In this document: one piece after another, positions 1-64,000 of the stretch | Position numbering within the stretch: position 1 is the first letter of the stretch | How the letters are laid out: the number at the start of each line of letters is the position of its first letter | NCBI GenBank assembly: GCA_046350795.1 | Contig: JAXLZT010000002.1 | Location: forward strand, 24,293-88,292 | DNA: 64,000 nucleotides | Direction: 5' to 3' | Source: Minisyncoccota bacterium | GTDB lineage: Bacteria > Patescibacteriota > Minisyncoccia > Phycocordibacterales > CALRHW01 | Program-made: the position numbers and the translations under genes | Notes under the pieces: generated by a model | What the model was told of the DNA's origin: nothing | What the model saw: the letters and a program-made list of their open reading frames with translations, nothing else | Database searches by the model: none

Positions 1-1404
1 TGTTGCTTATATACGTCTGCCAAAGAAGCTGCACGACGGACCACTTCATCTGCCAGGCGGTTTTTTCGACTGGATCGGCATAATCGATTGATGAGTAGAT
101 TTTTTCAACATGCTCCTTTCGTATCCTGTTTCTTTCCTCGCTTTGCTTTCGATATTTTTCTGGATTTTTCTTCATGTCCTCCATTTGCTCTTGCAGATCA
201 ACGAAGCGGGCATACTCGTTTGGATCGGCAATAGAAACTAAGAAAAGGTTGGCACGGTCCATATAATCATCTGGCAGCCAGAGGCGATACACATCGTACT
301 CATATTCCTCCTCGTATTTGGCTTCCGAGCCGTCGATAAAAATAAACGACTTTATTAAACCTTCTTTTTGAAACTTTCCGATCATGCGGTAAAGCTGGCT
401 TCGATCAACACCGCAATCGTCAAAATCAGAAGCCGCAATATCAACCATGCCATCGGAATACACACCGAGCTTGAACTCGGCGCTGATCTTTTCGAGAACG
501 CATAACTGTTTTTGTTCGGGAGTTTTGGCAGAAGAATTGCTAGACGTAATCGGCTTTCTTGTTTTTCCATCAATGTAATCCTTTAGATTTTTGAGAACGG
601 TAGGAGTGTCGAGGGTAGGTATTCTGACAATAAGCTGGCTGTCCAAATCATGCTCGGTGAGGGAGAGGGTTTCAAGATAATCCTTTTTCGTAGGTATATT
701 ATCCGCACGGACCGAGAACTCTTTACCACCGATTTTCTTTTTCAGCTCGTCGTTTGAAACAGTGATTATCCCGTTTTCTTCCACTCCGATTTTTCCGAGG
801 ATCTTTTTTACTTCATCGAGACTGAAACCTGCACGCTCGTATGCTCCAAACCCGATTTTATTATAGGTAAGACGGTTGATGCCGGTAATCTCTAATTCTT
901 CGAGTGTGATGGTGATTACCTTTTTGAAGCGTTCAAGGTTGCTATCTGACAGTGTGTCGAGCCAGATAAGTTTCGGTGTAATTTTTTGAGTATCAGCAGG
1001 CGCAGATTTTTCTTCAGTCTCAGTGGATACTCCTGCGCTCATAAACTCTGCCAACCCGAGAGTTGTTTTATCGTCTACTTTTCCTTGAGCGGACCACTCA
1101 AAAACTTCATATACTCTGTCGAAGGTTGGTTTTCGTAGTTCAAGCAAATGGCCCGATGGTTTTACCCCAGATACTCGGGCAGTCAGCGTGTCAAACGGAA
1201 AAGGATAGACGTCTTTAGCGACGTCTATTGATCTAGTTACGGTCAGCAATCGTATTGCACGGCGCTGGTCATCAACTGTGGGTTTATTTTCTCCGGTAGT
1301 GTACTCAAAATGGATATGCTCGCTTCGAGCGGTAGACATCTCATCTTTTTTCAGTTCTTGCAGTAGCCACCAGACGTCCTTTTTGAAACGCTCCTCTGTG
1401 TTCA
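1..1404 (-). CDS. hypothetical protein, partial. N-terminus MNTEERFKKDVWWLLQELKKDEM; the 3' end runs off the window, so it is absent from the ORF track.
   Basis: Hand translation of the minus strand from the ATG at 1402-1404 gives an open frame down to position 1 with no stop (over 460 aa). No recognisable motifs. Confidence 0.45.
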
Positions 1405-1508
1405 TCGTAATTGTAATTTAGGCTCACAATCGCATCCTAGCATTTTTTGACTAATAAATTAAGTGTGTTCATTAGGATTTTCAAGCTAATTTTGCTACAC
1501 TTGATCTC

Positions 1509-1640
1509 GTACCCCATAGTGTTTCAATAATCGTGCTACAAGTCCCCGAAAGGACTGTTTCTTCTTACCTGTTATAGGCAAAGAGGGGCAGTCCGAGTTC
1601 CATAACAGGAACCTTTCGGGGTAGCACCATTATGGGGTAC
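1509..1640. other. Long nested inverted repeat of 4 stacked helices with asymmetric internal loops. Candidate structured RNA or regulatory element between the divergent hypothetical gene and Type III mod.
   Basis: Perfect complementarity in four pairs: GTACCCCATA (1510-1519) with TATGGGGTAC (1631-1640); GTGCTAC (1533-1539) with GTAGCAC (1621-1627); CCCCGAAAGG (1544-1553) with CCTTTCGGGG (1611-1620); CCTGTTAT (1568-1575) with ATAACAGG (1602-1609). 14-nt bulges occur only on the left arm. Confidence 0.4.
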
Positions 1641-1704
1641 AAGCTCGGCTGTCCCTTTTTGCCGTTTCTATACAACTAGGCGACCGAGAACATAGCTGTA
1701 CCCT

Positions 1705-3441
1705 ATGTCTCAAACAGAAAAAGAGCTACACGCTCAAATCGCGGATTTACAATCCGAGATCAAAAAATTAAAGAACCGCAAAAAATACGGACTCGTTTGG
1801 GAAGACAAACCCGAGGATGTCGTTTTGCAGTGCCAAGAGAACATTCCAATTCTCAAAGAAGTTAAAACCAGAAAATTAGTTTCTGATAATTCGCTCCCGA
1901 CCAACATCTTGATCGAAGGAGACAATTACCACTCTCTTTCTGTTTTGAACTATACCCATCGCGGCGCAGTCGATGTTATTTACGCTGATCCGCCATACAA
2001 TACTGGATCGACTGACTGGCGATACAACAACGATTACGTCGATAAGACCGATAGCTTTCGGCACAGCAAGTGGATCTCTTTTATGGAAAAGAGATTGCGC
2101 CTTGCAAAAAATCTCCTGAAAGAAGACGGGATTATTTGCGTTACGATTGACGATTACGAAGTCTCAAGACTTATTCTTTTGATGGAAGAGATTTTCGGTG
2201 AGTTTAACCACCTTGGAACTGTACCAATCAGAAACAATCCAGCTGGACGTTCAACGACGAAAGGAATATCGATTACTCACGAATATGCAGTCTTTTTTGG
2301 AAAAACAGATAAGGCATTTGTATCACGTTTGGACCGTAATCAGTCGCAGCGAGATCGATATGATGAAGCCGACGACAAAGGCACTTTTGAGTGGGTCAAT
2401 TTTCGCAAGCCAGGCAGTATGCGAGAAGAGTCACCTAAAATGTATTACCCGATTTTTGTAACTTCTCATTCTATCCGGCTTCCAAAATTAGTTTGGAATG
2501 AGGATGAGAGCGATTACAAATTATTAGAAAAGCCCAAAAAAGGAGAGGAAATAATTTACCCGATTGATGAGGATGGAAAACAAAGACGATGGCGCTGGGG
2601 TATTGAAAGGTTTGTAAAAGAGCAAGAGGATTTAATGCCTCGAATATCTAAGGGTAAACTCCACGTCTATGTAAAAGGCCGAATGAATGACGAAGGAGTG
2701 CTCCCAATGACATGGTGGGATAAAAAAGAGTATTCATCTACCGCGTACGGAACGAACTTACTCAAAGACATTTTTGCCGAACTTCAAGTATTTTCTTATC
2801 CAAAATCTCTATATGCCGTGATGGATAGCATCCGAGTTATGAGTGATAAGCGAGACGCTGTTATTCTTGATTTTTTTGCTGGATCTGGAACAACCGGTCA
2901 TGCAGCTTTGGAATTGAACAAACTAGATGGGGGTAAAAGAAAGTTCATACTTTGTACCAATAATGAAAACAAGATTTGTGAAGAAGTAACTTACGAAAGA
3001 ATTAAACGAGTCGCCAAGGGATATAAAAACAGAAAGGGAGAAAAAGTCGAAGGACTCGGCGGTAATTTATCTTATTTCAAAACTGACCTCGTCAGTGTTG
3101 ATAGACTGCGCCGTATTTCAGATGAGTCCAAAATCAAAGTTACGTACCAAGCTGGTGAGATGATTGCTCTGCGCGAGGATACTCTAAGCGAAATTGAGAG
3201 GAATGAGTGGTGGCAGATTTTTGAGGGCAATGGAAAACTGACGGCCATTTACTTCACAGAAAATAAAACAAAACTTAAAGAACTTCTAAAATTATTAGAG
3301 AAGAAAGATAAACCAGCGACGCTCTACATATTCGGCTGGGGTAAAAACGAATACAAGAACGATTATTCGACTCACAAGATCCGTGTCGAGGATATTCCTG
3401 AGCCAATTCTTGAAGTTTATAAAGAAATTAACCGCATATAA
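1705..3441 (+). CDS. mod: Type III restriction-modification system methyltransferase (Mod), N6-adenine/N4-cytosine class
   Basis: Catalytic DPPY motif (VIYADPPYNTGS), an AdoMet-binding FxGxG-like motif (DFFAGSGTTGHAA), and length typical of Mod. Confidence 0.85.
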   Translation: MSQTEKELHAQIADLQSEIKKLKNRKKYGLVWEDKPEDVVLQCQENIPILKEVKTRKLVSDNSLPTNILIEGDNYHSLSVLNYTHRGAVDVIYADPPYNTGSTDWRYNNDYVDKTDSFRHSKWISFMEKRLRLAKNLLKEDGIICVTIDDYEVSRLILLMEEIFGEFNHLGTVPIRNNPAGRSTTKGISITHEYAVFFGKTDKAFVSRLDRNQSQRDRYDEADDKGTFEWVNFRKPGSMREESPKMYYPIFVTSHSIRLPKLVWNEDESDYKLLEKPKKGEEIIYPIDEDGKQRRWRWGIERFVKEQEDLMPRISKGKLHVYVKGRMNDEGVLPMTWWDKKEYSSTAYGTNLLKDIFAELQVFSYPKSLYAVMDSIRVMSDKRDAVILDFFAGSGTTGHAALELNKLDGGKRKFILCTNNENKICEEVTYERIKRVAKGYKNRKGEKVEGLGGNLSYFKTDLVSVDRLRRISDESKIKVTYQAGEMIALREDTLSEIERNEWWQIFEGNGKLTAIYFTENKTKLKELLKLLEKKDKPATLYIFGWGKNEYKNDYSTHKIRVEDIPEPILEVYKEINRI

Positions 3442-3443
3442 TT

Positions 3444-5747
3444 ATGTTCGCGCTCAAACCATTTCAAGAAAATGCCATCTCTCAGCTCAAGGAAAAGTTC
3501 CTAACGCTTTGGAAACTTGGCGATCACAATCTCAACCTGACATTCAAATCACCTACTGGTTCCGGTAAGACCATTATGATGGCGCAGTTCCTTCGAGACA
3601 TCGTATCGGACCCGCGATTTCAAAATGCGGATGTTGGATTTCTTTGGATTACAAACTCCGACTCGCTTGCCATGCAGTCAAAGGATAAACTTTTTTCATA
3701 CTATGGCGGCGCTAGTGAAAACCCTCTGCTCGATCTTAACGATTTGAGCGATGGCTGTATTCCAAAGAGCGGGGTATTTTTTATAAACTGGCAGAAGCTC
3801 GTATCTCGTGCTCAGACGAACCGTAAACTTCGTACCGAGGGAGAACTAAATGTAACATTCGATCAATACCTAAACGCAACTCACGAAAAAGGCCGCGAAG
3901 TTATTTTGATTATCGACGAGGAGCATATTGCTTCATCGACCGTGCTGGCGAGCGATCTGATACAAAATGTCATCAAGCCGCGAATAATTATTGGTGTTTC
4001 CGCTACGCCTCAAACGAAAGGAGTAACCGTGGAAGTAGCGCGTACAGATGTGGTTCGGGAGGGACTCATCAAAGAGAAAACTGTTTTTCAAACCGAGGAA
4101 GATCTGCAAAGAAAAGAGTTCGCGGGAATGGACCAAGACGACATCCTATTGACCCTGGCCTTCGATAAACGCACGGAGCTTGCAGGATACTATAAAGCTC
4201 TCGGTATCGACATCAATCCGCTTATCCTCATTCAGCTCCCAAATGACGATAAGGCAACGAAAGGATCGACTGGTACGACTAAACAAGAGTTGATTATATC
4301 CTTCTTGAAATCAAAAGGTGTATTTGAGCACGAAATTGCCGTATGGCTCTCAGAAGACAAGATCAACCTGGACGATGTCGAGAAGAACAATTCGCCGATC
4401 TCTTTTTTGCTTTTCAAACAAGCGGCTGCGACCGGATGGGACTGCCCGCGTGCGAGCGTTCTGGTTATGTTTCGTGAGATCAAAAATCCAACATTTGCTA
4501 TTCAAACCGTGGGACGTATTCTCCGTATGCCGCTCGGTACACACTTTCCAAGACCAGAACTAAACCTTGGCTACCTATATACCAATTACAAGCGAAATGA
4601 AGTTATTACTGGTTATGCTCGATCTGCGGAAAATCGTCCTGCTATCTACGGAAGCTACCGAAAACAATCCGTTGAACCAATTATGATCGACTCTGTGTTT
4701 ATGAGCCGTACTGACTACAACGATCTTGGCGACAGTTTTCAAGATGTTTTCAAAAAGGTTGCTGATAAGTATTTTTCTATCACAGAAAAAGACAGTGAAA
4801 AGGCAATCCAGAAAAGTTTTGTAACAACCGGTTTCGACACTGAGTCTTCAGTCACAAATGGTCTTATTACAGGAGTAGAAATTGATGACTACGATAATTT
4901 CAAGCAGGAGCTTTTGTCGGAAGGAGGAAGCCACGAGCAAGAAATATCCCAGTATGATCTTGAGCGGCTCTATAACTTGCTTTGTTTCAACATTGTCGCA
5001 AAGCAGACTGACGAGAATAAAAAGTTTGCCCCTGAGCGTTCATGGGGAAAGCTGAAAACGGCGCTCAATGTATGGCTCCTCGGTCATTTGAACGCGTCGC
5101 GCTCCAAGGTCTACTCTATGATCGTGGGTGATCTTATAAAGTCCACAAGCGTACTCGCGCCTCTTATTGGTAAGGCGCTGGAAGCGTATCGTCCAATCCG
5201 CGAGCAGGAAGTAAACCGCAAGTCTGAACGCGCCAAGCGTACTGAAAAAATTGAAATCCCTCGCCAGAGTATTTTTTATACCGATCAGTACGAAGAGATG
5301 GACGTTAAAAAGTCTGCAATGGCTCCATTCTATATTGAGAAGGACTACAAGGGAGAGGATAATGAAAAAGAGTTCATCAAGTTCATGGAGGAGAGCAAGA
5401 GTGTTATCTGGTGGTACAAGAACGGCGATGCTGGCAGCGAGTTTTTCTCCATCTCGTATTTCAATCCCGACGAGAACAAGGAAAAACTCTTTTATCCCGA
5501 TTGGATCGTAAAGACGAAGGATAAAACCTGGATCATTGATACCAAGAAAGGTGCAACCGCAGAACTCGCTGACACGGCCTATAAAGCCGAAGCGCTCCAA
5601 GAATGGCTCAAAGGAAAGAAGGGGCTGGCAGGTGGAATTGCAGTGCAGGACGGACCGAATGGATGGAAGACAAACTCAAATACCAAATACTCTTACTCGC
5701 CAACATTTAAGGGCTGGGTATCTCTCGCAGACGAGTTGAAAAGTTAG
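3444..5747 (+). CDS. res: Type III restriction enzyme Res subunit (SF2 helicase-nuclease)
   Basis: Walker A motif SPTGSGKT, a DEAH-like box (IIDEEH), a start immediately after mod (coupled), and size consistent with Res. Confidence 0.8.
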   Translation: MFALKPFQENAISQLKEKFLTLWKLGDHNLNLTFKSPTGSGKTIMMAQFLRDIVSDPRFQNADVGFLWITNSDSLAMQSKDKLFSYYGGASENPLLDLNDLSDGCIPKSGVFFINWQKLVSRAQTNRKLRTEGELNVTFDQYLNATHEKGREVILIIDEEHIASSTVLASDLIQNVIKPRIIIGVSATPQTKGVTVEVARTDVVREGLIKEKTVFQTEEDLQRKEFAGMDQDDILLTLAFDKRTELAGYYKALGIDINPLILIQLPNDDKATKGSTGTTKQELIISFLKSKGVFEHEIAVWLSEDKINLDDVEKNNSPISFLLFKQAAATGWDCPRASVLVMFREIKNPTFAIQTVGRILRMPLGTHFPRPELNLGYLYTNYKRNEVITGYARSAENRPAIYGSYRKQSVEPIMIDSVFMSRTDYNDLGDSFQDVFKKVADKYFSITEKDSEKAIQKSFVTTGFDTESSVTNGLITGVEIDDYDNFKQELLSEGGSHEQEISQYDLERLYNLLCFNIVAKQTDENKKFAPERSWGKLKTALNVWLLGHLNASRSKVYSMIVGDLIKSTSVLAPLIGKALEAYRPIREQEVNRKSERAKRTEKIEIPRQSIFYTDQYEEMDVKKSAMAPFYIEKDYKGEDNEKEFIKFMEESKSVIWWYKNGDAGSEFFSISYFNPDENKEKLFYPDWIVKTKDKTWIIDTKKGATAELADTAYKAEALQEWLKGKKGLAGGIAVQDGPNGWKTNSNTKYSYSPTFKGWVSLADELKS

Positions 5748-5802
5748 TTGCTATTAGTAGCTCGAAAGTAAACTAAAATCAAAGATAGTTTCTATCTGAT
5801 GT

Positions 5803-7038
5803 TTAGTGGTCGTGCATCGGTATTGTCTCATTGCCGACAGGAGAAAAGATGTCCGGATTTGGATCGCCGGTAACATCAAGCACAGCCCATGCGCCTTTGT
5901 TCATACGAGCAAGTGCGTGATCGACAAGAAGATACTTGCCTGGCACGTTGAGCGTAAACTCCACAATACTTGAACCGCCTGGAAGTACGGCCGTCGTCTG
6001 TACATTTTTTTCTATTGTTCCTCCGATGTTTCCTTCGGGATAGACGGTGTCAAAAACCTCGCCAATGACATGGAAGGAGGAAATGAGATTGACACCGCCG
6101 TTGCCAACATAGATGCGGATCTTATCGCCGACTTTGGCATGCATACGCGGAGCACTCTCAATCTTACCGTTGAACGTGACGTACGTCGGATTTCCGTCAA
6201 GCAACTTATCAGAGTCAAAAGCCACCAATCCTTTTTTGCCGAGCTGACCGACGGTGTAGAGTTCGCCTTGAACGATATAAAACTCTTTATCTACTTTTGG
6301 CAGTCCTCCTTTAGGCTCAACGAGAATGAGTCCATACTGGCCGTGCGAGTTGTGGGTTGATACATTCGGCATGGCGCAGTGATAGATATACAGGCCTGGG
6401 TTGAGCGCTTTCCATCGGAAAGTTTTTGTTTCGCCTGGCAGAACTTCAGTAAGCGATGCGCCGCCGCCTTGACCCGTTACTGCGTGGAGATCAATGTTGT
6501 GATGGTGGAGACTGGTCGGATCATTCGTGAGCGAAAGTTCTATCGTATCTCCCTCGCGTACGCGGAGCATCGGTCCTGGCGTCTGACCGTTATACGTCCA
6601 GTAGTTGTAGTAAATGCCAGGGGCGATTTGCGAGATTACTTCCTTCACATCGAGGTGTATTCGCACAATGCCGTCAGCATCTGGTTTCTGTGGTTCGGCT
6701 GGAACAGCATTCGGATCTGCGCCAATATCTGCTACGCGCTCAAACTTATTTTCATACAAAAAGAAATCGAGGATTTTATTGAAAGGAATTGATGCTGGTA
6801 CGCCGCCTGGCGCGTGTGAATGCATAAATGCAGGCATGGCAAATGTCGGGGGATAGGTGCGGTTAGCCAGGAGTCCAGAGAAAAATGCGATCACGAAAAG
6901 ACAGAGTGGGATAAGAACCGCTTTATGCTTAAAAAAACGCATGAAGTGCGTGCGTTTCTGGAGCTGATACAAAATAAAAATGACTGCGATTGCGCCGATC
7001 ACTGCTGATAGCAATTCGAGAAGCATGTATGTAAGCAT
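5803..7038 (-). CDS. Membrane-anchored two-domain multicopper oxidase, copper nitrite reductase (NirK)-like
   Basis: HHHNIDLHAVTG resembles the NirK HNxDFHAATG type1/type2 Cu ligand motif. YIYHCAMPNVSTHNSHGQYG resembles the NirK HC...H...M segment with Gln in place of the axial Met. Two N-terminal TM helices. Confidence 0.6.
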   Translation of the reverse strand: MLTYMLLELLSAVIGAIAVIFILYQLQKRTHFMRFFKHKAVLIPLCLFVIAFFSGLLANRTYPPTFAMPAFMHSHAPGGVPASIPFNKILDFFLYENKFERVADIGADPNAVPAEPQKPDADGIVRIHLDVKEVISQIAPGIYYNYWTYNGQTPGPMLRVREGDTIELSLTNDPTSLHHHNIDLHAVTGQGGGASLTEVLPGETKTFRWKALNPGLYIYHCAMPNVSTHNSHGQYGLILVEPKGGLPKVDKEFYIVQGELYTVGQLGKKGLVAFDSDKLLDGNPTYVTFNGKIESAPRMHAKVGDKIRIYVGNGGVNLISSFHVIGEVFDTVYPEGNIGGTIEKNVQTTAVLPGGSSIVEFTLNVPGKYLLVDHALARMNKGAWAVLDVTGDPNPDIFSPVGNETIPMHDH

Positions 7039-7191
7039 AATTTTATTTTATCACTAATAATTTTTTTCCACACTTGCTCTCCGCATCGCCGCGGGAGTAT
7101 ACTGATATTCCAACTAGTTGCAAAGTTTCGCAACTATGAAATTAGTATACTCCAGGCGTTTGTCGGACGCAATAGGGGGAGGAAATGATTT

Positions 7192-7737
7192 ATGAATAAT
7201 TATGTAAAAAATTGGTTCAAGTTTGTGCTCGGGTTTATTGTGTGTTTGCTTATACGCCTCATTCAATTTCGTCCCCCGAATATCGAGCCGATTATGGCGA
7301 CTGCTCTGCCTTTCGGACGCGCCTACGGTAAAGGAGCGGGGTTTCTCTTTCCCTTTGCAAGCATGGTCCTCTTTGATCTTGTAGTCGGCAAAGTAGGCGT
7401 ATGGACCCTTATCACTGCGCTTGCCTACGGCTTTGTGGGGCTTGGCGCAGCCATCTATCTCCAGAGCAAGAAGAATACTGCCTGGAACTATGCAAAGTTT
7501 GCCATCATTTCGACGCTCTTTTTTGACGCCGTTACTGGCCTGACAGTCGGACCGCTATTCTTCGGCCAGTCACTTACTGCCGCTTTCTTCGGCCAGATCC
7601 CGTTTACCACTCTGCATCTCCTCGGCAACGTATCGTTTGCCCTCGTCCTTTCTCCTGCCCTTTATGCTTTTGTTATTGAAAATAAGCGCCTCGAATTGCC
7701 GAACCTTTTTATCAACCTTAATCCAAAACACGCATGA
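7192..7737 (+). CDS. Small polytopic membrane protein, possibly an ECF-type substrate-capture (S) component (cobalamin-related by context)
   Basis: 181 aa, about 5-6 hydrophobic helices and a GGAGG SD. Lies directly upstream of and overlapping nrdJ. Function is inferred from context only. Confidence 0.35.
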   Translation: MNNYVKNWFKFVLGFIVCLLIRLIQFRPPNIEPIMATALPFGRAYGKGAGFLFPFASMVLFDLVVGKVGVWTLITALAYGFVGLGAAIYLQSKKNTAWNYAKFAIISTLFFDAVTGLTVGPLFFGQSLTAAFFGQIPFTTLHLLGNVSFALVLSPALYAFVIENKRLELPNLFINLNPKHA

Positions 7738-10010
7738 AAAAATTACAAGAAGAAAAAATCGTCAGCATACAAAAGCGCGACGGCTCAATCGTTCCCTTTG
7801 ATGCTTCGCACATTACTCGCGCTATCTTCCGAGCGCTTTCGGCAACCGGCGAAGGCGGAGAACCGGAGGCCGAGCGCGTTACGGCCGCAGTAATGAAATC
7901 GCTTTTTGCGCTCAAGAAAGAACGCAAGGCTAAATACTCGGTCCCGCATGTGGAGACGATTCAGGATGTCGTCGAGAACGAACTCATTGCTGCGCGTTTC
8001 GGACAGACGGCAAAGGCATACATTCTTTACCGCAAAGAGCGTGAGCGTTCACGTAAAGAGCACGGGGCGGTTTCGGAGAAGGTAAAGAAGCTCGTCGCCG
8101 AGAGCAAGAAGTATTTTCGTAATCCGCTTGCCGAGTTCGTGTACTACCGCACGTATGCGAAATGGATCAGCGAGGAAGGTCGCCGCGAAACATGGATTGA
8201 AACGGTAGACCGTTACGTCAATTTTATGAAAGAAAATCTCGGCTCGGGCTTTACAGAAAAAGAATACGAAGAAGTGCGCGAGGCCATTCTCAAACAGGAA
8301 GCTATGCCGTCTATGCGCCTCCTTCAGTTCGCAGGCAAAGCAGCCCGCAAGCAGAACGTCTGCGCATATAACTGCTCCTTTATCGCTCCTCGCTCATTCC
8401 AGGATTTTGCCGAGATTATGTACATCTCCATGTGCGGTACGGGAGTCGGTTTTTCCGTTGAGAGCGAAAACGTCCAGGCATTGCCGCAGATCCAAAAGCA
8501 GACAGGCAAAAAGCTACCTACTCACATCATTGCTGACAGTCGTGAAGGATGGGCAGATGCGCTCGCGCTCGGCATGAAGACATGGTACGAAGGCAGTGAT
8601 ATTGATTTTGATTTTTCTCAAATACGTCCTGCCGGTTCGCGTCTCAAAACAATGGGTGGTAAGAGTTCTGGTCCCGACCCGCTTCGCTCTTTGCTTGGCT
8701 TTGCTCGAGAACGCATCCTGCGACGACAAGGTAGACGGCTCTCAAACATCGACGCGCACGACATTATCTGCAAGATCGGCGAGTGTGTAGTCGCTGGCGG
8801 AGTCCGCCGTTCAGCTATGATCTCGCTTTCCGATCTCGACGATGAAGCGCTCCGCGATGCCAAGAAAGGCCAATTTTATTTCACCGAAGGCCAGCGTATG
8901 CTTGCCAACAATTCTGCCGTCTATCTCGCAAAGCCGGATACCCAGACGTTCCTCGACGAGTGGACCGCGCTCGTAAAATCCGGTTCCGGCGAACGAGGCA
9001 TTTTCAACCGAGGCGGACTCGCGCAAACACTTCCGAAGCGCCGTCTCGATCAGTGGGAGGATGGGGCGTATCCCTCTTTCGGAACCAATCCGTGCGGCGA
9101 GATTATTCTTCAGTCAAAGCAATTCTGTAACCTTTCGGAAGTTGTTGTACGTGCAGACGACACAGAAGAAACGTTGCTCAAAAAAGTACGAGTGGCAGCA
9201 ATGCTTGGTACATACCAGTCCTCCCTTACATACTTCCCATACCTCTCCCGCGAGTGGAAGAAAAACTGCGAAGGTGAACGTCTACTCGGCGTTTCTATTA
9301 CCGGCCAGTGGGATTGCCCGCTCGTGCGTGATCCAGAGATGCTTGAAAAAATGAAAGCAGTGGCAATCGAGACGAACAAAAAGTTTGCCAAGCGCCTCTC
9401 TGTGAGCCAGTCTACCTGCATCACGTGCGTAAAACCTTCCGGCACTGTCTCCCAGACTGTGGACTGTGCTTCCGGCATGCATCCGCGCCATGCGCCGTAT
9501 TACATCCGCCGCATCCGCATTTCCGCCACTGATGCGCTTTTCAAAATGCTCAAAGATCAGGGAGTGCCGTACTTTCCCGAAGTCGGCCAGACTCTTGAAA
9601 ATGCCACTACATTCGTACTTGAGTTTCCGGTCAAAGCGCCGGACGGTGCGCTCTGCAAGGACGACGTTTCTGCACTTGGCCAGCTCGAACATTGGAAGAT
9701 CGTAAAGAAACACTACACCGAGCACAATCCGTCCGTTACGATTTCTGTCGGCGATGATGAATGGATCGCCGTTGCAAATTGGATCTATGAAAACTGGGAT
9801 CTTGTCGGCGGCCTCTCGTTCCTTCCTCGATCTAATCACGTCTATCAGCTTGCGCCGTACGAAACTATCAACAAGGAGCGCTACGAAGAACTCTTGAAGC
9901 ATGTTGAGAACCTCGATTTCTCGAAAATTGTTACGTACGAAACGGTCGATGAGACAGAAGTTAAAAACGAACTCGCATGTGTGGCAGGTGTGTGCGAGAT
10001 AGCACTTTAA
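7734..10010 (+). CDS. nrdJ: Class II (adenosylcobalamin-dependent) ribonucleotide reductase with N-terminal ATP-cone
   Basis: ATP-cone-like N-terminus (VSIQKRDGSIVPFDASHITRAI), the NPCGEI active-site motif, and 758 aa. Confidence 0.8.
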   Translation: MKKLQEEKIVSIQKRDGSIVPFDASHITRAIFRALSATGEGGEPEAERVTAAVMKSLFALKKERKAKYSVPHVETIQDVVENELIAARFGQTAKAYILYRKERERSRKEHGAVSEKVKKLVAESKKYFRNPLAEFVYYRTYAKWISEEGRRETWIETVDRYVNFMKENLGSGFTEKEYEEVREAILKQEAMPSMRLLQFAGKAARKQNVCAYNCSFIAPRSFQDFAEIMYISMCGTGVGFSVESENVQALPQIQKQTGKKLPTHIIADSREGWADALALGMKTWYEGSDIDFDFSQIRPAGSRLKTMGGKSSGPDPLRSLLGFARERILRRQGRRLSNIDAHDIICKIGECVVAGGVRRSAMISLSDLDDEALRDAKKGQFYFTEGQRMLANNSAVYLAKPDTQTFLDEWTALVKSGSGERGIFNRGGLAQTLPKRRLDQWEDGAYPSFGTNPCGEIILQSKQFCNLSEVVVRADDTEETLLKKVRVAAMLGTYQSSLTYFPYLSREWKKNCEGERLLGVSITGQWDCPLVRDPEMLEKMKAVAIETNKKFAKRLSVSQSTCITCVKPSGTVSQTVDCASGMHPRHAPYYIRRIRISATDALFKMLKDQGVPYFPEVGQTLENATTFVLEFPVKAPDGALCKDDVSALGQLEHWKIVKKHYTEHNPSVTISVGDDEWIAVANWIYENWDLVGGLSFLPRSNHVYQLAPYETINKERYEELLKHVENLDFSKIVTYETVDETEVKNELACVAGVCEIAL

Positions 10011-10014
10011 TCAT

Positions 10015-10536
10015 ATGCACCTTGCATTTACAGGCAATGGAAAAGGAAAAACAACAGCAGCCATCGGCAACGCAATCAGAGTTATTGGAGCTGATAAACG
10101 CGCTCTCATGGTTCAGTTCATTAAGGGACCCTGGATATCTGGAGAGGATAAGTGTGCAGAGCGACTGGGACCGGATTTTAGAATTGTGAAAACAGGCAAA
10201 GGGTTCGTCGGTATTCTTGGAGACACGCTTCCGATCGAAGAACACCGAAATGCTGCCGAAGAAGGACTACGGATTGCAAAGAAAGAGATCGCCAGTGGCA
10301 AGTGGCATCTCTTAATTCTCGACGAAGTTCACAATGCCATCTCACTTGGCCTGCTTTCAGAGACGGTCGTCAGTACGTTTTTGGATTATGCAAAGAGTAA
10401 GGTTGAACACATCATCACGACTGGCCGCGATGCACCAAAACAAATCATCGAACATGCCGATCTGGTAACGGAGATGAAAGAAATCAAGCATCCGTATCAG
10501 ACGGGGCGGTTCGCAGAGAAAGGGTTAGATTTTTAA
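10015..10536 (+). CDS. cobO: ATP:cob(I)alamin adenosyltransferase (CobO/CobA/BtuR family)
   Basis: P-loop TGNGKGKTTAAIG followed by VQFIKG, both diagnostic of CobA/BtuR. About 173 aa. Confidence 0.8.
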   Translation: MHLAFTGNGKGKTTAAIGNAIRVIGADKRALMVQFIKGPWISGEDKCAERLGPDFRIVKTGKGFVGILGDTLPIEEHRNAAEEGLRIAKKEIASGKWHLLILDEVHNAISLGLLSETVVSTFLDYAKSKVEHIITTGRDAPKQIIEHADLVTEMKEIKHPYQTGRFAEKGLDF

Positions 10537-10547
10537 CAGCATATTGT

Positions 10548-10685
10548 CCCGATCGGGGAAGCAGGGTGTAATTCCCTCACAGTGCCGCTACGGTGAAAGT
10601 CCGAATGCCGATCAGGATATAATCCCGAGCAGGAAGACGCGCATATATGCGACGGCAATACTCCTCTCGGCAGAGGAGTATTTTT
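10548..10685 (+). promoter_or_regulatory. Probable cobalamin (B12) riboswitch with terminator-type expression platform
   Basis: GGGAAGCAGGGTGTAATTCCC...CACAGTGCCGCTACGGTGAAAG matches the cobalamin aptamer core consensus (GGGAAG..GGTG.AA.TCC...C.G.CCCGC.AC.GT.AA). The hairpin TACTCCTCTCGGCAGAGGAGTA plus TTTTT (10659-10685) abuts the ATG at 10686. Confidence 0.6.
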
Positions 10686-11159
10686 ATGACTAACAATAAA
10701 AAGATATATAGTGGGTTCATTGTTCTGGCGATACTTATTTTCGCCATTCTGTACTTTGGAGCACATAGAACAGAAGCCCCGTCGGTTTCAGTACCGGCAG
10801 TTTCAGAACAGGTACAAAGTCCTGTTCCCGAACAAGCGGTTCCTCCGGCCAAGAACGAACCTGTTTCTGCGCCGGAAGTTTCGAGCGCATTCAATGTTAC
10901 GGCTGGCACGGCAACACTTTCTCTTTCAACAACCGGCGGATCGTTTCTTTCTATTCTTTCTGCGGCAAAGGAGCGCGGAGAGTTGGCTTTTTCCGGCAAG
11001 GATTATCCTGGACTCGGATTTTTTGTAACGGAGATCGGCTCTTTGAAAGAAGGAAATGGCAAGCATCTCATGTACTACATTAACGGCACAGAGGCGTCAG
11101 TCGGCGTTTCTCTCTATGTTCCAAAAGCTGGCGATACCGTCGTCTGGGAACTCAAATAA
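10686..11159 (+). CDS. Membrane-anchored DUF4430-like protein (transcobalamin/intrinsic-factor C-terminal beta-domain-like); start corrected to MTNNKK
   Basis: N-terminal TM helix and a Pro/Val-rich linker. The C-terminal segment ...GKHLMYYINGTEASVGVSLYVPKAGDTVVWEL resembles the DUF4430 signature (GWMYxVNG....Y.LKDGD.I.W). The track start at 10647 would overlap the riboswitch terminator. Confidence 0.5.
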   Translation: MTNNKKIYSGFIVLAILIFAILYFGAHRTEAPSVSVPAVSEQVQSPVPEQAVPPAKNEPVSAPEVSSAFNVTAGTATLSLSTTGGSFLSILSAAKERGELAFSGKDYPGLGFFVTEIGSLKEGNGKHLMYYINGTEASVGVSLYVPKAGDTVVWELK

Positions 11160-11161
11160 GT

Positions 11162-13117
11162 ATGAAAAAACTTCTTGCAGTATTGTTTCTTTTTTGCGCC
11201 GTTAGCTTCGGAGTTCGTGCTTATGCCGACGATGTTCCTCTGGACACTCCAGTAGATCCTGCTCCTATTGTGGATGAGACACCGCCAGCCGAAGATCCTC
11301 TCCCGCTTCCGACTGCGACACTCATTATCCGCTCGGGAGACACGGTGCTCTACAGTGGCAGTGTTTCCATTCCTGAAGAGAGTTCCGTAGAGATTGCCGA
11401 TAGTACCGGCGCTCTGCATTCTGTTTCCGCGCGGAGCGTACTTGCACTTCTTACGGCGCTTGATGCTTCCAATGATGACTTTGCCATAACCAATCTCACA
11501 TACTATCCTTCGTTTTCTTCTTTCTATCTCAAATGTCTAACACCGAGCGGAGAAATTGAACAATGCGATAACTGGCAGTATGCTGTCGGCAGTACGACCC
11601 CGTCTAGCAGTATTGATACCACTATTCTTTCTGGCGGCGAAACGGTGGGACTATACTTCGGTTCTCCGCACCGAGTTTCTTTGAGTGCGACTTCTGTTAC
11701 AAAAGGCGATGCGTTTATCGCCACCGCGCAGTCCTACAATTATGCGGACAACACCTGGAATGCGCTCTCTGGCGTTACAATCGGAGCAACTGTGCCAAAT
11801 CCAGCCGATCCCTGGACTCCGATAGTGGTAACAACACAAGCAGTAGACGCAGATGGTAAAGCGACGATCACGCTTTCGGATGCCGGAAGTTACTCGGTCG
11901 GCATCGCGGAGGATTTCTACTTTCCTTCGTATGCGCTCTCGGTTACTGAACCGGCTCCTGTCGGCGGCGGTGGAGGTAGCATACCAATCCCAACATTCAG
12001 CGTTGATCGCGCACTTTCATATCTCTACTCGGTCCAGAATGCAGACGGATCTTTTGGAAGTGATCTCTATACTGATTGGGCAGGTATTGCGTATGCGGCA
12101 AGCGGCGCATCACAAAATGCAAAAACTTCACTCATTGGATACCTTTCTTCTCACTCGCAAATAAGCTCTTTGCTTACAGATAATGAACGTAGAGCGGTAG
12201 CACTGCTTTCACTGGAGCAAAATCCATACACGTTTAGCGGGACTAATTATATCTCTCCGATAGTTTCTTCTTTCGATGGGACACAGTTCGGCGATCCGTC
12301 GCTTGTAAACGACGACATCTTTGCACTCTTGCCACTCTCTGCTTCTGGCTATTCCGCGAGCGACGACATGATTGCAAAAGACATTCAGTTTCTGGTAAGC
12401 AAACAGCGACCAGACGGATCATGGGAAGGCAGTGTTGATCTTACTGCATCTGTCATACAAGCACTCCAAGCATTCAACGCCGCACCTGACTCTGTCGCAA
12501 AGGCGATCGCATATTTGCAAACAAATCAGCAGAATGACGGCGGGTTTGGATCAGTGTATTCGACGAGCTGGGCAATGCAGGCCGGAGCGACATGGAGCAA
12601 GAACGGAAAAGCGGGAGCTGATTATCTCGCCTCATCGCAAGCGCCAGACGGTGCGGCCATTCCTGGGAGCGAAAGTACGAACAATCGAGTATGGGCGACG
12701 AGCTATGCCATCCCCGCAGTGCTCGGAAAATCTTGGAGCACTATCATGCATCCAGTTCCAAAGCCACAGGTTGTGTCAACCGGATCTTCTTCTGCCACAC
12801 AGACCGAAACAGCAAAGACGCCGGAAGTAATTATCCAAAAGACAGAGGAATCTAAACCCGAGGAACTGCCCGTAGAAGTAGCGCCAAAGGTAGCGGAAAC
12901 TCAGATCACTCTTACTCATACTGAAAAACCTAAAATAACGCCTCAAGTTGAAAACAATATGGAAGAAATTAAGACCGAGAAACCAGTAGAGTCGACTTCT
13001 CTTGCAGCCGCCGCAGGAGAAAGCAAGACCGACATACCAACTCCGGTAGTTGCCGTATCGCTCGCCGGAATTGGGGTCCTGGCGCTTATTGCGCGGAAGA
13101 TCTTTTTGAAGTTCTAA
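11162..13117 (+). CDS. Cell-surface protein with alpha/alpha-toroid (prenyltransferase/squalene-cyclase-like) repeats; candidate cobalamin-binding (transcobalamin N-domain-like) protein
   Basis: Signal peptide. Repeated QW-like motifs (SVQNADGSFGS, SKQRPDGSWEG, TNQQNDGGFGS, SSQAPDGAAIPG). Pro/Glu-rich stalk and a C-terminal TM anchor (VAVSLAGIGVLALIARKIFLKF). Translationally coupled to the DUF4430-like gene. Confidence 0.5.
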   Translation: MKKLLAVLFLFCAVSFGVRAYADDVPLDTPVDPAPIVDETPPAEDPLPLPTATLIIRSGDTVLYSGSVSIPEESSVEIADSTGALHSVSARSVLALLTALDASNDDFAITNLTYYPSFSSFYLKCLTPSGEIEQCDNWQYAVGSTTPSSSIDTTILSGGETVGLYFGSPHRVSLSATSVTKGDAFIATAQSYNYADNTWNALSGVTIGATVPNPADPWTPIVVTTQAVDADGKATITLSDAGSYSVGIAEDFYFPSYALSVTEPAPVGGGGGSIPIPTFSVDRALSYLYSVQNADGSFGSDLYTDWAGIAYAASGASQNAKTSLIGYLSSHSQISSLLTDNERRAVALLSLEQNPYTFSGTNYISPIVSSFDGTQFGDPSLVNDDIFALLPLSASGYSASDDMIAKDIQFLVSKQRPDGSWEGSVDLTASVIQALQAFNAAPDSVAKAIAYLQTNQQNDGGFGSVYSTSWAMQAGATWSKNGKAGADYLASSQAPDGAAIPGSESTNNRVWATSYAIPAVLGKSWSTIMHPVPKPQVVSTGSSSATQTETAKTPEVIIQKTEESKPEELPVEVAPKVAETQITLTHTEKPKITPQVENNMEEIKTEKPVESTSLAAAAGESKTDIPTPVVAVSLAGIGVLALIARKIFLKF

Positions 13118-13144
13118 TCGGTAAAGATTGCTTTTTTTGCCGCA

Positions 13145-13492
13145 TTGTTGCATACTTTTGAAACTAGTATGCCTACGAAAAAATCATCAAAGAAAATAAA
13201 ACAGCCTCTCCCACGAACTGCGTACCGACGCAACGCCGAAACCTATAAGATCCTCGCTAATCCGAAGCGCCTTGAGATCCTGAACCTTCTCCGTGAGCAG
13301 GAAATGTCAGTAGAAGAACTGGTAAAAACCCTCGGCATATCAAAGGCCAATGTTTCCCAGCATTTGGCGCTCCTTCGCCATGCTGATCTCGTGACAGTCC
13401 GCCGCGAGGGACTCAACGGGTACTACAACATCATCGATCCTCGCATCGTAGAGCCATGCCGCATTCTCCATCAGCTTGCTTTGGCTCGATAA
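13145..13492 (+). CDS. ArsR/SmtB family transcriptional regulator
   Basis: HTH segment LEILNLLREQEMSVEELVKTLGISKANVSQHLALLRHADLV. Confidence 0.7.
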   Translation: MLHTFETSMPTKKSSKKIKQPLPRTAYRRNAETYKILANPKRLEILNLLREQEMSVEELVKTLGISKANVSQHLALLRHADLVTVRREGLNGYYNIIDPRIVEPCRILHQLALAR

Positions 13493-13695
13493 AGGCGAAA
13501 ACCCTTGTATTTATTAGCCAACTGCCTGCCAATTAGCCACAAACGCGAACCGATTTAGGTCCGAAATGATCATTAGTGCGGTTCTGACTTCATCTAAGCC
13601 CCGCAGCCAATTTGAGCTAGGACGAGATGCGTATGGATCTCATGCGCTCGAAGTGCATCGTTTAGCAAATTTTGTAGAAGCGATACAATACAACT

Positions 13696-14073
13696 ATGTT
13701 GCATCAGATGAAATTACAACCAAATCCGTTTGAGAAAATAAAGAATGGAAGCAAGACTTTAGAGCTTCGTCTCAACGACGAGAAGCGGCAACTCATTAAG
13801 GTTGGCGACGAGATTGAATTTTCTCTTGCGACGGAACCTGAACAGAAGATGCTTGCAGTCGTCGAAGACTTGTATCATTTCCCGACATTCAAGGATCTCT
13901 GTTATTCATTTGAGCCTGCTGAGTATGGCAGTCTTGATAAGGAAGAGTATGTAGAGATGTATAAGTATTACTCAAAGGAAGATGAGACAAAGTACGGAGT
14001 CTTGGGTATACGCGTAAGGCCTCACAACGGTCCAGTAATTAAGATTTCCCACTACCGAGTTCCAACAAAATAA
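13696..14073 (+). CDS. ASCH (PUA-like) domain protein
   Basis: MKLQPNPFEKIKNGSKTLELRLNDEKR matches the ASCH N-terminal pattern. 125 aa. Confidence 0.5.
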   Translation: MLHQMKLQPNPFEKIKNGSKTLELRLNDEKRQLIKVGDEIEFSLATEPEQKMLAVVEDLYHFPTFKDLCYSFEPAEYGSLDKEEYVEMYKYYSKEDETKYGVLGIRVRPHNGPVIKISHYRVPTK

Positions 14074-14171
14074 GGTTCTTGCTCTAAGCGGCCAGCCAGG
14101 TTGAGATAGATTCGGAGTCCGAGGGGTATCATATTTTTCTCTAATAATGAAGTTTCTGATATAATCTAAAA

Positions 14172-14807
14172 ATGACAATATTCCTCGCACAATTTCTAAC
14201 AGTGGCTCTGGTACACTTCCTCGCTGTTGTAAGTCCAGGTCCTGACTTTGCGATGGTCACTCGAAATAGCATCATCTACTCTCGAAAAACGGGAATCTAT
14301 ACCTCGATAGGAATTGCGGTAGGAATTCTCGTCCATGTTGCATACTCGCTTTTGGGAATTGGTTTCATAATTGCTAAATCAATTGTTCTCTTCAACATCA
14401 TTAAATTCATAGGAGCTGGATACCTTATTTATATCGGTTATAAATCTTTTCGTGCAAAACCTTTTGTCCAGACAGAAAAAGATGTAAATGTTAAAAACAA
14501 AGATATGCGTCCCTGGGCATCATTCAAGATTGGATTTCTTACCAATGCACTCAATCCTAAGGCGACTCTTTTCTTTCTAGCGTTGTTCACCCAAGTCATT
14601 GATCCTGCTACTCCCAAAACTATTCAGCTTGCCTATGGCATTGAGATGATGGTGATCACATTCGTCTGGTTCGCTCTAGTGTCACTCTTTTTCTCAAACT
14701 CACTTATTAGAAGTAGGATTGGCAAAGTGCAACATTATGTCGAAAGAGTTACGGGAGTAGTGCTTATTACGCTTGGTATTAAGGTGGCATTAGCTAGTCA
14801 TAAATAA
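14172..14807 (+). CDS. LysE/RhtB family amino-acid exporter
   Basis: 211 aa and 6 TM helices. FLTNALNPKATLFFLALF is typical of LysE translocators. Confidence 0.65.
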   Translation: MTIFLAQFLTVALVHFLAVVSPGPDFAMVTRNSIIYSRKTGIYTSIGIAVGILVHVAYSLLGIGFIIAKSIVLFNIIKFIGAGYLIYIGYKSFRAKPFVQTEKDVNVKNKDMRPWASFKIGFLTNALNPKATLFFLALFTQVIDPATPKTIQLAYGIEMMVITFVWFALVSLFFSNSLIRSRIGKVQHYVERVTGVVLITLGIKVALASHK

Positions 14808-14928
14808 CATGACATTTTGCGTGAATAAGTTCTAACGCCATTATGTGTGGCCGTTTAAAATAGTGGGGGAATTGGACGCTCGAACTTCTCTACTCATTTA
14901 CCTCACATTATTGTAGAGTAATAATAAT

Positions 14929-15507
14929 ATGAAAAAAGTATTTATTGTGCATGGTTGGGGTGGTATCCAGGAAGGAGGGTGGTTTCCGTGGTTAAAGAAA
15001 GAGCTTGAAGCAAAAGGTTTTGCTGTTTTCATTCCTCAACTTCCCGATGCTGAAAATCCAAGAATTGAAAAGTGGGTGCCAGTATTGGCTAGCGTTGTCG
15101 GTGACCCAGATGAAGAATGTTATTTTGTTGGACATAGCATGGGTTGTCAGACTATCGCTCGATACCTCGAATCATTAAAAGATGGTGTAAAGGTTGGTGG
15201 TGTGGTTTTTGTCGCTGGTTTTTTCAAACGCCTTACTAACCTTGAAGAAGACGATGCTGTAAAGGAAACGGCAAGATTGTGGCTTGAGGCACCAATTGAT
15301 TTACAAAAAGTGAAGAGTCACATACTTAACAGTGTGGCAATATTTTCAGACAATGACACATATGTTCCTTTGGACAATCAGGATGATTTCCGAGATAGAC
15401 TTGATTCAGAAATTGTTATCGAGCACGATCTCGGTCATTTTAGTGGCAGTAATGGCGTCGCAGAATTACCGATAGTGCTTACAAAAATTATTGAGTTTGC
15501 AAAGTAG
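14929..15507 (+). CDS. Alpha/beta hydrolase (YdeN/RBBP9-like serine hydrolase)
   Basis: VHGWGG near the N-terminus and the nucleophile elbow GHSMG. 192 aa. Confidence 0.6.
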   Translation: MKKVFIVHGWGGIQEGGWFPWLKKELEAKGFAVFIPQLPDAENPRIEKWVPVLASVVGDPDEECYFVGHSMGCQTIARYLESLKDGVKVGGVVFVAGFFKRLTNLEEDDAVKETARLWLEAPIDLQKVKSHILNSVAIFSDNDTYVPLDNQDDFRDRLDSEIVIEHDLGHFSGSNGVAELPIVLTKIIEFAK

Positions 15508-15592
15508 GTTCTAACGGCATTATCGCCCTGTCTTTTATTAGCGCCAAACCGTAAATGAAAGAGTTTCTTTTAAAGGGTATATAATATAAAAC

Positions 15593-16198
15593 ATGTCATT
15601 ATCAAAATCACAACTAGGCGTCCTTGCGTTTAGTCTACTTTATATACTCATCGGTGGTTTTTATTTTCTGCGAGATTTAAATTTCGAATTTGTCATATAC
15701 GTTGGAGTGATCATTGCTGTATTTGCTCTACTTTTTGGTACGCTGAGAAAGACACATTTTCCGACATACATTTTATGGCTCATTTCTATCTGGGGACTGC
15801 TTCACATTCTTGGTGGATCTGTGCAGACACCGGATGGAGTTTTATTTGCTTACCGTATTTTTCCTTTCATTGATCTTGGTGGTGATTTTTATATTCTAAA
15901 ATACGACCAGCTGGTACATATGTATTTGTACGGAGTGATGTCGCTTGTATTTTTGCATTTGATACGCTCAACATTGCGTGCTAGCGGACCCGCATGGATT
16001 ATTTTTCTCATCGCTATCATGGCTTCGATGGGAGTGAGCGCTCTCAATGAGATCATGGAGTTTTTTATCGCTGTTACTCTAGAGCGAAACGGTGTGGGTG
16101 GATATGAAAATGCTATGCTCGACCTCGTATTCAATTTTGCTGGCGCTATTATCGCGCCGATTGCGTTGTTTTTGAAGAGAGAGGTTAAGACACATTAA
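15593..16198 (+). CDS. Polytopic membrane protein, function unknown
   Basis: 201 aa with multiple hydrophobic helices. Confidence 0.5.
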   Translation: MSLSKSQLGVLAFSLLYILIGGFYFLRDLNFEFVIYVGVIIAVFALLFGTLRKTHFPTYILWLISIWGLLHILGGSVQTPDGVLFAYRIFPFIDLGGDFYILKYDQLVHMYLYGVMSLVFLHLIRSTLRASGPAWIIFLIAIMASMGVSALNEIMEFFIAVTLERNGVGGYENAMLDLVFNFAGAIIAPIALFLKREVKTH

Positions 16199-16208
16199 TT
16201 GGTATAAT

Positions 16209-17465
16209 GTGTACATGGAAATCTTAAAGCCCCAAACTCTAGAAGACCTAAACAAGATTTTATGCGGAAACAGGCTGTATGCTAATGGAAAAAATAAGAA
16301 GGTTGATCATTTTTATGAAACTGTTGCTAATTCAAAATGGAGCCTAGAAAATTTGTGGGGCATCTATTTGGCTAAACCAGAGTATGTCTGGATGGCGCTG
16401 TGGATGGCGGTAACTTCCAGAGAAAAGCTTAAGAAAAGACAAATAAGATATATTTTACCCAAAGAAGGTGATTGTATTGGTAGTGTGGAGATTTACAATC
16501 CAGATAAATTAAATCTGGATGATATTTTTTCCAAAGAAGCGTATTTATATCTTTTCGAATTGGATAAATACCAAGATGTTGAAATTGTAGATTTATATAA
16601 AGATCCCAATCTTATAGATGATTTCTTTAGTGTAGAAAAGGTAGAAAAAAGAGGTGTGGTGCAAGATTGTTTTGTGCCAAAATTTAAAAATAAGGCGGTG
16701 ATTGTTTTTGATAGCTGGCAAGTTGCTCTCACTAATTTTGAAAAAATAATTCCAGACAAGGAGATTGTTTTAACAGATAATCTTATAAAAGAATTGTCTA
16801 ACAGGGTAACTTTTGTAGACACAGAAATTGGAAAAAACTATATTAAACCATTCCAGATTAAAAGAGTTCTTTTTGATCTGGATGGCACACTATGGGATAC
16901 TCAGAAATTTCATGCTTCGGCAGAAATTGAACTTATGCGAGAGCATGGTGTATCAGTCTCCGATGAAGAAATAAGTGCCAAATATGCTGGAAGACCAACT
17001 GAAAAAGTATTTATGGAAGTACTTGGGTGCGATGAGGCCATGGCTTTATCTTTATCGAAACGCAAATGGGATAAGATTTTTCCTCTGGCTACTCACGCCA
17101 AAGAACTCTGTCAAATTCGCGATTTATTTTTAGCTCTTAAACAACGAGGCATCGCTATCTCTATAGGCACAGCATCGCCAGCACGGTGGGCTAAAGATCT
17201 CTTACAAACTCATATTTTAGAGGGGTTAATAGAAGAAACAGATATCATTGGTGGTGATATGGTGGAGAGTGGAAAACCTAGCCCAGACATATGGCTTCGG
17301 GCAGCAAAAAACACTCCTCTTGTTAATTGTTTGGTTGTTGAGGATGGTCTGGCAGGAATCGAAGCAGCTGTTACGGCGGGGATACCTTGTGCGCTTATAC
17401 TTCCTAAGAAGCACCCAAAAGCATTTCAGATTTTTTCAGCGAGTGATATTCTTGATTTTATTTAG
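16209..17465 (+). CDS. Two-domain protein: unknown N-terminal domain plus C-terminal HAD-superfamily hydrolase (beta-phosphoglucomutase-like)
   Basis: HAD motif I LFDLDGTLWDT and motif IV VVEDGLAGIEAAVTAGIPC in the C-terminal half. Confidence 0.6.
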   Translation: MYMEILKPQTLEDLNKILCGNRLYANGKNKKVDHFYETVANSKWSLENLWGIYLAKPEYVWMALWMAVTSREKLKKRQIRYILPKEGDCIGSVEIYNPDKLNLDDIFSKEAYLYLFELDKYQDVEIVDLYKDPNLIDDFFSVEKVEKRGVVQDCFVPKFKNKAVIVFDSWQVALTNFEKIIPDKEIVLTDNLIKELSNRVTFVDTEIGKNYIKPFQIKRVLFDLDGTLWDTQKFHASAEIELMREHGVSVSDEEISAKYAGRPTEKVFMEVLGCDEAMALSLSKRKWDKIFPLATHAKELCQIRDLFLALKQRGIAISIGTASPARWAKDLLQTHILEGLIEETDIIGGDMVESGKPSPDIWLRAAKNTPLVNCLVVEDGLAGIEAAVTAGIPCALILPKKHPKAFQIFSASDILDFI

Positions 17466-17589
17466 ATAAAAGACTTGCAGTGTTAATTTGTACAAGAAGC
17501 AAAAGGAGTAAATAGTCCATTAAGAGTGAGATCTACAGATTATATAATCTTTTCATCTCTTTTAAAAAACAAAGTAAAATAAGTACATA

Positions 17590-18141
17590 ATGAAATACTA
17601 TGTCGTTTTAATACGAGGCATCAATGTCGGAGGTAAGAACAAGATACCGATGTCGAAGTTGAAGATATGTCTGGAGGATATAGGTTTTTCAAATGTCACA
17701 ACATATATTGCGAGCGGTAATGTCATCGTCGGCTCAAACAAAAAAGCCGATCAGATAAAAAGATTGATTGAAAAATCACTACCTAAATATTTCAAACTAG
17801 ACAGCAATATTCTCAAGGTTTTGGTACTGACAAAAAGCCAGATACAAGCAGTCGTTTCTCATAAGCCAAAGGGTTTTGGAGATGAACCAAAGAAATATCA
17901 CAGCGATGTCATTTTTCTTATGGAAATTACAGCAACTAAAGCTATAAAAGTATTTACTCCTAAAGAAGGTGTCGATAAAATTTGGAAAGGCAGAGGTGTT
18001 GTCTATTCGCAAAGACTAAGCGCACTCCGTACCAAAAGTCGACTAAATCGGATTATGATGGCTCCGGAGTATAAAAGCATGACTATTCGTAACTGGAATA
18101 CGACCACTAAACTTGCTCAGTTGATGGGAGATAAGAGTTAA
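17590..18141 (+). CDS. DUF1697 family protein
   Basis: N-terminus MKYYVVLIRGINVGGKNKIPMSKLK is characteristic of DUF1697. Confidence 0.55.
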   Translation: MKYYVVLIRGINVGGKNKIPMSKLKICLEDIGFSNVTTYIASGNVIVGSNKKADQIKRLIEKSLPKYFKLDSNILKVLVLTKSQIQAVVSHKPKGFGDEPKKYHSDVIFLMEITATKAIKVFTPKEGVDKIWKGRGVVYSQRLSALRTKSRLNRIMMAPEYKSMTIRNWNTTTKLAQLMGDKS

Positions 18142-18226
18142 TAAATATTACTCCAATACTACGTGAGGGGTGATGATTTTGGTATGGGTTAGAATAAATA
18201 ATTTTGCTATAATCAACCCATAAACT

Positions 18227-21200
18227 ATGGGTGATTTTTCGACTAAAAAATTTTTTCTAAAAACAGTTTTCACACTGTTTGTCTTTTTATTTTTTACTTC
18301 ACAGGTGTATGCTGCCACTATTTATTCAAATAGTAGTACAGGAAATGATTCTACTGGTGATGGTACTAGTGGTTTACCATATCGTACATTTCACAAAGCA
18401 TATACCGTGGCGAGCGCTGGTGACACTATCAATCTCACCGGTACATTTACATGGACTGATGCATCTGAAACAGGTGACGCGTCTCCAGCTGGATATACAA
18501 TAGGAAAAAATCTTACTATTGTCGGACAGGGTGCAGATGAGACTATCGTGCAATCTGCCACAGCATCTACTACGGGTGATAGACGTGTGTTTACTGTGTC
18601 TGCCGGCATAGTTGCTAATTTTGATAAATTAAACATAAGACATGGTCGTGTGACGGGTTCTGTATATGGCGGTGGTATTTATAATAGCGGTACCACTACG
18701 GTGACAAATTCGGATATAAACAACAACTCTAGTCCATCATATGGTGGAGGCGGTGTTGCAAACTACGGCATTTTTACTATCGAAGATAGTTCTATACGAA
18801 ATAATACTGGATATTATGGTGGTGGAGGTATTAGAAATATGGATTTGCTGGCAGATCTTTTTATCACAAATACCACCATTACTGGAAATCAGCAGATGTC
18901 GAGCACTGGGTATACCGATGGAGGAGGTATAGATGCGAGATATGGAGATGTGACGCTCACAAACTCTGCGATTGTTTACAACTCAGCGTATGGCACGGGT
19001 GGACTTTGTATGTGTGATACCACCGGTACTTTGACGATAAAGAATACTATTATTGCCAACAACTTAAAAAAAGGCGGTGGCTCTGCATACGATTTTTATA
19101 AAAATAATGTAGGTAGTACTGTAACTGATAATGGAAAAAATATTGTTGGAAGTTCAAATGGTAGTTACACGTGGGTGGGCTCTGGTGATTGGACGGACAC
19201 TGATTTAAACGGAAGTTTTACACTATACAGTGTCGGTACTACTGGCTCCTTAAATATGGAATCTACATCAAGCACAAATGATGATCCAGATGGTACATAC
19301 AATCACGCTATTTTTGCAAGCTCTATTGCAATAGATAATGGAGCCACTGGTGCAAACGGTGCCACATCTACTGTACCCACACTAGATCAGCGTGGTGCTA
19401 CACGTAATAGCACTACAGATATTGGTCCTTTTGAATACAATGGGGGTGGTCTTTCTATATCAGCTCCCACCACCCAAGCATCTTCTGTAACTTTTAGTTC
19501 CGTTGAATACAACAGAATGACTGTGAGTTGGACAAATGGTAACGGCTCACGACGTGTAGCTTTTATGAAAGCAGCTAGTAGCGGTACGGCGTCACCAGTA
19601 GATGGTACATCATATGCCTCAAGCTCTGTGTTTGGAAGTGGTGATCAGATCGGCTCTTCAGGATGGTATGCGATATATGATGGACTTGGGTCTAGTGTGA
19701 CTGTTACAGGACTTACACAAGGTGTTACATATATAGTGCAAGTATTTGAATACAATGGAGTTTCTTCTGGTACAGCAGATTATCTTACTGATACAGCTAC
19801 AAACAATCCAAACACACAACAATCACATGCCGTTGTTACTTTGTATGTAAATAGTTCCACAGGAAATGATTCTACCGGCGATGGATCAAGTGGAAGTCCG
19901 TATCTCACTTTTCACAAAGGATATACTTCTGCTAGTGCAGGCGACACTATAAATCTTACAGGTACTTTTACATGGACTGATTCTGGAGAGACGGGTGACT
20001 CTGCCACTACGGGTTACACACTTTCAAAAGATTTAACTATTCAAGGCAATGGTGCAGATGACACTATACTTCAGTCTGCCACAGCATCTACTACTGGAGA
20101 CAGAAGAATATTTACTGTTTCATCTGGAGCTACCGTAACTATTGATGACATTATGTTGAGAAATGGTCGTGTGACAGGCTCTGTGTATGGAGGAGCTATT
20201 GATAACAGTGGAACACTTACTATTACTGATTCTGATATCAATAATAATTCCAGTCCTTCGTATGGCGGTGGAGGAATTGTAAATTACAGCACGCTTACTT
20301 TGGACAGAGTGTCTATGTGGAACAACACTGGATATTATGGTGGTGGTGCGATTAGAAATCTAGATGCCAACGGTGATATTTTTATTACAAACTCAACGCT
20401 TGCCTATAATCAACAAATGTCTAGTGGTGTATATACCAACGGTGGAGCTATAGACATGAGGTATGGTGATCTTACTTTGACAAATTCGGTAATAGCTTAC
20501 AACTCAGCGTATGGTGTCGGTGGACTTTGTATGTGTGATACCACAGGTACTTTGACGATAAAAAATAGCATAATAGCTAGCAATCTAAAAAAAGGCGGTG
20601 GCTCTGCATATGATTTTTATAAATCAAACGCAGGTAGCACTGTAACTGATAATGGAAAAAATATCGTCGGAAGTTCAAACAGTAGTTATACTTGGGTGGG
20701 CTCTGGTGATTGGACGGACACTGATTTAAATGGAACCTTTACACTATACAGTGTCGGTACCACAGGTTCTTTAAATCAGAGTAGTACGCTAGCTACAAAC
20801 AGTGCATTAAATAATACTTACACTCTTGCTATTACTTCGGCTAGTTCAATAGCAAAAGATAATGGAGCTACAGGAACAAACGGTACCATATCTGTACCTA
20901 CCACAGATCAGCGACAAGGCACTAGAAACGGTACTACCGATATAGGTGCATATGAGTATGGTGCAACTTTTGGAGATACTACTGTGCCCACCGTGTCTGT
21001 GACGGCTCCAAGCTCTGATGCAACAGTCTCTGGCGCTAGTGTTTCTTTTACAGCAGATGCTAGTGACGATGTGGCTGTGGCGGGAGTAAAATTTTATGTA
21101 AATGGAGTATTGCAGGGAAGCGAAGACACGACTTCTACATATGGTATTACATGGGACAGTACAGCGACTACTTCGGGTGCTTATACTCTAGTAGCCGTCG

Positions 21201-22453
21201 CTCGTGATAGTTCAAATAATTATGCTACTTCTACGAGTGTTTCTTTTAATGTGTTGAATACTGGACCAACACCCACATCTGTAGTAGCTACAGGATCTGA
21301 TAATGGAGCTACTATTACTTGGACTACTGCTGATGCAGCTTCATCACGTGTATATTTTGGTCCTACCACAAGCTATGGTTCTTCTACACCAGAGACAGAT
21401 ACATCACCACGTGTTACTAGTCACTCTGTTTCTGTTTCCGGTTTACCATCCTGTGCTTACTATCATTATTATGTTGAAAGTAAAAATACTGCTTTAGATA
21501 CTGCTACTAGTTCTGATTACACTTTTTCTACTACTGGTTGCACAAGTAGTGCGTCTATTACTGCCAGCGGAAATGGCACCATAGCTACGGCTTCTGGCGG
21601 TACTTTGACACAGGGGGATATTACACTTACTGTGCCTACTTCTTTTACCAATGCATCAAGCTCTGCTATTTTTCAAGCAAATCAACTCAACTCTACGACA
21701 TTCTTTTCTGGGATAACAAATCCAAGTGGTCTTAATGCTGTTGGAGATTCTGTTTTTCATCTTTCTGCTTTCATTGATGCTACCACTACCATCTCCTCTT
21801 TTTCTGCGCCTATTTCTGTAAGGCTTGCTTATACTTCTGCTGATGTTGAAGACATAGATGAAACAACTTTGTGGATATATAGATATGATGGTTCGTCTTG
21901 GTATGCACTTAATGATTGCTCTGTAGATACATCTGGCATGACCGTCACCTGTACTACTACAAATTTTTCTGATTTCGCACTCTTTGGTGAGGGGGTTGAT
22001 AGTAGTGGGGGATCCAATAGTGGTTTTTCTGCCAATAGCCAAGTTGTAAATCTGATCAATATGGGTAAGGTGCATGACGCGGTTTTAATTATTCAAAAAT
22101 ATCCATCTATATTAAACGATAAAAATGTTCTAGATTTTTTGAAAAAATATTTAGATAGTATTGCTCTAACACAAAATGTTGATTTATCTGGGCCGAATAT
22201 TTTGATAGAAAAAGATCTCTATCTTGGTTCAGAGGGTGAAGATGTAAAAAAATTGCAGACGTTTTTGATAGCACAAAATAAAGGTCCGATTTCAAAAGAA
22301 CTCGCTCGTGTGGGTGTTACTGGATATTTTGGTCAATACACAAAAAATGCTTTAGGTGAGTTTCAGAAAAGTGTTGGTATAGTGCCGTATTCTGGATATT
22401 TTGGTCCAAAGACCAGAGCTTTTGTCAGTGATTTAAAAAATACAAAAGAATAG
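18227..22453 (+). CDS. Giant secreted surface protein: two tandem ~500-aa right-handed beta-helix modules, FN3/Ig-like domains and a C-terminal peptidoglycan-binding domain
   Basis: Signal peptide. The 500-aa unit (YSNSSTGNDSTGDG...CMCDTTGTLTIKN...GSSNGSYTWVGSGDWTDTDLNG) appears twice. Gly-rich pectate-lyase/Pmp-like turns. The C-terminus (EDVKKLQTFLIAQNKG...GYFGQYTKNALGEFQKSVGIVPYSGYFGPKTRAFV) resembles PG_binding_1. Confidence 0.6.
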   Translation: MGDFSTKKFFLKTVFTLFVFLFFTSQVYAATIYSNSSTGNDSTGDGTSGLPYRTFHKAYTVASAGDTINLTGTFTWTDASETGDASPAGYTIGKNLTIVGQGADETIVQSATASTTGDRRVFTVSAGIVANFDKLNIRHGRVTGSVYGGGIYNSGTTTVTNSDINNNSSPSYGGGGVANYGIFTIEDSSIRNNTGYYGGGGIRNMDLLADLFITNTTITGNQQMSSTGYTDGGGIDARYGDVTLTNSAIVYNSAYGTGGLCMCDTTGTLTIKNTIIANNLKKGGGSAYDFYKNNVGSTVTDNGKNIVGSSNGSYTWVGSGDWTDTDLNGSFTLYSVGTTGSLNMESTSSTNDDPDGTYNHAIFASSIAIDNGATGANGATSTVPTLDQRGATRNSTTDIGPFEYNGGGLSISAPTTQASSVTFSSVEYNRMTVSWTNGNGSRRVAFMKAASSGTASPVDGTSYASSSVFGSGDQIGSSGWYAIYDGLGSSVTVTGLTQGVTYIVQVFEYNGVSSGTADYLTDTATNNPNTQQSHAVVTLYVNSSTGNDSTGDGSSGSPYLTFHKGYTSASAGDTINLTGTFTWTDSGETGDSATTGYTLSKDLTIQGNGADDTILQSATASTTGDRRIFTVSSGATVTIDDIMLRNGRVTGSVYGGAIDNSGTLTITDSDINNNSSPSYGGGGIVNYSTLTLDRVSMWNNTGYYGGGAIRNLDANGDIFITNSTLAYNQQMSSGVYTNGGAIDMRYGDLTLTNSVIAYNSAYGVGGLCMCDTTGTLTIKNSIIASNLKKGGGSAYDFYKSNAGSTVTDNGKNIVGSSNSSYTWVGSGDWTDTDLNGTFTLYSVGTTGSLNQSSTLATNSALNNTYTLAITSASSIAKDNGATGTNGTISVPTTDQRQGTRNGTTDIGAYEYGATFGDTTVPTVSVTAPSSDATVSGASVSFTADASDDVAVAGVKFYVNGVLQGSEDTTSTYGITWDSTATTSGAYTLVAVARDSSNNYATSTSVSFNVLNTGPTPTSVVATGSDNGATITWTTADAASSRVYFGPTTSYGSSTPETDTSPRVTSHSVSVSGLPSCAYYHYYVESKNTALDTATSSDYTFSTTGCTSSASITASGNGTIATASGGTLTQGDITLTVPTSFTNASSSAIFQANQLNSTTFFSGITNPSGLNAVGDSVFHLSAFIDATTTISSFSAPISVRLAYTSADVEDIDETTLWIYRYDGSSWYALNDCSVDTSGMTVTCTTTNFSDFALFGEGVDSSGGSNSGFSANSQVVNLINMGKVHDAVLIIQKYPSILNDKNVLDFLKKYLDSIALTQNVDLSGPNILIEKDLYLGSEGEDVKKLQTFLIAQNKGPISKELARVGVTGYFGQYTKNALGEFQKSVGIVPYSGYFGPKTRAFVSDLKNTKE

Positions 22454-22478
22454 TCTCGTCTCTTCATGTGATAATATA

Positions 22479-22934
22479 TTGTATATGACGATCACAATTA
22501 TTATAGGTATTATCGGTGCGATTATTAGTGCAATTATTGGAACACTTTGGTATAGCGACAAAAGTCCGATGGGTAGGTTGCATATGAAGTGTCTTGGTTT
22601 TGATAAGTTGTCTCAAGTTGAAAAAGATGCTTTGAAAAAAGAGGCAATGCCAAATATGTGGAAAGTATATAGCCTGCAAATGATACTTTCGTTGATCACT
22701 TCGCTCTTTATTGGTTTCGTAACTTCATACACAGTATTAAATGGTGGTCCTGCAAATGCAGTTTACTTTTATGTCGTGTTCATATGGGCTTCTTTTACTG
22801 TTCCGATAATTGGACAAAGTTTACTTTGGGGAAATGTAGATCGATCGCTAGTTTGGAAAAAGTTTTTCTCAGATATTTCTTATAATCTGCTAACTTTTAT
22901 CATTATCGCTTTTGTTGCAACAATTTTAATTTAA
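22479..22934 (+). CDS. Membrane protein, unknown function
   Basis: 151 aa with 4 predicted TM helices. Confidence 0.45.
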   Translation: MYMTITIIIGIIGAIISAIIGTLWYSDKSPMGRLHMKCLGFDKLSQVEKDALKKEAMPNMWKVYSLQMILSLITSLFIGFVTSYTVLNGGPANAVYFYVVFIWASFTVPIIGQSLLWGNVDRSLVWKKFFSDISYNLLTFIIIAFVATILI

Positions 22935-22938
22935 TCTT

Positions 22939-23520
22939 GTGAAAGAGCTCTTTGCTATTATCGCAGTTATCTTGGCTTTTGTAGGTAATATTTCCTACCT
23001 TAAAGATACTTTTAAGGGGAAAGTAAAACCGCATCCATATACTTGGTTTATTTGGTCTATTGTCTCAATGACCACTTTTTTTGGTGGTTTGGTAAAAGGG
23101 GCGGGAATAGGTGCACTGCCGACAGGTATAGCCGAAGCTTTCACTATCATCATTTTTCTTTTTTCTCTGAAATATTTGTTTCAAGGAAAAGCGGGTCACA
23201 TCAGAATGATAGATAATTATTTTCTTGCTATATGTCTTTTGGGTTTGATACCTTGGGCGCTGACAAAAGATCCGACAATATCGGTTGTGATTGTAGTGAT
23301 TATCGACATTATCGCTTTTGTGCCAACACTTAGAAAGACTTGGGCGCATCCAAATACCGAAAAACCTCTTTTATATGAAATGAATGTAACGCGCCATATT
23401 TTGACACTCTTTTCTATCCAAACATACAACGTTGCCACAACTTTTCACTCTATAGCAATGATTTGCACCAACATTTTGATGACTGTTTTTATATATAGAA
23501 AGAAAATTGGTAAAAAATAG
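22939..23520 (+). CDS. Membrane protein, unknown function
   Basis: 193 aa, polytopic, immediately downstream of the previous gene. Confidence 0.45.
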   Translation: MKELFAIIAVILAFVGNISYLKDTFKGKVKPHPYTWFIWSIVSMTTFFGGLVKGAGIGALPTGIAEAFTIIIFLFSLKYLFQGKAGHIRMIDNYFLAICLLGLIPWALTKDPTISVVIVVIIDIIAFVPTLRKTWAHPNTEKPLLYEMNVTRHILTLFSIQTYNVATTFHSIAMICTNILMTVFIYRKKIGKK

Positions 23521-23537
23521 CAAAACGACCGTGTATT

Positions 23538-24500
23538 TTGGTCAAGTATGAAGGGGGTGGTCTAAGTGTGGTAAAATGGTTGTATATGAAAAAATCAATA
23601 ATAGTATTGGTGATCTTATTATTAGCGGGCTTTGGAGTTTACTATTTTACAAAAGGTGGTGATGTTAAAAAACCTGTAGAAAATAATCCTGTTGTAGAAG
23701 AGACGCCTGTAGCGCCAGCTGAAACAGAAGTAAAAGATGATCAGAAAAATGCTCCAGAAGTTTCTATTGGTAAATCTGTAGATGGTAATGATATAAAAGC
23801 ATATCGTTTTGGAACTGGTGAAAAAGAGATTTTGTTTATAGCGGGTATTCATGGAGGATATGCTTGGAACACAGTTTTGTTGGCACAACAAATGATGGAT
23901 TATTTGAAAAAGAATGCGACAGCTGTGCCTTCAAATGTAAAAGTAACTATCATTCCTGTATTAAATCCTGATGGTCTAAAAAAGACAGTGGGTACTACTG
24001 GCACATTTACACAATCAAATGTACCAACAGATACAGCAAAGACAGTGGCTGGAAGATTTAATTCAAACGAAGTAGATCTAAATCGAAATTTTGATTGTGA
24101 TTGGCAAGATTCTGGTGTATGGCAAAACAAGAAAGTGAGCGGTGGTAGCAGTGCTTTTTCTGAGCCAGAAACTTTAGCTCTAAAAAATTATATTGATACG
24201 AATAATCCTACAGCCGTAGTCGCTTTCTATAGTGCTGCTGGTGGAGTGTTTGCATCAAGTTGTCACAACGGTGTATCTACAGAGACAAATTCTATTTTGA
24301 AAAAATATGCTGATGCTTCAGGATACAAAGCTTATGCTGATTTTGATTTCTATGAGATTACTGGAGATATGGTAAATTGGCTTGCTAAAAAGAATGTTCC
24401 GGCTATCAGTGTTCTCCTTACAAATCACACAGATACTGATTGGACAAAAAATCTCGCTGGTCTAAAGGCTTTGATTGATTATTACAGCAAATCAGAATAA
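23538..24500 (+). CDS. Membrane-anchored M14/AstE-AspA-superfamily zinc carboxypeptidase-like protein (paralog 1, possibly catalytically altered)
   Basis: TM anchor. GIHGGYAWN has Ala where paralog 2 has Glu. Also has IPVLNPDG and DLNRNFDCDW (an M14 NRN motif). Confidence 0.5.
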   Translation: MVKYEGGGLSVVKWLYMKKSIIVLVILLLAGFGVYYFTKGGDVKKPVENNPVVEETPVAPAETEVKDDQKNAPEVSIGKSVDGNDIKAYRFGTGEKEILFIAGIHGGYAWNTVLLAQQMMDYLKKNATAVPSNVKVTIIPVLNPDGLKKTVGTTGTFTQSNVPTDTAKTVAGRFNSNEVDLNRNFDCDWQDSGVWQNKKVSGGSSAFSEPETLALKNYIDTNNPTAVVAFYSAAGGVFASSCHNGVSTETNSILKKYADASGYKAYADFDFYEITGDMVNWLAKKNVPAISVLLTNHTDTDWTKNLAGLKALIDYYSKSE

Positions 24501-24503
24501 ATA

Positions 24504-25391
24504 ATGATCTCTAATTTTAAAAAAACCACAACCCTTATTTTTCTTGTAGTTGTGGTTTTTGGTCTTGCTGTCGCTACTTTTTTCTTTTTAAATAAAAAAG
24601 AGGCGGTGGCTCCTGTAAAAGTAGAAGAAAGTAAAAAAGAAGAAATAAGGAGAGAGGTGATAGGAAAGTCAGTACAAGGTAGGGATATAGAAAGTTTTAC
24701 ATATGGTTCCGGTCAGAAAAAGTTGGTCCTTGTGGGCGGTATCCACGGTGGATATGAGTGGAACAGTGTTTTGCTCGCATATCAGGTAATGGATTATTTA
24801 GAAAAAAATCCCGCAGTGATTCCATCCAGTCTCAGTATTTCTGTAATACCTTCTGCCAATCCTGACGCTGTTTATAAGGTCGTGGGCAAGGAAGGTAGAT
24901 TTGAGGTAGGGGATGTTTCAAAAGATGAAAATATTCTAGTGTCTGCACGTTTCAATGCAAATCAGGTTGATTTAAACAGAAACTTTGATTGCGATTGGAA
25001 ACCAGAAGCTACATGGCGTTCAAAAAAAGTAAGTGCTGGTACTGAGCCTTTTTCCGAACCAGAATCAAAAACTCTACAACAGTTTTTTGTAAAAAATAAT
25101 CCAGTCGGTGCTGTTTTTTGGCATAGTCAGGCAAATGCTGTGTATGCCGGAGATTGTAAGGGTGTTATTTTACCTAAGACGCTCGAGATAATGGATCTGT
25201 ACGCCAACGCTTCTGGGTATGTAGCTCAAAAGACTTTTGATAGCTATGAAGTAAACGGTGCTTCTGATGGTTGGCTTACTACTATTGGCATCCCCACACT
25301 TACTGTAGAATTAAAAACTCATGAGTCGGTTGAGTTTGATCAAAATTTACTGGGAGTAAAAGCTCTCATAGAATACTATGGCAAAAACTAA
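24504..25391 (+). CDS. Membrane-anchored M14/AstE-AspA-superfamily zinc carboxypeptidase-like protein (paralog 2)
   Basis: GGIHGGYEWNS (His/Glu metal ligands), IPSANPDA and DLNRNFDCDW. A tandem paralog of the upstream gene. Confidence 0.5.
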   Translation: MISNFKKTTTLIFLVVVVFGLAVATFFFLNKKEAVAPVKVEESKKEEIRREVIGKSVQGRDIESFTYGSGQKKLVLVGGIHGGYEWNSVLLAYQVMDYLEKNPAVIPSSLSISVIPSANPDAVYKVVGKEGRFEVGDVSKDENILVSARFNANQVDLNRNFDCDWKPEATWRSKKVSAGTEPFSEPESKTLQQFFVKNNPVGAVFWHSQANAVYAGDCKGVILPKTLEIMDLYANASGYVAQKTFDSYEVNGASDGWLTTIGIPTLTVELKTHESVEFDQNLLGVKALIEYYGKN

Positions 25392-25818
25392 ATTACTTCA
25401 GTTTGATACGTATTTGGCTATGATTGAAAATTCTGTTGGTTCTTATATGTTTAAGAATCTTTTTATCGAGGTGGACGGAGTGAAAAAAGATGCAACAGAA
25501 GACGGTGATTTATCATGCGCTTTTTTTGTATCGTCTGTTTTGTTTTTATGTAAATATATAGATTCTCCTCATGCCACAGTGGAATCTACTGTGAAAAAAT
25601 TAAAAGACAGTGGCTGGCAGACTATAGATGAGCCTGTGGTGGGTAGTGTGGTTGTTTGGAAAAAGAAAGATGGCCATTCGCACATTGGTTTTTATGTGGG
25701 TGATAATAAGGTAATAAGTAACAGCGACAAAGACAGGTGTCCAAAAAAGACAGATTGGAAGTTTGATGGAAATAGGGAAATAGATATGATTCTTTGGAGA
25801 TCAGATATAATACAGTAG
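25378..25818 (+). CDS. CHAP/NlpC-P60-like cysteine peptidase domain protein
   Basis: A candidate Cys (DLSCAFFVSSV) and a downstream His (GHSHIGFYVGDNKVISN), in the order expected for CHAP. 146 aa. Confidence 0.4.
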   Translation: MAKTKLLQFDTYLAMIENSVGSYMFKNLFIEVDGVKKDATEDGDLSCAFFVSSVLFLCKYIDSPHATVESTVKKLKDSGWQTIDEPVVGSVVVWKKKDGHSHIGFYVGDNKVISNSDKDRCPKKTDWKFDGNREIDMILWRSDIIQ

Positions 25819-25831
25819 AACCATTATAATC

Positions 25832-26434
25832 ATGGAGACTCTGCAAAATATTATTATTGCTTCAGGATATCTCGGCATTTTTGTCACCATCTTTGCTGAG
25901 TCTGGATTTTTGCTAGGAATATTTTTGCCGGGGGATTCTCTACTCTTCACTTTAGGACTTTTTGCATCAAAGGGTTCCTTCTCTATATTAATTCTTTGGA
26001 TTTTATCTGTGTCTGCGGCGATTTTGGGAGATAGTTTTGGTTATTTTTCTGGTAGAAAGTTTGGTCCAGCTATTTTTAGCAAAGAAAATTCTTTATTTTT
26101 TAGAAAAAGTTATTTGGACAAGACTCAGGCTTTTTATGACAAATATGGAAAGAAAACAATAATACTTGCTAGATTTGTGCCTATCGTGCGCACACTAGCT
26201 CCTATTTTTGCCGGTGTTGCAAATATGAATTACAGGACTTTTGTCTCTTACAATATTATTGGAGGAATACTTTGGCCTTCAATTATGCTTTTCTCAGGAT
26301 TTTTCTTGGGAAATATTTTTCCGGGTATAAAAAATTATTTATCGGAAGTGATACTGATAATCATTTTCCTATCTTTCTTGCCGGTTATATTTGAGCTGGT
26401 GAAAACATATAAAAGTAGAAGAATTAAATCTTAG
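25832..26434 (+). CDS. DedA/SNARE-associated family membrane protein
   Basis: ESGFLLGIFLPGDSLLFTLG motif and 200 aa. Confidence 0.7.
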   Translation: METLQNIIIASGYLGIFVTIFAESGFLLGIFLPGDSLLFTLGLFASKGSFSILILWILSVSAAILGDSFGYFSGRKFGPAIFSKENSLFFRKSYLDKTQAFYDKYGKKTIILARFVPIVRTLAPIFAGVANMNYRTFVSYNIIGGILWPSIMLFSGFFLGNIFPGIKNYLSEVILIIIFLSFLPVIFELVKTYKSRRIKS

Positions 26435-27777
26435 TTTATCGGTAGCTTTATTGTAAATGTTGACCCCTCGTCTATTTTTGATTCTAACTCTATTTCTCCG
26501 TTCATTGAGTTGACCATCTTTTTTGTAAGATAAAGGCCTATACCAGTACCAACTTGTTTGGATTCAGTTGCTTTTTCTGTTCTAAAATAACCTTCAAAAA
26601 CCTTTTTTATATTTTCTTCGGCTATTCCTTGTCCTTGATCTTTTATTTTAAAAATATGCCACTTTTCATTTTTTGAATAAAAGATATCTATATTTGTATT
26701 TGGTTTTGAATATTTGATTGCATTGCCTAGTAAATTGGTAAAAATCTGGCGTAGATTTTTTTTATCTGTAAAAATACTGTATTCGTCTGCTATCTTATTT
26801 TTTATATTTACAGATACTTTGTGTTCAAGCGCACTTAGGGTTAGACTCTCTTTTAGTTCTTCAAAGAATTTTTTTATATTTACGTCTTCTTTTTTCAGAC
26901 TTCTCTTTATTGCTTCGTTTGGTGTGTTTATACTGAGTAGGTCGTTGGTATCTCTGATTAGATTTATGCAGTTTATGTATATTAAATCTAATGTTGATCG
27001 TGTATTTGTGTCCATTGAAGAATCTTTTTGTTGTATGTCTTCAAGTGCCCATTTTATGCCTACTAGAGGTGTGCGTATTTCATGGGACGCTATGGAAACA
27101 AACTCTTCTTTCATCCTTAGGTATTTTTCTTCTTTGTTTTGCGCGTATCTCAAAAAATAGATAGTCAAAAGAATAATAAGTGAAATTAAAATAGGGATAG
27201 AGGCGAATGCTATGTTGTTTAGTAAATATTCTACTGCCGGTATATCCATTCCGACCATAGCTATCACTTTTCCGTCATAGTTTTTTATTGGTGCGTAGCC
27301 AGAAAACCATATACCCCACCTATCCCTAGAAGGACCCTCTGATCTACTTTTACCGTCTTGAAATATGAGGTACATATAATCTGAGGCCTCTTGATAACTT
27401 TGTCCTGGTGGGGAATAGTCTACAGAATTCGGATCTTCTGAGTCGGCATAGAAAAAAAGTTTTTTTGATTCATCTTGACCAATGAGATATATAAATCTTA
27501 TATCTGTATTTACTTTCCTAATATTTATTAAAATCTTTTTAAGATTATTGTACGAGTCTTTTTTTAAGTCTTCTTGGCTAGCTGAAAGGTCAAGTATGTC
27601 TTCTTTTGATAAGATTTCAGCAATGGTATTTACTCTCTCCATCAAATGATTACTCTGAGATGAGTCTGTTCTGTTGTAGAGTAAAAAAGAGGATAAGATT
27701 CCTGAGATTAAGAAAAAAGATCCTATAGTCATATACAACAATCTATAGGGTCTTTTTTCTTTTTGTTTTGGAAGCAT
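26431..27777 (-). CDS. Sensor histidine kinase (2 TM helices, periplasmic sensor domain, HisKA + HATPase_c)
   Basis: H-box SIASHEIRTPL, N-box NLLGNAIKYS and G-box GTGIGLYLTKKMV. Confidence 0.8.
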   Translation of the reverse strand: MLPKQKEKRPYRLLYMTIGSFFLISGILSSFLLYNRTDSSQSNHLMERVNTIAEILSKEDILDLSASQEDLKKDSYNNLKKILINIRKVNTDIRFIYLIGQDESKKLFFYADSEDPNSVDYSPPGQSYQEASDYMYLIFQDGKSRSEGPSRDRWGIWFSGYAPIKNYDGKVIAMVGMDIPAVEYLLNNIAFASIPILISLIILLTIYFLRYAQNKEEKYLRMKEEFVSIASHEIRTPLVGIKWALEDIQQKDSSMDTNTRSTLDLIYINCINLIRDTNDLLSINTPNEAIKRSLKKEDVNIKKFFEELKESLTLSALEHKVSVNIKNKIADEYSIFTDKKNLRQIFTNLLGNAIKYSKPNTNIDIFYSKNEKWHIFKIKDQGQGIAEENIKKVFEGYFRTEKATESKQVGTGIGLYLTKKMVNSMNGEIELESKIDEGSTFTIKLPIN

Positions 27778-27791
27778 ATAATAATTTTAAA

Positions 27792-29915
27792 CTAATCCCA
27801 ATCTTGTATCATCAAAAGATCTGTCTTTTCACATGGCATGTGTGACCAAATCTCTTCTGTAATAAATGGCATGAAAGGGTGGAGGGTTATCAAAGATTTT
27901 CTAAGTATTTCAAGAAGGGTATTTTGTCTAGAAAGTTTTGATTCTAAGTCTGAGCCAGATAATATCGGTTTACTTTCTTCTAGTATGACGTCTGCAAAAC
28001 GGTTCCATATATAGTGGTAGATTTTTTCTGATGCTAAATGAAAGCGGAATTCATCAAAATCACTTGTGATTTCTTTTAGAATATCTGAAAGTTCACGCAA
28101 CAATTCTTTGTCTTTTTCTGTCGTGATATTTTTTGTGTCTAAAGTAATACCTTCTGTATTTGAAAATACAAAGCGTGAAATATTCCAAACCTTGTTTGCA
28201 AAGTTTTTGTAGCCCTTTATTTTATTTTCATCGAGTGACGTATCTGAGCCCGGAGGGTTGGCTACCACAAGAGCCATGCGCAGTGCATCTGTGCCGTATT
28301 TTGCAGTCATATCGAGCGGATTGATGACGTTTCCTTTACTCTTACTCATCTTTTTGCCCTTTGAGTCGTTTACAAGCCCGTGCATGTAAACGTTTTTAAA
28401 AGGCACATCGCCGGCTAGATATAGGCCAAAGATAACCATACGAGGAATCCATTTAAAAATGAGATCGTAGCCAGACTCCATTACGTCAGTAGGGTAGAAG
28501 GCCTTGAAATCTTTTCCTTCTGGAAAATCGAGTGTCAAAAGTGGCCACTGACCAGAAGAAAACCAAGTATCAAAAGTGTCTGTGTCTTGCACAGCTTCAC
28601 CATCACACTTTGGACATTTGGATACGGTATTTTTAAGATCAGGAAAACCATGCCCGCATTTTGTGCAGATTTTTGCGGGTATTTGTATACCCCAAACTAT
28701 CTGACGGGAAATATTCCAGTCTATTGTGTTTTGCATCCAGTAGGTAAATATTTTTTTGTAGTTGTCAGAGTAAAAAGTAATACGACCATCTTCTACTGCT
28801 TGTAGGGCTTTGTCTGCAAGAGGTTTCATTTTTACATACCATTGTGGTAGCTGGCGGGGCTCTATGGTCGTGTTGCATTTATAGCAAGTCGGTACTGGAT
28901 GCACGTAGTCTTCTACTTTTTCTATGAGACCCATAGACTCGAGATCGGCTACGACTTGTTTGCGAGCCTCTGCTATTTTTATGCCAGCGTATTTACCAGT
29001 CTTTTCATTTAGCTTGCCCAGCTTGTCTATGACTTCTACAGATGGCAGACCATGTCGCTCCGCCAGCTCAAAATCATTTTTATCATGGGCTGGTGTGATT
29101 TTTAGCGCACCAGTACCAAAATCTTTTTCTACCATTTCATCGCCGACGACACGTAGGGTCATTTCACCGATAGGTGTCTCCACCACGATATCTGTGCCGA
29201 TGAGCTTTTTGTATCTTTTGTCTGTTGGATTGACCGCTACAGCCACGTCACCAAACATAGTCTCTGGACGCACAGTCGCTACGGTGAGCGGTCCGTACTT
29301 TATATAGTAAAGTTTGTCAGACATTTCTTTTGTTTCTGTCTCTACATCTGAAAGGGAAGTCTGATGCTTTGTACACCAGTTGACCATTCTATTGCCACGG
29401 TACACGAGACCGTCGTCGTACATTTTTTTAAATGTCTCGCCCACTTTTTTTATGACCTCTGGATCAAGAGTAAATTTTTCGCGAGACCAGTCACATGACG
29501 CACCCATAGATCGCACCTGATTTTCCATCGTCGCTTTGTTGGCAATAGTAAAGTCGTAGATCTCTTTGTATAGGTCCTGTGGGTCCATCTTGAAACGAGA
29601 GCGACCCTCTTTCTCTAGCTTTTTTTCATATACTATCTGTGTCTCAAAGCCTGCATGATCTGCGCCAGGTATCCAGAGAGCGCGATATCCTCGCATTCTT
29701 TTGTAGCGGGTCATGATGTCCTCTAGGGTAATGAAAAGAGAATGGCCTACGTGCAGGTCGCCGTTGGCATTTGGTGGAGGCATGATGATGGTAAAAGGAT
29801 CTTTGTGTCGAGCGGGTAAATTGTCGGGATTGAAAAAACCAGAGCTTTCCCACTCTTTATATATCCGTCCTTCTGTCGACTGCGGGTCGTAAGGTTTTGT
29901 AAATTTGTCGTCCAT
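27792..29915 (-). CDS. valS: Valyl-tRNA synthetase (short form; probable start at MDDKFTKPYDP)
   Basis: HIGH-region PPPNANGDLHVGH, a KMSKS motif (KMSKSKGN) and an editing-domain-like middle. The ORF extends to 30017, but the N-terminal extension looks non-native and would overlap dgkA. Confidence 0.75.
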   Translation of the reverse strand: MDDKFTKPYDPQSTEGRIYKEWESSGFFNPDNLPARHKDPFTIIMPPPNANGDLHVGHSLFITLEDIMTRYKRMRGYRALWIPGADHAGFETQIVYEKKLEKEGRSRFKMDPQDLYKEIYDFTIANKATMENQVRSMGASCDWSREKFTLDPEVIKKVGETFKKMYDDGLVYRGNRMVNWCTKHQTSLSDVETETKEMSDKLYYIKYGPLTVATVRPETMFGDVAVAVNPTDKRYKKLIGTDIVVETPIGEMTLRVVGDEMVEKDFGTGALKITPAHDKNDFELAERHGLPSVEVIDKLGKLNEKTGKYAGIKIAEARKQVVADLESMGLIEKVEDYVHPVPTCYKCNTTIEPRQLPQWYVKMKPLADKALQAVEDGRITFYSDNYKKIFTYWMQNTIDWNISRQIVWGIQIPAKICTKCGHGFPDLKNTVSKCPKCDGEAVQDTDTFDTWFSSGQWPLLTLDFPEGKDFKAFYPTDVMESGYDLIFKWIPRMVIFGLYLAGDVPFKNVYMHGLVNDSKGKKMSKSKGNVINPLDMTAKYGTDALRMALVVANPPGSDTSLDENKIKGYKNFANKVWNISRFVFSNTEGITLDTKNITTEKDKELLRELSDILKEITSDFDEFRFHLASEKIYHYIWNRFADVILEESKPILSGSDLESKLSRQNTLLEILRKSLITLHPFMPFITEEIWSHMPCEKTDLLMIQDWD

Positions 29916-29960
29916 TTTGGGTATTATAGCAAATAAATGGGGATTTAATATAATAGAGGT

Positions 29961-30335
29961 ATGAATAATGGAACAGAGAGATTTTCTATAGAAAAGAGGG
30001 TAAAAAGTGTGGGTCACGCTTGGCGTGGGCTGAGGCTATTTTTTAAAACGACACATAATGCTTGGGTGCATGTTTTTCTATGTCTGATTTCTTTTGGGGC
30101 TGGCTTTTATTTTCAAGTAACATCAGTAGAATGGCTGGCACTTGTGATTGTAGCAGGACTTTTGTTTACAGCCGAAGCTTTCAATACTGCCATCGAAATA
30201 GACATGGATCTGACTTCTCCTGATTTTCATCCCCATGCAAGAGATACAAAAGACGTTGCTGCTGGCGCCGTGCTCATATCCGGCATACTAATGATCCTCA
30301 TAAATATTCTTGTTTTTGCTACAAAAATACAGTAA
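29961..30335 (+). CDS. dgkA: Diacylglycerol kinase (prokaryotic DgkA family)
   Basis: 124 aa and 3 TM helices. EAFNTAIEIDMD matches the DgkA E..N.AIE motif. Confidence 0.7.
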   Translation: MNNGTERFSIEKRVKSVGHAWRGLRLFFKTTHNAWVHVFLCLISFGAGFYFQVTSVEWLALVIVAGLLFTAEAFNTAIEIDMDLTSPDFHPHARDTKDVAAGAVLISGILMILINILVFATKIQ

Positions 30336-30345
30336 TCTCAAGTCT

Positions 30346-31848
30346 ATGTCTAAACCCGGAAGCAAAGAAGATGTAGTTTTGCGCTTTGAGGAAGTGAGCT
30401 TTGATTATGGGCACAACAAGCCGATACTCGATGAAGTAGATTGTTCGGTTCGTCGTGGTAGCAAGATTACAATAATGGGACAAAATGGCGCTGGCAAAAG
30501 CACCATTTTTCAACTTATCACCAAAGAGCTCAAGCCTGCGAGCGGAAAAATAATCGTCTCAAATGGAATGACTATAGCTACAGCGCATCAGGTCATACCT
30601 CGCGATGAGTTAGAGCTATCTGTGCGAGATTTTTTTCTCAAAGCTTTTGAGGATGCCGTAAAGGCCGGTTTGCGAAAAGGTAGTGGAAAAATATATGATA
30701 TCGATCCTAAAATAGATGCGGTGCTAGAAGTGGTCAATCTGCATGCTCCACACGATAGGCTTATAAAATCTTTTTCTGGTGGTCAGCAGGCGCGTCTACT
30801 ACTTGCTGCAGCTTTGATACAAGATCCAGATATTTTACTCCTCGATGAGCCTACAAACAATCTAGATAAGGCCGGTATAGAACATTTGACTCAGTTTCTC
30901 ATTTCATATGATAAGACGGTGATAGTGATCTCCCATGATGCGGATTTCCTCAATGCTTTTACAGATGGTGTCCTTTACCTCAATGTGTTTACAAAAAAGA
31001 TAGAGCAGTATGTCGGCAACTATTTTGACGTAGTAGCTCAAATCACAGCACGTGTAGAAAAAGAAAACAGAAAAAACGCTCAGCTGGCAAAAGAGATTCA
31101 GGCCAACAAAGACAAAGCCAACTTTTTCTCAAATAAAGGAGGACAAATGCGACTCGTAGCTCGTAGAATGCGCGATAAAGCAGAAGAGCTGGAGGAGGAA
31201 ATGGTAGATATCAGACGCGAAGATAAAGTCATCCGCTCTTTTCGCATACCACATCAGCCAGAGCTTGTGGGTGATATTTTAAATATATCTTCTTTTGGCA
31301 CAATCAATCTAAAAACTCATAAGCCACTTCGTCGAAAGACAAAAATAACCTTGCGACGCAATAAGCATCTTTTGCTCAAGGGCCCAAATGGAATCGGTAA
31401 GAGTACTTTGCTCGAGGCCATAGCAAATGGCACAGAAGAGGGTACTACAATATCAGAGGGTGTGCGAGTGGGATATTATAGACAAGATTTTTCTACGCTT
31501 GATTTCAACCAAACTGTGTATGACTCATTACTTTCTGTGATGGATAAACACATAGAAGAGACAATGCGATCTGTAGCGGCTGGATTTTTGATTACAGCAG
31601 ATATGATTCATACAAAAATAGGGGATTTGTCCGAGGGGCAAAAAGGACTCGTGGCTTTTGCGCGACTGGTACTACAAAAGCCTGGGCTTTTGATTCTCGA
31701 TGAGCCGACCAATCATATAAACTTTCGACATTTGCCGGTGATAGCTGAGGCGCTAGATAAATACGAGGGCGCGATGGTGCTAGTGAGTCACGTGCCGGAT
31801 TTTGTAAAGAAGATAAGAATAGATGAAGTGTTGGATCTAGAAAAATAA
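30346..31848 (+). CDS. ABC-F family ATPase (tandem ABC domains, no TMD); start set at MSKPGSKED
   Basis: Two Walker A motifs (GQNGAGKST, GPNGIGKST), two signature motifs (LSGGQQARL, LSEGQKGLV) and an inter-domain linker. Confidence 0.8.
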   Translation: MSKPGSKEDVVLRFEEVSFDYGHNKPILDEVDCSVRRGSKITIMGQNGAGKSTIFQLITKELKPASGKIIVSNGMTIATAHQVIPRDELELSVRDFFLKAFEDAVKAGLRKGSGKIYDIDPKIDAVLEVVNLHAPHDRLIKSFSGGQQARLLLAAALIQDPDILLLDEPTNNLDKAGIEHLTQFLISYDKTVIVISHDADFLNAFTDGVLYLNVFTKKIEQYVGNYFDVVAQITARVEKENRKNAQLAKEIQANKDKANFFSNKGGQMRLVARRMRDKAEELEEEMVDIRREDKVIRSFRIPHQPELVGDILNISSFGTINLKTHKPLRRKTKITLRRNKHLLLKGPNGIGKSTLLEAIANGTEEGTTISEGVRVGYYRQDFSTLDFNQTVYDSLLSVMDKHIEETMRSVAAGFLITADMIHTKIGDLSEGQKGLVAFARLVLQKPGLLILDEPTNHINFRHLPVIAEALDKYEGAMVLVSHVPDFVKKIRIDEVLDLEK

Positions 31849-31854
31849 AATACA

Positions 31855-31955
31855 AAACAAAGTATCTAAAAAGGGTACGGACTTTTTGAAGCTTCAAAAA
31901 GTCCTGAAGCGTTCGCGCCGTCGCGCTCACGACCCCCTTTTTAGATACTTTGTTT
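31855..31955. repeat. Structured intergenic repeat element, copy A (family shared with 43505-43625), at a convergent-gene junction
   Basis: 21-bp perfect outer stem (AAACAAAGTATCTAAAAAGGG / CCCTTTTTAGATACTTTGTTT). Conserved core GGGTACGGACTTTTTGAAGCTTCAAAAAGTCCTGAAGCGTTCGCGCCGTCGCGCTCACGACCCCC. Confidence 0.6.
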
Positions 31956-31962
31956 ATCTGTC

Positions 31963-33261
31963 CTATTTTTCTAAAACCTTAGCAGCGTTCGAACCAGCCA
32001 CAAAACCAGTTGTCCAGCATAGTTGCAAGCTATATCCTCCAGAAGGTCTGTCTATATTTAAAACATCTCCTACAAGATAAAGATTTGAGAAAATGCGTGA
32101 TTGCATTGTTTTAAAATCAACTTCATCTAGTACGACTCCGCCGTTTGTAATAATTGCTTTGTCTGTTCCTAGGAGTGTATCTACGTTGAGTTTTAGGCCT
32201 TTTAAAAGGTTTATAAGACGCATTCTTTCTTCTCTCGTTATGCTGTTGCATTGTATATCTGGATCTATGCCGGAAAAATCTACAATTACTGAAGCTATGG
32301 CAGATGGCAGTAATTTATTTAAAGAGTTTTTGAACTTTTTGTTTGAATTTTCTTTAAAGATTTCTTGAAGTGTTGTGTTTAGTTGTCCGTGGTCTAGGCT
32401 TGGTATTAAATCTAGCGAAATCACAACTTCGCCGTATTTTAAGAGTTCACCAATCTCGCTACTCATGTTTAATATAGCCGGTCCACTTAGTCCGACGTGT
32501 GTGAAAAGTATCTTTCCTTTGTGAACAGCTTGTCTTTCTCCATTTTGGAAAGTCGTTATTTTTGCATTAGGCAAACTCACTCCAGCTATTCTAGAAATCC
32601 ATTTGTCTTTTACGGCTATTGGTACGAGAGACGGAGTTGGATTTATTATTGTATGTCCTATTTTTTTAAGCCATTTATATCCATCTCCGGTAGAACCAGT
32701 TTCTGGACGGGAAGTGCCTCCGGTCGCGATCACTATATTTTTGCCATATATCACATCTCCGCTCTTTGTTTTTACGCCGACAATTTTCTCTAAAGCGCCG
32801 GCGAGATTTTTCTTTACCGCCAGCACCTCTTTGTCCAGGACTATCTCTGTGACGGGGGAGTTGGAGAGCACTTTGACGTCGCCGGCGCGAACATAATCTA
32901 CCAGCACATCCCAGACAGATTGAGCACTATCACTTACAGGGAAAACACGCCCTTCATTTTCCACTTTTGTATCCATTTTTCTTATATGGAAAAAATCTAG
33001 AGTTTTTTCTACATCCCATTGTGAGAAAGCAGAAAACAAAAACTTTGCATTGTCTTTATATTTTTCTAAAAACTTTCTGACGTTTAGTTGTGCGTTTGTA
33101 ACATTACATCTGCCGCCTCCTGTAATCAGAAGTTTTTTGCCTAGAGAGTCATTTTTTTCAATCAACAATACCTTTGCACCAAGCTCTCCTGCACGCCCAG
33201 CTGTCATCATTCCAGCGGGTCCACCACCTACTACTATGACATCCCACTGTTTACTTTCCAT
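31963..33261 (-). CDS. HI0933-like (BaiN/aminoacetone-oxidase family) FAD-dependent flavoprotein
   Basis: N-terminal Rossmann DVIVVGGGPAGMMTA and the HI0933 motif LLITGGGRCNVTN. Confidence 0.75.
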   Translation of the reverse strand: MESKQWDVIVVGGGPAGMMTAGRAGELGAKVLLIEKNDSLGKKLLITGGGRCNVTNAQLNVRKFLEKYKDNAKFLFSAFSQWDVEKTLDFFHIRKMDTKVENEGRVFPVSDSAQSVWDVLVDYVRAGDVKVLSNSPVTEIVLDKEVLAVKKNLAGALEKIVGVKTKSGDVIYGKNIVIATGGTSRPETGSTGDGYKWLKKIGHTIINPTPSLVPIAVKDKWISRIAGVSLPNAKITTFQNGERQAVHKGKILFTHVGLSGPAILNMSSEIGELLKYGEVVISLDLIPSLDHGQLNTTLQEIFKENSNKKFKNSLNKLLPSAIASVIVDFSGIDPDIQCNSITREERMRLINLLKGLKLNVDTLLGTDKAIITNGGVVLDEVDFKTMQSRIFSNLYLVGDVLNIDRPSGGYSLQLCWTTGFVAGSNAAKVLEK

Positions 33262-33265
33262 ATTT

Positions 33266-34966
33266 TCAGCCTATATCTTTTATTTTCTTTGCTAAGTATC
33301 TTTCTCCGCCCTCCATTTCTTCTGAAAGTTCTACGAATATTTTGTATTCTTCCTCTGTAAGCTCTCTCTTTGAGCTAGCTTTTTCAAGCATCTTTAGGTA
33401 TCGTCTCAAGTCTTTTTTGAGTAATTCAAATACTGCATGCATCTCTTGTTCTGTTTCTGTCTTATCTTTTTCCATCTCACGCTTTAGGTTGTGTGATTTT
33501 CTGATGATGAATAGTATTAATAGGATAAATAGAAGTATCAATACCAGAACAGTTATACCTATTGAGATTATTTGTATTGTTTTTGTACCAAACCACACCG
33601 CCTTTGTTTCCCTTACATTTACAAAGACTTTCTCTGAAGGATCGCTTTTTACTTTGTCTGTTCTTATTGTTTCTGCCCACACTGATACATTACCGATGTT
33701 TCTTATTGGTTCTGTATTAAATGAGAATATGCCATCAGGATTGGATTTTACTGTGTAGCTTTTAGCTTCAAGTCCTTCTTCTTTTATCCATACGACTATA
33801 TCTGACTCTCCGTAGAATGATTTTCCTTGGACTTCAAATTTTGAGTCTACCTGTATGAATTCTGGGTAAGTAGTGATTTTTGGTATCTTTGTGACAGGTG
33901 AGTTTATAGAAACTGTTGATTCTGTGTTGTTGCCAGCCTTATCAAACACTTTTACAGTAATATCTTTTCTTCCTGAAGGTAGAGGAGATAAGATTATTTC
34001 TTGTTCAGAATCAGACTCAACATTTGCTTCTGCTATTTTTTCTTCTCCTAAATATACTTCGTATTTAGATACTCCAGATAGTGCATCTTTTGCAGATACT
34101 GAAAGAGAAATTGTGTCTTCTTCTGTAGTTTTTGAGTATATATTTAGATCTGTTGGTTTTGTAAGATCTATTTGTATTTTTCTACTTGCTATAGGTCCAA
34201 ATCCAGATGAGTTTCTAAATCTAGCGTTTATGAATAGTTTTCCTTCCGGTAGATTTTCAAGGGTCTTTGTCTTTATTGCTGGCTGATAATTTACGTACGG
34301 TACTGTGTCAGAGAATTTACTCAATACGAGCTGAACAGCTAATACTCCAGAAGGTATATCCCAAGTAAAGTTTCCAGATGTTGTGTTGTACCAAGAATCA
34401 GCGTTAGGCATATCTGGAGAGGTTATATTTGGAGCTTTCGGTAGTGAAACAGGGGTTGTTGGTGTCACAGGCACAGTCACGGGTGTTCCAGAGACTGTTA
34501 TAGAGCCACCTCTGGCTTGTGAAAATACATTTGTTCCTTTTCCATCATTTGCTCTAATTGCAGATGAGCCAAAAGATAAGCTAGCAACACCTGCTTTTTT
34601 TGCTCTAAAGTTTACTTTTAATATATTTCCAGTCTGTCCAGAATATCCAGGATTGGGTACGCCACCATTGAAAGATACTATTCCGCTTGTGTTGGAAAAT
34701 GTTGGTTGTTCAATCCACATTGTCATGACTGAGCCAGCTGTGGTGACAGAATCAACACTCAATGTATCAGCAGGGAAGAATAGACTTCCTTCTGCGTTGT
34801 TTACTTTTACTTCGTCAGTCGATATGTATACGGTTGCTGTAAAAGTACCATTTATTGATACTTGGGATTTGTCCAATACCAAGTACATATCTGCTGCACT
34901 CGCTATTGATGGAAGGATAAAAGATAGGCAGAGTATTATTGCATAGATAAATATTTTCCTTTTCAT
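33266..34966 (-). CDS. Membrane-anchored surface protein with N-terminal cohesin-like domain and Ig/FN3-like modules
   Basis: Signal peptide. Cohesin-like segment LVLDKSQVSINGTFTATVYISTDEVKVNNAEGSLFFPADTLSVDSV...GNILKVNFRAKKAGVASLSF. C-terminal TM helix followed by a charged coiled tail. Confidence 0.5.
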   Translation of the reverse strand: MKRKIFIYAIILCLSFILPSIASAADMYLVLDKSQVSINGTFTATVYISTDEVKVNNAEGSLFFPADTLSVDSVTTAGSVMTMWIEQPTFSNTSGIVSFNGGVPNPGYSGQTGNILKVNFRAKKAGVASLSFGSSAIRANDGKGTNVFSQARGGSITVSGTPVTVPVTPTTPVSLPKAPNITSPDMPNADSWYNTTSGNFTWDIPSGVLAVQLVLSKFSDTVPYVNYQPAIKTKTLENLPEGKLFINARFRNSSGFGPIASRKIQIDLTKPTDLNIYSKTTEEDTISLSVSAKDALSGVSKYEVYLGEEKIAEANVESDSEQEIILSPLPSGRKDITVKVFDKAGNNTESTVSINSPVTKIPKITTYPEFIQVDSKFEVQGKSFYGESDIVVWIKEEGLEAKSYTVKSNPDGIFSFNTEPIRNIGNVSVWAETIRTDKVKSDPSEKVFVNVRETKAVWFGTKTIQIISIGITVLVLILLFILLILFIIRKSHNLKREMEKDKTETEQEMHAVFELLKKDLRRYLKMLEKASSKRELTEEEYKIFVELSEEMEGGERYLAKKIKDIG

Positions 34967-35839
34967 TTATTTATTTTTGTAGAATTTCCAAAATCCAAAA
35001 AATACTATCAATATAAATATGATTATACTAATAATTTTCATCCAAGGCTTGCTGTTTTGTGGATTAAAGGTTGATGTCCTTTCGTTACCCGCATTATCTA
35101 TTGCTTTTACTGTAATAAGACTAGAGAGACTCTGGTCTTGTAAAACATAAGGACTTCCTGATCTCACTGGTGCGCGATTTCCTTCTGTTATTTCGTATCT
35201 GTTTATTCCAGAGTCGTTATCTGTAGTAAAGAAACTGATAAAATATTTACCATCAAATAGAGAATGGGTGCTTCCAAAATCTATATTAAATTTATTTGGT
35301 GGAGTTTTATCGTTATTTGTGAGCGACACGAGTTCATTTTCGTTTGTTCCTGATATTTGCACTGGTATTTGAATAGAGTCACCTGAAACTGCGGTTTTTG
35401 TACCTTTACCGTCATTTAGAAATGCTGTTGCATTTACTAGGTTTATTTTTATTGGCTCTGTGTTTGTTGGTTTTACTGCTATTGTGAAAAGTCTCAGAGA
35501 TTTTCCATATACTCCAGCTGTGGTACCACCAACGAAAGATATTTTGTCGCTATTAATATCTAGTGATGGTTTTCTTGGCCATAAGTCAAAGATTGATCCA
35601 CCTGTATTTATAGAAACCACATCTTTTGGTGTACTAAACTTTATTTCACCTTCTATTGCGTTTATTTCTTCGGCCGTATCAAGCATTACTTTTATGATAC
35701 TTGTGTTGCCAACGCTGATTGGTTTTTCTGGTAGGTCAACAAATATTTTTGCTGCATTTGCATAAGAGGGTATTGCAAATACGAAAAGTAATGTTATGGC
35801 TATGCGCGCGGTGATCTTTTGTAAAAGTTTTTTATTCAT
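34967..35839 (-). CDS. Membrane-anchored cohesin-like domain protein (start set at MNKKLLQKIT)
   Basis: Signal peptide. IKVMLDTAEEINAIEGEIKFSTPKDVVSINTGGSIFDLW...LRLFTIAVKPT parallels the cohesin-like segment of the neighbouring gene. C-terminal TM anchor. Confidence 0.5.
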   Translation of the reverse strand: MNKKLLQKITARIAITLLFVFAIPSYANAAKIFVDLPEKPISVGNTSIIKVMLDTAEEINAIEGEIKFSTPKDVVSINTGGSIFDLWPRKPSLDINSDKISFVGGTTAGVYGKSLRLFTIAVKPTNTEPIKINLVNATAFLNDGKGTKTAVSGDSIQIPVQISGTNENELVSLTNNDKTPPNKFNIDFGSTHSLFDGKYFISFFTTDNDSGINRYEITEGNRAPVRSGSPYVLQDQSLSSLITVKAIDNAGNERTSTFNPQNSKPWMKIISIIIFILIVFFGFWKFYKNK

Positions 35840-35849
35840 GATTTTCAAT

Positions 35850-38450
35850 TTATATAACACTTCCGGAAGTGCCCCATTGTGAAAGAAGTATTGAGAAATC
35901 AACAGAGTTGACTGTGCTGTCTTGATTTATATCTACACATTCGTTTTGAAATGGCGCTATATTTTTCCAAAAAGCAAGCAAGATAGAGAAATCTACAGAG
36001 TTTACTATGTTGTCGGAGTTGAAATCTGCACCTTTACATGAGCCGGTATTACCTGATGATGAACTTCCGCCACCACTACTTCCGCCGCCACCACCGCCAC
36101 CGCCGGAGCTACCACCCCCACTGACTGTGAATGTTCTAGATGATCCTGAAGAATCTGTACCGAAGTACACTATGAGTTTGAAATAATAATCTCCTGCAGA
36201 ATCAACTGTCGCTGTAAGGTTTGTATTCCAATCTTCTCCTGGGTTTATAAATTTAGCACCTGTTGCGTGATATTCATCGTCTCCACCGCCACAAGAGTTT
36301 GATGCGCTAGATACAACGCACCATTCGTATTGGTATTCATATCCAGCTAGACCTTCGTTTGTAATTGTTACGTTTGCGCTGATATCAGAGACTGAGTTTG
36401 CTGTAACACTATTTATAATTACCTGAGCAGGGGAGCCAGCTACTAGCCAGTAATCGTTGTTTGTAAGTGTTTTACCACTTTCAACTTGTGTACTTATAAC
36501 ACTTTCCCATACGCCCTGAGTCGCACCAGAGGCTACAGAATATGTGTATTCATATATACCGGTTCCTACAGATGACATCGCAACATTTGATACTGTTACA
36601 TTTCTGAGAGGATCGTAAAGTGTGATTGTTGGTGTAGCAAATGGGGAAGTAGGAACACTGTTGTTATTTCTGATTTCAATTCTAGCTCTGTATGTTTCGC
36701 CAGCTTGAACTTCGTTGAAGTCTGACATTACTGTTGTCCAGCCAGAGCTTCCGCCGATTGCGCTTATCGCTGAAGCAAGAGATGTACTAGCAGTTAAAAC
36801 GCTACTATTTGTATTACTATTCACAGCACTTGTACCAGCTGTGATCGCTGAAGCCAAACTACTTGTCGCTGTCTGTACGTCAGACAATGTTGCGAGACTT
36901 CCGCTTGTGAGTGCTCCGCTTGTTAGAGTACGTACAGAGTTTGACCAGACATCAGACGCAAGTGTGCCGAAAGAGGTGAGTGTTCTACCACTATATGACC
37001 AAATCACTGCAGGAATTGTTGCAAACAAGCTTGATGAAGCTGTTGCGATCTCTGCGTCAGTGTTTGCGTTTACATCAGTCACTATATTCGCTGTCGCACT
37101 ATTGGTATTTGCGTTGATTACAGCAGCCAAACTAGATGTAGCTGTTGTCACCACTGAGCTTGTGTTGCTGTTTACAGCACTTGTACCAGCTGTGATCGCT
37201 GAAGCCAAACTACTTGTCGCTGTCTGTACGTCAGAAAGTGTTGCGAGAGAGCCAGATGTGAGCGCTCCACTTGTTAGAGTACGTACAGAATTTGACCAGA
37301 CACTAGATGTCACATCAGCTACGAGCGTACCAAAAGATGTAAGTGTTCTTCCGCTATATGACCAGATTGTTGCGGGAAGTGTAGCGAATAGAGATGATGA
37401 GGCCGTTGCAATCTCAGCATCAGTGTTTGCATTTACGTCAGTTACTATGTTTGCAGTAGCGCTGTTTGTGTTCGCATTAATAACCGCGGCTAGACTAGAT
37501 GAAGCTGTTGCAACCCTTGAGTCAGTGTTTGAGTTTACGACAGCAGCCAAACTACTTGTCGCTGTCTGTACGTCAGACAATGTTGCGAGACTTCCGCTTG
37601 TGAGTGCTCCGCTTGTTAGAGTACGTACAGAGTTTGACCAGACATCAGACGCAAGTGTGCCGAAAGAGGTGAGTGTTCTACCACTATATGACCAAATCAC
37701 TGCAGGAATTGTTGCAAACAAGCTTGATGAAGCTGTTGCGATCTCTGCGTCAGTGTTTGCGTTTACATCAGTCACCATATTCGCTGTCGCACTATTGGTA
37801 TTTGCGTTGATTACAGCAGCCAAACTAGATGTAGCTGTTGTCACCACTGAGCTTGTGTTGCTGTTTACAGCACTTGTACCAGCTGTGATCGCTGAAGCCA
37901 AACTACTTGTCGCTGTCTGTACGTCAGAAAGTGTTGCGAGAGAGCCAGATGTGAGCGCTCCACTTGTTAGAGTACGTACAGAATTTGACCAGACATCAGA
38001 AACTAAGCTACCAAAGGAGCTAAGTGTACGAGTAGTACTGTTCCAAACAGCATTCGCTATGGTACTTGTAGCAGCTATTGTCGCTCCGACTGTAAAGGTT
38101 TTATTTACTTTCACTAAATCACCGTTAGAAATGTTCCCACACGTCATATAAGTAGGCCAATTGCCCTCACTTTCTCCAGCACCAATAGAAAAATTGTAGT
38201 ATGTCCAACCATTTGCATTGGCTGTCATTGCACCAGCGTTTAATTTTACGCTTCCAGAAGGATCGTAGATAGTCAGAGTACAGCCAGCAGTAGTTGTTGC
38301 TACAAAATCATCATCATAAACAAACTCACCTATAGTAATAGTGTCACCAAGAGAAGCTCTTTGATAGTCCGCTTTTGCTGTATTTGAAAAAGACAAAAAC
38401 AACCCAAAAAATAAAATGCAAAATGCAAAAAAGGGTAGTGTTTTTTTCAT
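35850..38450 (-). CDS. Large secreted dockerin-containing repeat protein (start set at MKKTLPFFAF)
   Basis: Signal peptide. Four or more ~110-aa tandem repeats (WSNSVRTLTSGALTSGSLATLSDVQTATSSLA...NANTDAEIATASSSLFAT). A Gly/Ser linker. A C-terminal type-I dockerin pair (DFNSDNIVNSVDFSILLAFW, DINQDSTVNSVDFSILLSQW) with canonical Ca-loop positions 1,3,5,9,12. Confidence 0.7.
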   Translation of the reverse strand: MKKTLPFFAFCILFFGLFLSFSNTAKADYQRASLGDTITIGEFVYDDDFVATTTAGCTLTIYDPSGSVKLNAGAMTANANGWTYYNFSIGAGESEGNWPTYMTCGNISNGDLVKVNKTFTVGATIAATSTIANAVWNSTTRTLSSFGSLVSDVWSNSVRTLTSGALTSGSLATLSDVQTATSSLASAITAGTSAVNSNTSSVVTTATSSLAAVINANTNSATANMVTDVNANTDAEIATASSSLFATIPAVIWSYSGRTLTSFGTLASDVWSNSVRTLTSGALTSGSLATLSDVQTATSSLAAVVNSNTDSRVATASSSLAAVINANTNSATANIVTDVNANTDAEIATASSSLFATLPATIWSYSGRTLTSFGTLVADVTSSVWSNSVRTLTSGALTSGSLATLSDVQTATSSLASAITAGTSAVNSNTSSVVTTATSSLAAVINANTNSATANIVTDVNANTDAEIATASSSLFATIPAVIWSYSGRTLTSFGTLASDVWSNSVRTLTSGALTSGSLATLSDVQTATSSLASAITAGTSAVNSNTNSSVLTASTSLASAISAIGGSSGWTTVMSDFNEVQAGETYRARIEIRNNNSVPTSPFATPTITLYDPLRNVTVSNVAMSSVGTGIYEYTYSVASGATQGVWESVISTQVESGKTLTNNDYWLVAGSPAQVIINSVTANSVSDISANVTITNEGLAGYEYQYEWCVVSSASNSCGGGDDEYHATGAKFINPGEDWNTNLTATVDSAGDYYFKLIVYFGTDSSGSSRTFTVSGGGSSGGGGGGGGSSGGGSSSSGNTGSCKGADFNSDNIVNSVDFSILLAFWKNIAPFQNECVDINQDSTVNSVDFSILLSQWGTSGSVI
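36830..38000. repeat. Near-identical tandem DNA repeats (about 690 bp x2, each containing about 330-bp sub-repeats) inside the dockerin protein gene
   Basis: Blocks such as TCAGACAATGTTGCGAGACTTCCGCTTGTGAGTGCTCCGCTTGTTAGAGTACGTACAGAGTTTGACCAGACATCAGACGCAAGTGTGCC recur verbatim near 36880 and 37570. The shadow ORF 36715..38151 repeats identical peptide blocks. Confidence 0.7.
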
Positions 38451-38541
38451 GAGAATATTTGATTCAATAATATTTGATTCAAACTGATTAGTAAAGAAAT
38501 ATATCCACAGATTTTTCATTTATTTGTTCAAATAACATGTT

Positions 38542-39153
38542 ATGATATTTATAGTTTTTATGTTTTCCTTTGCACCAAATAAATTTTCTTTTCGTTTAAT
38601 TAGGAAAGGAAAAATAAAAAAAGAAAACGGTGAAAGTGTACCGGCTATTGGCGATTTCGATAAGCGCCTTTTCTTGAAAGTACTTGGTACAGCTGGAGTA
38701 GGTGTGTTTGCTGCAACAATGTTTCCCAAGAAAGCAGACGCTCTCATCATGGGAAGCACTCCTTCTTCTAGTGTTGTTGGGTTAAAAGATGATTCAAATA
38801 CTCGTATAAATCCAGCCACAGAAGAAAGTTTGCAGAGTTTGCTAAGCGGTCAGGGGGTAAACAAAATCACAACAAGCCTGAGCTCGTCTGGCACGGTGGT
38901 TACACCATCTTCTGGTAAAAAGTTGCGTATATATAGTACACGTTTTTCTTTGAGTGCTGATGCCACTTATGTTTCTTTCCGTTTTACATCTGGTGGCACA
39001 GATAAAGAAAAATATATTTCACCAAAAACTGGTGGTTTGTATGGTTCCAACAACCATCCCAACTATATAGAAGGTGGTGTGAATGAAGTTTTTTATTGCG
39101 CTATCAGTGGTACGACTACTGTGCAGATAAATGTGGATTATTTAGAAGTATAA
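38542..39153 (+). CDS. Secreted protein with Tat-like signal (KRLFLK + hydrophobic core + ADA), unknown function
   Basis: DKRLFLKVLGTAGVGVFAATMFPKKADALI resembles a twin-arginine (here K-R) signal peptide with an AxA cleavage site. The start codon is uncertain (no in-frame ATG nearby). Confidence 0.4.
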   Translation: MIFIVFMFSFAPNKFSFRLIRKGKIKKENGESVPAIGDFDKRLFLKVLGTAGVGVFAATMFPKKADALIMGSTPSSSVVGLKDDSNTRINPATEESLQSLLSGQGVNKITTSLSSSGTVVTPSSGKKLRIYSTRFSLSADATYVSFRFTSGGTDKEKYISPKTGGLYGSNNHPNYIEGGVNEVFYCAISGTTTVQINVDYLEV

Positions 39154-39174
39154 TAGTGTATAATTAAAAAAATT

Positions 39175-41835
39175 ATGGCGAAAAGAGCGATAGAACATTT
39201 ATTTACCGGCACGACAACACCGTATTCCGTCTATGATTCTACAAAAACAGTTTTGGGTGACTTGATTCAGCAATACACAGGCGCGACTTCAACAGACAAA
39301 TTTGCCGGACCAACAAAAATCGGTGTCGCTAGACCCAACGAAACCGGTACAGCTATACCAGCTATTTATCCACACGTTATTTCTTGGGCTGATAAGAGAG
39401 GTTATTATAGCACTGGTACTGTATCTGCTTCAGGCACCTCTGTAACAGGTAGTGGTACATCATGGATTTCAAACGGTGTACCAATCGGTGCGCAAATTGG
39501 TTTTGGCAGTACAGATCCAGGGTCAATCACAACCTGGTATACCATAAGCACTGTTCCTTCAAATACTTCTATTACAATATCCTCTTCTGCTGGCACAATA
39601 GCTGGCGGAACATCTTACGTTATAAATAAAGAATTACAAAAAGATTGGGTATTTTTGGCTGACAACGCCACAGCGGCTGCCACTCGTCGTATTACTTGTT
39701 TTGAATACAATAGATCGACATCACTTTTTTCTTGGAGAGGTTTTATTACCATTACATATCCTTCTGGAGGAGGTAATCAAACCATCAGAGGTATGCGTGT
39801 GATATATGACACATACACCACAGGAACAGTCGGTGTTTCTGGTGCTACGGTGACAGGTAGCGGTACTACTTGGTCTGCTGATCGTATTGCCATTGGTTCA
39901 AGAATTGGTTTTGGTAGTACAGATCCCACTCAAATATCTACTTGGTATTATATAAATGCCGTCGGTGGCGATACTTCTATTACTATTCAAACAAACGTTA
40001 CTGCCAGTGGTACTGGAGGTACTGCTGCAAACATTTCCATAGCTTCAAGCACTGCTTATGTTATAGAAGATTTAAAGGTGCTGACAGCCACCACTGCTGT
40101 GGTGGTTGCTGCTGGAGGTTTGGCGGTGGTAAATGGTCTCTCTTATGATGATTTTGCTGTTGGAGGTACTACTATCGCTGCCGCGACTACAGTAGACAAA
40201 ACAAAAGCTGTATATTGTTTGGTTGATTTGGACTCTCTATATTCTACTGGTACCGTAACAGTGCCTTCTTCTACTACAGTTACAGGAAGCGGTACTTCTT
40301 GGGCAGCTGCAACACACTTGGGTTGTATGATTGGTTTTGGATCTACAAATCCAGCTTCTATTACTACTTGGTATACTATTACGGCGGTTGGTTCTACTAC
40401 ATCACTCACCATTTCTTCTGCAGCAACAGTTTCTGGAGGTACTGCGTATGTGATAGTGGGTGGAAACGGTATTTCTGGTGGTTTGGCTATTGATGATAGA
40501 GTGAGTTGGACTGAACAACATGCATATATTATTGAGGTCCAGGCTGGTACGACACCTCAGGTATATAAATACAATTTTCGTGCAAATTTAAACACATTAG
40601 GAAACGTGGCAGCAGGTAAGTCGGCTTGTGGCTGGATGCTTACTACTGGTACACAGACTGTTACAGGTACAGTTTCTCAGACAAACAACGGAAGAATAGG
40701 AACTTTGTCCCACGGTCCAGGATCTGGTGTTAAATGTTTATATTTTGCTGCCACAACTCGTATTCATAGGGCACCCCTTTCTGCTATTGTTCAGGGAAGC
40801 TCAACGTGGGTATCTGATTCTATGACCGAAATACCTACTGGAGGTACTGGTACATATACCGCTTCGAGTCTTATGACATCTGTAGAAATTGCTGATCAAA
40901 TAGACAGACTTATTATCACATCTACAGGTGCTGGAGGTACTACAGCTCACCATCGTGCTTATATTACAAAGTATGATTCTTCTGGTTCTTATGTTTTTGA
41001 TCACATATTTTTGACAGATAGTGCCCAGCAAGATCAATCTACAGCAGATTCTGATTCTACACCTCATCCAAATCCTCAGGGTGCTGCTTTGTCTGTATGG
41101 TCACAGGGAGGATTGGTATATATGGCACGTACTGGTACAGCTTCTACTACAAACATAATGTATTCAGTACCACTTGGTGCTGATTGGCAGTATGCTGACG
41201 GGACGGTAAAACAAAGACTTGTTACACCTGAGCTTTCTACCACAAACGCTACAAAACTTTCTCGTGTGTATATCAACGATGTCGGATATTTGGGATCAGG
41301 TGGTCTCACTATGCCTACAGAGCCGATTCGTATTTATTATAGAACTACTGGAATAGATGATGATTCTGGAACTTGGACACTAGTAGATCAGACGGGGGAT
41401 TTGGCAGAAGCAACACCAGCATCTACTGTACAATTTGCTATAGAGTTTAGATTAATTGGTGCCACATGTATACCAAATAGAGTTTTCAATTTGTGTTGTA
41501 CATACGAGGACAATACAACAGACAGTCATTATCAGCCGTCTGTTGCGCAATCTTCGATTACAAGCAAGCGTTTTGCATGGAGATTTTCAACAGCGTTTGG
41601 TGGTACTGTGCCGACTCTCAGAATACGACTATATAATGCAGAGACAGATGGTTTGATTTTGGATGATACAACCACAGCATCTGCTTCTGGAACATTTGAG
41701 AAGTCTACTGATGATGGTCAAAACTGGGGTTCATACAATACAACAGACAAGGGAAATGAAACTACTTACATTCGTTATACACCGACATCTTTGGCTGATG
41801 ATATAAAAGTAAGAGCCCTTTTAACTCAAAACTAA
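39175..41835 (+). CDS. 886-aa protein with three ~70-aa Trp-containing internal repeats; unknown function (surface/fibre-like)
   Basis: Repeats: GTSVTGSGTSWISNGVPIGAQIGFGSTDPGSITTWYTIS; GATVTGSGTTWSADRIAIGSRIGFGSTDPTQISTWYYIN; TTVTGSGTSWAAATHLGCMIGFGSTNPASITTWYTIT. Ser/Thr/Gly-rich with no recognisable catalytic motif. Confidence 0.45.
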   Translation: MAKRAIEHLFTGTTTPYSVYDSTKTVLGDLIQQYTGATSTDKFAGPTKIGVARPNETGTAIPAIYPHVISWADKRGYYSTGTVSASGTSVTGSGTSWISNGVPIGAQIGFGSTDPGSITTWYTISTVPSNTSITISSSAGTIAGGTSYVINKELQKDWVFLADNATAAATRRITCFEYNRSTSLFSWRGFITITYPSGGGNQTIRGMRVIYDTYTTGTVGVSGATVTGSGTTWSADRIAIGSRIGFGSTDPTQISTWYYINAVGGDTSITIQTNVTASGTGGTAANISIASSTAYVIEDLKVLTATTAVVVAAGGLAVVNGLSYDDFAVGGTTIAAATTVDKTKAVYCLVDLDSLYSTGTVTVPSSTTVTGSGTSWAAATHLGCMIGFGSTNPASITTWYTITAVGSTTSLTISSAATVSGGTAYVIVGGNGISGGLAIDDRVSWTEQHAYIIEVQAGTTPQVYKYNFRANLNTLGNVAAGKSACGWMLTTGTQTVTGTVSQTNNGRIGTLSHGPGSGVKCLYFAATTRIHRAPLSAIVQGSSTWVSDSMTEIPTGGTGTYTASSLMTSVEIADQIDRLIITSTGAGGTTAHHRAYITKYDSSGSYVFDHIFLTDSAQQDQSTADSDSTPHPNPQGAALSVWSQGGLVYMARTGTASTTNIMYSVPLGADWQYADGTVKQRLVTPELSTTNATKLSRVYINDVGYLGSGGLTMPTEPIRIYYRTTGIDDDSGTWTLVDQTGDLAEATPASTVQFAIEFRLIGATCIPNRVFNLCCTYEDNTTDSHYQPSVAQSSITSKRFAWRFSTAFGGTVPTLRIRLYNAETDGLILDDTTTASASGTFEKSTDDGQNWGSYNTTDKGNETTYIRYTPTSLADDIKVRALLTQN

Positions 41836-41836
41836 T

Positions 41837-42445
41837 ATGATTCACATAGAAAATAATTCAGAGATTATAGAGAATAAAAATTTAAGAGTCGCTTCTCCTA
41901 CAGGTGATTATGAAGACACTGCTCTTGTAGATTTCTTTGATATTAGTAAGCCGGGTATGGTAGCTGGTTCTTTTCAGGCTCAATATATAAAATATGGCGG
42001 TCTCGTTTATAAATTTAACGAGCCATCAGAGCTCGGTGAAGCTATTTTAAAAGTAGACCCAGAATCTACACATTCAGCGGCATCTTATGTGCGCATGAGC
42101 AAGGAGCTTTTGGCTCAGATGAATGGTGGCACCCTAGATTCTTCTTCTCTTGATCAAATTAGGGTTGAAGAAAAAAATATTGTAGAAGAATCAGAGCCTG
42201 TAATACAAGAGCCAGCAGTACAAGATCCTGTTGTAGAAAAACCAAAAAAGCCAGAAAGGACTCGCAAACCAACACTTTCTTCTATGGACGGCGCTTTGTC
42301 TACTACCACTCCAGTTACCACCACATCATCTGATAACATAATAGAAGATGTCCAGTCTGTGGTAGAAGATGTTACCGTAAAAGCAGAACAAATCTCTAGA
42401 ACAGCAGAAAAAATATCAGATGTTGTAGAACAAATCGTTAGATAA
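41837..42445 (+). CDS. Acidic hypothetical protein with Pro/Glu/Thr-rich low-complexity tail
   Basis: 202 aa. The start overlaps the preceding stop (translational coupling). No motifs recognised. Confidence 0.4.
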   Translation: MIHIENNSEIIENKNLRVASPTGDYEDTALVDFFDISKPGMVAGSFQAQYIKYGGLVYKFNEPSELGEAILKVDPESTHSAASYVRMSKELLAQMNGGTLDSSSLDQIRVEEKNIVEESEPVIQEPAVQDPVVEKPKKPERTRKPTLSSMDGALSTTTPVTTTSSDNIIEDVQSVVEDVTVKAEQISRTAEKISDVVEQIVR

Positions 42446-42449
42446 AAGC

Positions 42450-42629
42450 TATGGCTCTTACAGATGTAAATTTTAATGAGGGTGAGGTGCAAGATTTTTT
42501 ACTGGAAATACCAACCGCTGTTTACTCTGGATCTTTAGAGGATGTCTTGGTGGAAGAGTCAGGTAGTCAAACATTGATGTCTGAGATACCAGAAGCCTCT
42601 GGCGGAAATATCTTCATAATGTCAGAATA
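42450..42629 (+). CDS. Small acidic hypothetical protein (59 aa)
   Basis: An ATG 5 nt after the previous stop and an uninterrupted frame (MALTDVNFNEGEVQDFLLEIPTAVYSGSLEDVLVEESGSQTLMSEIPEASGGNIFIMSE). Confidence 0.3.
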
Positions 42630-42634
42630 GTGGG

Positions 42635-43366
42635 GTGGATGGATTAAAAGAAAATTTTAAAAAGTTTCTACCTTATTTAGAGGATTTACGTAGGAAGCTC
42701 TATTTTTCTACAATATTCTTTCTTGCTGTTTTTATAATAGGTTTTTTCTCTTCTGCTTTTATTATTAAAAGTGTAGTAGATATCTTTAGAATGAGTGGTG
42801 TGGTTATTGCCACTACTTCTCCATTTCAATTTGCAGATGTTGCAATGGATATCGGCTTTTTTTCAGCCATTATTTCAACTCTACCAATAGTGGTTTTTCA
42901 GATTTTCTCTTTTGCTTCTCCGGCACTTACCAATAGAGAGAAAAAATGGTTTTTTCTAGCTGTACCTATTAGTATTATATTTTTTCTGTCAGGATTTTCT
43001 TATGGTTTCTTGATTCTTTATTATTCTTTTGGTCTTTTAGCAAAAATAAATAGCGGTCTTGGTGTGCAAAATATATGGGACGTAAGCTCTTTTTTGTCAC
43101 AGATTTTTATTACGTCATCACTTCTTGGTGTGGTATTTCAATTTCCAATTATACTAACGGCTCTAATAAAAATCGGTATTATTAGTCGAGACTTTTTAAG
43201 TCAAAAGAGGCGCTTTGCTTACTTCTTGGTGTTCGTTCTGGTGTCTTTACTTCCACCTACTGATGGGCTATCATTATTAGCAATGGGATTGCCATTGGTT
43301 TTTTTGTACGAATTTACAATTTTAATTAATATTAAAAAACAACAACATGTTTGGATTAGGAACTAG
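42635..43366 (+). CDS. tatC: Twin-arginine translocase subunit TatC
   Basis: 243 aa and 6 TM helices. The N-terminus LEDLRRKLYFSTIFFLAVFIIGFF is typical of TatC. Confidence 0.7.
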   Translation: MDGLKENFKKFLPYLEDLRRKLYFSTIFFLAVFIIGFFSSAFIIKSVVDIFRMSGVVIATTSPFQFADVAMDIGFFSAIISTLPIVVFQIFSFASPALTNREKKWFFLAVPISIIFFLSGFSYGFLILYYSFGLLAKINSGLGVQNIWDVSSFLSQIFITSSLLGVVFQFPIILTALIKIGIISRDFLSQKRRFAYFLVFVLVSLLPPTDGLSLLAMGLPLVFLYEFTILINIKKQQHVWIRN

Positions 43367-43505
43367 AGAGCTCATAATACTTGCGATAATCTTCATTCTA
43401 CTTTTTGGTGCAAAGAAGATTCCAGAACTTTCAAAGAGTATAGTAGAGGCTATCAGACACATGAGAGGTGCTTTCAAGGATATTGATGAGCCGAAGAAGA
43501 AGTAG
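43347..43505 (+). CDS. tatA: Twin-arginine translocase subunit TatA/E (52 aa; below the ORF-track length cutoff)
   Basis: MFGLGTRELIILAIIFILLFGAKKIPELSKSIVEAIRHMRGAF matches the TatA consensus (MFG.G..ELIII..I.LLFGAKKLPELG...G..IR.F). Overlaps the tatC 3' end. Confidence 0.65.
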   Translation: MFGLGTRELIILAIIFILLFGAKKIPELSKSIVEAIRHMRGAFKDIDEPKKK

Positions 43506-43625
43506 GTAACAACAAAACAAAAGACCTTCTCAGGGTACGGATTTTTTGAAGCTTAAAAAATCCTGAAACGCTCGGCTCGACAGCCTCGCGACCCCCTTCG
43601 AAGGTCTTTTGTTTTGTTTGTTACC
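43505..43625. repeat. Structured intergenic repeat element, copy B (same family as 31855-31955), spanning the whole convergent tatA / pseudouridine-synthase junction
   Basis: 25-bp outer stem (GGTAACAACAAAACAAAAGACCTTC / GAAGGTCTTTTGTTTTGTTTGTTACC). Core GGGTACGGATTTTTTGAAGCTTAAAAAATCCTGAAACGCTCGGCTCGACAGCCTCGCGACCCCC. Internal hairpins change in a compensatory way relative to copy A. Confidence 0.6.
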
Positions 43626-44419
43626 TAAAATCCCAAACCTTTCATAAACACATTGAGTTCTTCTCCTTTTAGCTCGCGGTAGCTACCTTTTGGTAATTTG
43701 CCAAGCTCTAGATTCATGATGCGCACTCGCTCTAGATCTACCACGTCGTTGAAAAGTGCAACGCACATGCGGCGGATCTGATGTTTTTTTCCTTCTGTAA
43801 GTATGATTCTAAACAAGTGATCGTTTATTACTTTTACTTTACAAGGCTTCGTCGTGTAGCTTTCTGTACCTTCTATGCGTACACCAGATTCCATTTTTTC
43901 TTTAAAATTTGCACGCAATTTTTCGCGAGTTTTTACAATGTATTCTTTTTCGTGAATATAGTCAGGGTTTAAAAGTTTGTCTGTGATACGGCCGTCATTG
44001 GTAAGTATTAAAAGTCCGTGTGAGTCCTTGTCGAGTCGGCCGACAGGGAAGACGCCATTTAGTTTTGTAGCACTGAGGACATCTTGCTCACCACGCTGAG
44101 GGGAGTGGGTGATCACTCCAACCGGCTTGTTGTATATGTAGTAGACATATTTTTTTGTTAGACTTCCTCCGCGCACTTCTACTAGATCATTTTCTTGTAC
44201 TTTGTCGCCAAGCACTGCAAGTCGGCCGTTGATATAAACTTTCTTTTTTTCCACGAGTTCATCGCCACCTTTTCGGGTAGCGTATTTTTTCAAAGCTAGA
44301 TATTTATTTATTCTCATTGGAAATTCTGGCTTTAATGGTTCGTTTATTTTGTTTGTTTTAGATGTTTTCATGTTGGCACTATAGCATATAAATAGCACAT
44401 AAATGTTTAAGGACCCCAA
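43625..44419 (-). CDS. rRNA pseudouridine synthase (RsuA/RluB family) with N-terminal S4 domain
   Basis: INKYLALKKYATRKGGDELVEKKKVYINGR (S4-like) and the catalytic-region motif GRLDKDSHGLLILTNDG. Confidence 0.75.
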   Translation of the reverse strand: MGSLNIYVLFICYSANMKTSKTNKINEPLKPEFPMRINKYLALKKYATRKGGDELVEKKKVYINGRLAVLGDKVQENDLVEVRGGSLTKKYVYYIYNKPVGVITHSPQRGEQDVLSATKLNGVFPVGRLDKDSHGLLILTNDGRITDKLLNPDYIHEKEYIVKTREKLRANFKEKMESGVRIEGTESYTTKPCKVKVINDHLFRIILTEGKKHQIRRMCVALFNDVVDLERVRIMNLELGKLPKGSYRELKGEELNVFMKGLGF

Positions 44420-44492
44420 AAATCTCGGGGTCCTGGTGTTGTGATGAGTGTCGACGCACGATCATGATTGAGTGGGTGAGGTGATTGAGTCT

Positions 44493-44852
44493 TCAGTTGT
44501 TGCTCACATCATGGCGTGACGCATTCTGTCGTTTCACCTCTCGTACGATTTCCTCGGAAGCCTCATCAATTAGAGCTTCCACCTCATCCAGGATCTCTCC
44601 GGCGGTCTTCTCGAAGTCGATGACGCCGTTGCTGGTGGTCGTCTTCCGTGGGAGATGAGACATCACTGATTCCATGAGATGACGCACCTCCTCAATCACA
44701 ACCTTGCCGTCATCCCTTGCCTTCTTCAGGATTGGAATGGCGTCTTCTTGGTATCGGAACCGGACACTTTCAGTCTCGTCGGAATACTGGAAGTGTCCCT
44801 CAACGATGCACATGCTTCGCACATATTGTGCTGGCCTGATGATCTTGCTCAA
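44493..44852 (-). CDS. GC-rich acidic hypothetical protein (about 120 aa) with TTG start and strong SD
   Basis: AAGGAGG lies 5 nt upstream of a TTG start (rc of 44850-44852). Coding-like composition (MSKIIRPAQYVRSMCIVEGHFQYSDETESVRF...EILDEVEALIDEASEEIVREVKRQ). The local GC content is much higher than in flanking genes. The track gives a longer ORF ending at 44936. Confidence 0.45.
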   Translation of the reverse strand: MSKIIRPAQYVRSMCIVEGHFQYSDETESVRFRYQEDAIPILKKARDDGKVVIEEVRHLMESVMSHLPRKTTTSNGVIDFEKTAGEILDEVEALIDEASEEIVREVKRQNASRHDVSNN

Positions 44853-45137
44853 GTGAGCCTCCTTGCAAAAGTGTAGGTGTGGTGTCGGGGAATGACGATG
44901 ATGAAGAACAAGCTTGGTACGCTCAATAACATACACTATATTTCAATATTGTCAAGCGGATGTAGAGTCTATGCATGTATACTTATAGCTTATTTCCTCG
45001 CTAGACTTGACATTTTTCCCATAATCGTCTATGCTTGGGCGCGTAAGAGTTATCTACTAGAAGAACGTAAGACTTGTTTCTTTGTTCGATATAGGGGATT
45101 CGAATCTTACGTTTTATTCATAAGCCCATAATTTATA

Positions 45138-45413
45138 ATGGCAAAGAAGTTATATGTTGGTGGTATTTCATACAATACTACTGACCAAGGATTATCAGAT
45201 GCGTTCGCAAAAGCAGGAACAGTTGTTTCAGCAACTATCATCACTGACAAAATGACAGGCCGATCAAAAGGCTTTGGTTTCGTAGAGATGAGTTCAGATG
45301 CAGAAGCAGATGCTGCTATCGAGATGTACAACGGAAAAGAACTCGATGGACGAAATTTGACAGTTAACGAAGCTCGACCAAAAGAAGATCGACCTCGTAA
45401 CAACTTCCGATAA
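45138..45413 (+). CDS. RRM-domain RNA-binding protein
   Basis: RNP2-like KLYVGGISYNTT and RNP1-like KGFGFVEM. 91 aa. Confidence 0.8.
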   Translation: MAKKLYVGGISYNTTDQGLSDAFAKAGTVVSATIITDKMTGRSKGFGFVEMSSDAEADAAIEMYNGKELDGRNLTVNEARPKEDRPRNNFR

Positions 45414-45436
45414 TTTATTATCAGGAGTTATCTACA

Positions 45437-45468
45437 AAAGACCGCCTTCACTGGCGGTTTTTTGTTTT
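45437..45468 (+). terminator. Rho-independent terminator after the RRM gene
   Basis: AAAGACCGCC TTCACT GGCGGTTTTTTGTTTTG gives a GC stem followed by a U-run. Confidence 0.6.
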
Positions 45469-45566
45469 GTATTCTCATTTGCTTTTATATTTTTGTTAGG
45501 TATTGTTTTTAAGGCGTAAGACTTGTTCTATCCGATTTACTGGTCTACCCACTGAGGAGCCATACT

Positions 45567-45806
45567 ATGACGAGCGAAGAGCTGAGAGTCGAGACCGTCA
45601 AACCGACCAGGCTGGTGTGCAGTGTCTGTGGCACTGAGTTTGCTGCGGGGTCGCCACAGATTTGTTCGATGTGTGATCCGCCGGAATCACTGCGTGTGGG
45701 TGCATCCGGAGATATCCAATCGATCACACCGCCGATCTGTAGTGAGTCGTGTTTCAAGAGGCATTGCAAGCAACACCACTCTCGGTCCACGCGTAGTGGC
45801 GGATGA
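45567..45806 (+). CDS. GC-rich small Cys-rich (zinc-ribbon-like) protein, 79 aa
   Basis: A GAGGAG SD 6 nt upstream of the ATG. CSVCGT...CSMCDP...CSESCFKRHC Cys pairs. Followed by a strong terminator. GC-rich relative to its neighbours. Confidence 0.45.
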   Translation: MTSEELRVETVKPTRLVCSVCGTEFAAGSPQICSMCDPPESLRVGASGDIQSITPPICSESCFKRHCKQHHSRSTRSGG

Positions 45807-45824
45807 AATGGGGGGGATCGACAT

Positions 45825-45860
45825 CTGAGCCCGAGCGTCAAAGACGCTCGGGCTCTTTCA
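45825..45860 (+). terminator. Rho-independent terminator (13-bp perfect GC-rich stem + T-run)
   Basis: GAGCCCGAGCGTC AAA GACGCTCGGGCTC TTTC. Confidence 0.7.
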
Positions 45861-45905
45861 ATATACATTGACAATATAACAGTTTTATTATATTCTTACG
45901 TCTAT

Positions 45906-47270
45906 ATGCATCCAAAAGGATCTACAAATAAAGGCCCATTTAAAGGGCGGACATCGAGCTCGGCCCGCCCACATGGTGGTCATAGCCGTTTTGGTGTACC
46001 TAGTCGTCCGGGAGGTACTAGCTCTATAGCACCGGGAACAGGAGCGTCTTCTAGTCGTTTTTCTAGAAGTCGTGGCAATTTTAGCAACCGAGGTGCTGGC
46101 CGTGGTAGCTTTGGTGGCGGTGGATATCGTGGCGGAGGAAGGGGTCGCGGTCGCGCTGGCATGGGAGAGCGTATTGACGTCTCAAAATTTATAAACAAAA
46201 CAGTTATCTCTGAAGAAGTAGAAGTTTTTATTCCCGACCATCAGTTTGCTGATTTTCATATTAATGACACGCTAAAAAAAGCTGTTATCGCAAAAGGTTA
46301 CACTACTCCTACACCTATTCAAGACAGATCTATTCCACATATTCTAAAAGGCGCTGATCTAGTCGGTATCGCAAATACTGGTACAGGAAAAACTGCCGCT
46401 TTTCTTATTCCTCTTATAAATAAAGTTATTTTAAATCCACGTGAGCAAGTGATGGTAATAGTGCCTACACGAGAACTCGCTATACAGATAGACCAAGAGC
46501 TTAAAGGTTTTACAAAAGGAATGAAAATCTTTTCTGTGGTGGCTGTGGGCGGTGCTCCTATTGGTCCTCAGATTCGTGAGCTTAAATATCACAATCAATT
46601 TATCATCGGAACTCCGGGAAGACTAAAAGATTTGATTGATAGAAAAATGATTCGTCTTTCATTATTTAAGTCTATTGTTTTAGATGAAGCTGATCGAATG
46701 CTAGACATGGGATTTATAAATGATATGCGTCTCATAATGTCTGGTATGCCAAAAGAAAGACAAACTCTTTTCTTTTCTGCGACACTTTCTCCTGAAATTG
46801 AAAAATTGATTGGTGAGTTTTTGCGTGAGCCTGTGCGTATATCTGTAAAGACTCGTGACACTTCAAAAAACGTAGAACAAGATATAGTGCGAATACAGCG
46901 CGGAATAAACAAGCTTGATGTGCTTCACGATCTTTTAAATCAAGAGGGTTTTAGTAAAGTGCTTATCTTTGGGCGCACAAAACATGGTGTAGAAAAGCTT
47001 TCTACAGCACTTGTAGCTAAAGGTTTTAAATCAGAATCAATACACGGTGACAAAAATCATTCAAAAAGACAAAAAGCCCTAAAGCTTTTCAAAGATAACC
47101 AAGTAAAAATACTCGTAGCTACAGACGTGGCTGCTAGAGGTTTGGATATTTCAGATATTACTCATGTGATCAACTATGATTTGCCTGCAACATACGAAGA
47201 CTATGTTCATCGTATAGGCAGAACTGGTCGTGGAAGTAAAAAAGGTAAAGCTCTGACTTTTATTGAATAA
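45906..47270 (+). CDS. DEAD-box ATP-dependent RNA helicase with N-terminal Arg/Gly-rich low-complexity extension
   Basis: Q-motif region, Walker A ANTGTGKTAAF, DEAD (VLDEADRMLDMGF), SAT, and motif VI HRIGRTGRG. N-terminal RGG repeats (GRGSFGGGGYRGGGRGRGRAG). Confidence 0.85.
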   Translation: MHPKGSTNKGPFKGRTSSSARPHGGHSRFGVPSRPGGTSSIAPGTGASSSRFSRSRGNFSNRGAGRGSFGGGGYRGGGRGRGRAGMGERIDVSKFINKTVISEEVEVFIPDHQFADFHINDTLKKAVIAKGYTTPTPIQDRSIPHILKGADLVGIANTGTGKTAAFLIPLINKVILNPREQVMVIVPTRELAIQIDQELKGFTKGMKIFSVVAVGGAPIGPQIRELKYHNQFIIGTPGRLKDLIDRKMIRLSLFKSIVLDEADRMLDMGFINDMRLIMSGMPKERQTLFFSATLSPEIEKLIGEFLREPVRISVKTRDTSKNVEQDIVRIQRGINKLDVLHDLLNQEGFSKVLIFGRTKHGVEKLSTALVAKGFKSESIHGDKNHSKRQKALKLFKDNQVKILVATDVAARGLDISDITHVINYDLPATYEDYVHRIGRTGRGSKKGKALTFIE

Positions 47271-47274
47271 AAAT

Positions 47275-47460
47275 ATGGCAACTCCTGTTTTAAAAAATAA
47301 TAAAAAGCACGATATGAAGACTCTTTCAAAAAAGACTTTTCAAAGTGCTGGAAAATGGATAGAAAAGCCAAGAGTTTCAGAGATATTGGTTTGTGCTTGT
47401 GGCAATAAATATATAAAGACTCGTAAAAATCAGACTGTTTGTGTGAGATGTATGAGATAA
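47275..47460 (+). CDS. Small basic Cys-containing protein (possible zinc ribbon), 61 aa
   Basis: An ATG 5 nt after the helicase stop. CACGNKYIKTRKNQTVCVRCMR. Low certainty that it is expressed. Confidence 0.3.
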   Translation: MATPVLKNNKKHDMKTLSKKTFQSAGKWIEKPRVSEILVCACGNKYIKTRKNQTVCVRCMR

Positions 47461-47516
47461 GTGTTTTTTTCTACTTTTGATATAATGTATCTATTAGTAG
47501 TTTAGATTAAAAAAAT

Positions 47517-47870
47517 ATGGGAGTTGTTTATCTTGTAGGACACATTGTTTTTGGAGGATATTTCCTAATGAATGCATATAATCATTTGATAAAAAATAAA
47601 GGAACTATCGGATATGCGCAGTTTAAGGGGGTGAAACATGCAAAGATGAAGGTGATTGTTTCTGGCCTGCTACTACTTGTTGGAGGAGTGTGCTTTGTGG
47701 GTGGATTTAGTTATTTCTGGGGAAGTCTCGCACTACTCGTTTTCATGATCCCGGTAACTTTCAAAATGCACGCTTTTTGGAAAGAGACAGATCCTCAAGC
47801 AAAGATGAATGAGCGTGTTAGTTTCTATAAAAACATGGCTATAGTGGGTGCACTCTTGATGATGCTCTAG
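47517..47870 (+). CDS. DoxX family membrane protein
   Basis: 117 aa and 3-4 TM helices. N-terminal pattern typical of DoxX (YFLMNAYNHLIKNK...). Confidence 0.6.
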   Translation: MGVVYLVGHIVFGGYFLMNAYNHLIKNKGTIGYAQFKGVKHAKMKVIVSGLLLLVGGVCFVGGFSYFWGSLALLVFMIPVTFKMHAFWKETDPQAKMNERVSFYKNMAIVGALLMML

Positions 47871-47971
47871 TCTATTGACTGAATAATTTTTAAATCGTAT
47901 TCTGTGGAAAGAAATGTGGCTACGTATGCCACGTTCTTTCGTTTAATGCCAACACGCCGAGGAGGTGATAA

Positions 47972-48487
47972 GTGTCTGAAGAATTTATCCGTATCAAAAC
48001 ACTCGGTCGCTTGGCACGCCTTGCCGACCAGATCATGGAACCCGTCATGCGCTTTGGTGCTGGTAAGGATGCTCAGGATGAAGCTCCGCAAGAGACTCAT
48101 CGCTGGAACAACCATCACCTGGATCGTAGTCTGATTAGGCTTTTGGACATACATCCCAAAAAGCTTGTGTCGGTCTGCGGTGATCCAGACGCCTGTCGGA
48201 GAGGAGCCTTTCGTTTCCACATGCCGAGATTTGGTGGATGGAGGAGGTATGTGGTGATCTCACCTGTGCCTGATTCGTCACTGAAGCCTTGGTACATCGG
48301 CTGGATTTCGGACGAAGTCTTTGGAGTCTCTCGACTGCCACTGTACGGTCCTGTGCGTGTACTGAGGGGGCCTCAAACCACCCACTTTTTCGGTATCTCC
48401 TCTGCTGGATCACAGATTAGGGTCCAGTGGTTTGGTGAAGGAGAGATCGGGAAGGGGGGTCCTTTTTCGAGAGTCAGACTGCGCTGA
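47972..48487 (+). CDS. GC-rich hypothetical protein (171 aa), GTG start with strong SD; coding status uncertain
   Basis: GGAGGTG SD (47961-47967) 4 nt before the GTG at 47972. A GC-rich island with overlapping ORFs in several frames. The translated product is Arg/Trp/Gly-rich, and nothing in it is recognisable. Confidence 0.35.
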   Translation: MSEEFIRIKTLGRLARLADQIMEPVMRFGAGKDAQDEAPQETHRWNNHHLDRSLIRLLDIHPKKLVSVCGDPDACRRGAFRFHMPRFGGWRRYVVISPVPDSSLKPWYIGWISDEVFGVSRLPLYGPVRVLRGPQTTHFFGISSAGSQIRVQWFGEGEIGKGGPFSRVRLR

Positions 48488-48562
48488 GCGAGGTGGTGGG
48501 ACTACAGCTCAAGCAACGAGTGAGAGTGACCGGTGAGATAAAGGGCAAACATGAGTAAAAAT

Positions 48563-48598
48563 GAGCGCCGCGACCAAAAGTCGCGGCGCTTTATCTTT
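48563..48598. terminator. Strong bidirectional intrinsic terminator
   Basis: AGCGCCGCGAC CAAAA GTCGCGGCGCT followed by TTATCTTTT on the + strand. The complementary strand also carries a T-run. Confidence 0.65.
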
Positions 48599-48822
48599 TA
48601 TCCTTTTGTAAAAGAAAATAGATACTCAAAGTTGGTATCTATTTTCGTAATGCACAAAGTTTATGAGTCTCTTGTGATAATATCGCATGAAGTGACTGTA
48701 CTACTTCATAGCTTTTAATATTATTAATCATAGACTTTGGCATCTGGGCCGAGTCGACCTCTCTGGCTCTGTGTAGATTGTTACAAATGATTAATAAAAT
48801 ATTTATAAAGAAGCGATAAAGA

Positions 48823-49515
48823 TTATGCTAAGATTTTGTATCCTCTTCCAGGTACACTAACTATTAGATTTTTATTCATATCACGTATCTTTTTTCTAAT
48901 GTTCATTATGTGTGTTTCAATGGTATTTGAAAAAGGATTTATCTCTAGATTCCAGACGTGTTCCAATATCATTCCACGAGAAAGAACGTGCCCCTTATTT
49001 CGCATCAAGTATTCCAAAAGCGCAAACTCTTTTTTTGTAAGATAAATTTCCTTATCTTTGTAAGTTACTACTTGTTTTGTTGTCTCTAATTTTATGTTTT
49101 CTACTTGCAAAACATGACCATGTATATGTCGCGCTCTTTTCATAATGACTCTTATGCGTGCCAGTAGCTCATCAAAGGAAAATGGTTTAAGTATATAGTC
49201 ATCGGCTCCGGCATTAAAACAATCTATTTTGTCATCAAGCTCTCTGCTTTCTGAAAGAACAATGATTGGTGTATTTCTACCTATGGCTCTGATTTCTTTA
49301 CATATTTCTATTGCGTTTTTTTCTGGAAGGAAAAATTCGGATATGATCAAATCATAGTCATTGGTGCGAGCAATAAATGAAGCGTTTTTGCCATCTTCAG
49401 AGGTGTCGACAGCAAAGCAGGTGGAAAGTAAACTTATTTCCAAAAATTCTCTCATTCTTTTATCATCTTCTATTATCAATACTCTCATATAGGCCTTGTA
49501 CCAAAAATTGGCCAA
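48823..49515 (-). CDS. OmpR-family response regulator (REC + winged-helix); likely start MRVLIIEDD at 49488
   Basis: REC-domain Asp pocket (LIISEF...), K-box, and a C-terminal winged-helix (GHVLSRGMILEHVWN). Confidence 0.8.
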   Translation of the reverse strand: MANFWYKAYMRVLIIEDDKRMREFLEISLLSTCFAVDTSEDGKNASFIARTNDYDLIISEFFLPEKNAIEICKEIRAIGRNTPIIVLSESRELDDKIDCFNAGADDYILKPFSFDELLARIRVIMKRARHIHGHVLQVENIKLETTKQVVTYKDKEIYLTKKEFALLEYLMRNKGHVLSRGMILEHVWNLEINPFSNTIETHIMNIRKKIRDMNKNLIVSVPGRGYKILA

Positions 49516-49617
49516 GATATTAGAGTAGCTTTTTGAAAAATAATGGTCAAGGTAAAATGTGGATAATTTCTTTATAATTTTTTTATATAGTTTTTAATCG
49601 TTTATTATTATGTTATT

Positions 49618-52600
49618 GTGGTATTAATAATTTATGAAAAAACCACAAATTTTATGAAAAATCTCTTATTTATTGGGGCAAGAGGGCAAAAACACAGTCT
49701 TTTATCAAGGTTTTTTATTAAATCGACAGCAGGGCTGTTGATTTTTTTATTTGCTTTTCCGGTGGGGGTAGTTTGGGGAGAAGATCACAGTATCGATAAA
49801 AACCACAACAGATCAGCTGAAAAAACAGATACAATAAAACCATCAGACCCAGAAAAACACGATGTTGGTGTTGTACCAACTATATCTGAAGTAGCTCCAT
49901 CTCATAGATCAAAAAAGGATTCTAGAGATGAATCTGATAAGGAGGTGGTTCCACAGTTATTGCTTGATGAAGATGCAAATAATATAGTAGAAAATCCTAG
50001 TTCAATAAAAAGTTTATTGCCTGACGTTGATACTTTTTCTGGATCTCTTGTTTATAAATATCCAATAGTTTTGCCAGCTGGTCGCAACGGTCTTACCCCA
50101 AGTCTTGATCTTACATACAATAGTGGTTTGTCATTAAATAATAGTATTTCTGGATACAACTGGTCTCTTTCTATTCCTTTTATAGAACGTATAAACAGAA
50201 AAGGTGCTGACAAGCTTTACTCAAGGAATGATTTTGTATCGTCTCTTTCAGGTGAGCTTGTAGCAGAAAATGGTACCACTAAATATACAGCAAAAGTTGA
50301 TGAAGGTTCTTTTCTAGATTATACATTCACAAATGATACTTGGACTGCTGTAGATAAACAGGGAACAAAATATACTTTCGGCTCTACTACTCAGTCACGT
50401 TTAAACAATGCTTCTAACGCATCAGAAACTTATCGTTGGATGGTGGAAGAGATTCGTGATAAAAATGACAATTTCATTAGATTTGAGTATGAAAAAGACA
50501 GTAATCAAATCTATCCTTCAAATATTTTTTATACAGGATATGGAAGTACGGACGGTATTTTTGAAGTAAATTTTAATTATGAAAATAGAGAAGATGAAAC
50601 CAATAGTTTTGCATCAAGATTTGAGATGGTTACTTCAAGGCGTCTTGAGAACATAGAAATAAATATAAACGGTGTTTTATCAAAGAAATATTCTTTAGCA
50701 TACATCGCTGGTCACAACACCGTCAGATCTTTATTAAAATCAATCACTGTGTCGGCTGGAACCACCACATTGCCTGCAACGGAATTTGAATATCAGACTA
50801 TACCAAAAAAATTAGAATTTAAACCTGATGTTTTTCAGTCACCATCATTTTACAGGCCATCTACATCAGATTATGCTTTTATTGAATTAAAAGAGAGTCC
50901 TGAATCTACAAATAGACTTGTTGATGTCAACGGCGATGGTCTTTTGGATTTTATACGTACTTCTAATAGCGAAAACAGTGATGGTATTGTTCATGACATA
51001 AATAATGATTTGCCTCGCGTTTTCCTAAACACAGGTCATAGTTGGGAATTTAATCCAGATAAATACCAGTTACCTTCTTATTACCGACCTAGTACAAATG
51101 ATTATAAGTATATGGTTCTAAATGATGTCAATAAACTCATTGATGTTAACGGGGACAATTTACCAGATTTTATTCATACTTCAGATGTAGCTGATGCTGA
51201 TGGTGTGATCACTAACAACAATGATGGTTTCCCGAGAGTCTATTTAAATACTGGTAATGGTTGGGAATTTAATCCAGATAAATATCAATTACCTTCTTAT
51301 TACCGACCTAGTACAAATGATTATTTTTTCTTTCAGACAAAAGAAGAGGAGCACGATGTTACGCAGATAATAGATGTCAACGGTGATGGGCTACCAGATT
51401 TTGTGCGTACATCCGACGATGAGGATGCTGATGGTGTTGTTCTTAACAATAACAACTCTGCTCCTCGTGTATATCTAAATACTGGTAACGGTTGGGAATT
51501 TAATCCAAATAAATATCAACTTCCTGTTTATTACAGACCTAGTACAAATGATTATTATTTTATGGCACTTAAATCTGTCCCAGGATCTACAAACAGACTT
51601 ATTGATGTCAATGGTGATGGGTTAGTAGATTTTTTGAGAACAAATGACACTGAGGATGCTGATGGAGTTGTTTTAAATAACAACGGTGATGCACCACGTG
51701 TTTATCTAAATACTGGCAACGGCTGGGAATTTAATCCAGATCACTATCAGCTTCCTGTGTATTACAGACCGCCTACAAATGATTATCATTTTATGGCACT
51801 TAAGGAGTTTACACAGCTTGCTGATGTAAATGGCGACGGTTTGCCAGATTTTGTCCGTACAGACGATGGTGAGCATGCGACGGGTGTTATAACAAATCTA
51901 AATGGTGATGGTCCACGTGTTTATCTAAACACAGGAAATGGTTGGAAGTTTGATCCCGATTTGTATCAGTGGCCGGCATTTTACAAGCCAGCTACAAACA
52001 ATTATGAGTGGAGAGCTTTGAAGACTAGTAATCAGCTCATAGATATAAACGGTGATAATCTATTGGATTTTGTGCGCACATCTGCTGGTGAGGATGCTGA
52101 TGGACTAATACTTAATAATAATGGTGATGGATCTCGTGTATATATAAATACAGGAAAAGGTTGGGAATTTAACCCTGATTTATATCAATTACCTTCGTAT
52201 TATAGACCGTCTACATCAGACTATTATTTTATGCAACTTTCATATTACTCTAAATTTGCTGATATAAACAACGATGGATTGCAAGATTTTATTAAGACTA
52301 CAAGCGAATTTGATTCTGATGGTCTTATTCTGAATAATCTAAACGATGGTGCAAGAGTATACCAGAATGTTGGGGAAACCGCTGATTATTTAGCAGCTGT
52401 TATTTTTCCAGAGGGTGGAGAGGCACATTTCGATTATCAACTTGAAATAATAAACGGCAGAAATCCAAGTAGTCCATATTATTCTCAAAATGTTTCTGTG
52501 CTTAAAGATATTGTCATAGATGATGGTCTGGGGAATCTAGCAACAAGTACATATAAGTACAAAGATGGAGAGTATTTTTATCATAACGATCCATTTAAAC

Positions 52601-55600
52601 AATTTACAGGATTCAGTAAGGTAGAAAAAACAGACGCTCTAGGGAATTTAACAAAATCATATTTCCATCAAGGTAACGCTTCAGCTACAAGTACCGGTGA
52701 ATACGATGATCACATTTCAAAAATGGGAAAGATGTATCGCACAGAGCAGTACGATGCAAACGGCAATCTTTTTTCAAAGACCATAAATAAGTGGGATCAC
52801 TTTGATACTTTGACTGCTGCGGGTGCGACTTCTACTTTTGTAAAACTCGTAGATACTGTGGAGTTTGCATATGACGGAGATTCTGATCATAGAGAGAAAG
52901 CAGAAAGTTATGCGTATGATAATACCAATGGTAATTTGTCACAAAAAATATCTTGGGGTGAGGTAAATGGTAATAATGATGGCACTTTTTCAGATACTGG
53001 AAGCGACAAAACTACGACTAGTATGACATATGCCACAAGCTCAACTACCAGTGTTTTACCATCAAGCTTCTTACCGTCTCGTGAACTCGTTGTCGATCAA
53101 TATGGCGCTGTAGTACGTGATACAAAATCATATTATGACAATCTCTCTTTTGGATTAATAGATAAAGGTAATCTAACAAAGCAGGAAATGCTAAAAAGTG
53201 GTTCGTCATATATCGATGTAGAAAAGATCTACAATAGCTACGGTCTTGTGACACAGGAAAAAGATCCACGCGATAAAGCAACGAGTTACTCATACGATCC
53301 TTTCAACTTATATCCAGCAACTACTACAAATCCTATAGGACAAACGACGAATGCTTTGTATGATTATTCGTCAGGCAAGCCAAAGCAGATTACAGATGCA
53401 AATGGGTGGGTGTTTCAGATAATATACGACGGTCTAGGAAGAATAATAGAAGAAAAACAGCCAGATACAGTATCGCCCGCAACTCTTGTTACAAAATCCT
53501 CCTATGTTTATGAGGACGACACTTTCCCTACGAGTGTAATGAAAACGGATTATTTAAATGGCCTATCTACTTCTTCGTCTACCGTTGATTCGTATAAATA
53601 TTTTGATGGTTTGGGTCGCGTAATACAAGAGCGCCGACGTGCAGAAGATAGTAATACATATAGTGTAAAAGACACACAGTATGGTCTGACAGGACAAAAA
53701 TCTCGTGAGTCACTGCCATACTTTAGCACCGGATCTGCACGTACTAGTGCGACTGGTACAAATTCACTTTGGAACAATTTCACTTACGATGCACTTGGAA
53801 GGATAAAGACTATTGCAAACTCGGTTGGTACAATAACAAATACGTATGATGATTGGAAACTCACTGTTACCGACGCAAATGGTAAATCAAAAGATTTATA
53901 CAAAGACGCGCGGGGTAATCTGGTGCAAGTAGACGAACACAATTCTGGTGATACATATAGTACATACTATGAATGGAATCCACTTGGTAACCTGACAAAA
54001 ATAACAGATGCACTCGGTAATATTCGCAACTTCACATATGACAAATTGGGTCGTCGTTTGACAGCAGAAGATTTACACTATTCTGGCGATGGTAATTTTT
54101 CTACTTGGACCTATACATATGATGATGCTGGTAACACAACTTCTGTAGTTGATGGAAAAGGGCAAACCGTAAACCATACATATGATGATATCAACCGCGC
54201 ACTTACAGAAGACTTTACTGGTGAAAAGGGAACAGAGATTACATATGGATACGATATTTGTAGCAACGGAAAGGGAAAAATTTGTTTTGCTACTAGTACT
54301 GATGCTCTGGCTGGTAGGACGGTAGTATCATATACATATGACGCACTCGGTCGCACATCTAGTGAGGCAAAAAATATTGCTGGTACAACATACCAGACAA
54401 ATAATGAATATGATCGCTTGGGCAACCAGACACTTGTTACTACCCCAGACGGAGCGCAAATAAAATACGAATACAACTCTGGTGGAATGGTAGAAAAAAT
54501 AGCTCGTAAGGGAGCGGGAGCGGGTTCATTTGTAAATGTGGTTGAGGATTTTGACTACTCTCCAGAAGGAAAAATAGTATATCAAAACAATCACAATGAA
54601 ACTGCGACAACAAATACATATGATGCTAGTCACCTGTATCGTCTAACTGATAAATTTACCGATGGACCAGCATGGGGCATCACAAATGTCCTTCAGGATT
54701 TGCACTATACATATGACAATGTAGGCAATATCACACAGTTGTCTGATACTTCAGAAACAAACAACAGTAAAACTATAGTTTACACTTATGACGATCTTTC
54801 ACGGCTCACTATGGCTTCTAGTACTGCTGTGGGTGACGGTCCAGCATACAAAGAGACTTACACATATAACGCCATCGGCAACATTCTTACAAAAAGTGAC
54901 TTAGGTACATATCTATATTCCGGTGCCACATCTACTACTCTCTTTACCAATCCTCACGCTGTCACGTCTGTAAACGGTACAGCGTACACCTACGACCGCA
55001 ATGGCAATACCACACAGGCAGGTACGGCCACAAGTAGCTGGAACTATAGAAACCAAATGATAAGTATGAAAGTGGGAGCGACTACCACCACCTACGTCTA
55101 CGACCATACGGGTGATCGTGTAAAATACACTAACAAACTTTCTACTATCGTATATCCCAACAAGCTATACAACATAGAGATACCAGTTGGTACTTCTACT
55201 ATGGCTACTACCACCGCAAGTCATATTTTCCTAGGTGACACCATGATAGCTACAGTAGAAAAGGTGGGTACTACCACAGAAGCTATACACTACATACACA
55301 CAGATCATCTCTCGGGTGCCAACATATCTACAGACAAAGACGGCCTTGTCACTGAAATCACCGATTTCTACCCATATGGAGACCAGAGACTAAACAAGAG
55401 CTACAATGGTAACTTTAAAGAACAAAGGAAGTTTACAGGGCACGAGTATGATGAGGATACGGGGTTGAATTATATGGGGGCGAGGTATCAGAATGGGAAT
55501 ATCGGGAGGTTTATGAGTGAGGATCCGGCCTTTCTCAAATTTGACCCAAATACTTCAGAAGGAAAGATGATGTTAATGGATCCACAACATCAAAACTCCT

Positions 55601-56316
55601 ACTCGTACGCTAGAAACAATCCGCTTGTATACACAGATCCAGATGGAGAGTTTGCACAGATTATCGCGGGTGTAGCAATTGGTGCCGCAGTGGGAGGTGT
55701 TATTGGAGGAACTGTATCAGCAATATCAGGAAATAGTTTCTGGTCGGGTGCAAAGTATGGAGCTATATCTGGAGCTACCGCAGGTCTCGTTATCTCTACT
55801 GCTGGTATGGGAGCGGCCGCTCTAGGTCTTACTTCATCAGAGGCCATAATCGGAGGATCTGCCGTTGGAAATGCATTAGGAAACGTGGCTGCTCGTGCCG
55901 CTGATGGACAATCTACTACTCCTGGCGATGTGGGAATGGATCTTGTAACTGGTGGAGCGGCTGGCATATTGAATGTGGGATATCTTAAAACACAAGGAGT
56001 TATTGGTAAAAATGGAAATTATATACCGACCATGTCAGCAAAAGATCTGCCGGCAGAGGCAAAAGCATTACTGGGTGAATACAACTCAAATGGTTGGTCT
56101 AAGGCACAAAGTGGACCAACTGGTGATCCACACACCTGGCAAAATCACGCTGGCGAACTTCCTTCTAGGGCAACAATATTTGACGCACAGTACAGTACGG
56201 GGCGGAGTCGAGGTTTAGAAAGGTTTGCGAATACTGGAAATAATGTTTATTATTCAAATACGCATTATGGTCAAGTCCCTAGAGGATCAAATCCATTCTT
56301 TAAATTAAAAAAATAG
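49618..56316 (+). CDS. Giant TcB/TcC-like polymorphic toxin: SpvB-like N-domain, 8x FG-GAP-like propeller repeats, RHS/YD-repeat shell with RHS core, variable C-terminal toxin domain
   Basis: SpvB-like region PDVDTFSGSLVYKYPIVLPAGRNGLTPSLDLTYNSGLSLNNSISGYNWSLSIPFIERINRKG. Repeats DVNGDGLPDF...PRVYLNTGNGWEF occur 8 times. Many YD motifs (YTYDALGR, YDKLGRR). RHS core end GHEYDEDTGLNYMGARYQNGNIGRFMSEDP, followed by a Gly-zipper and a unique 200-aa tail. Confidence 0.8.
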   Translation: MVLIIYEKTTNFMKNLLFIGARGQKHSLLSRFFIKSTAGLLIFLFAFPVGVVWGEDHSIDKNHNRSAEKTDTIKPSDPEKHDVGVVPTISEVAPSHRSKKDSRDESDKEVVPQLLLDEDANNIVENPSSIKSLLPDVDTFSGSLVYKYPIVLPAGRNGLTPSLDLTYNSGLSLNNSISGYNWSLSIPFIERINRKGADKLYSRNDFVSSLSGELVAENGTTKYTAKVDEGSFLDYTFTNDTWTAVDKQGTKYTFGSTTQSRLNNASNASETYRWMVEEIRDKNDNFIRFEYEKDSNQIYPSNIFYTGYGSTDGIFEVNFNYENREDETNSFASRFEMVTSRRLENIEININGVLSKKYSLAYIAGHNTVRSLLKSITVSAGTTTLPATEFEYQTIPKKLEFKPDVFQSPSFYRPSTSDYAFIELKESPESTNRLVDVNGDGLLDFIRTSNSENSDGIVHDINNDLPRVFLNTGHSWEFNPDKYQLPSYYRPSTNDYKYMVLNDVNKLIDVNGDNLPDFIHTSDVADADGVITNNNDGFPRVYLNTGNGWEFNPDKYQLPSYYRPSTNDYFFFQTKEEEHDVTQIIDVNGDGLPDFVRTSDDEDADGVVLNNNNSAPRVYLNTGNGWEFNPNKYQLPVYYRPSTNDYYFMALKSVPGSTNRLIDVNGDGLVDFLRTNDTEDADGVVLNNNGDAPRVYLNTGNGWEFNPDHYQLPVYYRPPTNDYHFMALKEFTQLADVNGDGLPDFVRTDDGEHATGVITNLNGDGPRVYLNTGNGWKFDPDLYQWPAFYKPATNNYEWRALKTSNQLIDINGDNLLDFVRTSAGEDADGLILNNNGDGSRVYINTGKGWEFNPDLYQLPSYYRPSTSDYYFMQLSYYSKFADINNDGLQDFIKTTSEFDSDGLILNNLNDGARVYQNVGETADYLAAVIFPEGGEAHFDYQLEIINGRNPSSPYYSQNVSVLKDIVIDDGLGNLATSTYKYKDGEYFYHNDPFKQFTGFSKVEKTDALGNLTKSYFHQGNASATSTGEYDDHISKMGKMYRTEQYDANGNLFSKTINKWDHFDTLTAAGATSTFVKLVDTVEFAYDGDSDHREKAESYAYDNTNGNLSQKISWGEVNGNNDGTFSDTGSDKTTTSMTYATSSTTSVLPSSFLPSRELVVDQYGAVVRDTKSYYDNLSFGLIDKGNLTKQEMLKSGSSYIDVEKIYNSYGLVTQEKDPRDKATSYSYDPFNLYPATTTNPIGQTTNALYDYSSGKPKQITDANGWVFQIIYDGLGRIIEEKQPDTVSPATLVTKSSYVYEDDTFPTSVMKTDYLNGLSTSSSTVDSYKYFDGLGRVIQERRRAEDSNTYSVKDTQYGLTGQKSRESLPYFSTGSARTSATGTNSLWNNFTYDALGRIKTIANSVGTITNTYDDWKLTVTDANGKSKDLYKDARGNLVQVDEHNSGDTYSTYYEWNPLGNLTKITDALGNIRNFTYDKLGRRLTAEDLHYSGDGNFSTWTYTYDDAGNTTSVVDGKGQTVNHTYDDINRALTEDFTGEKGTEITYGYDICSNGKGKICFATSTDALAGRTVVSYTYDALGRTSSEAKNIAGTTYQTNNEYDRLGNQTLVTTPDGAQIKYEYNSGGMVEKIARKGAGAGSFVNVVEDFDYSPEGKIVYQNNHNETATTNTYDASHLYRLTDKFTDGPAWGITNVLQDLHYTYDNVGNITQLSDTSETNNSKTIVYTYDDLSRLTMASSTAVGDGPAYKETYTYNAIGNILTKSDLGTYLYSGATSTTLFTNPHAVTSVNGTAYTYDRNGNTTQAGTATSSWNYRNQMISMKVGATTTTYVYDHTGDRVKYTNKLSTIVYPNKLYNIEIPVGTSTMATTTASHIFLGDTMIATVEKVGTTTEAIHYIHTDHLSGANISTDKDGLVTEITDFYPYGDQRLNKSYNGNFKEQRKFTGHEYDEDTGLNYMGARYQNGNIGRFMSEDPAFLKFDPNTSEGKMMLMDPQHQNSYSYARNNPLVYTDPDGEFAQIIAGVAIGAAVGGVIGGTVSAISGNSFWSGAKYGAISGATAGLVISTAGMGAAALGLTSSEAIIGGSAVGNALGNVAARAADGQSTTPGDVGMDLVTGGAAGILNVGYLKTQGVIGKNGNYIPTMSAKDLPAEAKALLGEYNSNGWSKAQSGPTGDPHTWQNHAGELPSRATIFDAQYSTGRSRGLERFANTGNNVYYSNTHYGQVPRGSNPFFKLKK

Positions 56317-56334
56317 TCAGGTAATATAAAAAAT

Positions 56335-56691
56335 ATGAAAGAATTCAAATTTGATTTCGTCGGTAAAAAAACAGAAAATGATTTTGCTGAACATTTCTAT
56401 AGATCTTTGAACGAATTAACAGGTCTGCCTCTTCTTGTTTTGCCCAGCATTCATCCCGATGGTCTATATGACGATTTGTTCGGATTTCTATCCAGTAAAG
56501 AATTTATAGGTAAGTTTGGAAAAGATATTTACTTTGTTCTTCAAAATACAAATGAGCTAAAACAAGAAGAACCAAAAGTATTAGAAAATACACTGTTGGC
56601 TCTTGAGGAAACAAAAAAAGAATTGAAAGAAAACCAATATCTAAAAAAAGATGAGAAAACTATAAATTTCAACTATTCTATAGAGAACTAA
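56335..56691 (+). CDS. Candidate cognate immunity protein for the RHS C-terminal toxin
   Basis: 118 aa, cytoplasmic and acidic, starting 19 nt after the toxin stop. This is the position typical of RHS/CDI immunity genes. No recognised domain. Confidence 0.4.
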   Translation: MKEFKFDFVGKKTENDFAEHFYRSLNELTGLPLLVLPSIHPDGLYDDLFGFLSSKEFIGKFGKDIYFVLQNTNELKQEEPKVLENTLLALEETKKELKENQYLKKDEKTINFNYSIEN

Positions 56692-56723
56692 TAATCAAAG
56701 ACATCTAAGACAACCAAAAACAG

Positions 56724-56752
56724 CACTTGAGTGCTGTTTTTGGTTGGACGCT
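56724..56752 (+). terminator. Intrinsic terminator hairpin (member of a 2-copy direct repeat)
   Basis: CCAAAAACAGCACTTGAGTGCTGTTTTTGG. Confidence 0.6.
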
Positions 56753-56835
56753 TATTTGGTCGAGCCTATTAGAGATAATTGCAAAAGATGTTAAAATTGA
56801 AGCAATAAATTAAAGAGCTTTAACGTAATTTCTTT

Positions 56836-57048
56836 ATGAAAAAACTTCCCTTAGCATTGATTCCATTTGCATTGATTGTGATAGTAATGCTTGTGTTTGC
56901 ACTAATTATTCCTCAAGGAGGGGATCTAATTTCTGCTTCCGGAGACGGTGTGCTTGGTGGTATCTTGAGTATGGCATTTATCGCTTGTGCAGTTATCGAT
57001 ATTAAAAGATATAGAGAAAGAAAAAGGAACTCAATCAGTAACAGCTAA
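56836..57048 (+). CDS. Small hydrophobic protein (70 aa, 2 TM)
   Basis: MKKLPLALIPFALIVIVMLVFALII...LGGILSMAFIACAVI. Flanked by near-identical terminator hairpins. Confidence 0.4.
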   Translation: MKKLPLALIPFALIVIVMLVFALIIPQGGDLISASGDGVLGGILSMAFIACAVIDIKRYRERKRNSISNS

Positions 57049-57061
57049 ATGCTTCAAATCA

Positions 57062-57088
57062 AAAACAGCACCAAGTGCTGTTTTTGAT
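57062..57088 (+). terminator. Intrinsic terminator hairpin, second copy of the 56724 repeat
   Basis: AAAAACAGCACCAAGTGCTGTTTTTGATTTG. Confidence 0.6.
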
Positions 57089-57162
57089 TTGTCATTATAG
57101 TGGTTTAAGTCCGCCTGTATGGGACAGTCGCCCACGTCTAACCAACGCGGGCTTCTTTTTTA

Positions 57163-57636
57163 ATGTATAATGTCAAACAAGTTATTGTTTTAATCATAAA
57201 AATGACCAACCACACACAACAATCAAACATAAATACTATTTTAGAAATTCTCAAAAATGAGATTGAGGGGGACGTGAATGCTGCGCTTGAAAAAATGACC
57301 GATGATTACTCGATGACGTGGGTATACAAACGGCGTGATGGTGTATTGTTCCCATCTGTTTTGGCACAGGATGTGCGCGCCGCTATGAAGGATGTGTATG
57401 TGATAAAAGGTCGTCAATACGATATCAAGCACATTGTCTCCGGCGGAGATGTGGTCATGGCGGAACTTGTTGAAAGTTATCCCGATGAGAAAGATGCTTC
57501 TGTTGTGTATCGAACCCCAATGGTTATTGTGTGGGAATTTAAGGATCAGAAAATCCGTGCTGGACGTCACTATTGTGATCCACAGCTTTCTTATGAAAAC
57601 CTGACAGAGGAGCAGGTGAGGGGGTTGTTTAAGTAG
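57163..57636 (+). CDS. NTF2-like/SnoaL-like fold protein (unknown function)
   Basis: About 145-157 aa. The alpha+beta cone pattern (hydrophobic core with conserved Asp/His) is weak, and the assignment rests on size and composition only. Confidence 0.3.
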   Translation: MYNVKQVIVLIIKMTNHTQQSNINTILEILKNEIEGDVNAALEKMTDDYSMTWVYKRRDGVLFPSVLAQDVRAAMKDVYVIKGRQYDIKHIVSGGDVVMAELVESYPDEKDASVVYRTPMVIVWEFKDQKIRAGRHYCDPQLSYENLTEEQVRGLFK

Positions 57637-57777
57637 GTTATTGATTTTCCCTGAGTGAGTAGGGGGTGCAAGCAGATTAGAGATGATAAGGTTTTTTTAA
57701 TTTGTCTTTCCGGATTTTTATCTGTTTACAAGTCGGGTAGATAATAAAATATTTTTTTAATATAATCTAACTTATAT

Positions 57778-58170
57778 ATGTCAAATCATTTCGGTGAACA
57801 CCTCACTTTAGATGGATATGGTGGCGAAGAAAGACTCTTGGACAGTCAAGAAACAGTTTTACGTGCTCTAAACGAACTTGTTGATCTTTTGGGTATGAAG
57901 ATACTTGCTGAGCCACAGGTTTATTTTGCCGAATCAAATGAAATAAAAGACCCTGGAGGATGGACTGGAGTCGTGGTGATTATGGAAAGTCACATTAGTA
58001 TACACACCTTTCCAAAGAGAGGATTTGTAAGTGCTGACGTTTATACTTGTCAAAATGGTTTAAACACGGATTTGATAATTTCCTATTTTAAAAAAGCTTT
58101 CAATCTGAAAGATGTCGAAACGAATTTTATAAAAAGAGGGATAAAGTATCCAGGTCAGAACATTTACTGA
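57778..58170 (+). CDS. speH: S-adenosylmethionine decarboxylase proenzyme (SpeH, class 1b)
   Basis: Self-processing site motif VVIMESHISIHTFPKRGFVSADVYTC (ES cleavage, Ser to pyruvoyl). 130 aa. Confidence 0.8.
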   Translation: MSNHFGEHLTLDGYGGEERLLDSQETVLRALNELVDLLGMKILAEPQVYFAESNEIKDPGGWTGVVVIMESHISIHTFPKRGFVSADVYTCQNGLNTDLIISYFKKAFNLKDVETNFIKRGIKYPGQNIY

Positions 58171-58184
58171 TATAATTTATAAGT

Positions 58185-58406
58185 ATGATAAACACAGAAA
58201 ATAAATCTATTATTTTAAATTGGGTCGTCATCTTGATTGTATTGTTGAGTCTTATCTTTACTTACTATCGTAGTTTTATATCGAAAGACTATGAAATTAT
58301 ACCAATTGAAGATAATGAAGATTCTGTTTTAGAAGAGGGAGTGCAGACAGGAGATGTAGAAGAAACTGTTGGAGATGATTTAAGCGTTGACCAAGTCTTT
58401 GAGTAA
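58185..58406 (+). CDS. Small membrane-anchored acidic protein (73 aa)
   Basis: One TM helix followed by an Asp/Glu-rich tail. Overlaps the 3' end of the convergent DHS-like gene. Confidence 0.3.
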   Translation: MINTENKSIILNWVVILIVLLSLIFTYYRSFISKDYEIIPIEDNEDSVLEEGVQTGDVEETVGDDLSVDQVFE

Positions 58407-59510
58407 GTACCCTTTCTTTTTTGTAAAAATTTTACTCCAGCCCCAACTCTTTCTCTTTTTCCAGTTTTTATTGTGATAAAGATAACTTGCCATAAGCGGA
58501 AGGGCAGCAGTAGCTTCGGCAAAAACCATTTGTTCGTATTCATGGTGTACCTTACCCCATGAACCAGCTTCTTTCAGTGTTGAGCTAGAGCAAGCCCCAT
58601 CTCGCACATCGGCTACGCTTATTTGAATAGCGTACTTATGCATTGGGACATCATGTCCCAGTATTTCTGCACACACCACCGTATCTTGTGCGAAATTTTT
58701 TGGAGTGCCTCCTCCGATAATGACAACACCACTAGTTTTTGCTTCTATTTTGATTTGTGTTAGTTCATGGAAATCTTTTACAGAATCTATTGAAAGGTGT
58801 TTTTCTGGATTCTTTACTTGATGTAGTACGAGACCAAATCCAGCACTACTGTCAGAAAAGGCTGGGCAGAATATTGGAACATTGTGTTCGTATGCTGCTT
58901 GAACAAGAGAATTTTTCTTTACAGATTTTTTTGATAGATATTTTCCCATTTCCCATATGAACTCTCTTGATGAGTATGGTCGTCTTTCTAGAGAGTCAGC
59001 AATTTCAGCTATGGCAGCGTCACATTTTTGTAGATCGTCTTCGTCTATGTATGTATCATAGATACGATCTATATAATGACCTCGTAGAAGTCGGTCATCG
59101 ATATGAGGAGTACCTTGGTAGTGTTTAAAACCAAGTGCTTCGAAAAAATCCATATCGACAATGCTTGCGCCAGTGGCAACTATCACATCAACCATGTTAT
59201 TTTTTACTAAATCAGTATATATATCCATGCAACCACCAGCACTTGTACTTCCAGCCAAGGTTAGAATAATAGTACAATCCTTATCTTTCAGCATGTTGTC
59301 ATAGATTTTTGTTGCATTTGCTAGATCTCGAGAGGTGAAAGACATTTTTGACATGGCTTCTATTAGATCTCGAGTATCAATCTTTTTAATATCTATATGT
59401 TCAACAGTCTTGGAAAGCAGCTGTTTTTTTGTTGGTTTTTGTGGCATAGTTATATTTGTAGGTATTAAATTGGTCTTTTTGATAATACCACTTAAGTTTG
59501 TTTTTAGCAA
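58380..59510 (-). CDS. Deoxyhypusine synthase-like (DHS/homospermidine synthase family) NAD-dependent aminobutyl transferase
   Basis: DHS-family patterns: TLAGSTSAGGCMD, VDVIVATGASIVDMDFFEALG, VIIGGGTPKNFAQ. About 355-376 aa. Confidence 0.6.
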   Translation of the reverse strand: MLKTNLSGIIKKTNLIPTNITMPQKPTKKQLLSKTVEHIDIKKIDTRDLIEAMSKMSFTSRDLANATKIYDNMLKDKDCTIILTLAGSTSAGGCMDIYTDLVKNNMVDVIVATGASIVDMDFFEALGFKHYQGTPHIDDRLLRGHYIDRIYDTYIDEDDLQKCDAAIAEIADSLERRPYSSREFIWEMGKYLSKKSVKKNSLVQAAYEHNVPIFCPAFSDSSAGFGLVLHQVKNPEKHLSIDSVKDFHELTQIKIEAKTSGVVIIGGGTPKNFAQDTVVCAEILGHDVPMHKYAIQISVADVRDGACSSSTLKEAGSWGKVHHEYEQMVFAEATAALPLMASYLYHNKNWKKRKSWGWSKIFTKKKGYLLKDLVNA

Positions 59511-59519
59511 GGATTTGTA

Positions 59520-60023
59520 ATGAATATTAAATCTATTTTGGGACGGGTTTTAAATTGGGTAACTGGTGGAACAGCTTACTATGTTTTTGTTTGGCTTTAT
59601 GATTATTTTGTCTTCTCGTATGTTATTTGGAGGTTCGGTGCTATTTGGGGTGGTTTGACTATGATTTTTGTAACTTTTCTTGTGGATGTGTTGACCATGA
59701 AGTTTTATGACTGGTCTAAGAGAGACTGGCTTGCTATTGAGACGATAAAAGACTTAGGGGAAACTAATAACTGGTTTGGAAGGTTGTTTAGGTGGTTAAA
59801 TGATAGAGGTTTTTTGCTTATTGTGGTTTTTTTGTCTTTAAAATTTAATCCATTCATTGTTACTGCCTATTTAAGAAGGGGATCCCATAAGTATAATGGT
59901 TTAAGCAAGAGGGATTGGTTTATTTTTTGCGGTAGTTCGATGCTAGGTGGAATTTATTGGATTATTGTTATTGCTACTGGAGTCTCTTTAGTGCAATATA
60001 TAAGAGATATTCTTGTGTTATAA
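59520..60023 (+). CDS. Membrane protein, unknown function
   Basis: 167 aa with 4 TM helices. Confidence 0.4.
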   Translation: MNIKSILGRVLNWVTGGTAYYVFVWLYDYFVFSYVIWRFGAIWGGLTMIFVTFLVDVLTMKFYDWSKRDWLAIETIKDLGETNNWFGRLFRWLNDRGFLLIVVFLSLKFNPFIVTAYLRRGSHKYNGLSKRDWFIFCGSSMLGGIYWIIVIATGVSLVQYIRDILVL

Positions 60024-60037
60024 AATCATTTATAAAT

Positions 60038-60874
60038 ATGCCAGAAGAAGCCTTTAGTTCAGTAGATTTAGTCGCTCAATGTTTAATTGATGAACCACGT
60101 TCATTAGCTTTTGAGGCTGCAATAAAAGAAGTAGTTAAACCGAATCATAAAGTAATTGATTTAGGCACTGGCTCTGGCCTTATGGCTATGTTTGCTGCCC
60201 GCGCTGGCGCATTAGATGTTAAGGCTTTAGAATTCGATCCTTTTATTGCTAAAGTAGCTAATCAAAACATTTCCACAAATGGTTTTTCTGAAAAAATTGA
60301 GCTGTGGCTTGGGGACGCTCGAAGTTTTGATTTTCCTGAAGGAGTTAATTTTGATGTGGTGATAATGGAGATGCTTACCACTGCTATGGTAGACGAGTTT
60401 CAGGTTCAAGCTGCAAACAACCTGCAAGATAGAAAGGTTGTGTCAGAAAAGACAGTGTTTATTCCCAAATCACAGCAGACTTTTGTAGAATTGGTAAATA
60501 AAAATTTTGAAATATATGGCTTTGTTTTTAAAATGGTTAAGCATTTGTGGAATAATCTTTCAGAAAATCAAAAATATGAAGTTTTAAGTGAAAAGTCCTT
60601 ACTCAATGACATACACTTCAACAGAAAGAATGATGAATATTTCGATAAAGTCATAGAGGTTAAATCAGTAAAAGCGGGAGAAGTGAATGCCGTCAGACTT
60701 TCCAGTCGAGCGTTTTTAACAGATAAAATAATACTTGATGATACTGAGACGTTTAATGCGCCAGTTATTATTCCTATAAAAGAGACAAAAATAGAAGCTG
60801 ATGCTGTAATTAAACTCAGAGTTCGGTATCGTTTTGGTTTTGGGTATCAACACCTTTCTGCTGAAATTTTGTAA
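60038..60874 (+). CDS. Class I SAM-dependent methyltransferase (PRMT-like fold); start set at MPEEAFSS
   Basis: Motif I VIDLGTGSGLMAMFAARAGA and an acidic post-I residue (ALEFD). The upstream part of the ORF overlaps the previous gene. Confidence 0.6.
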   Translation: MPEEAFSSVDLVAQCLIDEPRSLAFEAAIKEVVKPNHKVIDLGTGSGLMAMFAARAGALDVKALEFDPFIAKVANQNISTNGFSEKIELWLGDARSFDFPEGVNFDVVIMEMLTTAMVDEFQVQAANNLQDRKVVSEKTVFIPKSQQTFVELVNKNFEIYGFVFKMVKHLWNNLSENQKYEVLSEKSLLNDIHFNRKNDEYFDKVIEVKSVKAGEVNAVRLSSRAFLTDKIILDDTETFNAPVIIPIKETKIEADAVIKLRVRYRFGFGYQHLSAEIL

Positions 60875-60897
60875 TTATCTGTAGTATAATTTAATTT

Positions 60898-62577
60898 ATG
60901 TCAGAGTTTTTATGCCCATGGGAGGCAGCCCAATATTTTATATATTCAAGTAATGTACCTACACTTTTGTATTATTCTCACATTCCGTCGATAATTGCTG
61001 CACTCGCTATTGTTCTTCTTGTACTTCCCAAAACAAAAAGAACACTTGTAACCAAGTTGTTATCTATAATGTTTTTTGTGTTTATCGCTTGGTCTATAAG
61101 TGATTTAATTTTGTGGGCAACGAATCGTGCTGATGTTACCGTGTTCTTTTGGTCGACTCAGATATTGTTGGAGGTTTTGGTATATGCACTGGCATTTTAT
61201 GTTAGCTACGTGTTTATTTTTAATGAGGACCTGAGTTTCCGTAATAAATTTTTGTTAACCATGCCTATCGCAGTGTTTTCATTATTAATTCCAACAAATT
61301 TTACCATTACGGGCGTTGAGCTTGGAACATGTTATGCAATTGAAAATCCAGTAATAATTTTTTTGAGTTATATTTTTGAGGCTTTTTTCATTATAGCAAT
61401 TGCTATAATGTCCCTAAGAGGTTATCGCACGGTTGCTCAGAATAAGAAGAAACAGATAATCGGTTATTCTTTGGGAATAATAGTTTTTCTTCTGGCACTA
61501 ACCTACGGTAATATGATCGGTAGTTTTTCAGATGATTGGGTTGTAGCACAGTATGGTTTGTTCGGTATGCCTGTATTCATTGCTTTTCTTACTTACACAA
61601 TTGTCAAATTTAGACTTTTTGCTGTAAAGCTTCTTGGAGCACAGGCATTAGTCGTTACTCTTTGGGTTCTGATTGGATCCATGTTGTTGGTTGTCCAGAG
61701 TACTGCTTCTAGATCCATTGTTGTTTTTACTCTCGTTCTGTCTTTTATGTTTGGTATCTTTTTAATCCGCAGTGTCAAAAAAGAAGTCACACAACGCGAA
61801 CAAATCGAAAAACTAGCCGTAGATCTGCGACACACCAATAGCAACCTCGAGCACGCCAACGATCGGCTAAAAGAACTCGATAAACAAAAAACAGAATTCG
61901 TGTCTTTTGCTACGCATCAGCTACGCAGTCCTCTCACCGCAATGAAGGGTTATTCTTCGCTAATTTTGGAGGGTGACTACGGTGAAATAAGTCCAGACCT
62001 GCGTGACGCTGTGCAAAAAATTCATGAGTCTACCAACACACTTACAAACGTTGTTAATGACTACCTAAACATTTCTCGCATAGAGCTTGGTACAATGAAA
62101 TATGATTTTAAGTCACTTGATCTAAAAGATGTTGTGAGAGAGGTGGTGGGTGAGTTACAGCCAAATATGGACAAAGCGGGAATAAAGTTTTCATTTGAAG
62201 TGGATGCGCGTGCAAAATATCTAGTAAAAATTGATATTGATAAGTTCAAGCAGGTCCTTGCAAATATTATAGACAACTCTATAAAGTACACACCATCTGG
62301 ATCTATTGTTGTTTCTGTAAAAAAAGATACATCAAAAAATACCATTACTTTTGCAGTAAAAGATACTGGTATCGGTATGGCAGAAGGTGTGATACCAAAA
62401 CTTTTTGCAAAGTTTAGCCGAGCTGAGAATGCAAACAAAGTAAATATCCGTGGCACAGGACTCGGTCTCTTTGTTGCAAAGGAAATAGTAAAAGCTCACG
62501 GCGGAAAAGTCTGGGCGGAGTCAGAAGGCGAGGGTAAAGGCTCACAGTTTTACGTAGAGTTGCCAGCAGAGAAGTAG
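60898..62577 (+). CDS. Sensor histidine kinase with N-terminal 7TM (HisKA_7TM-type) sensor, HisKA and HATPase_c
   Basis: Seven hydrophobic helices, a coiled-coil, H-box FATHQLRSPLTAM, N-box NIIDNSIKYT and G-box GTGLGLFVAKEIV. Confidence 0.8.
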   Translation: MSEFLCPWEAAQYFIYSSNVPTLLYYSHIPSIIAALAIVLLVLPKTKRTLVTKLLSIMFFVFIAWSISDLILWATNRADVTVFFWSTQILLEVLVYALAFYVSYVFIFNEDLSFRNKFLLTMPIAVFSLLIPTNFTITGVELGTCYAIENPVIIFLSYIFEAFFIIAIAIMSLRGYRTVAQNKKKQIIGYSLGIIVFLLALTYGNMIGSFSDDWVVAQYGLFGMPVFIAFLTYTIVKFRLFAVKLLGAQALVVTLWVLIGSMLLVVQSTASRSIVVFTLVLSFMFGIFLIRSVKKEVTQREQIEKLAVDLRHTNSNLEHANDRLKELDKQKTEFVSFATHQLRSPLTAMKGYSSLILEGDYGEISPDLRDAVQKIHESTNTLTNVVNDYLNISRIELGTMKYDFKSLDLKDVVREVVGELQPNMDKAGIKFSFEVDARAKYLVKIDIDKFKQVLANIIDNSIKYTPSGSIVVSVKKDTSKNTITFAVKDTGIGMAEGVIPKLFAKFSRAENANKVNIRGTGLGLFVAKEIVKAHGGKVWAESEGEGKGSQFYVELPAEK

Positions 62578-62600
62578 TGCGTGTATAATGTTAGTCTTAT

Positions 62601-64000
62601 ATGAAAGAAGAAAGAAATTTTACTTTTTCTGATGCTCTTTTTGGTTTACGTAAAATAATATCTTATGTAGCAGGATTTCGTAGGGAGTTTATAATTCTTT
62701 GTTCTCTAGCTTTTATCTCTGCTGTTGTAGATCCTCTTACTAGCTACTTTTTTTCAAGAATAATTTACGGCGTTACAAATCCGGGCTTGTTTTTCGGTAG
62801 TATTCCATATGCAATAGGTTTCTTTGTAATATGGTTCATATTTGCACTTGCGGCCATCTTGATTGAAAGAAAGGCTCAACTCCGAGGGAGAATAGTAGAT
62901 GAAAAAGCCAGAATAGAGTTTTTCTCCAAGACAAATGATTTTATATTACATTTGCCCATTTCTTTTCATAAGACTAAAAAATCAGGAGAAATTTGGGACA
63001 AAGTATTTCGCGCTGGTAATGCAATAAATGATCTTTTTTCTCAAGCCATAGTGCCTATAGCGCCTCAGCTTTTGTCTATTGTGATAATGCTCACTATATC
63101 TTTCTTTGTAAATTGGATTTTTGGTTTGATTTTTCTTGTTGGTGTTACGGTTTTTCTTATTGCCTTTAAAAGTTTTGCAATACCAAACGCTCATTTACAG
63201 AGAAAAATGCAAGAAACGTATTCTGTTGCTAGGGGTCATGCTACTGATGCCATATCAAACATCCGCGCTGTAAAAGACTTTACTGCTGAGGATTATGAGC
63301 ATGCAAAAAATGTTGACCTGTATAGAGAAAAGGGTCTTGCTGGCTGGATCAACTATATCACTCACGTTATAAGAACAAGTCTGGTGCAAAGAATGATTGT
63401 CTTTACTACTCGAGGTGTAACACTTTTGTTTTCTCTAATCCTGATTTTGAAAAATCAGATGAATCTAGCTGACATGGTTCTCCTCAATGCCTATGTTGGT
63501 AGTATTTTTAGTCCACTTCAACAGCTTGCTGGTAGTTGGCGGATGATTCAGAATGGCGTGATCGCTGTAGAAGATGTAGATGAAATCTTGGAGGAAAAAC
63601 CAGAAAACTATGCACCAAATAAAGATTTTAATAAGACTGAAATCGTAGGTGAGGTTGTTTTTGAAAATGTTTCTTTTGGATATCAAGAGGGACAAAATAC
63701 CTTAGAAGATGTGAGTTTTGTTGTAAAACCAGGAGAGGTGGTGGCTTTGGTGGGTGAATCTGGTGTGGGCAAGAGCACTCTGATGGACCTTATCTCTGCT
63801 TTTTATTTTCCAACATCTGGCTCTGTAAAAATAGATGGTTTGGATACTAGGATGTTTCCTCTTTCTTTTTTGCGTAGTCATATAGCGGTGGTGCCACAAG
63901 AGACGGTACTTTTTAACGATACGATATTTAATAATCTTCGTTACGGTAATTTTGAAGCCACAGAACATGAGGTGAAGGATGCTGCTCGCAAAGCCCATTG
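62601..64000 (+). CDS. ABC exporter, fused permease-ATPase (partial, continues past window end)
   Basis: Hand translation from the ATG at 62601 gives 6 TM-like segments, then Walker A GESGVGKSTLMDL. No stop before 64000. Absent from the ORF track because it is 3'-truncated. Confidence 0.65.
   Translation, partial: MKEERNFTFSDALFGLRKIISYVAGFRREFIILCSLAFISAVVDPLTSYFFSRIIYGVTNPGLFFGSIPYAIGFFVIWFIFALAAILIERKAQLRGRIVDEKARIEFFSKTNDFILHLPISFHKTKKSGEIWDKVFRAGNAINDLFSQAIVPIAPQLLSIVIMLTISFFVNWIFGLIFLVGVTVFLIAFKSFAIPNAHLQRKMQETYSVARGHATDAISNIRAVKDFTAEDYEHAKNVDLYREKGLAGWINYITHVIRTSLVQRMIVFTTRGVTLLFSLILILKNQMNLADMVLLNAYVGSIFSPLQQLAGSWRMIQNGVIAVEDVDEILEEKPENYAPNKDFNKTEIVGEVVFENVSFGYQEGQNTLEDVSFVVKPGEVVALVGESGVGKSTLMDLISAFYFPTSGSVKIDGLDTRMFPLSFLRSHIAVVPQETVLFNDTIFNNLRYGNFEATEHEVKDAARKAH

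Follow-up and report, generated by a model that had tools for sequence, protein, structure and literature searches.

Hypervariable loci with conserved flanks are known, for example, from RHS and other polymorphic toxins with swapped C-terminal tips, and from immunity genes. Genomic islets consist of horizontally acquired genes with atypical GC content and codon usage. Phage 'morons', which are horizontally transferred independent transcription units, are defined by their own promoter and terminator and by an atypical GC content (PMC3594210). For lineage-specific families of unknown function in uncultivated taxa, the FESNov catalogue reported that signal or transmembrane segments are enriched in the novel families of Patescibacteria (PMC10849945). 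Here we examined three small ORFs in a 64,000-nucleotide stretch of DNA (the window) from a Candidatus Paceibacterota genome. We regard them, with moderate confidence, as three unrelated genes, each a self-contained foreign single-gene unit, that were gained or exchanged separately and do not work together.

Composition, start signals and coding status

A first-pass annotation had described three GC-rich ORFs with strong Shine-Dalgarno sequences. Their coordinates and start codons were borne out (Table 1), with ORF1 on the minus strand, which the annotation had omitted. The GC excess is real but moderate in level rather than high: ORF1, ORF2 and ORF3 have 51.7%, 56.2% and 53.1% GC, in a host genome of 39-40%, and lie in GC islands of 50% (44401-44940), 49% (45481-45900) and 51% (47901-48640) amid surroundings of 30-40%. 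Their GC3 values (0.625, 0.600 and 0.523; window median 0.32) rank first, second and sixth among the 51 window genes. GC1 and GC2, and hence amino-acid composition, are shifted as well (0.58/0.34/0.63 for the three codon positions of ORF1). Native genes are mostly devoid of a Shine-Dalgarno sequence, as annotated: 36 of the 49 large window ORFs have no such 4-mer near any candidate start, and 7- and 8-nt matches occur only in ORF1 and ORF3. Across 71 Patescibacteria loci (approximately 0.9 Mb), just 16 small ORFs are comparable GC3 outliers, five of them in this window, so that the clustering exceeds chance.

All three ORFs are protein-coding rather than RNA genes, because Rfam gave no match in the GC islands at gathering or permissive thresholds and because the changes relative to orthologs are codon-structured and concentrated at third positions (dN/dS 0.17 for ORF3 and 0.25 for ORF2; 20/18/60 differences by codon position between ORF3 and its L003 ortholog). 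RNA genes do often form GC-rich islands in AT-rich genomes, long antisense ORFs exist here too, and the fold of the ORF2 island is slightly more stable than those of shuffled sequences (z = -1.6 and -2.1, a figure that includes the terminator). Structured non-coding RNAs with incidental ORFs are nevertheless already refuted as the main explanation and vanishingly improbable, since a search found no tRNA or tmRNA, the one indel in ORF2 is in frame, and ORF3 homologs remain full-length down to approximately 40% identity.

Table 1. Positions of the features of the three units in the window
Feature	Position	Strand	Basis and remarks
ORF1 terminator hairpin	44410..44434	-	Read from sequence: AGGACCCC, loop, GGGGTCCT; near-identical in L001 and L048
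Hypervariable segment	44444..44930	-	ORF1 transcribed body (5' UTR, CDS, 3' UTR); replaced in L048
ORF1 CDS	44493..44852	-	119 aa; TTG start after AAGGAGG; orphan protein confined to this clade
ORF1 promoter-like site	44928..44955	-	Consensus scan: TTGACA, 16 nt, TATGTT; core kept in L001 and L048, sequence downstream not
CGTAAGA motif, ORF2 leader	45515..45521	+	Part of 13-nt copy (CGTAAGACTTGTT) of RRM-gene leader
ORF2 Shine-Dalgarno sequence	45554..45559	+	Read from sequence: GAGGAG, ATG 7 nt on; L048 keeps core (GGAG), 2-nt alignment gap
ORF2 CDS	45567..45806	+	79 aa, Cys-rich: C18xxC21, C33xxC36, C58x3C62, C67
ORF2 terminator	45827..45855	+	MFE fold: perfect 13-bp G+C-rich stem, 3-nt loop; one base change in L048
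ORF3 unit	47865..48605	+	741 bp, absent from L048; alignment stops at 47864, resumes at 48606
ORF3 promoter-like site	47875..47903	+	Consensus scan: TTGACT, 17 nt, TATTCT; leader 94% conserved in L003
Terminator-like hairpin, ORF3 leader	47913..47935	+	Scan; just past DoxX; stem kept in L003
ORF3 CDS	47972..48487	+	171 aa; GTG start after AGGAGGTG; in-frame TAA directly upstream
ORF3 intrinsic terminator	48563..48591	+	Scan: 12 pairs, 9 G-C, then T-rich tail; kept in L003
Original DoxX terminator hairpin	48614..48646	+	Perfect 12-nt inverted repeat; displaced 3' of ORF3 unit

Independent variation and the ORF1 and ORF2 units

The surrounding genes are housekeeping genes (pseudouridine synthase, RRM protein, DEAD-box helicase, DoxX, response regulator). 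Every unit comes with a separate promoter-like site and terminator, conserved in relatives, and would consist of a promoter, a strong Shine-Dalgarno sequence, an ORF and a hairpin terminator set among conserved AT-rich genes. The units vary independently: the ORF3 unit is missing in L048, the ORF1 body is replaced in L048, and L001 lacks ORF2 downstream of its RRM gene. The idea of one cassette did not hold, as these are separate monocistronic units with conserved housekeeping genes between them and differing patterns of presence. The annotation had proposed that the genes would be ancestral if orthologs with the same GC bias stood in place throughout the related genomes. L001 has such an ortholog of ORF1, L003 of ORF3 and L048 of ORF2, yet for every gene at least one similarly distant relative lacks it or carries a replacement. 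Patchy presence and allele replacement in close relatives mark the genes as accessory, acquired or exchanged rather than anciently resident. Divergence from L048 is uneven along the region (dS 0.1 to 1.8), which indicates recombination.

ORF1 is 100% identical to the NCBI entry 'hypothetical protein U0522_03385'; no relatives outside the clade were found. Compared with L001, the Shine-Dalgarno sequence and TTG start are kept, the first 13 codons show synonymous changes only, and residues 1-70 have a dN/dS of 0.07; the gene is a mosaic in which the N-terminal part is conserved and the C-terminal part replaced. Against L048, blastn gives no alignment across the hypervariable segment, between flanks that are 89-92% identical, and the sole change in the terminator is one loop-proximal base in the 5' stem arm. 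The slot in L048 holds a 112-aa GTG-start ORF (58% GC, GC3 0.72) sharing 30% identity with ORF1 (BLASTP E = 6e-8), with a dN of 0.85 for the slot and of at most 0.03 for the flanking genes (dS 0.1-0.4). Deeply diverged alleles have replaced one another in the transcribed body, while promoter and terminator stayed fixed. By analogy with interaction or immunity determinants, the pattern would fit old alleles that recombination reshuffles and that diversifying or balancing selection maintains. All three known alleles are GC-rich (48-58%, with L001 at 48%), which could be a property of the gene family rather than of donors.

ORF2 likewise had no relatives outside the clade in our searches. Its L048 ortholog is 87% identical and keeps all cysteines, and CPFC...CAEC is added by an in-frame insertion of 60 nt. 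ORF2 may be described as a putative young, clade-restricted protein of zinc-ribbon type in which CxxC pairs are gained or lost. Five of the seven window sites of the CGTAAGA motif lie within 45042-45900; the 13-nt repeat in the ORF2 leader pairs with 45066-45078 in a self-blast, and a further copy of the shared leader motif lies just upstream of the start codon of the DEAD-box helicase. From this common leader motif, we infer that ORF2 probably shares its regulation with the RRM gene and perhaps with the helicase.

The ORF3 unit, its family and the likely donors

The DoxX terminator hairpin comes immediately after the DoxX stop codon in L048, with a clean junction, and the ORF3 unit would have landed between the two. 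Terminal repeats, a target duplication and a mobility gene were looked for in the unit and none was found. Since DoxX-RR synteny is kept in no further outgroup, the choice between gain and loss is left to parsimony, which favors a gain.

The unnamed ORF3 family comprises 411 clusters at 50% identity, with no relative in Pfam, NCBIfam or PDB. Its members, of approximately 165 aa, combine an N-terminal helix with a beta-sandwich and carry the signature PQxTHxWNN...FHxPxxGGW (AF2 model of ORF3: pLDDT 82, pTM 0.80). A minority have signal or transmembrane segments, and the window copy has no signal peptide; the protein may act at the cell envelope or close to it, by binding or modifying a ligand. 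A genome scan gave 36 MAGs with solid matches. Of these, 34 carry the label of a Patescibacteria lineage or just 'bacterium', the others being one labelled Bdellovibrionales and one weak Lacipirellulaceae match. The family is thus seen almost only in Patescibacteria. Beyond the clade, identity to the closest relatives is just 42-50%, with no donor among the sampled genomes.

At 19 of 39 loci the gene stands in a block that we consider ancestral (ATP-grasp, PolB-like exonuclease, ORF3, GH1, membrane proteins). Copies in this block match the GC3 of their own genome (mean difference +0.001), whereas copies outside it show an excess of +0.083 (Mann-Whitney p = 0.012), the window copy being the extreme at +0.247. 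ORF3 would accordingly be a relocated copy of a family widespread in Patescibacteria. A regression on the ancestral-block copies implies a donor genome of approximately 49-50% GC, which argues against a high-GC host. Of the horizontal acquisition that had been proposed, the foreign composition, which includes synonymous sites, and the patchy or allelically replaced presence in close relatives stand; the high-GC or host donor is not supported, given this composition and the range of the family.

It is unlikely that the genes are long-standing native ones, with GC content and strong Shine-Dalgarno sequences selected for high expression, mRNA stability or structure-dependent regulation instead of marking import. 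Such selection could account for orthologs in place that keep the GC excess (55.6% for ORF3 in L003 and the L001 allele of ORF1), for the GC richness of every ORF1 allele, for promoters near consensus and for an ORF3 family averaging approximately 4 GC points above the host genome. It could also account for Shine-Dalgarno sequences of at least 5 nt in about half of this family; because ancestral-block copies are among these, such a sequence alone is no mark of foreignness. However, the block copies, with no GC3 excess, indicate that a high GC3 is no requirement of the family, with values as low as 0.26-0.31 in AT-rich genomes; each gene is missing or replaced in a close relative; and the neighboring RRM gene, probably highly expressed, has a GC3 of just 0.29.

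GC-biased gene conversion, with the excess a by-product of frequent recombination and not of donor composition, is quite unlikely. The replaced and internally mosaic ORF1 slot and the uneven dS agree with it, and the GC3 of relocated ORF3 copies deviates mostly upward (15 of 20), but the other five are GC3-poorer than their hosts (to -0.19), as expected for donors of varied composition, and the shift extends to GC1 and GC2.

The first-pass annotation had suggested a possible toxin-antitoxin or anti-defence cassette. We consider it very unlikely that any of the ORFs serves in such a function or in immunity. The extreme allelic divergence of ORF1 within conserved flanks is reminiscent of arms-race or balancing-selection loci, ORF3 is followed 1.1 kb downstream by an RHS-type polymorphic toxin gene, and all three proteins are small and uncharacterised. 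Yet PADLOC, Pfam, PHROGs and NCBIfam returned no match, the genes are neither adjacent nor co-transcribed and have no partner gene, and L048 keeps the RHS gene without ORF3. There was also no supporting evidence for a DGR role.

An origin as phage morons, as remnants of integrated mobile elements or from a high-GC host is highly improbable and largely refuted for the sampled collections. The independent promoters and terminators and the atypical GC would suit a moron, but IMG/VR, GenBank phages and plasmids hold no relatives, the neighbors include no phage, integrase or transposase genes, no terminal repeats are present, and the ORF3 family is nearly exclusive to Patescibacteria MAGs. The three genes would belong to the flexible gene pool of the lineage, each gained or exchanged separately, most likely through uptake of DNA from other Patescibacteria of approximately 50% GC and its recombination into the genome, and would represent ordinary gene flux of horizontally exchanged islets rather than a toxin or defence cassette.

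Comparison with known systems

Like phage morons, the units are single genes with their own promoter and terminator and a composition unlike their surroundings, inserted between unrelated genes in some relatives only; unlike morons, they lie between chromosomal housekeeping genes and not in a prophage, with no phage relatives found. With genomic islets they share atypical GC3 and a patchy presence in close relatives; ORF3 shares the further feature of a position away from the usual context of its family. They differ in size (0.4-0.75 kb, one gene each), in having no tRNA, integrase or repeat boundaries, in lying three within 4 kb, and in an implied donor from the same candidate phyla radiation and not a distant phylum.

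ORF2 resembles small zinc-ribbon proteins with paired CxxC knuckles in its C18xxC21 and C33xxC36 pairs, to which a C-x21-C-x3-C pattern is added, and its L048 ortholog has an additional CxxC...CxxC pair, although no Pfam zinc-finger family was significant (best E-value 0.02, which fails the cut-off). A likeness to fingers of the TRASH or FCS type is possible.

The ORF3 family compares with the FESNov lineage-specific families (PMC10849945) in being almost Patescibacteria-only, under purifying selection, partly conserved in context, without Pfam, NCBIfam or PDB relatives and with signal or transmembrane segments in a minority; the window copy differs in lying outside the conserved context and in having no signal peptide. 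In contrast to the hypervariable toxin loci, ORF1 has no toxin partner or recognisable domain, and the replaced segment is the transcribed region; in common with them, it shows saturated divergence between near-identical flanks and a mosaic within the gene.

Composition and coding capacity of the three genes

The window is 98.5 to 100% identical to contigs of the Candidatus Paceibacterota species and has a GC content of 40.3% overall, or 38.6% without the GC-richer block at its left end. Islands around ORF1, ORF2 and ORF3 reach approximately 50% GC against 30 to 40% in their surroundings, and the GC3 values of the three genes (0.625, 0.600 and 0.523; window median 0.32) rank 1, 2 and 6 of 51 genes, the remaining high values all lying in a single block at 3.4 to 13.5 kb. 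The start signals are also atypical: no SD-like 4-mer was found near the candidate starts of 36 of the 49 large ORFs in the window, and among these 49 the 7- and 8-nt SD matches belong only to ORF1 and ORF3. Across 71 Patescibacteria loci, just 8.5% of large ORFs had an SD of at least 5 nt, and comparable small GC3-outlier ORFs numbered 16, five of them within the window. Three such genes inside 4 kb exceed what chance would give. The islands, GC3 ranks and SD counts thus bear out the first-pass annotation, which had picked out three GC-rich ORFs with strong SD sequences. Our literature search on SD usage and GC islands in these bacteria found nothing directly relevant.

Features of the window and their coordinates
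Feature	Position	Strand	Size	Remarks
GC3-rich block	3444-13492		~10 kb	contiguous
ATP-cone ribonucleotide-reductase-like gene	7734-10010			N-terminal sequence read by eye
Cobalamin adenosyltransferase-like gene	10015-10536			N-terminal sequence read by eye
AdoCbl-II riboswitch	10541-10618			57 bits, E = 2e-11; upstream of membrane or secreted proteins
GC island, ORF1	44401-44940
ORF1 transcribed body	44444-44930			entire body unalignable to L048
ORF1	44493-44852	minus	119 aa	AAGGAGG, then TTG
RRM-gene leader	45042-45111
GC island, ORF2	45481-45900
CGTAAGA copy	45515-45521
ORF2	45567-45806	plus	79 aa	GAGGAG, then ATG; perfect 13-bp terminator stem
DEAD-box helicase promoter-like site	45868-45906			stops 9 nt ahead of ATG
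CGTAAGA copy	45894-45900
DEAD-box helicase gene, 5' part	45925-46200			GC-rich
Small basic ORF	47275-47460		61 aa	CxC...CxxC; AT-rich; just after helicase gene
ORF3 unit	47865-48605		741 bp	exactly this segment missing from L048
GC island, ORF3	47901-48640
ORF3	47972-48487	plus	171 aa	AGGAGGTG, then GTG
Segment from ORF3 unit to RR stop codon	48613-48822			may be small RNA or regulatory element
DoxX terminator hairpin	48614-48646			downstream of ORF3 unit
Polymorphic-toxin locus	49618-56691			contains RHS/SpvB-type repeat protein (2232 aa)
C-terminal tip of RHS/SpvB-type protein	55621-56240			GC-richer
Small ORF after RHS/SpvB-type gene	56335-56691			usual immunity-gene position

RNA genes are a frequent cause of GC-rich patches in AT-rich genomes, and the islands were therefore assessed for RNA first. 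Rfam gave no match in them, whether at the gathering score over the whole window or at E values up to 10 over 44300-48800, and ARAGORN found no tRNA or tmRNA. Folding z-scores for the ORF2 island were -1.6 and -2.1, the terminator alone being ensemble-stable. For comparative evidence we used three contigs of related Patescibacteria, L001, L003 and L048, found via homologs and an identical RRM protein (approximately 80 to 90% nucleotide identity). ORF3 and its L003 ortholog differ at 20, 18 and 60 sites in codon positions 1, 2 and 3 (dN/dS 0.17), and ORF3 homologs stay full length down to approximately 40% identity. The dN/dS ratio is 0.07 for residues 1-70 of ORF1 against L001 and 0.25 for ORF2 against its L048 ortholog. 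All three genes are under protein constraint, and the codon-structured substitutions refute the reading of the patches as structured non-coding RNA, whose chances we regard as virtually nil.

An NCBI 'hypothetical protein' from a Candidatus Paceibacterota MAG matches the ORF1 product at 100% identity. The NCBI-sourced record of L045, a contig of the same species as the window (GCA_964417815.1, CAYQIZ010000001.1), calls ORF1 with an over-long 147-aa start and leaves ORF2 (4430-4666) and ORF3 (in the gap 6733-7684) uncalled; several Logan contigs (L046, L047) likewise lack the ORF2 and ORF3 calls, and in each case the sequence itself is present. Gene callers seem to miss genes of atypical composition, which is presumably why ORF2 and ORF3 are missing from the GenBank annotation. 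With two of three genes unannotated, the accessory content of such genomes may therefore be undercounted.

Organisation and variable presence of the units

Each of the three genes has a terminator hairpin, and ORF1 and ORF3 have promoter-like sites as well. These signals are conserved in relatives; the ORF2 promoter is a weak match read by eye. The genes that divide the units (pseudouridine synthase, RRM protein, DEAD-box helicase and DoxX) are AT-rich and conserved. ORF1, ORF2 and ORF3 are separate units, and the cassette proposed earlier dissolves into three monocistronic units with AT-rich genes between them. The same arrangement, split by housekeeping genes, departs from the adjacent, co-transcribed pair expected of the toxin-antitoxin system that had also been suggested. 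Searches of Pfam, PHROGs, PADLOC and NCBIfam with the three proteins, the L048 alleles and 47 ORF3 family members returned no significant hits, PDB sequence searches with single proteins and profiles gave no match, and for the suggested anti-defence function PADLOC held no family matching any of the three proteins at E values up to 1. A toxin-antitoxin, immunity or anti-defence role, for which the hypervariability of ORF1 is the one favourable point, is quite improbable given the lack of library hits and partner genes.

Within the species (L045 against the window), all three genes are stable and their variation is unremarkable. Among the relatives their presence is patchy. L048 has a replacement of ORF1, carries ORF2 and lacks ORF3. 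In L001, ORF2 is missing from the stretch after the RRM gene, where homology to the window ends past the RRM terminator and a different ORF follows.

For ORF1, the SD and TTG are retained in L001, and the TTG start named in the first-pass annotation is confirmed because the 13 codons ahead of the first Met show synonymous changes only. Identity to the L001 ortholog is 60% across the full 119 residues and 56% across the 106-residue called protein; the N-terminal 70 residues are conserved and the C-terminal part is replaced. In L048, the promoter core and terminator are conserved around an unalignable transcribed body. The slot there holds a 112-aa GTG-start ORF of 58% GC and GC3 0.72, which is 30% identical to ORF1 (BLASTP E = 6e-8). 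Between the window and L048, dN is 0.85 in the slot with synonymous sites saturated, against dN of at most 0.03 and dS of 0.1 to 0.4 in the flanking genes. An old, divergent allele swapped into the slot is the more economical explanation, because divergence in place would demand extreme positive selection across the whole of ORF1. We also considered a DGR target. The 64-kb window contains each island once only, with no template repeat, and ORF1 substitutions fall on all four bases without adenine bias; a DGR is excluded within the window. The predicted structure of ORF1 (pLDDT 60) was too weak for use.

ORF2 carries two CxxC pairs and a C-x21-C-x3-C spacing. The pairs are conserved, no zinc-finger profile reached its cut-off, and the L048 ortholog keeps every Cys and gains CPFC...CAEC through an in-frame 60-nt insertion. 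A search of 5.8 billion proteins found only ORF2 itself and, for ORF1, only itself and the L001 ortholog; 0.99 Mb of related DNA held no further relatives of either. Judged from these searches, both genes appear confined to this clade.

The ORF downstream of the RRM gene in L001 (1-513, minus strand) is unannotated, longer than 171 aa and without a Pfam hit; its GC3 is 0.47 against 0.24 for the RRM gene, and a long palindromic hairpin lies ahead of it together with a near-consensus promoter. The position after the RRM gene seems to take up cargo that varies from one relative to another. In the window, the ORF2 leader contains a 13-nt copy (CGTAAGACTTGTT) of the RRM-gene leader, and five of seven CGTAAGA sites are clustered in the RRM, ORF2 and DEAD gene leaders. 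Across Patescibacteria, a hairpin with arms GTAAG...CTTAC, often 'GGTCGGCTTAC', recurs in RRM-gene leaders approximately 25 to 30 nt before the start codon. It was seen in 38 of 79 loci (L054-L133) and is not in Rfam. Its 5-bp core is invariant, covariation of the flanking pairs is weak, and our arm choice was biased towards pairing. The hairpin is a candidate autoregulatory leader.

The ORF3 unit, its family and its likely source

ORF3 stands at the same place in L003, where its GC excess is matched (55.6% GC against 38 to 41%). L048 lacks precisely the 741-bp unit, and its DoxX stop codon is followed immediately by the DoxX terminator hairpin; the ORF3 unit therefore lies between the stop codon and the terminator of this upstream neighbour. 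Only chance-level short repeats were found when we looked for terminal repeats or a target duplication, and a degenerate TTGTAA duplication seen by eye was unconvincing. The 133 loci held no further outgroup for the junction between DoxX and the downstream response-regulator gene (RR). The segment from the unit to the RR stop codon is approximately 93% conserved with L003, a level above that of synonymous sites in the genes on either side, and L048 conserves it too; it contains, besides the DoxX terminator, a promoter-like TTGTGATAATAT and a small hairpin, ATGAAGT...ACTTCAT.

An exhaustive profile search with ORF3 gave 411 cluster representatives at E <=0.001 and 202 at E <=1e-30, nearly all of approximately 165 aa. 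Window ORF3 aligns end to end with this family, whose core is PQxTHxWNN...FHxPxxGGWxxYVV...GVSRIP..VRxLxGP, and has all invariant and nearly invariant residues (M26, N46, H83, W90, G110; P39, Q40, T42, H43, W45 and others). An N-terminal signal, lipobox or TM extension occurs in 10 of the 150 best representatives, which hints that the family may act near the cell envelope; for window ORF3 itself, an in-frame TAA immediately ahead of the GTG rules out an extension of this kind. Solid relatives in species-representative genomes were found at 36 loci, and 34 of these are in MAGs labelled as plain 'bacterium' or as Patescibacteria lineages (Paceibacterota, Kaiserbacteria, Azambacteria, Moraniibacteriota, Minisyncoccia and 'Saccharibacteria'-labelled bins). 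The others are one locus labelled Bdellovibrionales and one weak Lacipirellulaceae match.

At 19 of 39 loci, ORF3 lies in a conserved block of ATP-grasp, an unknown gene, PolB-like exonuclease, ORF3, GH1 and two membrane proteins. In-block copies differ from their genomes by a mean GC3 of only +0.001, whereas out-of-block copies show a mean excess of +0.083 (Mann-Whitney p = 0.012); window ORF3 is the extreme of the 39 loci at +0.247, and L003 reaches +0.191. Some relocated copies are GC3-poorer than their host genomes, as expected if donor composition varies. Two findings make it unlikely that selection raised the GC of native genes: the in-block copies lack any excess in GC3, and the presence of the genes is patchy. 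We consider GC-biased gene conversion at recombining loci distinctly unlikely. Because regression on the in-block copies places the composition of window ORF3 at that of a genome of 49 to 50% GC, its source is likely to be another, moderate-GC Patescibacterium. The high-GC donor, possibly the host, that had been proposed earlier is not borne out. ORF3 relatives outside the clade are at most 42 to 50% identical, and the branch is long. An origin as phage morons or host DNA is very improbable, and searches of IMG/VR, INPHARED and PLSDB for phage or plasmid relatives came back empty.

ORF1-3 are real genes, foreign in composition, accessory and unrelated to each other, with donors probably within the radiation. 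The earlier interpretation is partly borne out: foreign composition stands, and neither the shared cassette nor a defence or toxin role found support. Our preferred explanation, held with moderate confidence, is that three self-contained single-gene units would have been gained or exchanged independently by recombination in the Patescibacteria gene pool, probably by DNA uptake followed by homology-assisted recombination.

Other loci, significance and comparison with known systems

Several further features were recorded. The GC3-rich block at the left end (GC3 0.43-0.56 against the median of 0.32) seems, judging by N-terminal sequences read by eye, to contain restriction-modification-like genes, and is probably a larger acquired island. 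A polymorphic-toxin locus adjoins the studied region. The position of the DEAD-box helicase promoter-like site, so close to the ATG, suggests that this mRNA may be leaderless or nearly so, and the 5' part of the gene encodes a Gly/Arg/Ser-rich N-terminal extension. The 61-aa ORF after the helicase gene is conserved in L003 (87%) and L048 (83%) and, unlike ORF2, would be a native small zinc-ribbon-like protein.

That atypical composition marks horizontal gene flux is already well known. The present region offers a base-pair view of the uptake and swapping of single genes in a reduced, AT-rich Patescibacteria genome without a recognisable mobile element. Its most notable aspects are the stop-codon-to-terminator insertion, the ORF1 allele swap bounded by promoter and terminator, and the sizeable unnamed ORF3 family. 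That family comprises 411 clusters, its fold is predicted with confidence, none of its relatives has a solved structure, and it is a reasonable structural and functional target. A bolder, combined reading, which we put forward as doubtful, is that SD-led, compositionally foreign single-gene units missed by gene callers form an overlooked, fast-exchanging accessory layer in Patescibacteria, and that the locus of ORF1 may serve as a fixed expression slot whose conserved promoter and terminator enclose a body exchanged between ancient, deeply diverged alleles under balancing selection. If the latter were true, the product of ORF1 could be a determinant of interaction or immunity in an ultra-small symbiotic bacterium.

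Among known systems, the units resemble phage morons (as defined in PMC3594210) in being independent transcription units with their own signals, the ORF2 promoter being a weak match. However, morons are defined by residence in a phage or prophage genome, and these units lie amid housekeeping genes, with no PHROGs hits and no relatives in IMG/VR or GenBank phages. They share with genomic islets a composition that is foreign at synonymous sites too and a patchy presence in close relatives, and fit best among such islets, as very small, horizontally acquired ones. ORF3, for its part, belongs to an unnamed Patescibacteria family (PQxTHxWNN / FHxPxxGGW) that is uncharacterised and almost exclusive to Patescibacteria; PMC10849945 catalogues families of this kind.

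Follow-up and report, generated by a model that had tools for sequence, protein, structure and literature searches.

The window, a 64,000-nucleotide stretch of DNA from a Candidatus Paceibacterota (Patescibacteria/CPR) MAG, encodes an Rhs-type polymorphic toxin together with its immunity partner, a genuine pair in which the front end of the toxin is TcB-like. We consider it quite probable that the locus is a two-gene module built around a YD-repeat cocoon and acting through the mechanism proposed below; the toxin is probably Sec-exported and TcA-independent. Judging from sequence, its C-terminal tip combines a glycine-zipper hydrophobic module with a divergent barnase/RNase Sa-type ribonuclease, and the adjacent gene, the probable cognate immunity gene, encodes a divergent barstar fold according to structural modeling.

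Organization of the locus

The features of the locus are collected in Table 1, with all toxin residues numbered from GTG 49618. The probable start of the toxin gene is the in-frame ATG, which precedes the signal-peptide-like segment. Both ORFs recognized in the initial annotation were found again, as was the divergent response regulator, which turned out to be of the OmpR type; the spacer between the toxin stop codon and the 118-aa ORF, however, is 18 nt rather than 19 nt. In a 99.6%-identical NCBI MAG the toxin gene appears as two ORFs only because the scaffold has a gap of 100 N within the repeats. Assemblies break or gap at this FG-GAP-like array.

Table 1. Coordinates of the toxin/immunity locus and its features within the window
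Feature	Positions	Strand	Remarks
OmpR-type response regulator	48823..49515	-	divergent from toxin gene
Mechanical 2232-aa ORF	49618..56316	+	GTG 49618 is the ORF start by scan only
Toxin gene	49654..56316	+	probable start ATG 49654 (aa 13)
Signal-peptide-like N-terminus	49654..49779	+	MKNLLFIGARGQKHSLLSRFFIKSTAGLLIFLFAFPVGVVWG, then EDHS
TcB/SpvB-like N-terminal domain	50035..50295	+	best stretch aa 140-226; Pfam SpvB
Seven tandem FG-GAP-like repeats	50818..52380	+	aa 401-921, 73-77 aa each
YD/RHS-repeat shell	52381..55365	+	aa ~922-1916, roughly 1000 aa
Rhs-associated core	55366..55647	+	aa 1917-2010, TIGR03696
Gly/Ala-rich hydrophobic glycine-zipper pre-toxin module	55648..56001	+	aa 2011-2128
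Barnase/RNase Sa-family ribonuclease tip (putative)	56020..56313	+	aa 2135-2232
Immunity gene (candidate), 118 aa	56335..56691	+	divergent barstar-fold protein (modeled), pI 5.0

Domain architecture of the carrier

The toxin begins with a basic n-region followed by a hydrophobic 15-mer (KD hydropathy 2.54), and an equivalent hydrophobic segment is present in 97 of 120 homologues, suggesting a signal peptide. The domain that follows matches Pfam SpvB (E 3.4e-16), and phmmer aligned it with the N-termini of YenB (4igl) and TcdB1 (6l7i) at E-values of 8e-5 to 5e-4. Each of the subsequent repeats follows the consensus YYRPST...D(V/I)NGDxLxDF...RVYLNTG (motif counts 7/7/7), and TRF gives a period of 231 nt for the array. 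The Pfam FG-GAP_3 match (E 8.5e-5) is under the Pfam cut-off. We presume that the array forms a 7-bladed beta-propeller. Domain matches thus support the SpvB-like N-terminus and propeller repeats of the initial annotation, with the number of repeats corrected from eight to seven.

The YD shell and the Rhs core also stood up to domain searches. Pfam RHS_repeat covers five stretches of the shell (E 1.1e-29), YD_repeat_2x matches it at E 1.7e-14, and 22 YD dipeptides were counted. In PDB, the shell matches RhsA (7q97, E 1.3e-17) and Tse5 (8cp6, E 2.6e-10). The match to Rhs_assc_core (E 2.6e-15) spans model positions 1-75 of 76. Both conserved core aspartates are kept, D1969 in GRFMSEDP (GRFxxxDP) and D2007 in NNPLVYTDPDG (DPxG; aa 2000-2010, with G2010 as the last residue). 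The anticipated aspartyl protease motif is therefore present, and the core is predicted to be an aspartyl autoprotease that includes its cleavage site. The core had been thought to end at GRFMSEDP (aa 1970), but its true end is NNPLVYTDPDG, 40 aa later, which makes the C-terminal tip 222 aa long. A loose form of the core-end motif, N-N-P-x(3-6)-D-P-x-G, occurs in 100 of 120 homologues, and identity to homologues collapses just past it. Altogether, the Pfam and NCBIfam families reported on the toxin were SpvB, FG-GAP_3, RHS_repeat, DUF6443, Rhs_assc_core and YD_repeat_2x only.

The toxin tip and the candidate immunity protein

A variable C-terminal toxin had been proposed with its identity left unnamed; the proposal holds, and the tip can now be described as a glycine-zipper module followed by a putative member of the barnase/RNase Sa family. 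The first module consists of 43% Gly+Ala and has 10 GxxxG motifs, two TM-like stretches and 9 charged residues among 124, although its Pfam glycine-zipper matches are weak (E 0.01-0.04). It is common to the L012 and L013 tips and to P0033, whose end domain differs. For the second module, the PF00545 match (E 0.006) is below the cut-off, scoring 17.5 bits against a gathering score of 24. Nonetheless, phmmer aligned this domain with the PF00545-annotated tip of P0011 at E 5e-10. Profile A1 detected RNases Sa2, Sa3 and Sa with E-values between 1e-13 and 1e-11, as well as barnase (1e-3), and the matches of profile A6, made of the tip subfamily only, were RNase Sa chains exclusively (13/13).

As in the barnase-barstar and RNase Sa-barstar pairs (1brs/1ay7 class; PF00545, PF01337), the inhibitor gene is adjacent, and the tip aligns with RNase Sa over nearly its full length. 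Residues R2198, R2202 and H2216 are the equivalents of Sa R65, R69 and H85. In contrast, the canonical Y-x-E-Y is replaced by an invariant D2189-A-Q2191-Y: the tip subfamily does not retain the Glu that acts as general base (Sa E54, barnase E73), and HMMER places Gln on Glu. Likewise, the guanine-binding N-R-E reads N-H-A. With the catalytic Glu lost and this motif altered, RNase activity and specificity of the tip are only putative. On the other hand, DAQY, R and H are invariant among tips sharing 43-64% identity, as would be expected if the active site is under constraint. Further differences from the classical pairs are that the tip and the inhibitor are both under Pfam thresholds, that the inhibitor is some 30 aa longer than barstar, and that the RNase is cargo of a 2000-aa carrier rather than a free secreted enzyme.

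The 118-aa protein is acidic, as noted initially, and has invariant residues D42, D46 and D47. Pfam Barstar did not match the ORF, nor did its profile find a barstar in PDB by sequence. However, its AF2 model has a pLDDT of 90.3, and hhalign aligned the protein with barstar at P 3e-5, with a probability of only 73%. In this alignment the DxxxD motif falls on D35/D39 of barstar, so that invariant acidic residues correspond to the barnase-binding Asp35/Asp39.

Coupling and polymorphism among relatives

Each of the four detectable relatives of the 118-aa ORF immediately follows a gene whose product terminates in a tip of this RNase subfamily, bringing the coupling of tip and immunity gene to 5/5 cases. 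The two other RNase-tipped family members are each followed by a Pfam Barstar gene. Across 101 proteins (100 homologues and the window toxin) the tips are diverse; according to precomputed Pfam lists, those of sister proteins include HNH and restriction-fold nucleases, Ntox44, CHAP and M15 peptidases. At a syntenic locus of a relative (L016), identity reaches 68% for the response regulator and 60-78% for the shell, but drops from 66% to 23% at aa ~2010; another tip has taken the place of this one, and an unrelated ORF lies downstream. The downstream ORF therefore co-varies with the tip. It is this joint swap, together with the coupling in four of four ORF relatives, that identifies the system as a genuine Rhs-type polymorphic toxin/immunity pair. 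The downstream immunity gene proposed initially is thus backed by the barstar-fold model, the coupling and the cassette swap; its barstar type had not been named.

Comparison with known systems and alternative interpretations

Bacillus subtilis WapA is an Rhs/YD-repeat polymorphic toxin that uses the general secretory pathway of a monoderm host. The window toxin resembles the WapA type in its signal peptide (here predicted), YD/RHS shell, Rhs core with DPxG and variable C-terminal RNase-type tip, as well as in the cognate immunity gene immediately downstream and in the exchange of tip and immunity gene as a cassette. It differs in having a TcB/SpvB-like domain and a 7-blade FG-GAP-like array, neither of which WapA is known to have, in its glycine-zipper pre-toxin module and in its patescibacterial host.

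An alternative that we regard as unlikely is that the toxin serves in scavenging, as an RNase either secreted or anchored at the surface, or that it is an adhesin with a catalytically dead tip; the 118-aa protein would then only guard the producer cytoplasm before export, and nothing would be delivered into other cells. The missing canonical Glu would fit such a role, as would the window, in which no delivery apparatus is visible. Classical barnase is merely secreted, with barstar as its intracellular guard, and Patescibacteria, which are not known to have nucleotide biosynthesis, could gain from extracellular RNA breakdown. However, a cocoon of ~2000 aa with an autoprotease core would be expensive wrapping for a nutritional enzyme, and neither a membrane-active glycine-zipper module ahead of the RNase nor a constrained active site favors this reading. 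Moreover, the varied sister tips and the joint swapping of tip and immunity gene bear the mark of antagonism and diversifying selection.

The initial annotation described a Tc-toxin BC design. Such a TcB-TcC fusion would be a subunit of a Tc/ABC complex, docking onto a TcA translocator encoded elsewhere in the genome, and the tip would be injected into eukaryotic cells. The resemblance to TcB-TcC cocoons (YenB/YenC2 4igl, TcdB2-TccC3) is considerable: the N-terminus is homologous to those of YenB and TcdB1, the propeller is likewise placed between the N-terminal domain and the YD shell, two Asp and PxxxxDxxG occur in the core, the tip is within the 201-400 aa HVR range and single-polypeptide B-C fusions are found in nature (PMC7861908). 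In addition, PF12256 (TcdB_toxin_midN) is present on some homologues. However, the surveyed Tc loci are 96% proteobacterial and have no immunity genes (PMC7861908), whereas here a cognate barstar-like gene follows the toxin gene. The predicted RNase is of the bacterial-conflict type, not a eukaryote-directed enzyme, and barnase and barstar are usually paired in interbacterial or self-protection settings. A Pfam search of the toxin gave no match to TcdB_toxin_midN/midC, setting its FG-GAP-like propeller apart from TcdB mid-domain families. Consistent with the initial annotation, no TcA-like gene was found among window ORFs of at least 400 aa, nor any TcA Pfam family in the window, where the only other ORF above 1000 aa encodes a Big_7/PG_binding protein. 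Given the immunity gene, the signal-peptide-like N-terminus, the lack of TcA in the window and the lack of TcdB mid-domain matches, Tc membership was overstated: the protein does not qualify as a true Tc (ABC) toxin, and a BC subunit with a distant TcA is very improbable.

Many Rhs toxins are T6SS cargo, and the best sequence matches of the shell and core are T6SS Rhs effectors (P. protegens RhsA and P. aeruginosa Tse5), which likewise have an autoproteolytic core, an encapsulated tip and an immunity gene, features only predicted for the window toxin. The Tse5 tip is a glycine-zipper membrane-inserting toxin resembling the first half of the window tip, where an enzyme domain comes after the zipper. 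Nevertheless, a role as cargo of a specialised secretion system (T6SS, T7SS or type IV pilus/T4SS-like) in place of Sec export is very improbable, even though L003 has a pilin-like N_methyl gene ~9 kb downstream. The plug at the N-terminus resembles TcB and stands behind a signal-peptide-like segment that most homologues share, Pfam and NCBIfam searches of the toxin found no PAAR/prePAAR, VgrG-binding, LXG or WXG family, no T6SS/T7SS genes are present among window ORFs of at least 400 aa, and Patescibacteria are not known to have an outer membrane or a T6SS.

Proposed mechanism and implications

In the favored polymorphic-toxin reading, Sec would export the toxin, with no outer membrane in the producer's way. 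The YD shell would enclose the tip, with the propeller and the TcB-like region at the N-terminus as its seal, and the core aspartyl protease would cleave after DPDG, leaving the tip loose inside the cocoon. The target cell could be the host bacterium or an epibiont competing for it; upon contact, the tip would be let out, and the propeller may serve in binding or gating. The glycine-zipper segment could then enter the target membrane and aid passage of the RNase, which would break down cellular RNA, while in the producer cytoplasm and in immune kin the barstar-like protein would cover the RNase active site.

Such a system was initially thought to be notable in a small-genome organism. This view is tempered by the abundance of the family: databases contain at least 336 relatives, and where these carry a source name, no lineage is more frequent than Patescibacteria. 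The locus would thus represent a well-known type of bacterial weapon in a tiny-genome lineage that has received little study.

Architecture of the carrier

The N-terminal part of the toxin has an SpvB-like region (PF03534, E 3.4e-16, best stretch aa 140–226 in Pfam), and in a phmmer search of PDB sequences the N-terminus matched those of the TcB-type subunits YenB and TcdB1 (E 8e-5 to 5e-4). The first in-frame ATG, at 49654 (codon 13), begins a segment that combines a basic n-region with a highly hydrophobic stretch, AGLLIFLFAFPVGVVWG, and that we read as a putative Sec-type signal peptide. A hydrophobic segment is present at the N-terminus of 97 of 120 toxin homologues.

The propeller region matched FG-GAP_3 under the Pfam cut-off (E 8.5e-5). 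Between aa 401 and 921 three motifs, YYRPST-like, D(V/I)NGDxLxDF and RVYLNTG-like, recur at a spacing of 73–77 aa. Since each of them occurs exactly seven times, the array has seven blades, one fewer than the eight FG-GAP-like repeats counted in the initial annotation. The shell consists of RHS/YD repeats (RHS_repeat PF05593, E 1.1e-29, five stretches; YD_repeat_2x TIGR01643, E 1.7e-14), and its best matches in PDB are RhsA (7q97, E 1.3e-17) and Tse5, both T6SS Rhs cocoons.

The Rhs-associated core (TIGR03696) spans aa 1917–2010 and covers model positions 1–75 of 76 (E 2.6e-15). Its true end is NNPLVYTDPDG (aa 2000–2010), 40 residues further on than initially placed. Both catalytic Asp positions are present, D1969 in GRFMSEDP and D2007 in the core-end motif, at a spacing of 38 aa; a loose pattern for this motif was found in 100 of the 120 homologues. 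TccC3 has a PxxxxDxxG cleavage motif and two catalytic Asp residues, to which the core-end motif and the two Asp residues of the window toxin correspond (PMC7861908).

The tip: a Gly/Ala module and a predicted RNase

DPDG is followed by 222 residues, and Gly and Ala make up 43% of the first ~118. The 124 aa that precede the RNase domain contain ten GxxxG motifs and two transmembrane-like stretches, with only nine charged residues. PDB matches of this Gly-zipper region to herpesvirus gB reflect transmembrane composition and were dismissed as meaningless. The module also occurs in the tips of two other loci (L012 and L013). In the homologue P0033 it precedes another terminal domain, and at the locus L014 the same RNase stands behind another linker, so the Gly/Ala module and the enzyme domain are separable units.

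The final ~98 residues gave a direct match to PF00545 that stays below its cut-off (17.5 against 24 bits, E 0.006). The indirect link to the family is stronger: they matched the PF00545-annotated tip of the homologue P0011 with an E-value of 5e-10, and a profile of three tips (A1) detected RNases Sa2, Sa3 and Sa with E-values from 1e-13 to 1e-11 and barnase with one of about 1e-3. When the profile was built from the toxin's own subfamily (five tips, 43–64% identical), the only matches in the whole PDB were 13 RNase Sa-family chains, nearly full length and each weak alone (E 0.07–0.7). Searching PDB sequences with the single tip sequence gave noise only, and a word-indexed homologue search gave no match.

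The equivalents of RNase Sa residues R65, R69 and H85 are R2198, R2202 and H2216; the latter two are invariant, and four of the five tips retain R2198. The general-base Glu (Sa E54) is not conserved. HMMER aligns it with Q2191 of an invariant D2189-A-Q2191-Y motif. In this alignment D2189 precedes Q2191 by two residues and would lie on the same strand face, and it may serve as a substitute base. The missing canonical Glu is the weakest point of the enzymatic assignment. As judged from sequence, the tip belongs to a divergent, predicted barnase-type subfamily in which DAQY replaces the catalytic Glu.

A predicted barstar-like fold in the immunity ORF

A Pfam search of the 118-aa immunity ORF gave no match, Barstar (PF01337) included, and one of its relatives reached E 0.13. 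Single-sequence searching of PDB sequences returned noise only, a word-indexed homologue search returned only the ORF itself, and when 1.84 billion representative proteins were searched exhaustively with HMMER, just four relatives came up. D42, D46 and D47 are invariant in this family. The family HMM did not detect barstar among PDB sequences; only profile–profile and fold comparison do so.

The single-sequence AlphaFold2 model was unusable (pLDDT 45), a problem cured by the five-sequence alignment (pLDDT 90.3, pTM 0.85). All nine best Foldseek matches of the resulting model are barstar chains, and the ORF is accordingly modeled with a barstar fold. Comparison of the family with a small barstar alignment by hhalign (73% probability, P 3e-5) placed D42 and D46 on the D...D of the barnase-binding helix, which in barstar are D35 and D39. 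The ORF represents a barstar-fold immunity family that sequence models miss. One relative, P0124 (L014, 676–1227), is 183 aa long and has a hydrophobic extension at its C-terminus (...IPMTIIPLIVIIIASIIFYFL...); this points to a membrane-anchored variant of the immunity protein.

Tip and immunity gene travel together

Each of the four relatives of the immunity ORF is preceded, at a distance of a few nucleotides, by a gene that ends in a tip of the same RNase subfamily, so that this tip subfamily and this immunity family are joined at five of five loci; L014 additionally shows the RHS core end ahead of the tip. The two other RNase-tipped members of the toxin family, P0011 and P0068, both have a Pfam Barstar gene behind them.

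A further locus, L016, is syntenic with the window in its DEAD-box helicase, divergent response regulator (68% identical) and toxin. The shell of the window toxin is 60–78% identical to that of the L016 toxin (P0001), and at the core end (aa about 2010) identity falls from 66% to 23%. The ORF downstream in L016 encodes a Cys-rich protein of 116 aa, unrelated to the window immunity ORF. Tip and immunity ORF have been replaced together at L016, a cassette exchange of the kind by which polymorphic toxins are defined. The expectation that the downstream ORF would be conserved with the C-terminal domain is borne out by its co-variation with the tip, both in the five joined loci and in this exchange. 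The tips of 101 proteins (100 homologues and the window toxin) are diverse. Neither a related-locus search nor a degenerate DNA pattern for IHPDGLYDDLFG yielded anything in metagenome_contigs or genome_contigs.

In the locus L001 a 514-aa RHS/YD-shell fragment (7671–9215), possibly an orphan shell–tip module, follows a toxin–barstar pair. DUF7674 genes, which may represent a further immunity or accessory family, are found downstream of RHS loci in L001 (9560–10120) and L015 (1043–1402).

Same-species contigs and an assembly gap in the toxin gene

The product of the immunity ORF has an identical counterpart at NCBI, in a MAG labelled "Candidatus Paceibacterota bacterium". The toxin region is 100% identical to two Logan contigs and 99.5–99.7% identical to contig CAYQIZ010000001.1 (GCA_964417815.1), in which the toxin gene appears as two ORFs (594 and 1584 aa). 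The strain is present in the samples SRR14271366 and SRR26348419 to SRR26348423. The split coincides in the alignment with a 100-N scaffold gap in the propeller repeat array (L003 5031–5141, corresponding to window about 51300–51475); it is thus an assembly artefact, and the pseudogene reading that it invites was rejected. Because of the same gap, the annotation of that assembly lists the toxin as a truncated protein of 1584 aa. Several Logan contigs likewise terminate at the repeat array: tandem repeats of 231 nt disrupt the short-read assembly of genes in this toxin family.

Genomic surroundings

The response regulator (2375–3133, minus strand, in L016) and the DEAD-box helicase upstream are both kept between the window and L016. 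Adjacency of the regulator to the toxin gene may simply reflect synteny, or it may have a regulatory meaning. A promoter scan did not rise above shuffled sequence (26 sites against 29.5 expected), and no histidine kinase adjoins the regulator. Both small ORFs after the immunity gene are present in all same-species contigs, and nothing ties them to the toxin system.

Elsewhere in the window, an AdoCbl-II riboswitch sits just after a B12-dependent ribonucleotide reductase gene and before two ORFs. The AdoMet decarboxylase and deoxyhypusine-synthase-family genes lie side by side and resemble a polyamine module of the homospermidine type, here in a reduced genome. The methylase and ResIII/helicase proteins look like a type III restriction-modification pair.

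Features of the locus and of the rest of the window (window coordinates)
Feature	Position	Strand	Remarks
DNA methylase (N6_N4_Mtase), then ResIII/helicase protein	1705–5747	+	
B12-dependent ribonucleotide reductase gene	7734–10010		
AdoCbl-II riboswitch	10541–10618	+	RF01689, 57 bits, E 2e-11
ORF	10647–11159		
ORF	11162–13117		weak prenyltransferase/TED-like and cobalamin-binding-protein matches
1408-aa protein	18227–22453	+	Big_7 and PG_binding_1; probably surface-exposed
Histidine kinase	26431–27777		among the nearest to the response regulator
889-aa protein	35850–38519	-	alpha-2-macroglobulin MG2 and dockerin; probably surface-exposed
886-aa protein	39175–41835	+	no Pfam match; probably surface-exposed
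OmpR-type response regulator	48823–49515	-	divergent from toxin
Toxin ORF	49618–56316	+	2232 codons; mechanical start GTG
Immunity ORF	56335–56691	+	118 codons; 18 nt 3' of toxin ORF
Small ORF	56836–57048	+	70 aa; no match
Small ORF	57163–57636	+	157 aa; weak SnoaL-like match
AdoMet decarboxylase gene	57778–58170	+	
Deoxyhypusine-synthase-family gene	58380–59510	-	E 1e-97
Histidine kinase	60898–62577		among the nearest to the response regulator

Class of the toxin and a possible mechanism

We next consider the initial assignment of the toxin to the Tc-type BC cocoon, of which the SpvB-type domain and the core stood. The window toxin shares a TcB-like SpvB front end with Tc (ABC) toxins. However, no TcA partner was found in the 64-kb window or in the extra L003 flank, and no TcA, T6SS or T7SS families were found among window ORFs of at least 400 aa. 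The TcdB mid-domains PF12256 and PF12255 had no Pfam match on the toxin at E <= 0.01; PF12256 is listed for some homologues. Moreover, a survey of Tc loci, whose cargo is directed at eukaryotes, reported no immunity genes (PMC7861908), whereas a barstar-fold gene follows the window toxin. With no TcA partner found in these stretches, no TcA-binding mid-domains found on the toxin and an immunity gene present, the locus lacks several defining features of the Tc (ABC) class. It is instead a polymorphic toxin/immunity pair of the Rhs class whose front end resembles TcB, and it would work like a cocoon toxin.

Extrapolating from the named families, the toxin would be exported by Sec with its tip encapsulated in the cocoon. 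Aspartyl autoproteolysis would then occur after DPDG, and release of the tip would be contact-dependent. The Gly-zipper might aid membrane passage, the RNase tip would degrade RNA, and the producer would be protected by barstar-type inhibition.

A far-reaching joint reading, which we consider improbable, is that Patescibacteria made the TcB–TcC cocoon a self-sufficient, Sec-exported, single-polypeptide device free of TcA, T6SS and T7SS. Its FG-GAP propeller would recognise the host or rival cell and its Gly-zipper would bring the payload through the target membrane. This payload would be an RNase subfamily in which the role of general base has passed from the canonical Glu to an Asp located two residues earlier on the same strand. 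If this were true, these epibionts would have in such devices a principal means of attack or of exploiting their hosts.

Distribution and significance of the family

A full-length search with the toxin identified at least 336 database relatives, most of them with generic annotations only; their precomputed Pfam lists indicate many kinds of tip. Among relatives with a source name, groups of Patescibacteria are the commonest (Paceibacterota, Falkowbacteria, Vogelbacteria and Parcubacteria), and the toxin family appears to be common in this lineage. Two full-architecture relatives, P0006 and P0119, are attributed to Candidatus Methanoperedens nitratireducens and Vicinamibacterales, the relative from the former, an archaeon, being 44% identical over half the query. 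These attributions may be a sign of spread between domains or phyla, or of contaminated bins.

Our search of the literature on RHS or polymorphic toxins in Patescibacteria/CPR, and on the SpvB, FG-GAP and RHS architecture, found no account of this family in Patescibacteria; one Saccharibacterial RHS toxin is mentioned in passing (PMC6031116). Every module and the overall logic are known, and the combination is an expected one, not a new principle. What is new is the dissected Paceibacterota example, the predicted DAQY barnase-type tip subfamily and the barstar-fold immunity family hidden to sequence models.

Patescibacteria/CPR are abundant, mostly uncultured epibionts whose interactions with hosts and rivals are largely unknown. 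For the toxin family that appears common among them, the locus is a clean, fully parsed example, and it offers several parts that can be put to the test, namely the predicted cleavage site, the candidate module for membrane translocation, the altered active site of barnase type and the divergent barstar.
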